64,000 bases of DNA from Glaucostegus cemiculus (taxonomy: Eukaryota). A program made the translations under genes and the position numbers. Shown here one piece after another: positions 1 to 64,000 of this stretch. Numbering within the stretch: position 1 is the first letter of the stretch; each line of letters opens with the position of its first letter. Location: the NCBI GenBank assembly GCA_976551045.1, contig CDPCPM010000247.1:620001-684000 (forward strand), written 5' to 3'. Below the pieces are notes generated by a model. That model had not been told where the DNA came from, made no database searches, and worked only from the letters and a program-made list of their open reading frames with translations.

Positions 1-757
1 TATTTCTACAGTGTTTTCCTTGCAGCAGTGTTTTCCTTGCAGCCAAAATGTGATTAATTGGCACACTTCATTGTATTATCTCACTTGGTGGGGACAAAAC
101 AGGTTTATTTTGAACTTCATCCCACACAATATTCATGACAGAATAGTAATATTGCTCTTTGACCTCAGTTGTTACCTGCTTCCAGCCATGATGCCAGTTT
201 AGACCATGTTCATATCATGTTGGTGGGGCAGTGTCTAAACTGATATGAAAAACCTCCAGCAGGAAAAGCAAAGGAGCATCTTGGTGGGGAGGGAGGATGG
301 CTAAAGTTCTGCGGTGGGTTCTCTACTCTGCCACTAAGTTCCTGATTATTTCACTTCATACCTGTCCATGCCACATCAGTATCAGATGTGACTAGCAAAA
401 TCTTGATACATCTGACAATAAAAGACAATGGGAGCCATTATTGTGCCAAGTAACCCTATTTTGGACCATGGGTGACATAATGTGGCTATATACCAATATG
501 GCACACAGCAGAGAAATAGAGCATTAACTGGTGTAGGTTTCCCTGCAAGTTGTGCTCCTGCATCTCAGTGCTCTGGACAGTGGTTATAGTGCATATAAGC
601 AGCAAGCAAATAGTCCTCAATGTCACTGTCACCTTTTAGACAGCTGTATTAACCTAAACATCTAATTTCACTAGCTGAGAAAAGGAAGGGCAAGACCACA
701 AAAGAGAATGGGCACTTAAATGCCATCTTTTTGAAACTCCCACCTCACAGTACTTAC

Positions 758-1064
758 TTGAGCAGTGGCTGCGGTGCTGGGCTCTGTTGCTGTGGTGACA
801 CTGCTGCAGATCCTGGCTGAGAAAGTGCCTGGCCCTGAGAGGGCAGCCTGGCCTGCAGTGCAGAGAAAGCTCCCGGCTTGGATGACTGGTTAGGAGAGGT
901 ACCGGCAGATTTGATTTGTTTTGGAGAACCTGAAACTGGTGATTTATCCTGCTGGCTTGTGGCAGATTGAGGACTCTGAGACTGCTGCCCTGGTGGAGAA
1001 GGCCGTTGGTGAGGCGTCGTGTTGGAACGCTGTATCTGGGGACTCTGGGGCTGTCGTGGGCTTC
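758..1064 (-). CDS. SYN3: Synapsin III coding exon, Pro/Gln/Ser-rich domain J (last SYN3 exon visible; the terminal domain E exon should lie beyond position 1)
   Basis: Minus strand ttaaatgcag|GA AGC CCA CGA...CCA CTG CTC AA|gtaagta, 307 nt. Translates (G)SPRQPQSPQIQRSNTTPHQRPSPPGQQSQSPQS...GTSPNQSSKPG...PAPQPLL(N/K), collinear with human SYN3 GPRQAQSPQPQRS...SSPNQASKPG...PHLN as recalled. Phase 1 start matches the previous exon. Confidence 0.9.
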
Positions 1065-1951
1065 CTGCATTTAACAAAAATTGAGGTGGTGTGATTCCCT
1101 TCCTTTCTCTTATACCTTTCACACTATTGACTTTAAACTAATTTCCATTTTTCTGTGGTCTGGAATAAGACCACAGAATCCTCGGGCATTCTGAAACATG
1201 TTGGTTAGATTTTCCAAAGGCAAAAGAGAAACAGCAATTCATCATCAGATTATTATCATAACTGAAAAAATGCAACAAGCTCAGGTCTAGACTTTGCCCA
1301 AAGATGCCAGGAATATGCTGAGTCATTACATCAAGACCAGGCAAGGTACAACATATATGAATTATGGCTAACAGAATTCAGGGCACCTTTAATCAATGTA
1401 CAATCTGCAATGTGATTAATCATATAAAAATAAAATGGATGCCTTGAAGTCAGAAAAACACTGAGCCTCTATTAACCTTTTAACAAAGACTGGAGAAGGA
1501 TGTTTTTGAATGTATTTTCTCCTCATTCCATGGACATTTGGAGGCTGGTCAATGCCTCACCATTCTGCTGTGCAGAGGTTCGGCACTGGGAACCTCAGAG
1601 CGGGCAGACTACAATGACTTTCTCATCAGTTTCCTTTCCTGAATTAATGAAATTAATGCAACAAAGCCAACTGATTTCACACCCAATAGGAAGCACAGTC
1701 TCAAATCAGGTTGCATTCAGCAAAAGATGGGCCCTTTGACACACACCAATGGTTGGCTCTTCACAATGAACCATCTAACTAATAGTAATGATTACTCCAT
1801 TAGAGTTGTTGGCAGCTTAATGTCAACTGGAATGTCTGGAAAATCCCCTCTCTCTCCTTGGCAGCACCTGTTTGAAAATTATGTTCAACAAGAATTTATT
1901 AGATAGTTCCATGTACAGTAACACTACATTGTTGCCCGTGGTACTACCCAC

Positions 1952-2045
1952 CTTGAGGTGGTGGACGTGCTTGGGCTGTCTGCCCCCACTGGGAAATAGT
2001 TCCAGGTTGAGGATGCATCGGAGCTTTTGTTGATGGAAGCTGGAC
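1952..2045 (-). CDS. SYN3: Synapsin III coding exon (94 nt), start of the variable region
   Basis: tcctcaacag|GTC CAG CTT...CCA CCT CAA G|gtgggt. Translates VQLPSTKAPMHPQPGTISQWGQTAQARPPPQ-G, ending in the synapsin RPPPQG motif. Phase 0 in and phase 1 out fit both neighbours. Not in the ORF track; found by reading. Confidence 0.85.
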
Positions 2046-2994
2046 CTGTTGAGGATTTAAGAAATTAAGGTAAAAATACAAATATAAGAAACTGGAGTGA
2101 CAGTAAGCCATTTGATTCTTGATCCTGTTCTGCCACTCAGTTCTTTAATGCCTGGTATGATCTTGACTTCAACTCCATTTTCCCACATGAACCCTATAAC
2201 CCTTGGTTCCGAAATAATGCAATAGTATATAAATCTCAGCCTTGAGAACAAACTTAATATTCATTGTTCTTTAGATATGTTATTTTTTGTTTAAGAGCTT
2301 ACGTTTTGCCATGGGTGCAACATTTGAGAACACAATTTAAAATTAAATGCCATGGATTTCCATGGGGTCAGGAGGCTGGAGTAGATGACTCTACAAGAGT
2401 AAGTGGCCATTTCAGCACTCCTCGGTTAGCAGGTATTAGTCCTCCACAACGTTCCCATCTCCCTACAAATATCACAGAAATATTACAGCACAGAAGCATG
2501 TTTGGCCATCAAGTCCTCACTGTTTCTAAGCAAGACGACTCCAGATAATCCCACCACTCCACTTTCTCTTACTGGCCCTACAAATTCTTTTCTTTCAGGG
2601 TACAGACATATGAATTTGTCAGTAAAACACCTTCATGGAATTGCTATTCATTTGAGGAATCTTCACATGATCAGAAAATAGAACTAGCCCATTTAATCCA
2701 GTTTAGTGGTTCCTTAGGAGGAGGGATCAAACCGAGCTTTGACGTCTTTTGTGTGAGAGAGCTGAGAAATGAGAATGGACTTGTGTTCCTGATCACTTCC
2801 CTGAAACACTTGTTCGAATGTGTGCTGCACAGGATGTTCCACACTATTAACTGTATCGCTCACAGTTGTTCACAGGGTTAATATCTGATGGATGGACACC
2901 TGGATAAATTATGAAGAGCATTGCAAACCTTCCATGGAAACAAAGAATCAACATTAAATGGGGAATAGAGCTTCATGCTGGCTTCTTTGCTAAC

Positions 2995-3141
2995 CTGGCT
3001 CAGAGTCATTCCGGCTTGTTGCTGGGATACTGCAGGGTTATCTGATAGAAGCTGGTTCATTTTCCCTATGACCAGTTCTGCTATGAGCTGTCTGTCCTCC
3101 TCAATATATTCTCCAATGAGAGGCATAGCACTGTCCATTAC
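2995..3141 (-). CDS. SYN3: Synapsin III coding exon, end of domain C (147 nt)
   Basis: ctactgcag|GTA ATG GAC AGT...AGC CAG|gttagc. Translates VMDSAMPLIGEYIEEDRQLIAELVIGKMNQLLSDNPAVSQQQAGMTLSQ. Confidence 0.93.
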
Positions 3142-3439
3142 CTGCAGTAGAGGGCAGCAAAGAGACAGTAGTCAGCTTAGTAATCAAAGTACGTACACTA
3201 CCAAGAACCTTACACAGCACTGTGAAAGTTTAAAATCACATTCCTTATTCGTCATACTTTTAATATGATTTTAAATTTTTGAATTCTGGCAAATGACCCA
3301 CGTCACTCAAATTGATCCATGCTCCCAAATCATGACAAGAAACCATATGATAGAGTTCCAAATTTCTCTTACCAACTGTGGCTAAAAATGAGAACTCAGT
3401 GCATGGGATTCAGACCAAACATCCACATTTACACTCTCC

Positions 3440-3508
3440 TTTACTGTTGTTGCAATGTGTTGCAGACTTCATGTCATACGTCAGTGATAATAAATCTGAT
3501 TCTGATTA
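3440..3508 (+). mobile_element. Short 3' tail fragment of a non-LTR retroelement (Rex1/L2-type)
   Basis: Ends gtcagtgataataaatctgattctgatt, the same AATAAA + (ATTCTG)n tail type seen on the element ending at ~27267. Confidence 0.45.
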
Positions 3509-4473
3509 AAAGATGAGGGAACTCAAAAGGTTTGAGCTGGACCTGATGATTCAGGCCCATGAGTCTGCCTCCACCATCCACTCAGATCTTGCCTTAACTT
3601 TATTCCATCTATCACCACTTCAATATTCCTCGACTGACCTGAAACGCTAATTCTGTTTCTCTCTGCAGATGGTGATCTGCTGAGTATTTCCAGTATTCCT
3701 TGATACCATTACTAGTGACTAATAGGTGGGATTTTTTTGACACTATGGATCCCAGTACACTGCTGGCATTACTGCCAAGACCAGCAGGCTGCAAGTTGTG
3801 ACAAGACTGTGGGCACAGGACTGTAAGACCTTGGACTATCTTACTGCCTTCTGATAACCTGTGCTGTCAACAACTTTTCATTGCTCCAATGATGAGATCT
3901 TTGGAAACAGTTGGAAAAAATAACTGATGTTAAAGGAATTATTTTTTATATTCTGTAACATAAAACTGCTATTAATTCATGAAACTGGAGAAAGAAAAAT
4001 AAACAAGAAGCTTACCTAAATTTACCTTTCAAATAAAGGCCAGCAACTCAAGAATGGGACTGCCACATGATGAGTCCAGCATCAGTGTGCGATATCAGTT
4101 GCCTGTGCACCTGACCTCCAGCACGTTTCATTTTACAAGCACAAAATCAGGAGTAAGCCATTGTGCACATTGTAACTGCATGCTTGGGTTCACTGTGGAC
4201 CCACTGGCCAGCTGATAGTGTGTTTCCACCCTATCTCGCTCCTGAAAATGTCAATTAACCTAGCAACCACACAGGGAATGACAGTTCCAGATATTCTGGT
4301 GCTTCTGATTTTACTGCTGGCATTACCTCCAGCAAATGTCCCAACTATTAATTAAAGTGTGTGGCTCTTATGGAGCTTATGCCCAAGGTCGCCCAGTGTT
4401 ATGGTGTCAGAAATCCCCCCACCCAGTCTCCCTGTAGCTTAACAAGCTTCTTTTGTATCTTTCCAAGTTTCCA

Positions 4474-4578
4474 AGTTCCGATGAAGGGTCTTTGACCAGA
4501 AACATTAGCTTTGCTTCTCTTCCCGTAGATGTGGCCTGACCTGCTGAGTATTTCCAGCATTTTCTGATTTTATTTCAT
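4474..4578 (+). mobile_element. Penelope-like-derived short interspersed repeat
   Basis: ccgatgaagggtctttgaccagaaac...gatgtggcctgacctgctgagtatttccagcatttt. The same family recurs at ~3662, 12085(-), 14662, 17630, 18338, 24587, 41769 and 55415. Confidence 0.55.
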
Positions 4579-5859
4579 TAAAGTCTAGGGCGCATTGTTT
4601 TTCTGTACCTGCCCCTCCCATTGTATTAAATTCCTTTAAAATTCTAAACCCCAATTAAATCATCTCTCAGTCTCCTAATTTTAGAGAAGTACAAGCCAAA
4701 TGTATGCAACCTGGGCTTACAATTTAACCCTTTAGTTCCTGGAACAAGCCTGCTGAATTGCTCCGTGTGTGCTCAAAAGCCAAAATATCCTTCCTTTAGG
4801 TGAAGTATGACTGAGGTGCCGTGCCTCTGCGGTGTATCCTCGTCTCATTACATTCCAGATCACTTGAGATAAAGGCCAACATTCCATCAGCCTTTTTGAT
4901 TATTTTGGCTGAGTGATTTGTGTACACAGACAACTAAATCCCTTTGGTCTTCCACAGTTCCTAGTCTCTTGCCATTTAGAAAATATCCTGGTTTGTCATT
5001 GTTAGATTCAGAAATGGGGATCAACTCACACTGGCCAGCTCTGAGCTCCATTTGTCACTGTTCTATTCACAAACTAAGCTGCCTATGTTATTTTGCAATC
5101 TCTTGGTCCTATCTAGTCAAGTCTGCGTACTTTACGGTCTGTGTGTTGGCAAGGAAGTCATGACAAACTGTGGCTGAACACAAAATGTTCCAGTGACCTA
5201 TGAAAGGATCCTCTATTACCAAGCTCTGGCACCTCTGTAAATTGATGCACAACATTGCTTATCCTTGCAGTGTGGCAGAAAATTGGGTTTCTGGGGATGA
5301 TTTTATGACTGTTGTTTCTCAGAATGATTACTTGCTAAGTCCCACATTCACAGTGTACGTTGTGGTGTGGGGAGAATGCGCACGGAAATGGTCTGTTCCC
5401 ACCTGGCAGAAGATGCCTGCAGCCCCACAGCAGCCGGCAAATCCATCCCCATCCATCCCACCGGTCTCCAAACACTCGTTCATACAACATCCTGTAGGCT
5501 ATAATTTTGGGATAGATACCAGGAGTGGGAATTATAAAGTAATAATTTAATGTCAAAACTTTACTTGATGCTGAAATTCCACTGAAATCTCTCTGTCTCT
5601 GGAGAAAAGAGGGGGGCGACAAAGAAGGTGAATCTGCATTAAAAGCCTATGAAACTCATCCTGAGTAATCTCAATATAAAACAGTTGGTAGTGTGTGCTT
5701 TTGTAGGACATGCATAGTTTGTTTATGGTGTTCTGCAAATGCAGCTGGAACACCCCCGAGGTTTTTGAAGGGTCCGGTCCATGATATGGCTGCTGGAACC
5801 AGGATGCTAATACTAGGACAACTAGCAGAGCGGCCCTGGAACAAGGAATGGTGGCTGAA

Positions 5860-6127
5860 GAATGAGGGGAGAGGTCGGGTAGAGATGAAGAGGGGGGTTA
5901 GGGTTAGTGGGGAAAGAGGAAGAATGAGTCAGACAGCAAAGAGAAAGGAAAAGGGGGTGAGCGAGGAGAGAGAGGCAAGGGAGAGAAGGGGAGTCAGAAA
6001 AGGAGAAGGAGAGAGAGGAAGAGAGCAGGGGGCTGTGAGGAGGGGTGTGCTGAGGAGGAAAAGAACTAGGCAAGGCCTCTGAAGAGGGAAAGGATTGGTG
6101 AAGTGGGATGAGGAAGAACTGTGAGAG
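5860..6127 (+). repeat. Purine-rich (G/A) low-complexity tract running into the assembly gap
   Basis: Strongly G/A-biased plus strand (gagagagaggcaagggagagaaggggagtcagaaaaggagaagg...). Confidence 0.8.
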
Positions 6128-6477
6128 NNNNNNNNNNNNNNNNNNNNNNNNNNNNNNNNNNNNNNNNNNNNNNNNNNNNNNNNNNNNNNNNNNNNNNNNN
6201 NNNNNNNNNNNNNNNNNNNNNNNNNNNNNNNNNNNNNNNNNNNNNNNNNNNNNNNNNNNNNNNNNNNNNNNNNNNNNNNNNNNNNNNNNNNNNNNNNNNN
6301 NNNNNNNNNNNNNNNNNNNNNNNNNNNNNNNNNNNNNNNNNNNNNNNNNNNNNNNNNNNNNNNNNNNNNNNNNNNNNNNNNNNNNNNNNNNNNNNNNNNN
6401 NNNNNNNNNNNNNNNNNNNNNNNNNNNNNNNNNNNNNNNNNNNNNNNNNNNNNNNNNNNNNNNNNNNNNNNNNNNNN
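6128..6477. other. Assembly gap (350 N)
   Basis: Run of n characters inside a SYN3 intron. Exon phases on either side are compatible, so no coding exon needs to be hidden in it. Confidence 0.99.
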
Positions 6478-8940
6478 CTGTACTCTCGCCATTGGATTAT
6501 GACCTCATTCCGTCACATTCAAAGAAAACATTATAGGCATTTTCCAGAAGAAAAAATAGTAGCAGCTCTACCAATGCAATTTGTTTTTCCATTGATGCTA
6601 GCAACAACTTTCAACAGCAGTTACTCCCTTCCAGCTTGCTCCACGAAAGACTCACTCTTTAGCCCCCAAAAGAACAACATTCAGTACAAAATGTGTTAAC
6701 TCTTCCAAGACTTCAGCAGTAATGTAATCATTGCAAGTCATAATAGGCTGCATTTAATACTGAGCAAAGGAATGATGTGTTACATGCAGTGCTCACAATA
6801 ACTACCTAACTATTTAGGCAAATGGGGGTTACTGCCATCTATACAAATTTATAACAGCAATCGACTATCTTCAGTTACAAGCATAAAGGGCTGGGATTAG
6901 GAACAGCATCTGATTTATGCTAAGGCAAAACAGATAGTGGAAAAGCCTTAGTGGATGCCACCCTTGACATTCAAATGCCAACACTCATGGAGGTGGAAAC
7001 CATTCAGGGACAAGAACTGCATCTGCTTCTTTTCCCCAGTCATATAACATCCAAATTAATCACAGTTTCAGCCTCTGTCAAAGGTAAAAAGTTGGATTCT
7101 ATTAGAGAGGGATGCTTTGAGGTTTTTTTTTGTTTATGTTTGCTAATCCTGCCACAGGATGGCAGTCAAGGATTATTGTTCCCTGTGGAGCTCTGCTCTC
7201 ACACGGATTCATTGTCCACAGTCTCACTGCAGCACCTCCCTTTTTCTCCTCTTCTCATAAAGATAATCTGACAATGAGCTTAATGTTGGAGGGCATCATG
7301 CACAAAACCTGCTATGTTCTCATTGACATCTACATGGACCGAGAGGAACTAGATGTATTACAACATTACCGTTTGTGAATGCATTAGGCTGCCAGCACAG
7401 GAGGCTGATAACAACAGAAGACCATGATGCGGTCGGTGCAAGTATCAGGAACTTGGTTAAATATTGAGGAATACGACATTTAAGCAAATGAAGTGTTTAG
7501 AAAAGACAGAGAGAATAAATAAAGAAGGTGACTAGCTTTAAATTCAGGAACAACTGGCATGTATATATAATCAGTCCAGTAGACGATAAGAGCCACAGAA
7601 TAAATAGCTCTGGGTAATCATTGCCAGACTGAGACATTTCCAAATTTACATCTTGGAGTATGTTCACACAACCTCATGTTTTCATCAGATAGGTAACTCA
7701 TGTCTTTGAGACTACAGGTGTCACCCCCCCCCCCCTCAACTACGGAGGCAGGGGGAGAGTTTGTGTTCCTAGAAAATGGACTATATTGTGATTTTCCATA
7801 ACACAAAGCTGCGTCATCTGTGCATGCATCAAGAAATGCGAGTTGAAAAAAAAATTTTGTGTTGATTTATTTACTTTCTTTCACACAAATTCAGTGAACA
7901 AATTTTATTCCGTATCTCAAATTTTTGGATTGTGATTTGTGAATTCCTTACCGATAAATATCTGTAACCCAAATAGCCATAACATGGGGGTTCCCTGTAT
8001 GAGGAAACAGGAAGGGATGTGCATACAGGAGATTTCAACGTAAGATGTGAAGCTTAACTGGTGCAGAATCAAGGCTAGGTAAATGGACTCCACAATAATT
8101 TATTGATCTAAAGCAGCAAGGAAGCAACAAAGGGTGGTGCTCATATTGGCCTGGTATTAGCCAAGTTCTCAATGAAACTGCAGTTTGCTGGTATAAGGAA
8201 GAAGTCCAATGGCTCTCACGTTGATGGGAGCAGGAATACTGATCCAGGAGGAGGCCTCCAATCATATTTTTACATTTCTCCTGGCCTCACCAAGAAAATG
8301 TTTTCTTTGTGTTTTAGAGTCACCTCTACTCATCTCTTTTAAGGACTACTGGTCACCACCAGAGACAAACTAGAAAGTCACATGTCAAAATTGGATTTGG
8401 GGTTTTGGGGTATTTCCTGCACCAGGAAGATGCCATTTTGGCCTGCTCCTTTAGCGACAGCAGGCAATGATTAGACTGGGAATGGAATAATAACATTATT
8501 AATAATTTTAATAGCATTAGTATTGTCATTAGAATTAATTAGAATATTACGGCTGCACAGAGCAGGTAGACGCAGCTAAAATTGGTACCTAAAATAAAAT
8601 TAAGAGGTAACAGAGTGACCCTTCACAGTTAGCCTGGCAAAACTACAAACTAAATTAAAAAGAGCTTTAAACTGGCAATGAATTGTTATATTCCATTAAT
8701 AGAGTTGGCTTGCGTGAAATAAGCCACTGGTGTCACCCCAATTATAACTTAGATATTCACTGTTAAAATGGCCGCTCTTTTCTTGTACACTGTTGTAAAC
8801 GATCCTTAATTTTAATAATTTGCTTGTGAAACTTCCTGCCAGAAGATGGGCCCACACAAGATGAAAAGGTCTTTTTACCAAAATCAACATTCACAATGTG
8901 AAAATACATTATGAATTGAGATGTGGGCAATCCAACTAAC

Positions 8941-9043
8941 CTCAATGATGTAATCCTTCCCATCTTTCCCATGTACAGCTTTTACCGCGCAGATATCCAG
9001 GCCACCAAACATCTCAGAACAGGCATCCACCCACGTTCGATAG
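8941..9043 (-). CDS. SYN3: Synapsin III coding exon, domain C (103 nt)
   Basis: ctcttgcag|C TAT CGA ACG TGG...ATC ATT GAG|gttagt. Translates (R)[34 protein letters not shown]. Confidence 0.96.
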
Positions 9044-9189
9044 CTGCAAGAGAGTTTCCATTGAAAAGGCAGTTCCATTGAAACACTAGAGCCCTGACCA
9101 CTATCATGCATTCTCCCAGTGTGTTGCAGCATCTCTATATAAAGGAAATTTAATCCCCATTTCCACACATAGAATCTTGACAGCACTTT

Positions 9190-9490
9190 TGGGGCAGCAT
9201 GGTAGTGTAGCGGTTAGCGTAATGCTATTACAGCGCCAGCGACCCAGGTTCAATTCTGGATGCTGTCTGTAAGGAGTTTGTATGTTCTCCCCACGACTGT
9301 ATGGGTTTCCTCCGGGTGCTCCGATTTCCTCCCAATCCAAAACTGTACAGGTTAGGAGCTGTGGGCATGCTATGTTGGCACTGGAAGAGTGGTGACACTT
9401 GCGGGCTGCCCCAGCACATTCTCAGTAACGCAAAAAGACGCATTTCACTGTGTTTTTCGATGTACATGTGACCACTAAATAAATATCTTC
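9190..9490 (+). mobile_element. tRNA-derived V-SINE
   Basis: tRNA-like head (ggtagtgtagcggttagc...ggttcaattc, A/B box-like), V-core gggtttcctccgggtgctccgatttcctccca, and AT-rich tail. A closely similar copy lies at 33802-34083. Confidence 0.8.
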
Positions 9491-10647
9491 TGTTGTTCCT
9501 TGTTCTAATGTTTGTTGTGTTTTCCCTTGGGCAGGTTTGGAACAGGTGTTAAGTAAAATCATAAATCGAGATAATGAATTGCGGGTAGCATCCACTTGAC
9601 ATGAGCTCACTAAAGCTAAATATCACAACATCATTGTAAATAATTTCCACACAACATGAGTGTCTTTTCCCATAGGAATATGACTAAACCTCATGGTGGC
9701 TTTAATATCCTGGTAATGGGTCTGGCAACTAGACAGCACCAATCACCAGACTGTTTCAACAAAATGTTTCGGGCTGATCAAAGTTGTTGCAGTTGTATTG
9801 TTTCTACATTTGAGAGACTGTTTCTGGGCACTAGTCTTAGTTTCCACACTAGTTCCATACTGAGCTAATCTGACCAGAGGGATTACCAATTCAAAGCTGA
9901 TCTCATTCAGTCAGTCTTCCAATATAACTGGGATGCAGTGTTCCCCAACGGAGTATGTATTCAGTGGAAGCAGAAGGGAGTGTTCAGCTTGAGAGATGGA
10001 GTGGTACCTGTGACTCACGCAATTGGATACATCTGCCAATGCATTGGTGCCACTTTAAACAACAGATGTAAAGCTACATGTTGCTTTTTCATCCAAGTTA
10101 CTTTAAAGAGTTCTGAAGAATGACATCTTAGAGGCTTTCACTGTAAAGACTGCATTGTTGATTATTGATAGGTTATAAAAATGAGGCAAATTCCCTCTCC
10201 TGAATGAAAGCAGCATGCTTTTCTAGCCTTCTGCTCTGACTTGCTCCATTTAGATTGTGCATTTTTAGCTTATAAATAATTCTCTTGATTGTGATTATCC
10301 TGTGCAGTTCCCTGGAGGGCCATGATATGAAAATGCCCTACAAAATGAAAATTTACATGGAATGAGACAAACAAACCAGGAACCACCATTGCACCCTGTA
10401 TCCAACCCTGTAGGGCTTGGCTATTGTTGACAGGGTTCATGAAGCAATAACCTATTTTCAAAAAAGTAACATTATTAATCAGATTTCATGGAAAATATTT
10501 GTTAACTCAGGGAGGTTATATTAAATAAATAAGTCTGGGGAAAATGTTGTTAAAAGTTTTGCTCATGGGTTTAATCCTTTAACATTTTGTACAACGTTAA
10601 GTTCTTAATATTTTTCCTGGCCTGGTTTATGTGGTCTAAATTCTTAC

Positions 10648-10722
10648 CGTTCCGTCATGGCCACTTGTTCCAGCATAGCAGAGCCAGTATTTGCTTTCCA
10701 GTTTCCTGAAATTGAAGTCCTC
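10648..10722 (-). CDS. SYN3: Synapsin III coding exon, domain C (75 nt)
   Basis: attttcag|G AGG ACT TCA ATT TCA GGA AAC TGG AAA GCA AAT ACT...GAA CG|gtaaga. Translates [25 protein letters not shown]; KANTG and QVAMTER are SYN3-type, whereas SYN1/2 have KTNTG and QIAMSDR. Confidence 0.96.
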
Positions 10723-12199
10723 CTGAAAATGAGAAAAGTTACAATGAGAACATCACTTTTACGTTTGCAGCTGTATCCTAGAGGCAGAAGTAAAATAACT
10801 GCAAAAACAAATTGGTCACACACAAATTCCCTCTCTCACCTCATATCTGACATGAATAACGTAACTTTTCCTGATCTCATGTGTGAGCTGCTTTGGTGCT
10901 CTTGAGACAGTCACATTAAGGGCTATAATGGTTATATAGCATAGCTGTATATAACTCACCACTCACTCACTTATCCCAATGTTTCTACACTAGTGGCATA
11001 TTTGTAACTGGAAATGTACCATGGTGTGAAGTTCAGGTTTTAACATCCTACCACACAGTGGTCCCAATGAAACAAGTCAGTATGTTGTGTAGCAAGTTGT
11101 CTGCTATGTAAATGACTAACTAGACAGTCCCGTTTTCATTCTAAATTCTTACTAGTGACTCCAAAGAGAAACTTGCAAAATGGCTCAATATTGAACTTTC
11201 TGCGTCATAATCTAAAATATCAGTGGATGTTTCTCAGCTTATCTGCCAGGTGCACACTGGAATTCTAAGCAGCTAAAGATGATGTTAAACTAACCTCAGG
11301 TGTGGAAGGATTTGCTCCATTTCCAAATGTTCTCATAATCCTGTTACATTTTGGGAACCTAATAAACTGTTTGGAATTCTTTCAAATAGCTATCACTGTA
11401 TTAACTAATCAGATGCTAAAGTGTACTGCTTTGCAAGAGATATATTTTAGGTAAAGACAAAGATAAGCCTCCTTACTTATAAAGAAAATTTCAGCTGTGG
11501 TTGTCAGAAGGGCCCAGATTTACATCCAGAAACTCATTCATCCTTCTTTGTCACTGGTTGGTTATCTGATACACGGAGGTCAAGATCTTTTCAAACAACA
11601 GCTCATGAACACATTCCTTTTTTGCTACCTGCAGCTGGTGAAGTTTAATTATTTAAGCAGGATGAAGGACGAAGTAACTGAAGAGGTTCAGATAATACTG
11701 ACTCTTTTGAAGTTTTCTTCCAAAGATTGGCTGAGAGGATTGCCTTGGAAACATACCAACTTGATCATCTTGTTTTAGGATAAAGTAAAAGTACCTATTG
11801 TACAATATCCATTGAGCCCAGGCCTTATAAGAAAGATGACTTACTATTTTATCAATAGGCTTTTCCCCCTTGATTATAGGAAGACCCTGGATGCAATTCG
11901 GTACACTTTCAATATACAATCATTTCAGGAATTCAAAATGTGTTGAAAGCCATAATGTATTATCCTTTCTATTCTTCCTCCCATTTCAGCAGATTAAAAC
12001 ACCAAAACCATAATTAATTTTACCATTTTGAACATGCTTACTTAGGAACATAGAAATAGGAGGAGGAGTAAACTGAAAATAAAAGAAAACTGAAGATGCT
12101 GGAAATCTAAAATAAAAATAGAAAATGCTGGAAATACCCAACAGGTCAGGCCACTTCTGTGTACAGAGAAACAGAGTTAACAAATCAGCTCAAAGTCCT

Positions 12200-12545
12200 G
12201 TCATCAGGAGTAGGCTGTTAGGCCCTTTGAGCCTACTGTGCCATTCAATATTAACACAGTTGACCCTCCATCTCAATACCATACCTTGCTCTTTCTACAT
12301 ACTACTTGATGGCATTTTTGTCTTGAAGTCTATCCACCTCCTTCTTAAATATATTCAGTGACTTGGCCTCCATGACATTTTGTGGTCGAGAATTCCACAG
12401 GTTCACCTCCCTTTGAGTGAAGAAATTACTCCCATCACAATCCTAAATGCCTTATCCGGTATCCCGTGACTGTGACTCCTTTTCTAAACCTCCCATCCAG
12501 AGGAGACATTTTCCCTGCATCCACACTGCCGAGCCCTTGCCAGAT
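12200..12545 (-). mobile_element. CR1-type LINE 3' fragment
   Basis: aggagtaggctgttaggcccttt...agaattccacaggttcacctcc is the reverse of a typical CR1 3' end. It is adjacent to a Penelope-like fragment at ~12085-12180. Confidence 0.55.
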
Positions 12546-12578
12546 TTTTCTATGCTAGATAGAATGTCAGATCCTTAC

Positions 12579-12721
12579 ATGTACGCTTTATAATTGTTCC
12601 CAATCTTCTGAATTCTGATGTCGTACTTGGAATCAATGTAAGGTTCTGTGGTCGCATAAGTTTTTGCCAGGGCCACGACACTGGCTATATCCTGGAAGTC
12701 ATAATGATTTTCAACTTTTAC
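12579..12721 (-). CDS. SYN3: Synapsin III coding exon, domain C (143 nt)
   Basis: ttcttacag|GTA AAA GTT GAA...GCG TAC AT|gtaagg. Translates [48 protein letters not shown]. Confidence 0.96.
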
Positions 12722-14659
12722 CTGTAAGAAACAAATCCAGGCCAGCAGGACAAAGAGAAAGAAGTAAACCTTGTTAGGGGCATGATGAAAATTCATTTCA
12801 TAGATACACACCATTATGTTTCATTGATCTCTGCGACTTCACCCATACCAACATCCTCACGTTCATGGATATCACTGCATAGTTGACAAGAAATATATTT
12901 CTTTCCTGTCCTCAACTACCTTTGCCTTCATGTTGCTGCAATGGAACTACAGGAAGAAGGGCATAAACTAAAACTGAGCGGGTCTTGCCCTTTTGGGATT
13001 AAGACAAAGTGAAAGCTCCCAAGTTACTTCTGCTTTACAGATATCCCTCTAAATCTTTCCTATCCACTACCTGTTGCCTGTATTGCACTGTTGATCTCGC
13101 TATAATGTTTCTAATTCAAGCAACAGTTAAAAAGTTATCTGCTCATTTTCACATTGCCATACATGGAATCCATTATGTAAATACACGTCTTTTTCTTCTC
13201 TATTTAAAGAGATGCAATGTATATATTGTCACATTGGGAATTAATGAAATCTTAATCACAGGGCAACATGAAAGATGACTTATCCACCTATTAGGTTTTG
13301 AGATGGAACAGTTTGATAATACGAATTGAAGAAAATAAAGGGAAAGTAGTTAATGTGTCATCTTGCCAGCCTTCATCAATACCTTTTCCCCCACCTCCAG
13401 GAAGCAAGACAAGTATGAACCAAGGTGAGGGCCATACTTGTAACAAGCATGTAACCGCTGGGCATGTTCTTTCACTGCATTATCAGTTCAGTCAACCGTA
13501 AGTTGAGTTTGTTGAGATTCTCTTACAGAATTATTATTTTTATTTCACAGATGGCCAGTTGTGGAAAAGTGAAATGTGTAATTTCTTGGAATCATGGATA
13601 AGATTCAGTTCATCCAATGACAGAGATCTCTACACCCCCTGACTGGGCAATAATTCAATGACTCACCTGTTATCCACAGCAGATTTTGCTCTGGTTCACT
13701 GAGAATACAAGAACAACTGCTATGCGTCAATGTTCCTGCTTTGGAAATTAATAACTGCTGTAAGACCAGGGGTTTAACACACACTTTTAAACAACTCAGG
13801 TCCTCTCAGTGAAGGGTTACAATCTTTACATCAAATTTGAGGATGCATTGTGTTTTATTTTAGTATTCCTTCTTTTAAATAGCTAGCTAAGTGAGGTGGC
13901 TGAGTAAATTCTCCATTTGGCACAAGTTGGTACTCCAAAGAAATAAATTCCCTAATATCACAATTAAGATCTATATCAGGTACAGTATGTAATCAGGCCA
14001 TTTAGATGCCAACATGGACATCTAGTATTGAAAATTAAATGCATGACTAAGGTGTTACTTTATATTGGCATTTAGCAAAGTTATGTTAAACCTGAATGTT
14101 GCCAAGATGTTGGACAAGACAAAAATAGATAAAGGGATATTAGATCGTTTGGCCATACCTATGATGCCTCTTAGGTTGTTGGGAAAAATAAGAATAGAAA
14201 TTGTGGAAGTCCTGGACTTGTTTTTAGATACAGACACTGGAGGACAGTATTATAAATGTAATACTGATGATGGGGAAGCTTTTATAAATAGTTATCCACA
14301 AGAAAATAACCATTTCAACAAGTATGGACTAAAAAAGGGAAGCCAGCACACTTATATTAAGAGTACATCATGTTTGAATGAGTTTTTTTAATGAGATAAT
14401 TGAGGGAGTAGATAGTTTTTAATCATTTTTCAGGATTGGGATCAGTAGCAAGCCCCACAGTTATTATTTGTCCCCAACCCTAAAAGATCAGGAGATTATG
14501 CTAAATATACACTGGTACCTCGCTTGGTACTCAGGATGCATTCAGAGAAATGACAGAGCTAATGGAACCAGCAAAAAGGGTTCATTATAGTGTTTTATAG
14601 ATTGAGAAAGCTGTGTTACTGATGACACTGCTATGCTGGGAACCTAGCACGAGTCCCGG

Positions 14660-14785
14660 CCCTGAGGCAGGTTTCGACCTGAAACATCGATAATTTCTTT
14701 TCCCCTTACAGATGCTGCTCGACCTGCTGAGCTTTTCCAGCAGACCGTTGCTCCAGATTCCAGTACCTGCAGTCTCATGTTTCCT
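14660..14785 (+). mobile_element. Penelope-like-derived short repeat
   Basis: ctgaggcaggtttcgacctgaaacatcga...cagatgctgctcgacctgctgagcttttccagc...ctccagattccagtacctgcagtctc. Confidence 0.55.
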
Positions 14786-16739
14786 GTCCTCTCTTTTGTT
14801 GCATGCTGCTGTTCTGGGAACCTGACCTGAATCCCTGCCCTCCACTAGCACTCTGACCGCAATGAATTTTCCATAGCTCAGCATGGAGAGACTGCCTTCA
14901 CGGGCGGTGTTGCATGCGCCAGACAAGCAGCACTGAAGCTCACTGCTGTGGGGTTCTGGTTTGTTCCCTAACTGATGGGGCAAGTGCAGGCCATTCCTGG
15001 GGGTGGCAGTGACTGATCCACGTGCTGACTGACTGCCCAGGTCAAAGTCAAGTCGAGTTTATTGTCAAGTCAGAGTCGATCACATCCTCTTGGTGGTGAC
15101 AAAGCTGTTTACTCCCCAGTTCTACGGTAATAAACTCAATGGCCAGTGACCACCACTGAGCTTGTTACCATAGAGAAACCTCCAGGCTGGGGAGAGAGCT
15201 CTGGATCCAAACAGAGGGAGGAGGAGACAGCAGCTTCCATCCCCTCCAACGGAAGTTAATGGGAGAGACAGTGGGACCTGTGCAGTCTGTCAACTCAGTG
15301 GGTGCTGCTAGTCCATGAGCCCCACAGTGCAGTGATGAGCGACCACAAGCGCCCTCATCACAGCATTCCCACCATCTCAGGCAGCCTCTCCACACCGAGC
15401 CATGGGAAAAGTTTTGCTGCAGCAGCTCCAGTAGAGGGTAGGGGCTCATGCCCTGTTTGTGTCTTTGGATGCCTTTTTTAAAGAACAGGGTGCACATAAC
15501 TGTGATTAGGGTTATGTCCAGCAGGTACCAATGTATATAAAACACTAGCCATCCCAGACTGTCTTTCAACCATTCCTGAACAGTAGTCTTGTGGCCAGCC
15601 CAGCAAAGGCAAGAGCTTCTCTGAGGTTATTGTGTGGGAGCAGCCCTCCAGTAGCCACCAAGGAACACGGACACAGTGATCTAACATCAAAACCCTCATA
15701 ATGAAATGGGTTTGGCTATTAAAGTTCAGACCCAAATGCAATAATTTTCAGTTTTTATTGTTAATAAGTGACCCTATACACACTTGTACATTCAAATTTG
15801 TTCTCATTTAGGGCAAATCACAACTTTCACTGTGCTGAAATAGAGTCACAGTCATACAGCAAGGATCATGCCCCTTACCTTGCACTGACCATCAAGCACT
15901 CATTTACACTAATCCTACACTAGTCCCAGATGAGTGTTACTGGTGTGGCAGCTGCTGCCATAGCTGTAGACTGTCATACCTCCCTGAAAAGATTGCTGAT
16001 GCGTAATTTGCACATAAAAAAGGTGCTCATCCTTCCAACTTGCTGCCTATTTTTTTTCATTTATATAACTTGTATTCACACCAGTTCCTAGCCCAGTTCA
16101 CTCATTACAATAATTTATGCTATCTGGTCCATCATGCAGGTTAGTTTAACAAAACTGTGGATTTGTTTCTATTTGATGTACAGATGTGCCAACTTCGTAC
16201 TTTATATCTAGTCCAATGACTGTCTCTTGGTGAAAGCATACATCCTCAGGTTGAAGGGAATCATTTATCTTCAGTCCCTTTTCACTTATTTAGTACCTGC
16301 AATATACTTTGGCTTTTAATATTTCAAGTATTATCAATAATATCACTTATTTCTGCCATCCTCTATCAATGGAGTATTCTCGTTTTCTACTTTAGCCTCA
16401 TCTTCTTCAACTTCCATCTTTATCTTTAACATTCTGTCAAATTACTCCTATTTTGGATATGAGTAGAACCAAGAGCAGGATGTGGTCCCCATGAATAAGA
16501 TCATGGTTGAACTTACATCAACCATGCTTTACTACTATGCCCATAATCTTTGATTTCCATAATGTCCCAACATACCAGTCTTAAACATACTTATCAGCTG
16601 AGTATCCATGGCCCTAAGTATAGAGAATTCTGGAGATCCATAACATTCCGCAATTCCAGTGCACCTATTAGGGCACACCAGAATGATGCAGAAGTGATGG
16701 CGACCAAGGATTAAAGTGAGTAATGCATTTCTATTTAGC

Positions 16740-17325
16740 TTATAAATAGATGTGCTTTATTGGTTCCTGGTTTCAATTGCACAGATATTGGTAAGGCCAT
16801 GCCACAAATACTGTGCACAGGTTTGGTCTCTCGTTTAATTGTAAGCAATCCAGAAGAGATTCACTCGGCTAATTCCTGGGACAAGAGAACTATCCTGTGG
16901 TGACCAGTCAAAAAAGTTACATCTGTATTGCTTAGTGTTTAGAAGAAGGAGGGGCGTTCTTATTGAAATATATAAGATTCTAAAGGGGCATGACAAGATA
17001 AACATTAAGATTCCCAATGGTGAGAGTCTCAAATGACAGGACCTACTTACAAGATAAGGGGGCAGTCATTTAAAATAGAGGACTGTAGGAATTTCTTCTC
17101 ACAGAATCTCAAAGATTTTCAACCCAGGAGGGTTGTGGGGACTTGTTCACTTTAAAGTGGAGATAGATACATTTTTGGAAGATTGGGGAATTGAGGGCTA
17201 CATGAAACAGGCACAGAAGAGGAATCGAGTACTGGGACAGATTAGCCATGATAACATTGAATGGCAGGACAAAGTTGGGGGGTCCAGTGGCCTAATCCTG
17301 CTCCTATATTCTTGTGTTCTTGTGT
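16740..17325 (+). mobile_element. Degenerate CR1 LINE 3' fragment
   Basis: ttggtaaggccatgccacaaatactgtgcacag (LVRPH..YC.Q-like) through ttgaatggc...cctaatcctgctcctatattcttgtgttcttgtgt, a CR1-type tail. Confidence 0.6.
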
Positions 17326-17379
17326 TGAGTAGCTGGGGTGAACAGTGTCCAAGGCTGCTTTTGCTTTGATACCACTTAC

Positions 17380-17442
17380 CTTACCCATACCTGCATGAGC
17401 GTGGCCCATCTTTACAACCACAGGGAATTTGGGAATTGTGAG
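17380..17442 (-). CDS. SYN3: Synapsin III coding exon (63 nt) immediately following the TIMP-hosting intron
   Basis: tttctgtttcag|CTC ACA ATT CCC AAA TTC CCT GTG GTT GTA AAG ATG GGC CAC GCT CAT GCA GGT ATG GGT AAG|gtaagt. Translates LTIPKFPVVVKMGHAHAGMGK; HAHAGMGK is SYN3-type. Confidence 0.95.
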
Positions 17443-17629
17443 CTGAAACAGAAAAACAGCACATCATTTAGAACCTCATGACCTGCTTTTATCTTCATTT
17501 TATTTCCTGTTTCTTCTCATTTTACACTTCTAAGTCTTATGCAGTAGATCATCCCTAGTTACTATGATTTCTTTGTGGGAAATTTCATGAATTAAATCTT
17601 TGCAGTCAAACTGCATAGCGTAATTATAG

Positions 17630-17800
17630 AGACACAAGAGATTCTGCAGATGCTGGAATCTGGAGCAATGCACACAAAATACAAGGAACACAGCAGGCCA
17701 AGCAACTTCTATGGAGAGAAATAAACGATGACTATTTATTTCCCTCCATACAAAGATGCTGCCTGACCTGCTGAGTTCCTCCAGCATTTTGTGTGTGTTG
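17630..17800. mobile_element. Penelope-like fold-back (inverted pair) element
   Basis: Arm ~17666-17725 (cacacaaaatacaaggaacacagcaggcca...ggagagaaataaa) is an imperfect reverse complement of ~17735-17800 (tttatttccctcc...tgacctgctgagttcctccagcattttgtgtg). Confidence 0.6.
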
Positions 17801-19424
17801 TACCATAATTATACCCCATGTTTTAGTCTGGTATCTTGTTGGGAGCTTCCTTTTTTATTCATGTTTCAGAGTCTGGCCATCGCTGGCAAGACTAGCATTT
17901 ATTACTTATCCCTGACAATTCTTGAGAAGGTGGCAATAAGCTACCTCCTTGAACTGCTGCAGTCCTTCAGATGAAGGTACTGTCACAGTGCTGTTGAGGA
18001 GGGAATTCCAGGGTTTAAATCCAGTGACAATGAAGAAACAGCAATATATTTCCAAGGGTGGCATGTGACTTAGTGTTCCCATGCACCAAAAGCCTTCTTG
18101 GTAGCAGAGGTTGTGGGTTTGGGAGTTACTATTAGAGTTGCCTGGGCAAGTAACTTCAGTGCCTTTTGTAACCGGTACATACAGCAGCCACTATGCACCA
18201 ATGACAGGGAGAATAAATATTCAGTGCAGAGGACAGGGTACCAATAGGTTTTTTTGTCCTGAATGGTGATGAGCTTCAAGTGTTACTGAAGCTGCACACA
18301 TCCAGGCCAGTGGAGAGTATTCCATCACGGTATTCTCTCAGTCTTGACCCAAAATGTTGACTATCTCTGTCTCCGCAGATGCTGCTTGACCTGCTGACTC
18401 CTCCAGCTGTTTGTTTTCTGCTCCAGATTCCAGCATCTGCAGTTTCTTATGTCTCAGTATTCCATTACAACCCTGATTTACCTTGTAGATGGCAAAAAGG
18501 CTTTGGGGTGTCAGGAGGTAAATCACTCACCTCAGGATACCCAGCTTCTGAGTTGCTCTCATCTTTATGTGACTGGTCCAATTGAGTTTCTGATTATGGT
18601 GATCCCACCCACCAAGCTGTTGGTGAGTGATTCAAAATGATAATGCCATTAGATATTACGAATAGGTCATCAGACCCTCTGTTGGAGATGGTTATGGTCT
18701 GGCATTTTTATGGTACAAATGTTATTTGACACTTAGCTGCCTGTGCCTAGATGTGGTTTAGACTTGCTGATGAGTTGCAAATGAAATTGAATATTGTACA
18801 ACCATCAGTGAGAATCTCCACTTCTAACCATATGATGATAATACAGTCTTAGCGTCAAAACATAGCTAAAAGTCTTCCTGTAAAACGTCGTGTATTTATG
18901 CGATGGCAGCCTTGGAAAGCCTGAGCCTTCAGATACATTCTTCAGGTAGGATGTGGTATTTCTGCAGTCTCTCTGGGATAGACCCTTCCTGCAAGGCTTT
19001 GCATGGCCATTGATGGAGTACTGTTGGACACCCATTAAATAAGTATCTCAGCAGCCAAAACCAGGAAAGAAAAATACAGCCTGTTAGTTTAAGCATACCG
19101 TAAAGTTAGGAAAGGTCTGAGCAGCCTACTTTCAGTTCTGAAGCTGCCCTGTCAGATATCCCAATGTTAGCAGTATCCCTTTAAATAGCCATATGTGCAA
19201 TATAGTAGCACCACGTGTTCCAAGCTTTACTCTGAACAGTTAATGAAGGTCGTAAATTGGAGTTTTCACATGCAACCTATGTCAGTATGAGAGGAAATAT
19301 GCAGAGCACAACCAGTGATGTCATTAGATGTGCATTTTGCACCTAAAATTGGCTGCTAATGATTCAGATTTCTAAGCATTTCAGAAATGTAGCACCAACT
19401 GTTATGGTTAATGTACAATGTGGG

Positions 19425-19617
19425 TCCCATGGGTCAGGATTATAATGTGACTCCTTAGCGCAGTCAGTGATTCCACAGGACAGTAGATGATGTGACCCTT
19501 CTCAGGATAGTCATGATTCCATGGAACAGGATATAACATGACCCCCTCAAAGAAATCAGTGATTCAATGGGACAGGATATAATGTGACCCCTTCAGGATA
19601 GTCAGTGATTCCATTGG
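19425..19617 (+). repeat. Minisatellite, ~46-bp unit x ~4
   Basis: Unit approximately tccatgggacaggatataatgtgaccccttcaggatagtcagtgat, starting at ~19426, 19472, 19518 and 19564, with a partial copy at 19610. Confidence 0.85.
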
Positions 19618-20734
19618 CTGCAGTGTTTACAAATGTATTCTAAATCTTGAAAACTGCTGTTTATTAACTTGACCTTTCCCTTCCTACGACATCTCCTGTG
19701 TTATTAATATTCCATATTTCCATGGTGCTGGCTATGGTCTGGCCCAGGGGAAAGTGCAGTGATTCATAAGTGAAAAGATAACTCATGTTTTGTTGCCAAA
19801 TTCTCTGCTGAAGGTACTACACGACTGTTGATGCATTCTACAATTCCCTGCAACTTTCTTAAGCATGGGAGCTGAGATTCAAGGCAATGTTAAAGATAAT
19901 TTTATTTTATTCCACTCAATCTGGAACACCTTCACTTGAGAGGGTGATTTCAGCTAATACTCCCAATACCAGAGAGCACTGCTGTACAAAAGGGTAGAAA
20001 TTGCATAAAAGGTTCTAAAAATCCAATTCCTTCGGGTATCAGCGTATACCTGGACAATCATGGACAAATATGAAGTTAAAACATACAGGGAGAATCCTTT
20101 GCTTCACAATTGGATTCCACTATTTTTGGTGCACTTAAACCTGGTTACATTTAACGGTAACATGAAATTGGGGTCCCCCCTAAAGTATCATGAAGGTTCT
20201 CAATGCGCATTGTGAAATGGTGGTAGGGAGGTTTACAAGATCCACAAGGGGATGTCCATGATATTCAAGGGCACCTCACTAAATTTAGGCTAGCTCCTAA
20301 CAATTTGCAGTGAAGAGGCTGCAACCACAGAAGGGTGTCAACTTCTTCACTCCCCATACCCACCAGACAATAACAGCATTGCATGATCTCGGCCATGGAG
20401 AAGACAGAGACTGCAGGGCAGGAGGAGAGAACTCCTACACTTATCCAAAGAGAATTGCAAGTCCTGGTCAAAAGGATAGATGTCAGAAGAAAGATCCTGT
20501 ATGCTAGGTGGCAGGTTACTCTTCAGGTCCACCACAAGAAAGGCCTGGAGTAAGGTGATTAAAGAATTGCCTCTTGGAGTAAGAATCCCTGCACATCAGA
20601 CCAATGTGTATTTAGTGAGGACATTCTGGATGACTCATGCAGTGAGGCAATATGGGTTGGGCTCAGGAATTAGAACGGTGCAAAATGGTTATAATACAGG
20701 CCTCCCAATAGCCTGTGGTAGATAGAGAAAAGGA

Positions 20735-22495
20735 TATGTAGGCATATTATGGAAAGATGTGAAAGCAACATTGTTGTTGTAGAGGGTGACTAGTTTCCCC
20801 AATATTAACTGGGACTTCCTTCATGCCAGAGGCTCAGATAGGGCAGAATTTATTAGGTGCATCCAGGAAGATCTCTTGAAAACAATATGTTGATAGTCCA
20901 ACCAGGATGGTGAGATCAGGGAGGGGTATGCTGATATCCTAGGGCATGTTGATATCAAGGAGGAGGAGCAGTTGGGTCTTTTGAAGAATATTAAGGTGGA
21001 TAAGTCTCCAGAGCCTGAAGGGATTTATCCTTAGTTGTTGAGAGAGGCAAGAGAAGAGATTGCTGGGGCCTTGACAGAGATCTTCGTATCCTCTTTAACC
21101 ACACTTGAGAACACACAGGACTGGAGAATAGCCAGTGTTGTTCCTTTGGTTAGGAAGAGCAATGGAGAATTTTAGGCCAGTGAGCCTTACATCAGTCATA
21201 TGGAAAGGATTGTAGAAGATTCTTAAGGATAGAATTTACTCACATCTGGAAAAGTATGGATGTATTAGGGATAGTCAGCATTGCTTTGTTCAGAGATGGT
21301 TGGGCCTTACAAACTTGATTGAATTTTTTTGAAGAGGTGACAAAGATGATAGTTGAGAGTAGGTCAGTGGATGTTGTTTACATGGACTTTGGTAAAGTAT
21401 TCGACAAAGTCCCTCACAGTAGGCTGATCCTAAAGATTAACACACATGGGATCCATGGAGACTTGCTAGATTGGATTCAAAATGAGCTTGACCATGGAAG
21501 ACAGAATGTAGTGGAAGAGGGGTGTTATTCTGACTGGAGATCTATGACCAGCAGTGTTCCACAGGGATCAATGTTGGGACCCCTGTTGTTTGTGACATAT
21601 ATGAATGATTTTTAAAAAAGTAGGTAGGCTGATTAACAAGTTTGCAGGTGATACAGAAATTGGCAGAGTTGTGGATAGCGCAAAAGGTTGTCAAAGAATA
21701 CAGCAGGATATAGACCAGTAGGAAACATGGGCAGAGAAATGTTGAACTTTGGGAAGTGTGAAATGTTGCACTTTGGGAAGTCAAATGCAAGAGAAAAGTA
21801 TACAATCAATGGCAGGATCCTAAGGAGCACTGATGTACAAAGGGATCTTAGGGCACAAGTCCATAGCTCCCTGAAAGTGGCAACACAAGTAGATAGGGTG
21901 GTAAAGAAAGTGTATAGCATATTTGCCTTCATCAATCAGGGCAATGAATATAAAAGTCAGGAAGTCATGTTGCAGCTGTATAAAACTTTGGTTAGGCCAC
22001 ATTTGAAGTATTGTGTGCAATTCTGGCCACAGGAAGGACGTTGAGCCTTTGGCGAGGATGCAGAAGGGTTTCACCAGGATGTTGCCTGGATTAGACAGTA
22101 TTAGCTAAAAAGAGAGATTGGACAAACTTATATTATTTTCTCCCGAGCATCAGAGGCTGAGGGGCGACCTGATAGAAATACACGGATGGGTAGATAATCA
22201 AAGTCGTTTTGCTAGGGTGGATGTGTCTAGTGAGAAGGGAGAAATTTAAAGGAGATCTGAGGGGCAGGTTCAGCCAGAGGGTGGTGGTTACTTGAAATGA
22301 GCTGCCAGAGGAAGTGATAGAGATAGATAACATTACAATGTTTAAAAGGCATTTGGACAAGTACTTGGATAGGAAAGGAGTAGAGGAATATGGCCCTAAT
22401 GCAGACATATGGGATTAGAGGAGATAGGCATTGTAGTCGGCACAAACATCATGGACCCATGAGCCCGTTCTTCTGCTCTGCTGTTCTATGTTCTA
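20735..22495 (+). mobile_element. CR1-clade LINE (HER1-like), truncated, internally deleted and frameshifted
   Basis: Endonuclease remnant (GD.FPNINW-like, ~20783), RT motifs DVVYMDFGKVFDKVPH, VPQGSMLGPLLF, KFAGD and LYKTLVRPHLKYCVQFW, and 3' tail ctgttctatgttcta. Confidence 0.9.
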
Positions 22496-25400
22496 AATCT
22501 TATATCCTCACAAGGTTTGTCACAGTGATCTGTGCACCACTGCTCACAGCTGCAGAGTGGAGATTCTCAATGAATAATGCATTTTCCACTCTTAAGAAAA
22601 GCAGAGATGCTGTAACAAACCAGCTATATGCCCCTCTGCACCCACCTCCATTCAGTTAATTGTGGATGATCCTTACCTCAGTGCTACTTTCCCCATATCA
22701 AATCTCATATCATTTAATTCTCTTAATGAAAAAAAAAGCTACCACTCTGTGTCTTGAATATACTCAGAGATTGAGCCTATACAGCTCTATGGGTATGATT
22801 TTGTCACAGAGAGGAAACCTTACCCTCAATTTTTACCACTATTCAGCAGGATAGTTTCCATTACAAATCCCTTATAACTCTAGGGGGAAAGAAAGTAAGA
22901 ATGTCACAGGAGCTTAAGTCCAACTTGATCTGGAATATTCCCTCATTGTTACTTCACTTACATCCTCGAATTCTCTGCAATCCACTGCGGCTCTATACAA
23001 TTAGCGCTTCTACAATGTCATTAAGCACAAATTGAATAGGGCAAAAGTGGGTCGAGGTAAAACTCACCATTGGCACTAGGAATGATCAATAAGGGGTGGC
23101 CATGTTAGCGTAGCCCACATTTCTTCATTTAAGAAACAGACCTTGGCCAGATTTTGCAATGACAAGGGGAATTGGCCATTTATTATTTTTGTACCAGTCC
23201 ACAGACCTTCTCTGGGCTTTTGCATCAGAACTTGAAATGATAGAAAATTCCAAGAAGAGTGACACCTGACACTGCAGATTTGTATAATTTACATGCTGTT
23301 TATAATTGGGTTGTGTCTGTTCTATCCACATGATTTGGGCTCTGTGATTAAGACAAAAGCCCCTTCTTCATACTATGAACAGAATCAGCAACTAGGTAAC
23401 TCTTTAGCCAAACATATTTAAGAGTCCTTAATCAGTCACACAGTCTGAACAAAGGGAAAATTAGTGTAGTTAATTTGAAGATAAATAATAAATGAGGTAA
23501 AGGATTATGAGAAGGAGTGATAAAAAAGAGGAAGAGACAAAAGAGACAGAAAGGAAACACAAAATAATTCTGATTTTTAAAAAAATCTCCAATAGTAGAA
23601 GGACAGGGACACCACACAGTAAAAGTGCCAATGAGGTTACTTGGCAAAAAAGACCAATCATATCATTAAAATTTCACACTGAATTGTAAGTCTCTCAGAG
23701 GTGTCTGAAATGTTAAATCCACTTACATTTTACATTTCTTTCAATGACTAAGGGGAAAGATACTTTTGCTGTCTCGTTCATCAATACACATATTTCTGAA
23801 AGGAATGTTAACAAGTGAAAGACTGGCAAGATCCTTTCTCTTCAATGCTGGTTTGCTGGTCTCAGTAAATTAAACTGATCTCAAGATAGGGGTTTCTTTG
23901 GTTAACAGTCTATGATGCCTGTCTGAATCACCCAGGCCCCAAATTTTGTGGATGTAGCAGACACAATCTAACTCCCTGTTCTGTTGCCATAAACGGAATG
24001 TAAATTAAACAAGAAGGCAGCCCTGGGACAGGGAGAACAGATGTTGCATGCTGTAATCTCTTTGATGTTTACTGTTAAGTCACATCAGAACACAGCTTAC
24101 CGAATTCTCTATAAACATTTTTTTATGCAGAGCCATCAGATAACAAAAGTCAAAGGAAATAAAGACATTCTTTTCCAGGAATATCTACAAAGATAGCTTT
24201 CCTCCTTGTAATGTCTGTATGCCCACTGTCTGTCTACAGTGTATTTGTTGTTCCACTGACGAAACCAACCGACTTCATCACTAGCATATGTCCATCATCA
24301 GTTCAGCTTTTGTCTGAATACAGTCAACCTACAGACATTAGACTGCTTAAATATTTTGTGACGATGAATTCTTCAATAAGTCTTAATTATTACATCAGAT
24401 ATTGCTCATATGAGTCTCTTAGTCATCTCACTGTTACCAGTTATTTTTACGAGAATTCCTCTCCCACTGTAATTTCTGTGGAAAATCAGTGGGAATAGCT
24501 TCTCTGTGGTTTTTACAATCCTCTACTAAAGTTACAGCAGAGCTGTAGTAAGTTGTGTAAGGATGGTATTAGTACATGTCTTAGTTCTGATGAGGTTCAT
24601 CGATTCAAAATATTAACTGTTTCTCTTTCCACTGATGCTGCCTGACCTGCTGAGTATCCTCAGCATTTTCATTTTAGATTTCAAGTGTCTGCAGTTTTCA
24701 CTTTTCTATGTTTTAGGAATACTATGTGGAGGCATCAGGGAAAGAGAAAAACTGCTCATTCAAGCAGCTCAACATATCACATCAGGAAAAAAGCCACATA
24801 AAATCATTCTTTAAATTGTAGATTTCATGCTTACCAGCATGAAGGAATAAAGTATTATTTATAGTGTACAAGCAACTCTCCTAAGTCATACATAACACAT
24901 TTAAACACAATCTTATTGCAGCATTACCTCTCCTGAGATGGAATTTCTTTTTTTTTCAAATAATCCAAAGGTCAGTACTTGTCAAATCCTAACAGCACTG
25001 AAATGGTACTTTTTACAGAGCTGCTGACACTCTCCATTGAGATTTGTTCAGCTGTAGGTTATACATTTGCTATATTTATTCAAGGTTAAAGGACAGCACA
25101 TGGGTATGAAGACTTTGCAGAAAGGAAATCCCAGGTAACACAATATTCTAAAGGAAAGGCCTCAATTAGTCAGCTTATTTCTGCCAATACCTTCACAAAC
25201 ATCTGCCTATCATGGTGCAAGTTCATAAAGAGCAGCCTGCATTTATTTAGCCCCTGTAATGGAGTATAATGTCCTAAATTAGGATGCTGTCTAACAAGAA
25301 TTGACACTGAGCCAAAACAGGAGATGGAAGAGAAACATATGCACTATAGGTGCTGAATACACTTGTATCTTATCCAAACACAAAACTCTGTCAAACCGAA

Positions 25401-25671
25401 TTCATGATGAATAGAAATCCAGTGCATGTTGCCCCTTCCTTTTTATCTTGAATGAGTTTCCTGGTCAAATGATGCACTTTGCTTTTCCTTGCTTGTTCTT
25501 TCACATTTTACAGAGCATTTTTAATATCCAGTGCCTATGAATATTTTCACTCTAACTTGCCAAGTAGCCCAGCGGAGCAATGGACTTCATTTCCATTCTA
25601 TTTTTCTAAACCATTCCTCAATTCCAACATAGGAGTAATGGATATTTTATACTCTTATTTAGTATTCAGTT

Positions 25672-25912
25672 ACGATGGCACAGAAGGCCATTCAGCCCAC
25701 TGCATCTATGCTGGCTCCCAGCAGAGCATCCTATCAGTCCACTACCCCTCTTATTTCCCTATAGTCCTGTCTCTCCTGTGCCCACTAATCCCCCTTTTAC
25801 TACAGAAGGTGAAAACTCCACACAGACAGCATGTGAGGTCATTATTGATGCTGGATGGCCAGAGCTGTGAGGCAGCAGCATTTACTGCTGCACCACCATG
25901 CCGTCCAATACC
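25672..25912 (-). mobile_element. Degenerate SINE (tRNA head + CR1-like tail), reverse orientation
   Basis: gaaggccattcagccca (reverse CR1-type tail) through tttactgctgcaccaccatgcc (reverse of the SINE head ggcatggtggtgcagc). Confidence 0.5.
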
Positions 25913-25936
25913 AAAGACATGTTCAAGAAGACATGT

Positions 25937-27267
25937 TCACTTAGAGAAGAAGGATTCATACTGCCGACTGCTATTCATCGACTTCAGCTCCGCTTTCAAT
26001 ACCATCATCCTGCAACAGCTAATCAGGAAGTTGAGCGCTCTGGGCATTAACTCTCCTCTCTGCAACTGGATACTGGATTTTCTAATTTGCAGGCCGCAGT
26101 CAGTCAAAATTGGTGAAAACACCTCAAGCACCATCACACTGAGCACTGGCTCCCCTCAGGGTTGTGTGCTCAGTCCGCTCCTGTTCACCTTGTTGACTCA
26201 CGACTGTGAGACCAGATCCAGCTCCAACCACATTGTTAAATTTGCCGATGACAAGACAGTGGTGGGTCTTGTCACGAATGACGATGAGTCGGACTACAGA
26301 GAGGAGGTGAAACAACTAGCCGTGCGGTGCTATGACAACAACCTCTCCTTGAATGTGGATAAAACCAAGGAGATGATAGTGGATTTTAGGAGGGGTCACC
26401 GTGTGCACGCTCCGCTGACCATCAACGGGTCTGCTGTGGAACAAGTACGCAGCACCAAGTCCCTGGGAGTGCACATCACCGACGACCTGACCTGGTCCAC
26501 TAACATTACGGCCCTCACGAAGAAAGCTCAGAAACGCCTCTACTTCCTGCGGAGACTGAGGAAAGCGAACCCCTATCCCTCCGTCATGAAAACCTTCTAT
26601 AGGGGGACCATTGAGAGCATCCTAACCCAATGTATCACTGTTTGGTTTGGAAGCTGCTCAGCTGCTGGGCGGAAGTCCCTCCAGAAGACAGTTAGGGCTG
26701 CGGAGTGGATTATAGGTGTCTCGCTTACATCCCTCACAGACATATACAAAGACCGTTGTGTGAGGAAGACCAAAAGCATAATGGCCGACCCTTCTCACCC
26801 CTCCCACCACCTCTTTACAATTTTGCCATCAGGGAGGAGACTTAAATGTATCAGGGCAAGAACGACCAGGCTGAACAATAGCTTCTTTCCGCAAGCCATC
26901 AGAACTGCAAACTCTCTCATCCCTCCATCTTCCTTTGTTAACACTAAGAGATGCTAGGTGCACAGAAATGCACCAGCACTTTAAATGCCCCAGCACTTTA
27001 AATGCCCGACGCCAGCCCGTTCACTTTAATAACTATTTATTTATTTACCGGCCATTTTTAATTTAATCTGCTTATTAATTTAATTTTAACTTCCGTAGTT
27101 TTTAATGTTTAATGTTTTTTAATGTTTATTCTGTTAAGTGTGTATGTGTGTCTCTGTTGGTTGTTGTTTAATGGGACGAGCATCTGAGGAAGACGGTATC
27201 TCGCTCCTATGCATACCATGTATGTATATGGTTGTGACAATAAAACTGATTCTGATTCTGATTCTGA
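25937..27267 (+). mobile_element. 5'-truncated Rex1/Babar-like non-LTR retrotransposon with an uninterrupted RT + C-terminal ORF (stop at 26957)
   Basis: [83 protein letters not shown] and [15 protein letters not shown], followed by an AT-rich 3' UTR and the tail caataaaac(tgattc)3. Confidence 0.88.
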
Positions 27268-28644
27268 TGAATGAATGTCAGCTTATTCTCACTAGAATCT
27301 GTCTGCTATTCTCTGCACCCAACATATTTTCCAGAGAAAGCCTATAGACTAATCATGGACAGGGTGCTATATTGTTCTTTGCCAGCTCATTGAAATAATG
27401 TAGTAATGACTACTTGAAATAATTTTTCTCCAAGATGAGACAACTCTCGTGTTGAGCTGAAGCAATTTCAGTGATGCTCCACATAAGAAGCTCTTGGTCT
27501 TAGTTGTGTAAGTTCAGTGAAATCCAAGTGCTTATAATAAGGAGGTAAAGGTTTAAATTGGTAAGTTTAGTAATAGAGTAAAGTTCTTATTATTTTTCTC
27601 TATCTTTGACTATATCTTCAAGATGGTGCATCCTACATTGTCTATTTCAAATTCCCATTTCATATATTGTGGCTTTCTGAGGGAGATTGAAAAATCCGGT
27701 GTTACATAATACAAAATTACAGATTTTGTGATGTGAGATGATTCTAACGCATTGTATTTAAGTCCCTCATAACCACCAGACACTTTGATCCTATCAGGCC
27801 ACAGAGATTAAAAGCCAATGTCTGATCCACTGAACCACCCAGATCTCCAGTATTCATAGCCTTCAGCTCCTTTCCTTCCAAACTGTGTGTAGCGCTGGCT
27901 TGTGCAGTAGAGTATCAGGGAAGGAAAGATCAGAGATTCTCTTCATCAGGATTGTTTATACAACATCATAAAACAGTCCCATAAGTATTCCAACAGTCCT
28001 TCCCATAAGTATTGCCTAATTTGCAATCTGCCTGATCAAGACATTCTTATTTGTGACAGCCTAATGGTATTAGGGTCCACCCAGCAGTGATCTTTTCTTT
28101 TGACTTCCTTCCTCCCTACAAAGTAATGTTGCAAATTTTTTTTAGAATGACTCAGATCAACAGCCAAATGGAATAGAACCCAATTTAAATTTCCCAACAG
28201 CAACAATTATTATGCTCTAAACTTTTAAGTTGAGAAGGAGTTGATGTTGCTTTTTAATTTTTGAGGTCTGCTGAGTCTGACTGCACAGACTCCTCTTCAC
28301 TTTTCCCTCCTCCTCCCACGAACCAACATCTTAATTAAAAACATGCACAGAGCTTCACATTCATAAGGCTTGGAATATAAGTTATTTCCGGCAGCTTTAG
28401 ATGTGAGCAAGTGCTGAGGTGCTCCATTATTCCAGACTTATGTGTAATGTTTTCCTTCAAATTGACTGACACAACCTTCTTCCGCAAATTAAGAATGAGC
28501 TATTTTGATCTTGGGAAATGTGGGGACCCCGAATTAAATCGAACATCAAAACTGCAAACTGTTAAAAGAGAGCGCTGTTATTGCAGCTCTCTTTAAAAAA
28601 TTCATAATTTACGAAGATCTTTCATTGTCATCATCCTTTTTGGT

Positions 28645-28850
28645 GTTGGTCTATTATCGTCACATGTACCAAAATGCAGTGAAAAGCTTTTGCTTGCATG
28701 CCATCCAGACAGATCATTCCATGTACATTGAGATAGTAAAAAGGGAAACAGAATGTGGAATAAAGTTACAGAGAAAGTGTAGTGCAGGTAGAAAAATAAA
28801 GTGCAAGGGCCACAACGAGGTAGATTGGGAGACCAAGAGTTCATCCTTTA
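28645..28850 (-). mobile_element. Short retroelement 3' fragment, reverse orientation
   Basis: tattatcgtcacatgtaccaaaatgcagtgaaaagcttttg... resembles a common elasmobranch LINE 3' UTR as recalled. Confidence 0.4.
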
Positions 28851-31800
28851 CCTCCATCACCTGAGCAATCCTAAGAGGCTATTAACTGTAGATACCATCA
28901 GGGAAACATACTGCAGGGGGGAACAGAGTCCAACAATATGAGGACCAGCTCCTGTCTCAGACCCTCACTATAATTCAGCAACTATGTTGATAAGGGGGTA
29001 CAGATTTAAAGTTATGAGCAGAAGATTGCAATAGAGGGTGATGATGGGAAAAAGTTGCTCTTTCCAGAGAGTGTGGTTATAATCAGTAATTCTCCGTCCA
29101 TGAGCCAATCAGGACTTTCAAAAGTGAACTGATTTGCAGGGATGTAGGGGAAGAATGGGGAAGGGAAGGTGACTCGATTACTGACACAGAGTTGGTGGAC
29201 AAAATGGCCCCTTCTGTGCTGTAACAATTCAAGATTCTCTGCTTCTAAAATTACAACAGTCACTACACTTCAAAAGTGTTGCATGAAATAAAACATTTTG
29301 AGCTGCACTGACATAGGGGAAGGTGCTATGTACATGCAAGCTTCTTTTTATTCTGCTTCTTTTAGCATGGATTTATCAGACTTTTGGTTTTGGAAAAGCC
29401 TCTCAGTGAGTATGTCCACATTGAATCAGTTATAAATATAAATCAAATAAAGTTAGACACTGAAATGGAATGTTGAAAGTTAAGTCTTTTTTCCATATGT
29501 ACTTGACACTAAATTGGCAATCTCACTCAATTAATCCACAGGAGAAATAGAAAAAAAATTCAAAACTTTCAAAACTGGTTCAATCGATAGTGCTGATGAT
29601 TCTAGAGCTGACACAAAAGTAAAGGGGGCACAATAGGAGGAATTCTACACCAGCCTCAACCTAGAAGTACATAAAGCAGGCTCTGGGTCCCTGAAATAGA
29701 AGGGTTTATTTCCTACACAGATATTGCTTGCCTTGGTAAGCTTGAGAGTCACAGAAATCTTCCTGCAGAAAACTCAGATAATCCAGTTTCCAATTGTTTA
29801 GAAATCTGATGGTTTGGAATCTGGCTCACTCAATAGTATACAAAGTTCTCATTATCCGTATTCAGGGATCTGCGTACTCACGAGGTCGGTCGTGTTTTAC
29901 TGTAGGCCAAGCTGAAACTCACCAGGTTCCGTTTCCTGTACTCCCTTTAAGCTCACCAGGGCTCAGCTTCAAACTCCCTTTAAGCTCATTTTGTTCATTG
30001 GAGAATGTATCTTACTCCCATACAATATATAAAATAAGTGAAATAAGAACATGTTGAGGTAATAGGAACAACAACCAACAGTCAGGAAAATCCGCTAGTG
30101 CGGCACCACCGAAGTCCCAAGGCTGCCCCATTATTGGAGTTTTACTGTACTTGATAAATTATGAAGACGTTTAAAGGTGTGCCTGAGCTTCTTGTAATTA
30201 ATTAGTTCAAGATTCAATGGATCTTGTATTTTTATCCATCCACCTCTGTTGTTGTCTTTAGGCTTGCTGAAGTTTATTGTATTCGTGAACCTTGCCAATA
30301 AAATATGGTAGACGTACTTAGACATATCCTTCCTTACAGTTCTGACTAAGAAAATGAACAGCAATTTTGAGGAAGATATTTTGACTGAATTTTCCCCTCC
30401 TCCTAGTCCAGGGTCACTGTGTTTCCAGGATGAATTTGAGATCATTCTGGCCCATTTAAATCCAGCTCACACATTCAGTGGAACAAACCATCAAATAAGA
30501 AATAAATACTACGATGGGTTAAATGGATGAGGAGTTTGGATTTTGAGGGGAAGATTGCCAGGAGCTGCAAGTTCAACATTTTTTACCCTAAAGTGATAGG
30601 AAGCTCTAATTGTGGGACAGCCCTCATATAATTCTGGGTAGCTAGTACAGAGTGGTATGAGTAAAGAAGACGATAAAAGATTATGGCTTTACTCTACAGT
30701 AGTCACTGTGGCTTGGTCAGAGTTAAACAATAGGAATAGAATTGAATTTCTTTAAGATTTTAAGGATAAAGTGTTGTAGAAAAGCACAACATATTTTTAA
30801 AGATGTTAAAACTGATCACATCTATTAGTCATTACCAGAGGAGAAACTCCAATCAATTGTAAATGCAACCCTGTCAGTGTGGGTATGAAGGGTGCTTAAT
30901 CAGTTGTCATTCCAGAAAGTAGGCTTCTGATACTGCCAAACTCCTGTGTGCTGCTTATTCCTTATGAACGTGGCAATAGTTGACCAATTTATTTAGGAAG
31001 CCATCATTCGTCTTCATTACTGGGTCCAAGTCTGTAACTCGTGACCTAACACTGGGAAGAGGTGGGGGGGAATTCAGGGGAGAGACACAAATGGGTGGGT
31101 CCCCTTACCATACAGACAGCAGTTCAAGAAAGTGATTCAAGGCAATAAAAGCTGGCCTGGCTAGTGATGCGCAGATTCCAAAAATGATTAATAAAAAAGA
31201 CTTTCAACATCTCCAACTGTGTTGGATTAAAGTTTCAGATTCAGATTGAGGCTTCTGCTCATTTTTATCCATCCTGCTGTATCAGTAATCTCTTCAAAAC
31301 CAAACTGACCCCATAAAATAATATTGCAACACTTTCCAGGTTTTGTCTTTAGATGTCCCAGCTTTGCCATTATCATGTACTTGATCGTTACATGTAGAGG
31401 GGAATGTACAATAATAACTTGATATGATAAGCAAGTCCAGAGCATTTCAAATTAAATGCAACAGTACACCAAGGGAGTTGCAGAATCAAAGCAGTGAAAG
31501 GCTAAATTAAGACTGATTTCAAGAATTTTTTGACATTAAGTAATTTTAACTTGGGGAAGTGTAAAATGTGAGAAATTGTATTTGTCACAAATTATACAAA
31601 AATACCCAACATTCCTATCCACCTGGAGCAATAGAAAGGGAAAAATGGGTGACCCATTTGATGTTACCTATTCACACTACTCTTAAATTAAACCTATCTT
31701 TTGACTGAATCACCATTTGGAATAGGTTTCCAAGACAGCTGGATTCTGTGATAGGGTTTTCCTTGAGAATGAACTATGATGGGCCAAATATCCCTCTTTA

Positions 31801-33801
31801 TCCATTTTATTTGAGACACAAGATCATATTTAGGTTGAGTGCTTAGCAACAGTTCTACTGTTTCTTGCAAACTGTCACTATAGATGAATGAGGATAAAAT
31901 CCCACTGAAGCACATTGGTGGTTAAGAGCATAATGTGGTACAAAACTCGTGCATTAGGCTGATACAGCTTGATCTCTGGTTTGCCCTGACATAGCTGTGC
32001 TTGGCAGAGTAGTGCTGGATGAGGCACAGGTTTTAGTCTTGGGTCACTCATTGGAAAACAATGTCATGCTTTCCTCTCCTGACACCTCTCTGCAAAACGC
32101 AAGTATTCAGTTGTTAGGTGAGAACTGGGCCCAGATGCAACAGGGAAGTTCTTGGCGGTTGAATATTGTTCACTATTCTGGCTCACATTTGATAACGGGT
32201 AGTTCACCATATGCAGAACCAGCATGGGTCCAGCTTAAGGAGAGGAAGACAAAAAAACCTTTTTTTCTCAGAGGCAATTTGGCTGGCTCTGATTCCATTT
32301 CACAGGCAGTTCTGCACAAGAAAAATGCATTAGTAAGGACAGTGTCTATAAATGGCTTTGTGCCATGATAACGTTTTACCAGGGGAATGAGAGACAAATC
32401 ATCACTACTCTGAAGAAACAATATCTCATTTTTCATCCTAAAGTCTCATATACAGAAAATAAATTAACTCAAGAATAGTTAATTTTAATTCTTTTCTCCA
32501 TTTAATTCTCACAGGCATCAGCCCACACTCAGTCCTCTATTTCCCTTTAAATAGCAGAAATGTTTTTCTAAATTGCTCACCAAGAAGTGGGTGTAACTGT
32601 ATTTTTAAATTTGCTCAGACGCAATTCATTTCCAAACTGCATACTTTGAACTCCCACAGTTGATCCCCCTTTCTTCTTGAGTATATTGACATGCTGGTCA
32701 TAGCTCCACAGGGGCCTGCCACCCTCTCCTCCAAGGGTTATTCTCAATATGTCAGCTAAGTAAGGCTATCCTTCAACTATAAGGGGTGATCAAAATGACA
32801 ACAGAAAATTCTACTCCTCACTCAATACCCACATGGGTGACCTGCTGTAGGTCAAAGAACAGGAATCCTGGCTGCTCTTATTCTCTATTTAGCCCAACCC
32901 AACGCAAAAACTCAATAAGAACCAAGCAGAAAACATGGGGCCTTACTGGTTTGCAAACTTCAGTATCAGGCAGTGCAGTTTTCCACTCAGTCATCAGCAG
33001 GGGCAACGCATAAATGTAACTGATTAAAGAGGTTGTTTCACATAGATGGGGAGCTTGCTAATGGTGAGGCAAAAACTGGAGCATGCTGCAAAGTATAAGG
33101 TACAGCTGGAAAAAGTAGAAAAGTTAATCATGGAATAAGGGTCAATGGAGAGGCAAACTAACCAGTTTCTCCATACTTCTCCATAAACGCCTACAGGAAA
33201 ATAAGCCTAAGAATTTACTTGGCCAGCTTTAACAGGGTTAGAGACTTTACTAACAGAAACCATGTTGTTGATTTTGTTCTTGGTTATGAATTTTATGTGC
33301 AATACCCTTCAATGTATTCGTTATGTACCATAAGTATATACTATATTCTAAGTAAGGGAAACATTCTATCATATTTTAGCTTTTCCTAATTTAACTACTG
33401 TTCAGTGTTACAATTTTCTCCACTTAGCTCTACCATGGCTTTAGGAGTATAGTTACTATTCACATACCCTGACGGTATGGTTTTTAACTTGCTTTCTTTA
33501 AATATTGGGCATTGAATGTGGAGGGGTTCAGGCTAGTTATTATACTTCTTGCAGTTAAATAGCTTGACACTATTCAACCAGCATAAGTTACTATAAAGAG
33601 TTAAGAATGCAAAATGTCTTAATCCAATGGATGAGATGGCCATTTGGTGGTGAATGCACCACACAGAGGAATAGGTACCATATGCTTCCTCTGAATGAGT
33701 TCTTTTGAATCTATCCTCCAGTTCAAGGCTGCTATGCAGATGTACAACAGTAAGAATAATGAAGTTGCTATGAGAAATGGTTTGTCACATAAAATAACCC
33801 A

Positions 33802-34083
33802 GTGTAGCAGTTGGCGTAACGCTATTACAGATCCAGTGACCCAGATTCAATTCCGGCCACTGTCCGTAAGGAGGTTGTACGTTCCCTCCATGTCTGCGTG
33901 GGTTTCCTCCGGGTGCTCCGGTTTCCTCCCACATTCCGAAGACGTACGGGTTAGGAAGTTGCGGGCGGGCTATGTTGGTGCCGGAAGCGTGGTGACACTT
34001 GCAGACTGCCCCCAGAATACTCTACACAAAAGATGCATTTCACTATGTGTTTCGATGTACACGTGACTAATAAAGATATCTTC
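33802..34083 (+). mobile_element. tRNA-derived V-SINE
   Basis: Collinear with 9190-9490: gctattacag...ttcaattcc...gggtttcctccgggtgctccggtttcctcccacattccgaagacgtacgggttagg...gactaataaagatatc. Confidence 0.8.
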
Positions 34084-34772
34084 TCTTAAAAAGATGCAAT
34101 TTTCAATCTCCAGTGGCACATTGCATGATTACTTGCTGGTGGCAGTAGTTGCATTATTTGCCTAGAATCATCTGTTCCCAAGTCAAAAGTTCATGAAGCT
34201 ACTGAACTTGACTTGTGGGTTTCAGATGAAGGAAGAACAAGCAGCTCATCACATCTCATAACTGCAGTGTCAGGTAGACTCTACTCCACCACACAACACT
34301 ATATGCTATATCACCGCAGAGATTTATCTACTAGCCTGTCCTTTCCCCTTGTCCTCTGCTCCATAACATTACATTAGGGGCATGTTTGAACAAGTCTGGT
34401 CCTCTTAGTTTTCATCAAGGATCACAATTCCACCAAATATCTCAGTGGAGATTTATTCTGAGGAACATAGCAATGCTCAATGATGAGGCAGCACTTATTG
34501 CCAATTCCTACATCCGATGCAGAGGCAGAACTCAAAAAGAAAGAATCTTGTACCATTTCAGTCCTTGTAACAGTTTCAATGACAGAAGTTTCAGTACATT
34601 GATTCAAGCAAATACCAACTGAAGGAATGGCTGATGTCTGAACATAACTTCTTAGACGTAAACCTGCGGATGACAGTGACTATATGACGTCATTGTTCAG
34701 CCTGATGAGTGGAACGGGAAGGACCATTTAAGTAAACTTGGTAACTTGATGTGGTGCAGCCAGAAGAGTTCA

Positions 34773-35170
34773 TGTTGTTTTCTCTGGAGCGGCGGAGTCT
34801 GAGGATAGGCCTGATAGAAGTTCATAAGATTATGAGAGGCAGAGATAGAGTAGACAGCTGGTATCCTTTTTCCCCAGAGTCAAAATGTCTAATACTAGAG
34901 GGCATGCAATTAAAGTGAGAGGGGGGTAACTTCAAAGGAGATGTATGGGTGCCTGGAATGAACTGCCAGGGGTGGTGGTGGAGGCAAATATGATAGAAGT
35001 AGTTAAGAGGCTCTTAGATAGATACATGAATGTGCAGAGAATGGAGAGATATGGACATTGTGTAGGCAGAAGGGATTAGTTTAGTTAGGCATTTAATTAC
35101 TAGCTTAATTAGTTTGGCACAATGACGTGTGTGGAGGGGCCTGTTCCAGTGCTGTACTGTTTGATGTTCT
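34773..35170 (+). mobile_element. CR1 LINE 3' fragment
   Basis: ttgttttctctggagcggcggagtctgagg...gcctggaatgaactgccagggg...gtgctgtactgtttgatgttct; homologous to the 3' end of the element at 20735-22495. Confidence 0.75.
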
Positions 35171-38100
35171 AAAGAATACTATGCCTTACTGCCCCAATTC
35201 TGCTGCAAACCTGCCTTATATTGGATGCAAACATTCACCTCATTTTATGTCACCCAAACCTATTGTCAGATGTTATTTTATGGTATTGCTCATAAGAATA
35301 GTCATTTGTCCATAAACAATTGCTGATAATAACCTTATTACACATATTGGAGTGTCATTTTATAATTCCTATGCTGACTGACTAGCAAATAAGTCTGCCA
35401 GACAGTTTTCAGAGTTGGTCTTACAACCATGTGTTGGATTCATTAAACCCTGACTAGCAATGAGCTGCTTATATAATTGTTACCAGGTTAAGCTGTTGCA
35501 TTATTTTTCCCTGCACGACTTTCTTGGCAGTGAAATGATACTGTGAATTGGCTTGTTTCGAGAAATGTTGTCGGTCACAAATGGGACGAGCCAAATCACA
35601 CGAATCCAGAGGGAAAACAAATGCTTCAGTATTTTTTTCCTCTCAGGGAGCATTAACCTGTTTCCGATTTCTTCCTAAAATGGAGCTGTTTGATATAAAA
35701 ATTCTGCTGATCATGTGAACAAAGCTGGAATCCTGCCCTAGAGCTCACACTGATGGGAGAGTAAACACAACTGCCAGTTACAAGCACCACTCAGATGTGA
35801 TTCAGAGCCCCTTGCCCTAGCAAGGTTCTGCAGAGCTTCACCCTTGTGTTGCCCAAAAGAGGGAAAAGTCTCACCTTTGAGGTGAAAGATTCTGCCTCTC
35901 TTTATATTTTGGCTTTATTCCTGTTTCAGTAAAACTTTATCAAATTCTGTTCAAACTATGAGCACTGGTGAGAGTGAGGTGATGCTGGGCAGTGTGACCA
36001 GGCCCTGACAGGATGCATTGCTCTTTGTTTTATACGTTTATCCTGATTGACTATGGCTCCCCTACGGACCAAAATGTTACAGCTAGAGTTTGTTTCAAGA
36101 CAGAGAAATCCAGGGGAATTTTCTTTTTGTAACTTGTGTCACATGAGATGAAGGAACAGTCACAAGACTATAATACAGGATAATCCATTCAACATATTTT
36201 ACAAACGGTGTGAAGCTAGCAACTTTGAAACTGCCCAGAGGATTAGGACTCTTAAATACAGAAATCACTAAGTGCCAGCATTCATCCATGCTGCCTATAA
36301 AAGGATTTGTAATATTTTCTACAAATACAACACACCATGTAAATGTGAGTTCTTTGTTTTTCCCAAATGACACTGCAAATATACAAGGAAATGCAGACTA
36401 AAACTCCAACAGTACTACTTCACCATTGGCACAAGCCTTAGACCTGAGAATATGATCTTCAGAAAGACTTAAGAAATCTACTCAAGGCCATGAATCCCTG
36501 GCAGGTACCATGGATACGTGACAATCTACTTCAATCCCTGAGTGCTGCTGGCAGTAACACACAAGTAGAACCAGATGCTGCTCTGTATCATGTTAGGAGG
36601 AGAACTATTCCCTGAGCTACTCTAACACATCTTGTAGTGACCAGCTCCGAGATCCTTTGAGGAAGATTTAAATCTCAGTCGCCTGACAACTCTTCTGGGG
36701 CAACTGATGAATGGCTCGGGGAGTCCGCAGTGAGATTTTCATACATTTAAAAAAATGTTTCTGCAATTAGCTGAAATTTTGCTTTCTGCTTCAAACTGAC
36801 ATGACTGCCTATCCTGCTCCATTAATAAGGAGTAACATTCAGGAGACTTCCTTCCTCTTTATGCTGAGGCAGGCCACAGTAATTAGCTCATGCTAATTAA
36901 TGTTGCATGTTCGGACTCCTACAAATAGAGTTTGGCTGGAAACACACTCCCCCTTAATTAGGGGCCTTCGCCTTTCTTCCTTTGTGAAAGGAAAGCTGTT
37001 TGACTAATATCATTAACATGCAATACAGCAGAAAAATAGCCTGTCCCCCTCGTCTCTAAGCACCCACTCACCACTCCCTCCACCCCACATAAACATACAC
37101 ACATCTCCTCTGAGATCTACATCTCAATTCAGAGATGCTGGATTTTTAACTGACAGCTTTCAGCAATTATAGGCCATGGAACCTCCTAAACAAGGGTCAG
37201 CCCACTGATAAAACAAGTTTGTTATTAACTAAAAGCTATACATTGGTAAATATGAATATTGTACCCAAATCCCAAAGCACATTCAGTCCATTGAATCATG
37301 TGACAAATGATAGCCAATCAAATCACAATAGTGATGTTGTAAAAGCCTGTTTTCTTTCTTTTTCAATCTTTTTATTAAAAGCCTGTTTTATTGCTCTGGA
37401 TGATAGTTCTGTGACTGATGTGTTTAATGTTTAAATGGTCATTAGGAGAGGTACACCAGAGAGCAAACTGGTGTGCTGTTCCTTACATTAACCCTGGAAT
37501 TGCTTGCCTCTTATAACATAGAAAAAGACCTCAGCTCTATGCTTAAAGAGCAAAATCAATAGTACAAATTGACAAGTCTACAGAGAGGTGGCTGGTTCAA
37601 GATGAGGTGACCTTGTTTTTAACTCACTAAATGCAGAAACAAAAATCAATGATCCCAAAACAAATCACAGGTGCGATTTAGAGCCAGAGAGTTAAACAGC
37701 ACAGAAACAGGCCCTCCGGCCCAAGTCTTTGCTAAACTGCACTAACTCATTATCCTCCAGTGACTCAAATTTATATTAATTCCCTTTGTAGCTTTGGCCT
37801 TAGAATCTTAGTAAATTTCTCTTGCCCTCAGGGAGCCCCAACCTCTTACATTCCTCCGAATTTAGAGACCTCCACATCCCTCATCTTTGGCAATAGAACA
37901 TTCAGCTGCTTAGGCCCTCAGCTCTAGAATTTTTTTCTAAGTCCCTCTGCCTTTCTCCAAGACTCTCCTCCTGTATGATGCTTTTTGAAATCAACCTCTA
38001 GCCAACCCATAAGGCACTCTTCCTAAAAATGCCTTCCCCTGGCCTGTTATTGAACTTTGATTATGGATTGGTGAACTGTCCTAGGATATCTTTGTTCACT

Positions 38101-38759
38101 GATAGTTTTGGAGATGAAAATCAAGTACTGGAAGCTATTAGCTGTGCTTTGTTTGCAAAAGCACTGGAAACATACATCATGGTTCTCTGTGGATTGGTGA
38201 TCATTAGTGTGAATGTGAGATTGACACTACTGCTGCAATACCATGGAATGAATGTATACCTCAGAAACACATTGGACCTCAAATGTGTGGGGCATGGGGT
38301 TCACAGGAGGGTGAACATTGACTCCAATAAAAGATAAAAGGCCATCCCTACCTGAGCCACTATCAGGTGGCCCACTAGTGAACGAAGCCCAGAAATGTTA
38401 TGGATGGTTCTGATGCCTTTCATCATGAAGATCACTGTTACTTTCTATGGCTGGCTGGGTTGACCACGATGATCACAGTCTTGGTGGCCGCTCTTGAAGG
38501 CATAAAGTCCAATCACCCAGAGACAGATGGTGCCAGCTGCCAACACTCATCCCTCCATTCAAAGGCAAAGTCACCCACTTCTTAGCTGGAGGGCTGAAGT
38601 CAATTTCATGGCCTATTAAAGGGCACAATCAGCCTGAGCCACTGCATGGTGTCCAAGGCATCCACTAACATCAGACAGGTTCTTCACCTATCTTCAGTTT
38701 TTATTTACAAATCACCCCCATCCCCAATCTGCTGATATCCTCAGGCTTTCTAACATTCA

Positions 38760-39055
38760 CAGTCATCTCCTTGACCAACAAATACTCCCAATCATCTCAC
38801 TAATAATCTCCCCAACTCCATCACTTCGTCAAACACTACCCAGTCATCTCCCCAATTGATCCCAACCCAATACCCTCCCCAAATGATTCTTAAACTGATC
38901 ACTTCCCCAACTGAACCCCATCCAATCACCTCCCCAAACCAATCCTACCTGATCATCTCCCCAACACAATCCTTCCCTATAACCTCCCTAATTCAATCTA
39001 TCCCCATCATCTCACCAATCCAATCACCTCCCCCACTAAATCCTACCTAATCATT
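38760..39055 (+). repeat. Degenerate C/A-rich minisatellite, ~24-bp period
   Basis: Recurrent atcatctccccaa/atcacctccccaa. The spurious ORF here shows an 8-codon periodicity (ITSPTEPHP ITSPNQSYL IISPTQSFP). Confidence 0.65.
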
Positions 39056-39319
39056 TTCATGATAAACATCTTCCCCCCACCCAACCCCACCCCCACCATC
39101 TCCCAAGCCAGTGGAAGAGCAACAGAGGAAAGGGTTCTTGTGAACCTTGGGCATTATGCATGATAGAGTATCAAAGCCTGAGGACTAGGAAGTGAAGACG
39201 GACGTCATGCTGTTCCTGGGCAATTGAAATACAAGCTGACTCTTCAGAAGCTTCTGACCTTAAAATGGGTGTTGGACCTCATATCTGGCCACCCCAATGT
39301 CCCCTGTTTCCAACCGTGA

Positions 39320-39882
39320 AACTTCACCTGCTTCAGCTCATTTGTAGCGGCAAGCATAATCCATGTCTTTGTTATTTTTAGACCTGATTATCCCAGTGCA
39401 GTCCTGCCCAAACTTCTTCCAGTTCCATAATCACTTCTGTCCCTTCCCAACTTGCAGCAAGTTCCTTTCGTCTATATTCCTGCCTTCCAGTACCACTGAC
39501 TTCCAATTAAACAGCACCTTGACTCTAAAAATGTTTATCCTTGCTTCCATATCCCTCCATGTTGTCAGCCCTTCCTATTTCTGTGATCCCCAGCCCTATT
39601 ACTTGAGGTATCAGTACTCCTCTAATTCAAGCCTCTTCACTTCCAAATTTAATTGCTCCACTGTTGGTGGCCATCCCTTAGGCTACCAAAGCCCTCTCAG
39701 CCAAACCCACTCTCATCACCTCACTTTCCTCTTCTAAGATACCCCTTAAAACCTCCACCTCTGAGCAAGAATTTTGTCACTATTTTTCCTTTTCTAGTGT
39801 GTAATCACACCTTGCTTGATATCACACCAGTGAAGTGACCTGCGTCATTTTGAAGGTGCTATATAAATACAAGTTTTGCTGC
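39320..39882 (+). mobile_element. Old L2-type LINE 3' fragment
   Basis: Ends gtgaagtgacc...aaggtgctatataaatacaagttttgctgct, an L2/Deu-SINE-type tail. A similar remnant lies at ~37760-38100. Confidence 0.45.
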
Positions 39883-40794
39883 TCCTCTAAATTTTCTGAC
39901 ATTCTTCACATCGTGACCAACATTCCAGTGTACCTGTAACCAGAATACCCGTGATGTCACAGTCTTTCTGTGGTTCAATTGCTCAGAACAAAAAAAAACT
40001 AGGAGATGTAATTTGGCAGTGGTACAGAGTTGGATTGGGATAAAGCAAGTGAATGCATTATACTCAGTCACCCCATGGAGAAACTTCTCTGAGCAAACTT
40101 AATCACAGCACAAATGGATAATTTAAACACAGACACTGTGGACAATGACAAAACGTTTGTCTTAATTGATTTATTTTCAAGAACATGCACAAAATTCCCT
40201 TTTCCAGGAAGCACTAAATGAATCAATTTAGCAGCTAAAAAATAGAAAGCTCCAGCTAAAGTTCACTTTGTAAACAACTAATACTTCTCCAGGGACTAAT
40301 CACTAGCCAGTCTGCAAATATTTAGTCTCATTCCTTCATATCATTGTTAATTCACAGGGTGCACACAGTTAATGAGGAATGGAATGTACCCCACCTCTCT
40401 TTCCCACCGTATCACTCTCTTCATCTTTGTCATCTGTACACAATGTCTCAGATTCTCCAGTGTTATCGCAATACAGTGAAAAAAGAAGTGGTGGGGGTGG
40501 GGTGAAAGCAGAAACAATGTTAGGTCAGCACTCAGTGCCAGGCTATTTAGGATGAATTATGTTTGCAATTCAGTTTAATATTTAACACAGACCTCTCTTC
40601 CTGCCTTAGAATTTAAGTACTTCACAGACACAATCTAATCTGCTAGAGAAGTGGCTTCCGACAGCCTCTTTTGATACTACTAAGTAATTATTTCTTCCCT
40701 CCTCAGTTGCTAACAAGCCAGCTGTTTATCCCAGGATCATTAACATGTCCTTCTACAGCTAGGATTCCCATTACTGACCTGACTCCTTTTATAA

Positions 40795-40903
40795 CATCAC
40801 GTCCATCTGCTACTTGCTAATTGGCTGCTGCGTTGAGGGGGTGGGCAGAGCTAGTGTGTCACTTGTCTAATACATGGTGGGTAGTTATATTCTCTCATTC
40901 AGC

Positions 40904-40939
<36 letters not shown>

Positions 40940-41052
40940 CACTCATCGACTAAAACACTAAAACTATATACAAAGTTTCTTCTACTTTGGTTTCTGCAAC
41001 TCTCAATTTATCAAAACAACTCACTCACCAAAGGAAAGGTCTCTCAGAGAGA
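40795..41052 (+). promoter_or_regulatory. Putative TIMP3 proximal promoter/5' UTR, copy A
   Basis: Inverted CCAAT box (ctaATTGGctg, 40820-40824), GT/CACCC box gggggtgggc (40837-40846), no clear TATA box, then (GA)15, directly upstream of ATG 41053. Confidence 0.6.
40906..40935 (+). repeat. (GA)15 microsatellite
   Basis: Perfect dinucleotide run. Confidence 0.95.
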
Positions 41053-41182
41053 ATGGCAGTTTCCACCACAGCAGCTTTGAGTCTGCTGCTGGCTGTGAGC
41101 AGTGTTCAGTTCAGCCAGCTAACGGAAGCTTGCACTTGCATGCCAAACCATCCTCAAGACGCTTTCTGCAGCTCTGACATAG
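41053..41182 (+). CDS. TIMP3: TIMP3 exon 1, copy A (signal peptide + mature residues 1-17)
   Basis: agagaATGg...GAC ATA G|gtaagg. Translates MAVSTTAALSLLLAVSSVQFSQLTEA/CTCMPNHPQDAFCSSDI, with the TIMP signature CxCxPxHPQxAFC. Phase 1 matches exon 2. Confidence 0.95.
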
Positions 41183-41768
41183 GTAAGGGTTCTCTTTTAT
41201 TAAAGGGCAAAGGGGAAAAGGGGTGAACGATGGTGAACATGTTGGGCAATTGTTGGAAAATATAATTTCTTTTTAACCCTTGCCTGGAATGAAGTCTCCA
41301 AATTTCAACATATCCACCAGTTTTCTTAAGTAATCTGTGTCATTATAACTTGGGTCTTTCACCATTATCAGTTTTTCATTATTAAATACATGATTCTGTT
41401 GTTTCCTTTGATAAACTTTACTTCAGTCCACAATAGCTCAGCGTGATCTGTTGTAAAATGTATTCTGAACTGGTTGATATTAGGGTTAAAGATCAATTTT
41501 TCTGTTCTTTGCCTGAAGATAAGCTATAAGATTTTTCACATCTTATTACACTACAGTCAATACTGTCATTTTATTTAAAAGCTCAGCAGCACAGTAGAGG
41601 TTATGCTTTATTTTACACATTTTCAGCCAGAAAGAAACCATCCTCCCAAACTCTAAGGCAAATAAGTAAAACTTCTCTTTAATGAGCTTCAAGATTAGTG
41701 GGCTTCTTCACTAATAAATTTGATCTCTTTGGAGTGGAATATTCTGGAACAATCATACTAAAGATACA

Positions 41769-42252
41769 AGAGACACAAGACACTGTAAACCAGAGCAACA
41801 CATAAGACACTGGAGGAAATCAACGGGTCAGTCAGCATCTAAGGAGGGAAATGGACAGTTGACGTTTCAGGTCCAGACCCTTCATCTGGACTGAAAGTTA
41901 GAGAGGAGATAGCCAGTATAAGGTGGTGAAGAGAAGGGCTGGAGCAAGAGCTAGCAGGCAATTGGTGGAGCAGGAGCTAGCAGGCAATTGGTAGATCCAG
42001 GTGAGGAGGGGTGATAGGCAGTTGAGGGAGAATGGAAATGGTGCGAGAAACTGAGAGGAAGATAGGTGGATCCTCACCTGGATACACCTATCACCTGCTC
42101 ACCCTTACTCTACCCATTCCCTCCACCTTTTTATATTGGCCATCTCCTCTCTACCTTTAGTGAGGATGAAGGATCTTGACACAAAATGTCGATTCTCTAT
42201 TTCCTTCCATAGATGCTGCCTGACCTGCTGAGTTCCAGCAGCATCTTGTCTG
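41769..42252. mobile_element. Penelope-like fold-back insertion with target-site duplication
   Basis: The two halves are imperfect inverted repeats. Flanked by atactaaagataca (41755-41768) and atactaaaggtaca (42253-42266). Absent from the paralogous site in unit B (44864-44877). Confidence 0.8.
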
Positions 42253-43924
42253 ATACTAAAGGTACAGACAATTTCTCAAATTGTCTCAATTCCCCATACC
42301 AACAGTGAGATTGTGCACCTCTTTCCTGTTCTGTGCAGGTTTTGGAAGAAACCAAATATTGTTCAGTAAGAATTGAACCGTTGGGTGCAGCCTTAGACAC
42401 ATGTTGGAGCAATCTATTCTTTTAGAGAGAAAATTGTACTGCACTTGTACTACACTCCAGCAAGGTTTCAACCCCACACCTACTGTATGCCTTGGACTTG
42501 AATATGCAACAAGAAAACGCACAACAACTTTAATCCATATGGAGAGGATCCAAACATGGAATTGATAAATTTCAATTGAACATTCCGAGAGGAAGAGAAT
42601 AGGAAGGATACAGAAATTTATTAATACTCTGAACTCCAGCGGCACCAGGCATAGGGTTAAAAGCTACTGTCTATTTTCCAATATACAACTGATACTGAAT
42701 TGGTCCAGAGAAGTTCAGCTTATTAATGTTCAAACCACAAGGCAGTAACTGGTTAATCTGCCTGGTCTGGCGATTCAGGGAAATGTTTAAGGTCTTTAGT
42801 TGTATTTGACAAACAGCTGGAAGATCTCTTGGTAATTGACCAACATTCTTTCCTTGAACACACCTAAAACAAAACAAAGTTAACTGAGCATTTCTGTCAT
42901 TTGGGGAGCTAACTGAAGGCAAGTTGGGTCCCATACTAGCGACAAAGCAACAATGACTATCCTGCTAAAACATCATTGAATTCCACCTTTTTCCTAGACC
43001 TCATTGGCTTCCTCTTGGTTCCTATCCAATACCCTATGAGCTGTTTGCTTCCACCAACTGTGTACTTGAGAGCTGCCTTGAGTTGCTCAGCTGGGAAATT
43101 TTACTGACTCTCTGCCTGCAACTAACCTTTAACATGCTATTATGCAGGATGCTGCTGAAAATCACTGGATTGTCTGTTAAATGTGCTGTTAAATCTCTAA
43201 CATGAGGTATATGAAAGAACATGACTGCAGACTAAGCATAGTAGGATTCACCGACGTGGACATTCTTAATTTGTAAGAGCCAACAACCTTGTTCTAAAGT
43301 GAACAGGCAACTATTGTTTATAGCTTTGTTTTAAGGGGTTGAACCCTGCATAAAATTGTGGACCTTTGTGCACAACTGTGGCAATGTGCTGAAGTGAAGC
43401 TCTGCAAACTTCCTGAGACCCATGCAGTCTAATTCGCCATGCCATGTGCTAATGCTCGATTTTTAATTCTGAACAGCAAATATTATTAACATAGCTATTG
43501 AATATTATTGTCCTCTATCTTCTCTCATTAAGTCTTTGTTCAGAGGGTTAAATGTGCTCTTGAAGAGAGGTGAGTGAAGACTTCAAACGCAAATGCATGA
43601 ATCCAAAAATGAAATGTAAGCTAGTGCAACTGAAAGAGTTAATAATGTCAAAATTTCATTTGACCAAACACATTACCTCCCACGGAGATCAATGAGAGGA
43701 TCTGTCTCACAGATATCCTCCCAACAGTGCCTGATGTCAGGCTACTGTCTATGTTGGAAACCACATGTGTTCCCCAACCCATGAAACCCCAAGGAAACTT
43801 CTAAGTGACTTCTGTCAGCATAAGTTGGTTACTTCTTAACTCCTATTGTTCTCCTCATGCCTTTCCACCCAACCCCCCCCACCCAATAAAACCCTATAGA
43901 GGGCAAGGAGGGAGAAGTGGGTTG

Positions 43925-44033
43925 CATCATGTCCATCTGCTACTTGCTAATTGGCTGCTACATTGAGGGGGTGGGCAGAGCTATTGTGTCACTTGTCTAA
44001 TAAATGGTGCGTAGTCATAGTCTCTCATTCAGC

Positions 44034-44069
<36 letters not shown>

Positions 44070-44168
44070 GATCAATCATCGACTAAAGCAGTACAGAAAG
44101 GTTCTCCTACATAGGTTTCCGCAACTCTCAATTTACTCGCTTTCCAAAGGAAAGGTCTCTCAGAGAGA
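43925..44168 (+). promoter_or_regulatory. Putative TIMP3 proximal promoter/5' UTR, copy B
   Basis: Inverted CCAAT (43950-43954) and gggggtgggc (43967-43976) identical to copy A; (GA)15 at 44036-44065. Confidence 0.55.
44036..44065 (+). repeat. (GA)15 microsatellite
   Basis: Perfect dinucleotide run. Confidence 0.95.
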
Positions 44169-44298
44169 ATGGCAGTTTCCACCACAGTGGCTTTGAGTCT
44201 GCTGCTGGCTGTGAGCAGTGTGCAGTTCAGCCAGCTAACAGAAGCTTGCTCTTGCATGCCAAGCCATCCTCAACACGCCTTCTGTAACTCTGAAGTAG
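44169..44298 (+). CDS. TIMP3: TIMP3 exon 1, copy B (intact duplicated alternative first exon)
   Basis: agagaATGg...GAA GTA G|gtaagg. Translates MAVSTTVALSLLLAVSSVQFSQLTEA/CSCMPSHPQHAFCNSEV, 130 nt with no stop or indel and a phase 1 donor. Expression is unproven. Confidence 0.85.
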
Positions 44299-47200
44299 GT
44301 AAGGATTCTCTTTTATTAAAGGGTGAAAGGAAAAAGGGGTGAACAATGGCAAACACGTTGGGTATGTCTAAGGAAATATAGAGGTTCTTTATAACCATGG
44401 CATAGAATGAAATCTCTGAATTTCAACAATATTCACCAGTTTTTTTATATGTCAATATAACTTGGGTCTTTCACCATTATCAGTTTTCATTGTTAAAAGA
44501 CATGATTCTGTTGTTTCCTTTGATAAACTTTGCTTCAGTCAACAATAGCTCAATATGAACTATTGTAAAATGTAACCTGAACGAGTTGATATTGGGATTA
44601 AAGATCAATTTTTCTGTTCTTTGCCTGAAGATGAGTTGTAAGATTTTGCACATATCTTATTACACTACAATAAATACTGTCATTTTATTTAAAAGCTCAG
44701 CAGCACAGTGGAAGGTATTGCGTTTTTACACATTTACAGCCAGAAAGAAACCATCCTCCCGAACTCTGGGCAAATAAGTAAAGCTTCTCTTTAATGAGCT
44801 TCAGGATTAATGGGCCTTTTCACTGGTATATTTGACCTCTGTAGAGTGGTATGTGGAACAATCATACTGAAGATACTGACAGTTTTGTTAAATATCCTGC
44901 TGAAACATGATTGAATTGCACCTTTTTCCCCAGACCTCAATGGCTTCCTCTTAGTTCCCATCCAATACACTCTGAGCTGTCTGCTTCCACCAACTGTGTA
45001 CTCTAGAGCTGCTTTAAATTGCTCATCTGGGATATTTTACTGACTCTCTGCCTGCAATTAATCTTTCACATCAATAATAACATTTGAGATTAGGAATTTG
45101 AAGGGGATGTGCAGTCATGTTATAATGCAGGATGCTGCTGAAAATCACTGGATTGACTGTTAGATGTACTGTTAAATCTCTAATGTAAGGTAAATAAAAG
45201 AGCATGACTGTGGACTAAGCATAGTAGGATTCACCTACACATGAACATTCTTAGTTTGTAAAAGCCAACAACCTTGTTCTTAAGTGAACAGGTCACCATC
45301 GTTCATAGCTTTGTTTTAAGGGGTTGAACCCAGCATAAAATTGTAGACCTTTGTGCACAATTATCAGTCGCTCCCCATTGTTTATTCTGAAACACAACTC
45401 TGCCCACCCACCCTATCTCATCTCACTACCACACTGTGGCTGCATTGCTAATTCTTTACAGGATGTCCTGGATCAATTGGCCAAGGGCACCCAGCCCTTC
45501 ACAACAGCAGCAGATCTAAGTGCTGGCACCTCCTTTTGTCTTTACCCTGCCAAGCATTGTTGTCTTAGCCTCCATGCACTGTGGGTCTCCTGCCAATCCC
45601 CTGCTCCTGCATCTCTAACCCAACCCCAGCAGAAGATGATGCAAAGAAATGTATGTCAGGCTCAGTTAAGTACATGGATCTCGAACCAGAGTTGTCCAAG
45701 GTGTGTTTTCCCCAATTCATTTTGCTCTCCTCACTCCAAATTAAAATCTAACTTAATTGCATGAGAAGTCATCCTTAGTTGACATGGCAAAAACATGCCA
45801 TATGGCAGTGGTTGCATCTTTTTGTTTTTTTTCTCCATTTCTTCCTTCATGATCTTCTAATCCTGCCTAATCCGTGGATACTTATTTTGTGCACTGCCCT
45901 CCTTCCATTAACAGCCCAATATTTTGCTACCCAGAGATAGTGGAGGTGGAACAGCATTCTCCGGGGGACCATTGTTGTTCTCTTCCCAGCGCTACGAAGA
46001 ACTTGACTGAGCATCCTACTGTAGCAATGTAGCTGAGGTGAAGCTCTGCAAATTTCCTGAGACCCAAATAATCTAATGTACCATGTCATATGCTAATGCT
46101 CAATTTTTAATTCAGCCAGTTCCAGAGTCTGGCTATTGCAGCGCACCAAGTACTATTTACATGCTTATTGAATATTATTGTCCTTCTCTTCTTTCTCTCA
46201 CATAGTCTTTGTTCAGAGAGAACAACTGGGTCAAGACTACAAACATAAATGCACGTACCCAAAAATAAAATGTAAGCTAATGCAACTGAAGGAGTTAATA
46301 ATGTCAAAATTTTCATTTGACAAAACACATTACCTCCTACGGAGATCAGTGAGAGGATCTGTCTCACAGATCTCCTCCCAACAGTACCTGATGTTAGGCT
46401 ACTGTCTACATTGGACACCACATGTGTCCCCCAACCCATGAAACCCCAAGGAAACTTCTAAATGACTTCTGTCGGCATGTGTTAGTTATTTCTTAACTTC
46501 TATTGTTCTCCCATGCCCTTCTACCCACCCTATGGAAGGCAAGGAGGAGGGAGAGGTGCATTGCAGATTATTGTGGCTGTGGAATCAGAACATGAAGCTA
46601 GTATTTTTTTATGTAAGAGCAATCAGGCTGGACAAGGTTTTGGCAAGTCACTTAAAAGTCAGCTTTAACTGCTGCATCATTGAAATGAGTTTCTACACAC
46701 AGAATTCCCACTGTGTTGTCAACTGTCCATCTCTTTGAAGTTATTTATTGTATATGAAAAGAAAAATGACTGATCATTACTCTGCACTAGAGCACAAACT
46801 TGGTTATAATTTGCTTCTTTCAGGTTTTTTTTAATCTTTGATATGAGGGGATTTATTAAATTACAGCTAGTATAACAGGAAGCTTCTAGGATAATTTTCT
46901 TGTGGGTTTCCCTATGATTAATTTTCCATTATATTATTTAACAGAGTTGACCTCTAAGGGGGATAAATATCAAAACATAACAGCTTAAACACCACTGGTT
47001 GAAAGCATTTCAAAAGTGCAACAAAGCTTAGAGTTTTGCTCAAGTTAGCAGAATCAGGCTTGATTCAAGGTTTTTGATATTGTCTGAGCATTATAAATCA
47101 CTGTATTGCCCAGTGTATTACCACACTGGAAGGCAATTTGATCTACTCTTTCTTCTCTGAGTCACAGGTGCTCTCACACAACTGCAAATGTGCTTTAAGT

Positions 47201-49739
47201 CAAAAAGGTAATGAACGTCTAGTACATTTATGGAAGCAGTTTTGGTAATACTGACCAGCTATAAAGCCATGTGTATTCTTAATGTAACTGATGAGTGCTA
47301 TGGGCCACAAATAGTTACAGGAATACTAAACTCAGAATTTCTTATTGTTCAATACTGCCAAGAAATTCATATTGCTTGCATTAGGTTTGTGACTTGCAAG
47401 TTAAACTGTGATGTTGACAATACCACAATAAACATATTCAAATAGTTTGTCAGCTACCTTCTGGTATCTCTGTTGGCAGAGGAAAGGGAAGCTCCCAATG
47501 CTTTAAAATAATCCACATCATTTATTTAAAATTTTTGAAGTTCAGGGTGTGCAGCGTAAGTGAAAAGGCGGAAACGGCAATAGTTATTGTCAGTTGTGTG
47601 GCGTGTAAGCGCTGGAGCAGCATACTGAGAGGCTCTGAAAAGCCATTTGTCCTGATCTGTGACTTGGGTAACCAAACTGTCTGAGATAACCTGAGGCATA
47701 TTGAATGAAGAGGGCCCAAATAATGAAAGACTGGGATCAAATAAAAACAGAGATCAAAGAAAATCAAAGTCTGAGCCAAGGACTAAAGGAAGCAGACTAG
47801 AGCTGGGAAGCATTATGTCTGTTCTCATAATGCTGCTGCTTGAATTTGGATTTTGGATGGTTGCTGCCCACCACCCCAGGCTTTCACATTAAATCCAGCT
47901 TCTTTTACCAGCAACAGACTCATGCCACAAAATCTGGATTGCTGGTGCTGCTATTGAATTAAAATAATCGCCCTACAAAGTTTAACTCATTTTTATTGGA
48001 AATGTGTTGCCAAGGGCACCTTTTTTTTAACCAGCATGTTATCAGTAAAGACACCACCAGGCCATAAGAACTGTCTTGTAATAAAGTTAGACTTTTGAAA
48101 ACATTGTAAGATGGCCAAATGGCCTCCTTTATTTCCACCTACTGTATGAATGCAAGGAAATATCCATGGGCTGACAGAGAACATGCAACCCTGATGGGTA
48201 ATGCACCACCTCAGGACTCCATTTTCATTGCTTAGAAATGACTCGTGGAAAGCAGAACCCAGAACTGAGTGCAATTTGCTTGCAGTGCAGTTGGAGTTCG
48301 GTGCTTAGTGATATGTTCTGCTTCCTTGCATTCACAAGCTCTTGCCATTCTCCACACAAATGGCAGCAATGCTGAGTTTTTACTACTCAAGATGGTGTGC
48401 AACTAGTTAGTTTTAACACTCTGCAGAAGTATTTCCTGCAATGAACTATATTCTAGTGGTTTTACAAAGTTTGAATAACATGATTACTCATTTTTTTATT
48501 TCTCATGCATGTATTTTTTGGTCCACTCAAGGTCCTGACCAAACTTACATCGTAACTCCCTTATTCTCCTACTTCTTTTGGGAACTGCCCCTTCTCCGGC
48601 CTGCTTCATATCCATTTGTAATGCATGGAAACTTTCAAGATAGAAGTGGGACTTGGCAGTTGAGAAAAATCACAGCACAGGAGGTAGAGGTGGGAACACA
48701 TCCAGATTTTACCCATTTAAACTGGAATTCGTCTATGCTTCCCAAATAGGTGAGGTTGGTGTGAATGGTGAATGACTGTGGACAAACAGAAGTACTGGGG
48801 AGATGTTTCAATGCTCCATGGAGGGGGAAGAGCACCAAGCCACAAATCAGCACAGCATGATAGGGTCTATGAGAGAGAACCATGAATTAACATCACTGTG
48901 ATCCTAAAACAGATTCATTGCCCACATCGTGCTGTTAATTCCTGATTAAAAATAAATCATGAATTCTATTTATGGAAGGCATTTGATATTCTGTTCTGCA
49001 CCACTTCTGGAGTGCCCAAATGATGTATATTTTTCAGAGTACCTTTGAGATATTGCCACAGTATACCTCCTCCTCTGAATGGAACACAAGGACTGGGGCA
49101 GCACAAGTTTCAAGGAAGGTGTGACTAATGGCACCAAAACTCCATCTCCACAATAATTAAATAGCAAGGAGACAAATCACCACCCTCTCCCCTCACCCCT
49201 ATCTCCAGTCCAAACCAATCCTGGAGGAGGAGAACACCAACTTGCACTATATATTTAACTGTACAGGATCTTGCCATATTAAAACTTATCCGGCCAACTT
49301 CATATACTTTGCCAAAAGTCTGTCTTCCTGAACTTTGCACATAGCCTTTAATTCTGAAGTACAACTGGTCCCCAAGTATGTTGCAAACCCACAGGGCCAC
49401 AGGACATCTCACCTGCACTCCAGTTCTGTAACAGATTGTGCGGTGCTGGAACTATCAGTTACGTTACAGTGTCCAGATGCTCATTCTCAATATTCAAACT
49501 GTCCTTCAGCATCACAACTACTAGGAACTGTGACACTGTATATTCCAGGAGGGACAGACCATAACTTAGATTTAAATTTGCAGGAAGCAAGTGTTAGTTT
49601 CCAATTCACAGCAAGTACGCAGGGAGGGCAAATTCAAGTTGCATGCACAGACCCAGGATGTTTTGGCTCTTAACCCGGAAATGCATTTTGCTGATCAGCT
49701 GCTCAGCCAAAATTTGTGGAAGAGTGGCACAGTTCCAGA

Positions 49740-50070
49740 AGTCTGGATTCAATCTTGACATTTAGTGCTGTCTGTGTGGAGTTTGCATGTTCTACCTGTG
49801 ACCATGTAGGTTTCCTCCAGGTGCTCCATTTTCATTGCACATCCCAAAGATGAGCTGGTTGGTAGGTTAATTGGCCACTGTAAATTGCCTCTAGCATTCA
49901 GGTTGAGTGGTAGAACCTGGGATGGAAGGGGGGTGGGGGTGGGGAGGATGGGTTGAGGGGAGTTGATGGTAATATGGGAAGAATACAGTGGCTGGGTATA
50001 AATGGACAATTGATGGTTGGTATGAACCCAGTGAACTGAAGGACCTCTCTCCATGCTGTACCACTCTATT
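49740..50070 (+). mobile_element. Older V-SINE copy
   Basis: tgtctgtgtggagtttgcatgttctacctgtgaccatgtaggtttctccaggtgctcc...ggtaggttaattggccactgtaaattgcc, followed by a CR1-like tail. Confidence 0.65.
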
Positions 50071-53000
50071 AAAGCAGCACCATCATGTGGGAGCAGAGTC
50101 TCTGGGCTCAGAAGTACCTGGCTAATACAAAGAGGAGAGCTGTGTTCATGTGACAGATGAATTTCATGTGGGATTCTTTTTGAGTTGGGGGGGGGAGGAT
50201 ATTTGAGCCCATTCTAGGGTAGACCAAAACTCTAAGACAAAAAGATACAGTCCTGCATTAATTTTGTATTCATTCACGGGTGGGTATTACCGACAACTTA
50301 TTGCCCAACCCTAGTTGCCCCCGAACTGAGAAGGTAGTTTAGAGGCAACTATATTGGTGGATTTGGAGTGACACTAAGGTCAAATAAGGTAAGGATGGCA
50401 AATTTCCTTCCCTGAAAAGCATTAGGAATCAGATGGATTTCTACAACAATCTGATGGTTACAGCTTTGATACAAGCTGTTTCTAAATTCCAGATTTGTTG
50501 AATTATGTGAATTTATGCTCCTTAGTGGGATTAGAACTCAGTTATTTATCCAGTTACTTAATAGAACAATACCATACCACAAAGGAAAGACCTCCAATGT
50601 GGAGAGACTCTCTCCTCAGGACAGCTCCTGACCTCCCTTCACAAGGAGATTCCATTGTAGCAATTTCCCAATGGGATCTTTGATGATTGATTTGGGATTG
50701 ATGTACTGGGGCCCAATTTTCAATCTCCTGAGTTGAAAATTGCAGAATTGTGCTCTGCTGCACAACTCTGACTAGCAAGAATCATGAGTAAGATTCAGTG
50801 CCTTATAACTGTGCATGCAAATCTCAGCCAGTTGTTCTGGAAATAACAGCTTGGGTTCAGGTGGAAACTAGCTTGACCGAAAAGCTAAGGCTCCCTATAA
50901 TATAAGGAAACAAAGGATGGAGATCTCAGCCTGAGCCATTTGGACACCTCATGTTATTGGTGACAATGTCTCTCTCATTTCCTTTCATCTACATTTTCCC
51001 TCCTGTATAGTGATTCTTCACACCAGTTGCTCAAACCTTACGGCTGTGGAAAGATCAAATTGTTTTAAAGATTGAACAGAAACTCCTAAAAGCTCAAGGT
51101 TGTTCAGGTGACTGACTGGAGCGGACGCATTTGTGTTCTGGCTCGTAGCCCATTATGGCTTGTTTATTTGTCTGGCCTAAATGAACCATGGAATGCCTGG
51201 GCACTAAATGTGAAGTATGCCCCTCAGCAGGAAATGCCACAGTAATCTCTCTATCCCTCATGCAGATGAGATCACTGCAATTATGTGTTTTGAAATCCAG
51301 CCAGGCAGGTGCTGAGGGTAGTGCCAAATAACTAAAGCCCCCATCAGTTTAGAAACTACGCTGAACCATTGTACTTCTGCTACAGGAACAAAAGTGATCT
51401 CTGTCTGTGCACACCTTAACATTAACCCCTGCATAATCCTAGTGTGTGCAAAGTGAGGGCAGAGTCACGCGCTCCCAGTGTTGCCAGGAACACAGTATTT
51501 ATTCAGCTGTTTAAATAGTGCTTGCTTATTAATTATGTGGAATGCCTAATGGACCTCCTCGACTATTTGGAAGACTATCTCAGTCAGGTGGTAGAGGTTG
51601 TTGCAGCTTCAATTCCACTTCCACTGCCTGAGATCCCAATTCCTGTCACCATGTTGGGGTAAGGCAAAGAATACACAAGAGTTTGTCACAATTTCAGCCT
51701 CTCCGTGGCTACAGCTGATAGCTCCAAAGAATTGCCAAATTTAAATTTGTTTTCTGTCAATAAGAGATTACTGGGACAATCTTCATGTCTCCTATCTAAC
51801 AGTACGAGTAAACTCTTATCCCCACTACCAGTGTAACTGTGACAGCTCTGTTCCCCTGGCCCCACAACTGGTTTTATCCCATCAATCAAGCAGCACACAC
51901 ACTGGCAATGATTTGTTATTCTTGACCTGAATGCCCTTTCCAGCTAATATCAGCTGGAAGCCAGTCAAAGGAGTTCTGGACGGATGTTTAATATTATCTA
52001 AAGTGGTTCTCCCAGGTACTCCTGTAATAACAATGGCAAAGTTTAGATTCCTCCTTCCCTTTAACAACAGTCCTTCATCGTCCTCCACAGGTGCCACAGC
52101 TGGCTAGTAAGGCAGTAAGCTATCTGATTCAACAGTCAGCCACCAAAATCTATCCCTTCGCCATCAGTGTTAAGTTTCAGCACAAGTTATTGAATGACGG
52201 GAGATCTCTCCTTGTACACCTGTAATTATTCATGCCCCAACATATGATTTTCAAAAGGACTTTCAGAAAATCACTAATATTAAACAAAGGGATTCAAGGC
52301 TGCCACACCAAGCTCTTTATATTGCATTCCACATGATCGAGCATTGGACTAATGGATGTGTGTGCTATGTTCAACTGCTGGCAGACCCAGTCTCAATTAG
52401 AGGCCACTCTCTGGTCATTTCATTCCAGTGGCAATCTGGTGGAGCCATCACAAACTTTACTGGAACCCAAAAATGCAAGCTCCAGTCCCTGGAGTGTCAC
52501 CCATGTTATGAGCACAAGCCTGAGGATGGTGAACTCCACTCCACCTGCAAGGCAGCGGTTTAAGTGTATTGAAGCTAATGAGCCTCCTGAAGGATGGAAC
52601 GAGGATCCCAATTCTATACCTGAAAGTTATGAAGGGAAGAGTAAATGTTTAATGGATCAAGGTCCCACACCCAATGACTCAATCTCCACCGTTCCTTGTG
52701 GCCCATTAGTCCCGGTGAGTGCAGCCCATGCACCCACAGCACCAAGGCTGCACTCCAGAGACCTCTCCCTCGAACCCACCATTTGATGAGTTCAGTAATG
52801 GAATTCCATTCATGAAATACCTACACAGCTGCCTTATTTACTTGAGGGTAGAATGGAGGATAGGCAACAAGAAAACATATTTATTGAAAAAATTGCTGAG
52901 TATCAAGTCTTGTCCTCCATAAAGATAGAGATTCTGTTGACATCATATGTAGTCAATGGACCGATGGATCCATGTTACCTTTCTGCCTACACATAAAACT

Positions 53001-54289
53001 TGATATGTTATCTGACCCTACACACTTAATGAGTCAGAGCTCCGGTCACTACAGAATTTTACCATTCAGGAAGCACATGGGTTTGATTTTTCTTTTCGTT
53101 TTTGCTGAGTACAAGTGCTACACCTGAACAAGTGCAAAGAAAGTTATCCAGGCGTCCAGACCGAGCTGTTCCTGCTGCAAATGTTTCTGCAATAATGTTG
53201 TGTGAATGAAGGATTAGACCTAGCTCCTCTCTACAGCTGAATAGCTTCTGAGTACTTGCTGTCAGAGACTTAGCTATAGAACAATGACTGGCCCATTAGT
53301 GAGGCAGGGGTATTGTGACTAATTACTATAGGACTACAAGGAGCTGCCATCTTTAGCAGAAGAGGACAGAAAACTATAGAGGAAAGAAAACTTTACCCTG
53401 CTTTTCAATTACAAAGGACTTTTATCATGCAGCTATTCCAGGAATTGGGCCTGTACCAAACTCCCAAAGGTGCCAGTGATGCCTTTTTAATCATTTCCAG
53501 TTCTAAAAGCAGATCAAAGCATTGAGTGGAGTCTGCATTAAGGGAGGCAGCTGTCACCCTGTCATGTACAGTACAGATCTGAGAAGCTAACACTTTAGTC
53601 CAACTTATTATATCATGTACAGCAACATGTCTATTTCAGAATGGGATTGAAGGTTATAAGAATAAGAGATAAAAATAATCAAAGTTGAGCGGAATCCTGA
53701 ATTGATAACGCCCTGGAAACATTGCACAAACTATCACTCTGTGCCATTGAAGCGTGCCTGCCAATCCTCCCTAATCAGAAAGACTTTTGACTCTATCTTC
53801 TAAAATGTAGCAACACAACCATGAAAAATAACCAATGGACTACTGGCAGCAATCCAGGCATGGATTAGGTTAAATCTCAACCCAGTCAGTTCTGCAAATT
53901 CCTCTTCTATAACATCAGGTGTTCAGCTTCAGGGAGCTGCCCACAGATGAGGCAAGCGACATCAGTGGCCAAATGCAGAGAATCACAGACATCAGCTGAT
54001 ATTGGAGATTCCCTCTACCATCACTCTGAAGGCCCTTTTCTACCTGCACTAGGGCATGGTTGGACCTGGCCCACAAAGCACTCAAAGACTCCAAAATGTT
54101 GCAGTGCAAAGTGATCGGGGGGGTTTGAGTAGATGCAACACAATAAGTTAAAGACACCAGGAGTAGTGCATACAGTTTTGGCCTCCATATTCAAAGACTG
54201 ATATACTGGAATTGGTGGACAGCACAGAGGAGGTTTGCTGGATGATTCCTGGGGTGAAGGCATTTTTGTGTGTGTAGTAAGGCTGAGCA

Positions 54290-54645
54290 GGTGGAGTCTA
54301 TACTCATTGGAGTTTAGAACAAGAGGTGATTCTATTGAAACATATAAAGATTCTGAGGAGATTCATTGGGTGGATACTGAGATACCCTAGTGAAGGTATC
54401 TAGAACTTGGAGGCATTGTTTGCAATAAAGAAAACCCCATTTCAGACAGGAGTTTCTTTTCTCAAAGGGTTAGGACTCTTTGGAATTCCAGAGAGCTATG
54501 GAGGCAAAATCATTGAATACATTCACGGCAAAATCATTGAATATGTTCATGGCGGAGATTGACAGACATTTAAACAACAAGGGAATCAAGCAATATTTTA
54601 AAAAATAGTGGGAAAGTGGTTCTGCTCCTGGTTTATGTTCTAATC
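54290..54645 (+). mobile_element. CR1 LINE 3' fragment
   Basis: ctatactcattggagtttagaa...ttctgctcctggtttatgttct; contains a 24-bp internal tandem duplication (ggcaaaatcattgaata x2). Confidence 0.6.
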
Positions 54646-57329
54646 TACTTGATATTGACAGCAAACACCTTAAATCTTTTTGCTCCAAGTAATGGAACTG
54701 TCCTACAGTTCACTGACAAGTCAGCACATCTCCTCCTTGCACATCTCAGAGGAAGTAAAGATACAGAATGTACTGTTGTGGGGTGCTTCATACTCCAGGA
54801 CTGGTAATAACTTTATGATGTCTCAAGTGGCTGAAATGGGTAAAATCAAGGCCTTTAGTCTGTGCCTTGGTCAAATCAGCATAAACGAGCCAAGCTACCT
54901 GGTCTATGTGTTTGTATGTATGGAGGTACTTATTGGATTGGCCATCCACAATAACCTCTCTACAGAGCCCAACCTTCCCCCTGCCTCTCCACTTGTTCCA
55001 TGTTTGGACCAGTTATTTAAAACTGATCTCCAACTGGAGAACAAAGCATTTGATGCAAGTAATTCAACCACTTTTACACTCTGCCAGAATTTCTTTTGCC
55101 AGTTTTAGTCCACTTTCCCCAATTACTTTGGTTGGTAAGTTGATAACTAGACATAAACTTAATTACCAATGGAGTTTGCGAAGAAATTATATTCTTGTTT
55201 TGATTCAGAATTGTTAGGATGAAATTCTGTATTAGAAAGATCTATTAGCAAATATCTCTAATGGCTTTCAATAAAGCAATGAAAATATTTTTGAAAACAA
55301 ATATATAAGTATAAAGAATAGGCATGGTAGATGTCTGCTCTTTCAGAGGGTTGAAAATAGAATGGTTTCACTCAATGGTTGGTCACATTTTGGAATGGTT
55401 GCCTGATTTTTTTCCCCACAGATGCTGTCTGGCCTGCTGAGTTCCTCCAACATTATAGTGTTTTTCATCTAGATTCCAGCATCTGCAGTCCTTTATTTCT
55501 CTCGAAATGGCTGTATGTGTATGCCACTGGATATTAATTGTAAAGCTGTCAGACCCAGTTTATGATTTAAATATACCTTTAAAGGGCAAAGCAGGTTCCA
55601 GCACTACCCATGCAAAGCTGGGTACTGAACTCATAATGCACACTGCAGTTATCCACATGCAATTTTTGACTCACATGATTTCACAGGCATCTCAATGTAG
55701 TTTATGTCTGAATAAATCCTAGTAAATCAGGGAAAGCTTCTGGCCTTATTCTATCCTCAATAACAGTAACTTCTGCTGAAGCCTAAAGAAAAACGTTATC
55801 CATAACTTATGGACTTAATTGCTTGGAAATCGTTGGACTCCTCAGTTCAGCAGGAAGCTAAAACATAATTTCTTCCTGCAAAACCCGACATTGAAATGTT
55901 GAAACTAGTGGTGTTATTCCCTTCCCAGCCTGCATCTGTTTCAGGTGCATGTGAGGCCTGGCATATCCTCCTCACAGGAATGTCCTGGAATGGTCTTCCT
56001 TTCTCCTAAACTTTGAAACTGGATTTTCAAGGCCCTCAGTGAGCAAGTCTAGGCACATTGTAAATTAAATTTCTATTCACTACAAAAAAAACTCCTGAAA
56101 TGTTTAGTTACTCAGTTTACCAGCACCTCTTTCTTTGCACCAATCAACATTTGGTTGCAATTAACACTTAATCCTTATTTAAAATCAATATGAATTCAGG
56201 TAGTTAATTAGATTGTTATGAAACCCAGCTGCACTCAGGGGTAGCTACTAGTTAACGACTACTAATTTGATTTAATACATGGCAATCAAAACTACAGGGC
56301 TTTGATTGCAAGAATGGAAATCCTCTTACGTACTGCTCTGGAAATGGAAATAAGATTAAGTGACAAAGTAAAACTGTTCATTTCTATAAATGTTCTAAAT
56401 GCACTGTTTATCTGGATCCAGACACTGGCTAATGGAATTGGGCCAAATTATTTAAAATGCAACTTTAGCAAGGGGCAGTGTGTTCATACACTCTTTCCAT
56501 ATATAGCCTTTCAGAGAGAGCAAGTACTAATACACAGAATGTGCCAATAAGGGGGAATTACTGGTCGGGAAACTGCAGACATGCTTACAGTTGAGAATTA
56601 ATGGCAATGTGTCCCGGTAACTAGGTGAACCACAGGGAACCTGGCTAATTAGTGAAGTGGTCTCAAACCAGTTCCTAAGAGTTTGTTCAACACCACAGAT
56701 CAGTATGAGGTTATGCAGCTTATTAGCCTTTGAAAGAACTGAATTTAGCACAGGGGCCATTCAGATCAGTTTCAGTCTCTCAGATGAAACATTTCAAATT
56801 TGCCACACTACTTTGTACCCAAAAAGCATTTTTATTCCCAACTTGCCTCTTCAACCTCTATAGGAGCCACACACTATTCTCCACTTTCTACAAATGACAG
56901 GAACATTTGTTTTTTTCAGATTTACTGCCAGTTTCCCCATGTCATTCATAGCAGGGAGCTTAAAGTATACTTCTATAAGAGAGAGGAACTTCATATAATG
57001 AGGCTTCCTAAAAATGATTCTAAAAACTATCCTTGAGAAGAGTAGATAAGTTTTTTGGAATAAAAAAATTATTAACATTCTCCATGTCTGTGAACTACAT
57101 AATTAAATGTTTTGGTGACAGACCACAATTGCAATAATTGGTATACCTTGGCTGAAGTGGCTGAAAAGCAGAACATGTGATGTGGAGGGCAGTTGGGTCC
57201 TAAGTTCAATTTTCCTCTGATATATCCTGGCTTCATTATTACTATCTTTTTCCAGAAATCCATCAAGTTTATATCAGTTTAGATGATGCAAAGTCTTACC
57301 TGTGCATCTCTGACCACGCTTCATCTACT

Positions 57330-57615
57330 TGTACACTGTCCAGGATGAACATGGATTCTAAATTCCAGTGCAGTACTAAGGGAGTTCTGCACTGTCAACT
57401 TCTGTTCTCTTTGGTGGATGCAAAAGACATCACAGATTATTCTAAGGTTCCAGCCAAAACTTAAACTTCATTAAAGATGATTTAAGAGATATTCTGGTCA
57501 AAATCACCTAGCTGTCTGATGCGGCTAATTAAGCACATACTGTTCTTGCATTTCTGCGCATCAAAAGAACTTCATCGACTGTAAGGCAGTTTGGGATGTC
57601 CTCATATCATGGAAG
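57330..57615 (+). mobile_element. Degenerate Deu-domain SINE (SacSINE1/AmnSINE-like)
   Basis: tccagtgcagtactaagggagttctgcactgtc core and tail tgtaaggcagtttgggatgtcct, matching the family as recalled. Confidence 0.45.
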
Positions 57616-59524
57616 CTTTTTGGATCTTTTACTGCCTGACACACATACAGTGTCACCCAGAGCAGACATGACATTCAGTTGCTGCCATCAATGTGGAACC
57701 CTGCCCTCAATGATCTGCTGCTGCTGAGCTGTCAGGCCTAAGGAAATTGTTCAGCTCCGAGGCTGAACCAGCTGTCAGGCCAAATCTGGGGAATATGATC
57801 CCAAGTGGGTCAAATCTCTAACCCTTTAACTAGATTTTGAATATTTACATTGCCTCCTATTTTTTTATGGCAGGTTGCATATCTGAATATTGCCTCAGTC
57901 AGGCCTTGAGTGTCAAATGGGTGGCTGAAGGGAGTTTCAGTTTTACTACTTTATTGCTGTTTACCCATTTATCAAGCACGCGATAATCACCTGGCACTTT
58001 AAAATCACTCCCGTACATCTCTGTCTTAGCTGGTGACAAACTGCTGCACACGGAGAATAAAAGAAAACTGCATTGTTTCCTACTAAACCTAAGATCCTTG
58101 TCAGAAGCTGAAATTTTGTAATTCTGAGGTTTCTGGTGGAGCAAAATTTGCTTTATTTATACAATGTTCAGATTCCAAGGCAAATGGGAAGAAGGGCAAA
58201 AGGGAGCAGTTTGAGTATGTGTGACATTCCATTCTGGCACCGTAATATAAATGATCATAAATAGGCACCACAACATTGCTAATGAGAGGCCATGCCAAAG
58301 CAGATTTCCGTACTAACCATTTCCAAAGCAGTGACCTTGTCAGGTCTGTTACACAATCAGACTTTTGTTCCCTTTAGACACTCAAAATTAGGTTGACCAG
58401 AAACTACTCTTTAAAAGCTAAGCCAAATCCTTGGAGCAAGATGCAAAACAATGTGAATTGCTGCTGGTGTTTTTCCACATTCTTGCCCCATCTGGTACAC
58501 TGCACCTAGCTCCCTCATGCTGCCGCTTGGCTGGTATGGAACAAAAGTCCACTTGTGCTTAGGGGTGGGGTGGTGAGCTATAGACTAAATACACGGAAGC
58601 TCCAGTGGAAGTCACACACTTTCTTTGAAACAAAGCTTTACGATCAAATGCTCAAAGCCAGCTTCAGCACACTGCGTGTATAACCTTGCTGCATTTCTTT
58701 GGAATGAACATCGAGAGCTGCCAGTACACATCGTTTATGGGAAGCAGGAGGGAGGAGGAATGGAGGATAGGGGAACAATGTTGAATAGCCCAAAGGAAAG
58801 GCCTATACCAATTTGAAGTGCTCTCATCCACAAATGCTACAGAGGTACATTGTAACCTGTTCAGTGAGAAAAGATGTTCTCTTCTTGCAGGTAGTTCTCC
58901 TGACCTCAAAAAGGAGATTTTACTGATGTCAGTCTAGAAACAGATTTCTGTGCCTCATCAGTTTTGAAATTGCCTTGTTTCATCCTTCATTCATTCACAT
59001 TAGTAACTAGTTCCATATCTTCATTACTTCCCCTTTACAGAATCATTCTATGTTTGCTAACAAAAGCTGTCAAAGTGCCTGCTTTCCTCAACAACTTCAC
59101 AGAGAAGGTTGTGAAATTTACAACGCTATTTCCTCCCATTTTCTCTCTGCACCAGAATTCAACATTTTGCCAGGGTTTGTTTCCACAGGTTCCAGCCTCC
59201 CCTGAGTGGCTGTATTTGAAGCCTGACCTGTTGTGGTGCTTACATTCTTTTCAACCACTGGGATTATCTCATCCGGTTCTCATCTCATGCCTGCAGGTCT
59301 AAAAATGATAGGAGTGATAACCCTATTTGATATTTATCCCCGTCTGGTTAGTTCAACAGTGGAGAGCAAAATGACCAAACAGGAAGGAGCTGCAACAGTA
59401 GTTTAAATAACAACGTGAAGTTTGTGTGCTGTTTTTATGCTGTCAAATTTAGCCAACACTTATGTGAACTGATAAACTTGGCACTTTAAAATGGAATGAC
59501 CTTTACTTATTCTTTATCTTCCAG

Positions 59525-59607
59525 TTATTCGAGCAAAAGTAACTGGGAAGAAGCTACTGAACCATGGGCCTTTTGGGACAATGCGCTACTCTGTCAAACA
59601 AACGAAG
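59525..59607 (+). CDS. TIMP3: TIMP3 exon 2 (83 nt), single copy in this window
   Basis: ttctttatcttccag|TT ATT CGA GCA AAA...ACG AAG|gtgaga. Translates (V)[27 protein letters not shown], with the TIMP VIRAK motif and the TIMP3-type GPFGT loop. Confidence 0.95.
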
Positions 59608-62600
59608 GTGAGACACGACAGGCTCAGAGTGTTTAAACATCATAAGGAGACTGCATGTACTGATGCAGTGATATACTGCTTTTCTTTCTCTTTTTCAATC
59701 CTTTTATTAGTTTTCAAACTGCTCTTCAACTCTGGGAAATGAATTCAAATCAGAGTTAGGCTGATGTGATAAAAAGTTTCCTCTTACTACGGCAGTAAGG
59801 GGTCCAAGTCTGGAGAGGTTTTAATCTAGTTCTAAGTGACAATCAACAGCAACCAACTATTTTTCAGCAAAGTATTTCTGGCTTGAGAATGGTTGACGTT
59901 GATACCTTGAGTAAAGTTAGAGCCTAGGAATTAAATTATGTAACACCACTCCTTTTGTTCAGCACTACACAAAAGATAGTTCTGTAAAGGAAAATCAAGA
60001 ACACTCTTAAGTTGCACAAATTCTGTGCTTTTTCCTTCCAGATCCTAGGTGAAAACTAATGCACAGCGATGGCCAGACATGCAATCAGGTGCAATGCCTG
60101 TTTCCTCTTAAGTAACACACTTTTTTCCCCATCATGCTGGATCTTCCTCAACAGGTCGTTCACTCCACAACCATTTGTTATCATCTCTCAAGCAATAAAC
60201 TCCACCCACCCACTCTCACTAACTCTGGTGTGACTCAGAGCTAGACTTGCTCACGTACTTCAAGGATTCCCGAGTTGTGACCTATTCAATAAAATGTGAC
60301 ACTTTGGACTTTGTGCAGCAGTGAACTTTGCATCAGTGGTCCTCGTATAAAACCTTCAGTGCCTGCTGCACACCATCCCTTTAAACAGTGACCTTCAATT
60401 TCTAGGCCACAAGAAGTTCCATTTGCACCACAAATACAGTCATCTTGAAGAAAGCAGGCTCATGTTCCCCTTAAGTTATTTTTGCAAGGGTGACAGAAGG
60501 TTTTCATTTTCTCTGTCATTATACCAACATAAGTTGGTTCACCTTACATTCTCCATCCTGTAACCGTGAGGGGTAGTCTTTGGTAATTGACTGGCCTCGA
60601 TTATTATGTGCCAAATGTATAGGCTACTGCACAAAATACGCTGCCTTACAATGTGTAGAGCAGATTGAGAACATATTGTGCCATAGACCAAATAATCCAG
60701 TAAATGGAAGGATAGTGCTGTAAGAAGGCAAGCAAGCTCAAATTATTCATTATAATATACAAAACTGCATTGTGATTATCCAGAGAAACATTGTTTTTCA
60801 TAAGTGGAAGGTACAGCCATTATAATTAGCGGTTGACAGGCTCCCAGCCTCTAGAAGCCAACTATTAAATCCTACTTTCCTTTCCCTGCAGTGCCTACCT
60901 CAAATTGTGCTGAGGACAACCTGAATGAAATCATGAAATTGAGTCCATTACAAGTTGCTGCTGTGTCATCACCCTGTCCCTCTTGGGCTGATGTGAATTG
61001 CCGTTTGGTTCTCTAAAATATCAGGATCATGATCCATGAGTGATTTAATGCTGTGATTGTTTCTGGGTCTCACCAGAATCACTCGACTACAAACAGAGTG
61101 CTACAGAAGCAATTACTGAGTCAGTGTGTCTTCACACCACTGTCAATGACTCCTAATAACTGGGAGGTTTATCCCCTAACTTACAGATGTATGTAAGCAT
61201 TCTCCTGCTTTTTTTAAAATCACTTATAGGTATGAGGGTGTCACTCATGAGGCTAGTATATACTATCCTTCCCACTTTGCCCTTGAAATGTTGATGGTAA
61301 ACCACAGCAGTTGCTCTTGTGAAAGTACACCACAGTGCTGTCGGGGAGGGAGCTCCAACATTAGCCTCAGTGAAGCATAGGGTATAAGCAGAATCTACAG
61401 AAGGTGGATGCCAAACATGAGCTATTTAATACCAAACTGGAGTGAGACATTCTTTGTTCTAGATAGGTACTGTACATGTATAAGTGATCACATTGTAGCA
61501 GCTGCAGGAGAGCAAGGAACAATGAATTGTTCCCTTTTACCCGGTATAATTCATCTAGTACAGGAGGCAACTGTCCCTTGGAAGCAGATCAAGGGCATCT
61601 GTTTGTAAGACCCCATCCTTTGACAGACAGGAGATAACACATGGGGACAGACAGAATGACAGCAATATTGTGGTGAGAATAAATGCACAAGCTATCCTTC
61701 TCCCCTCCCATCTGTTCATAACATTTCATATGGACAGGTGTGCACTGAACTTTACCGTGTGCTTAAGGGTGGGAATTCAATTGTTCCATGGATTATCCTT
61801 TCATACAAAATGGATTTAGGAGAAAAAAAATAAAGATTTTTTTTAGAAACTGCACTTTGAGAAGTTGAATTTGATCACTTTCAAAAATGTGAAAATCCCA
61901 AGGGATAGCCTTACAGAACCTGAAACCAATTCTAAAAAGGTAATCTCAGGGGATTTAGCAAAGTCATATTGTGAAGCCTTGCTTTTTCTTGTTGAAATAA
62001 AATGGATTTTAAAAAATCATCACCACGGTACTGCTAAGTTCTACCCAGTAAATTTTTCCAACAACAATTCCATTGAATAACTCGCATTAAAGGAAGGCTG
62101 TGCCAACTGCCCACAAAGTTAGAGTTATGTTATCTGCCACAATATAAACCAGTATAATGCAAATGGCTTTTATTTCTTTTAAAATAGTGTTTTAAATATA
62201 CATGTACATTTTTAGCCTCGCCATAGAGCATTTCTGCATTTTACAGCTCTGACAAAATGGCTTTTTGCCAAGACAGTGAAGACTTAAGAGACTTTGAATG
62301 CAAACTCTTCTTGTAATCTTATGTCCTCCAGGATTCTTTCCCTGCAATTAATGTTTAAAAATAGCCCTTTTTAAATAAATGGAGCTCATAATTTCAGTAC
62401 ATTTTTCTTTAACTTACTCTTTCAGATGGACTTTTGCTATTACATTCACTGACAGCTCATTGCCATGTGAATTAAAGGCAAAAGTACAAAACAATTTTAG
62501 CTTCTGGACTCTGGCCCAACCAATAAATGGCCAATGAAGAAGCCAATATGTTATATTGCAGTCTTACAAATGGGAAGGTGGCCCATTGACCTTCTAACAC

Positions 62601-63007
62601 AAAGGATCGCCTGCACAAAGAACAATACCTAATCTTTATTGAACAGAACTTTCTCCTGCCACCTGCTTAATGGGACCTCACTGTGCGGAATTGGAGTGGA
62701 GCCTATGTTGTGCCACTCCACGCACAGTGTCATCTTCTTGATCTGCTTCCAACTGCTTTCTTCCATTTCAGATTTTTTTCTTACAGAGAGTGAATTGGCT
62801 GGCAGGGATTTACCTGTTTCCAGCCTTTTGCCCATAGTGCCAAGAACTCTTCACAGCTAATTATCAGCTGAATTAATTAGTGTCACTGCTGAGATATTAA
62901 TATAATCCCAAACTGTGCAACTCCATTCTTCTTGATGCCATATCTACATGCTTTTTGTTTAAGGTAATTGTTTCTCTGTATCAATGGAAACTTTTTCTCT
63001 TCTTTAG

Positions 63008-63119
63008 ATGTATCGTGGCTTCAACAAAGTGCAGCACGTTCAGTACATCTATACAGAAGCCTCTGAGAGCCTGTGTGGTGTACGCCTGCAGGTGAACAAA
63101 TTCCAGTACCTAATCACAG
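63008..63119 (+). CDS. TIMP3: TIMP3 exon 3 (112 nt); exons 4-5 are expected beyond the window
   Basis: ttttctcttctttag|ATG TAT CGT...ATC ACA G|gtaggc. Translates [38 protein letters not shown]; EASESLCG is TIMP3-type. Confidence 0.96.
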
Positions 63120-63486
63120 GTAGGCAGCACAGTACATCTAGATTTTCAGAGAACTTTCTACAAATTCTTCTACAAGTTAGAACAATATTTGTTTTTGAGT
63201 AAAAAAACATCAGAATGTTGTGAGGAAAACCTCTATCCAGGAGTTCCTTCATCAGGAAGTTTGGCAAGTTGTCAGATTTTCAGGCACCCTAACATCTTAT
63301 AGAAGAATTCAAAGCATGGATGATTTATTTTCATGGAGTTAGTGATCTCTTTTTTTCCATGGTAAAGACTGTGGTGGAGCCACTTAATATGGTGATTGAT
63401 TTTCATGGAGGCAATCTTAAAGAAGGATATACAACATATTGGCTCCTACCAGTTCCTATTCAATTAATTATCTCCTTTTGTTGGGT

Positions 63487-63650
63487 CATAGAGTACAACA
63501 GCATAAAAGCAGGTCCTTTAGCCCATCTAGTCCATGCCGACCTGATCTTCTGCCAAGTCCCATCAACCTGCATCTGGACCATATCCCTCAAATCCATGTA
63601 CCGATCCAAACTTCTCTTAAATATTACGACTGAACCTGCACCTACCACTT
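63487..63650 (-). mobile_element. CR1/SINE 3' tail fragment, reverse orientation
   Basis: catagagtacaacagcataaaagcaggtcctttagcccatc...ccatatccctcaaatccatgtaccgatccaaacttctcttaaa. Confidence 0.55.
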
Positions 63651-64000
63651 ATAGGGTCTTTATTATCACTTTAGAATACCTGTATGCACTGTAGGCTTAG
63701 AAGCACTATTGGTTTTATTAATAGTGTCATGCTTCTTCACGTTAGATAATTTTCAGCTTTCAAAGTTTATAATGACATAAGGCAAAATTACAAGTAAATG
63801 CAATGCATTGCTCATCCAAAAATCTTGCACTCTTGACTGTAGACCAATTGGTCCATGTTCAAACCATAATGAACATGACATCAATAGGCATTTTGAGCAA
63901 TGTCTAAATAGTCTTTGGGCTGAGATCCGTATCTCCACTGTACCCTTGAAAAACATAAAGGTGCCAATAAGATAATTACAATATTCACAAGTTAAGTATT

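Follow-up and report, generated by a model that had tools for sequence, protein, structure and literature searches.

TIMP selectivity is normally varied through four genes, and TIMP3 inhibits MMPs, ADAM17 and ADAMTS4/5 and binds to matrix. In the known TIMP structures Cys1 binds the zinc and residues 6 and 14 touch the edge of the enzyme, and the change of Thr2 to Ser in N-TIMP-1 reportedly brings a few-fold shift, weaker on MMP-1 and stronger on MMP-3; our literature search returned no passage on a measured Thr2-to-Ser effect. According to the sections cited here, the 4 Å interface of N-TIMP2 with MMP14 includes residues 1-4, 6 and 14 (PMC3977929), Thr2 and Val4 sit in S1' and S3', and the T2G mutation of N-TIMP-3 abolishes MMP inhibition and spares inhibition of ADAM17 and ADAMTS (PMC3003256). 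Substitutions of Thr2 alter the selectivity of TIMP-1 (PMC6769477, PMC9409782), and TIMP selectivity has been engineered at residues 2 and 4 (PMC6769477). For the N-TIMP2 variants S4R and V6R the shift in Kd stayed below four-fold, and specificity moved 1.1- and 1.9-fold (PMC3977929, Table 1). The mapped ECM-binding residues of TIMP3 are K26/27/30/76 and R163/K165 (PMC3369482), and the gene is described as nested in SYN3 (TOGA2 preprint). As regards gene layout, the closest described system is UGT1A, with alternate first exons from tandem exon duplication: they are homologous, each brings its own promoter and a portion of the specificity region, and all are joined to common downstream exons (cited section of PMC9013439).

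The window analysed here, a stretch of 64,000 nucleotides of the ray Glaucostegus cemiculus, contains a batoid TIMP3 gene with a tandem duplication of its first exon and putative promoter (Table 1). Both exons encode TIMP-type N-termini on the + strand, with Cys1 at 41131 in copy A and at 44247 in copy B. The tandem unit measures about 3.1 kb and is defined by a 983-base block (40795-41767 against 43925-44876, 85% identical) together with two intron blocks of 79% identity; the start context and the phase-1 GT donor are alike in both first exons. The layout is UGT1A-like, and the two-isoform TIMP3 is real and conserved. The UGT1A variable part is the whole substrate-binding domain, whereas ray TIMP3 has two copies only, its variable part comprises 17 residues of the reactive ridge of a secreted inhibitor and its promoters are putative. 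No third exon-1 copy was found in this genome: both matches of the DNA search are 1A and 1B, and a protein search added nothing beyond the first exons of two further TIMP loci and two matches at E>1.

Table 1. Features of the ray TIMP3 gene and its host gene (window coordinates unless a contig is named)
Feature	Position	Strand	Remarks
Host synapsin gene exons, five matches	3052..17442	-	PF02750 search
Putative promoter with 5' UTR of copy A, GA repeat inside	40795..41052	+	aligns to 43925-44168; promoter role putative
Coding part of exon 1A (26-aa signal peptide plus mature residues 1-17 of the ancestral Thr2 type), phase-1 GT donor	41053..41182	+	
Copy A intron blocks, duplicated at 44893-46530	42958..43874	+	79% identity blocks
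Putative promoter with 5' UTR of copy B	43925..44168	+	within 85% identical block
Coding part of exon 1B (signal peptide plus mature residues 1-17 of the derived type at 44247-44298), phase-1 GT donor	44169..44298	+	
Exon 2, common to both first exons	59525..59607	+	AG/GT ends; RNA junctions of related species
Exon 3, common to both isoforms	63008..63119	+	
Exons 4 and 5, shortly beyond the window end	G000:C247:685371 and 685840		

By sequence and position this gene is TIMP3. The TIMP domain (PF00965) is present, the best named relatives are TIMP3 proteins, and the nearest named proteins are those of rays with Pristis as the closest; the best PDB match of the Pristis B isoform is human N-TIMP3 (3CKI chain B, E 8.9e-66), whose residue 1 served to place the signal cleavage site by alignment. 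After the signal peptide both exons and all five named B orthologues show Cys1-X-Cys3, His7-Pro8-Gln9 and Cys13. The gene occupies the intron of a synapsin gene that runs from 17442 to G000:C247:690303, in antisense orientation. The CXC start, HPQ, Cys13 and this placement are shared with vertebrate TIMP3, from which the ray gene differs by its two first exons and thus two mature N-termini. Copy B has Ser2, Asn14 and Val17 in common with the TIMP2-like exon 1 of this genome (L013), but the loops and the C-domain of the ray gene are those of TIMP3. Copying of the B tip from TIMP2 was rejected because the Ser2 codons differ (TCT versus AGC). At least two other TIMP loci occur in this genome, namely the TIMP2-like gene on C301 (2781670-2832831) and a divergent, synapsin-nested, Thr2-bearing TIMP (G000:C137:3271324-3297465); a fourth TIMP locus was not found in the genome search and the locus count is a lower bound.

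Five further rays (Pristis pectinata, Mobula birostris, M. hypostoma, Hemitrygon akajei and Hypanus sabinus) each possess one A-type and one B-type RefSeq isoform, which are identical from residue 44 on in all five pairs. The RefSeq entries “metalloproteinase inhibitor 3-like” X1/X2 of Pristis, Mobula, Hemitrygon and Hypanus are this same pair, which is already present as automatic annotation; a literature search, with most subscription journals outside its coverage, found no paper that describes or tests it. The six B N-termini form one clade (support 99/99, branch 0.13, tree of 43 columns). With the branching order of sawfishes and stingrays that we take for the batoid tree, the diverged A/B pair is older than the sawfish-stingray split. 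The mature part is identical in all six A copies, and Ser2, His10, Asn14 and Glu16 are kept in all six B copies, among which Pristis departs by Thr6, Hemitrygon by Ile17 and the four stingrays and mantas by Arg4. Their mature parts show a mean p of 0.071 with every Cys and HPQ retained, and only three changes among them postdate the B stem. Narcine and all 10 sharks and chimaera used are each listed with a single protein, among 15 of the 17 members of the cluster. In Leucoraja erinacea the isoforms X1 and X2 (P0112/P0113) have an identical mature part and differ in a single signal residue, which suggests two near-identical first exons derived from an independent duplication or from the same one after homogenisation.

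Exons 1A and 1B are both spliced to exon 2 in relatives. All RNA is from related species and not from Glaucostegus cemiculus; X21 and X22 are RNA on record, X1 and X7 are RNA by guess. In raw stranded RNA of related organism B the junction between 1A and exon 2 (41180->59523, GT..AG) is crossed by 38 reads of X21 and 26 reads of X22. With 1B alone as reference, 19 B-type X21 reads exit at 44298 into exon-2 sequence (26 of 30 letters matching) and 14 A-type X21 reads exit at 44293 into exon-2-matching sequence. One B-type contig of organism C (X7) also exits at 44298 into exon-2 sequence, and + strand reads of a relative cover 44088-44168. Interspersed repeats at 41780-42260, 49765-49890 and 55410-55490 gather many RNA reads from elsewhere; the first of them lies in the copy A intron, inside a stretch without match in copy B.

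The first-pass annotation had reported that amino-acid differences between the two exons cluster in the mature N-terminus, and a comparison codon by codon over 43 codons gave the same counts. Copies A and B differ in the 17 mature codons by six nonsynonymous (T2S, N6S, D10H, S14N, D16E, I17V) and two synonymous changes (A11, C13), and in the signal peptide by one amino acid (A7V, two bases) and two further synonymous codons. Clustering of six out of seven differences in 17 of 43 codons has a hypergeometric P of 0.011, and nonsynonymous changes per site (mature 6/41, signal 1/57) a Fisher P of 0.02, both for a region chosen after the fact. In stingrays and mantas the clustering is weaker, A and B differing at 3-7 of 26 signal and 6-7 of 17 mature positions, and A7V is private to the window lineage since all four other organisms aligned to 1B have Ala7. 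Pairwise, the mature pN of 0.145 is close to the A-B intron divergence of 0.11-0.13 and dN/dS is 0.67 (N versus S, P=0.65); taken alone, these values show nothing on selection. Gene conversion as the origin of the near-identical signal peptides in the window species is unsupported, their pS of 0.145 being intron-like; occasional conversion may have occurred in other lineages. Phe4, a B-like state, is present in the A-type signal of M. hypostoma and Hemitrygon (P0002, P0003) at the position of Ser4 in the A copies of M. birostris and Hypanus, and the M. hypostoma A signal peptide carries Val15 as in B; such residues may reflect recurrent mutation or occasional B-to-A conversion.

Evidence from orthologues indicates that exon 1B is under purifying selection and not decaying. 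It is intact in all five named relatives and in three further organisms whose sequence across this exon is B-type; stops, frameshifts or an intronic rate, which had been proposed as signs against a functional copy B, were looked for in the B orthologues and none was found. Between the window and organism G (a B-type DNA contig) the intron differs at 13 of 146 sites, whereas the whole exon has one nonsynonymous change in about 99 sites (P=0.01); for the mature part alone the count is 0 of 41 against the same intron sites (P=0.075). Organism F has zero differences from the window in the mature part, and organisms C (6 of 11 differences listed) and A (9 of 10 listed) are used descriptively only. 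Decay or loss of function of the 1B duplicate, or an error of the assembly, is therefore very improbable: the A-B mature pN does equal the intron divergence, but the exon is conserved against its own intron, a pseudo-exon is rejected by intact orthologues and by splicing in the RNA of relatives, and a haplotype duplicate is ruled out because the copies are only 85% identical.

As to direction, sharks and chimaera support the earlier statement that copy B holds the derived state at five of the six changed mature positions. At position 14 the direction is ambiguous, with Asn in 8 of 10 sharks and chimaera and in Rhinoraja and Ser in Narcine, Leucoraja, Heptranchias and Heterodontus, so that the number is five or six. 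Thus 5-6 amino-acid changes fall on the B stem, before the sawfish-stingray split, and 0-1 on A. A three-way count over 142 intron sites (16 A-versus-B differences common with G, six in window B only, five in G only, two three-way) gives a B-stem length of 0.035 (95% 0.003-0.07). From this length 1.4 neutral changes are expected, about four times fewer than seen, with P=0.012 for six changes and 0.033 for five, or 0.05 and 0.13 after four-fold correction (two regions by two branches); the test uses intron sites of one contig and assumes equal rates in A and B. Without polarising the changes P is 0.06-0.36. One-sidedness (B:A) has P=0.03 for 6:0 and P=0.22 for 5:1, and none of the six changes falls on invariant codons (P=0.07-0.11). 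In ordinary TIMP3 of the 10 sharks and chimaera the signal peptide varies more than the mature part (mean p 0.236 versus 0.054), the reverse of the A/B pattern. The B-stem excess is suggestive and points to selection without proving it, being borderline after correction; the overall course is an early asymmetric burst followed by conservation, as in a neofunctionalised duplicate.

For the altered residues themselves, 117 other TIMP3 N-termini were compared. They remain from 148 fetched proteins after leaving out five B isoforms, one TIMP4, one divergent unnamed protein and 24 without readable N-terminus, and they comprise 40 distinct 17-mers; kin among them are not independent. Ser2 is found in 49, Ser6 in 63 and Asn14 in 82, whereas His10 occurs once, Glu16 three times, Val17 twice and Arg4 never. 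The premise of the first-pass annotation that TIMP3 has Thr2 and that Ser2 belongs to TIMP2 and TIMP4 fails outside tetrapods, as Ser2-bearing TIMP3 includes that of Callorhinchus, Carcharodon, sturgeons and most teleosts. By these N-termini the Thr2/Ser2 contrast is a tetrapod rule rather than a TIMP3 rule, and a switch of Thr2 to Ser toward the TIMP2/4 type is unsupported, given how often TIMP3 of the ordinary single-copy kind has Ser2. A stronger candidate for altered selectivity is Arg4, since residue 4 contacts S3'; the exchange of Met4 for Arg is seen in the B isoforms P0001, P0004, P0007 and P0009 of four stingrays and mantas and is absent from the window species. By homology B is changed at three of four non-Cys contact positions against three of ten others (P=0.24), or at four of four when Arg4 of stingrays and mantas is included (P=0.07), an enrichment that is not significant, and the rare states His10, Glu16 and Val17 lie outside the protease interface.

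This locus is a TIMP3 gene with two first exons on a common body, and with a probability of about one half we regard B as a working inhibitor whose tip affinities are shifted few-fold and which probably has its own promoter. Tandem duplication placed a second first exon, with a putative promoter, on one TIMP3 body, and separate promoters would select the A or the B tip. Signal cleavage is predicted to expose Cys1 in both isoforms, and B would inhibit by the usual zinc-binding wedge, its affinities shifted by the early-fixed tip changes, mostly to states that other TIMP3s use. ECM-binding residues and loops are encoded in the shared exons. The outcome would be a TIMP3 retuned for a different tissue or state and not a new inhibitor class. 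Likely the two isoforms differ in their sites of expression and only modestly in their protease range; a modest shift of the inhibition spectrum of B is plausible. The earlier proposal of neofunctionalisation of B thus stands in part: the copy is intact, spliced, conserved and marked by an early one-sided burst, whereas the Thr2-to-Ser switch falls away and positive selection is borderline.

Differential promoter use, absent from that proposal, is equally well supported. In an alternative that we consider possible, though not the favoured one, regulatory subfunctionalisation is all that occurred: the second promoter was kept by selection and the mature changes, functionally equivalent, arose by drift during brief redundancy. 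The upstream block is duplicated and the A:B ratio differs between runs, with depths at matching places of 70:51 in X21 and 62:12 in X22, two runs labelled as one species (P=1.5e-4 when reads are counted and 0.015 when start sites are); contig depths of 675:134 (X1) and 400:446 (X7) are a poor measure. Upstream of the GA repeat the copies differ at 8 of 112 positions (7%) versus 11-13% in introns, and the B residues at contact positions are ordinary TIMP3 states. The Leucoraja isoforms further suggest that two promoters may persist without a change of the tip. Against drift argue the one-sidedness of the changes with none in the signal peptide on the stem, their number above the neutral expectation, the rarity of three B states and the retention of the B changes in all copies except for single swaps at positions 6 and 17.

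It is somewhat unlikely that in sawfishes, stingrays and mantas positive selection shaped a second reactive ridge (Ser2, Ser6 and Asn14, to which stingrays and mantas add Arg4) and that promoter choice switches between two selectivity profiles while the matrix-anchored body is kept. Rather improbable is selection of B for another property, such as folding, stability, binding to matrix or a receptor, or proMMP handling, through His10, Glu16 and Val17. The rarest B states are indeed these three, outside the N-TIMP2/MMP14 contact list, and B has lost one acidic residue and gained a His, plus Arg4 in four species; but the mapped ECM-binding residues (as given in PMC3369482) fall in shared exons, D16E and I17V are conservative, and no known partner is tied to positions 10, 16 and 17.

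Here one ray gene carries two inhibitory tips, which two ray orders have retained. If the isoforms differ in their Ki profiles, this would be a natural experiment on TIMP3 selectivity (MMPs, ADAM17, aggrecanases) in animals with a cartilage skeleton, and if promoter choice does switch the isoforms, a natural isoform-switched TIMP at positions that engineers mutate; if the profiles are alike, the locus is an ordinary example of promoter duplication. Since the A and B proteins differ by only 6-7 residues this is cheap to test. In exon 2, residue 30 is Asn in the window ray and in ten sawfish, stingray and manta isoforms and Lys in sharks and mammals, Lys30 being a mapped ECM-binding residue of human TIMP3; the window exon 2 also encodes Thr24 where relatives carry Val.
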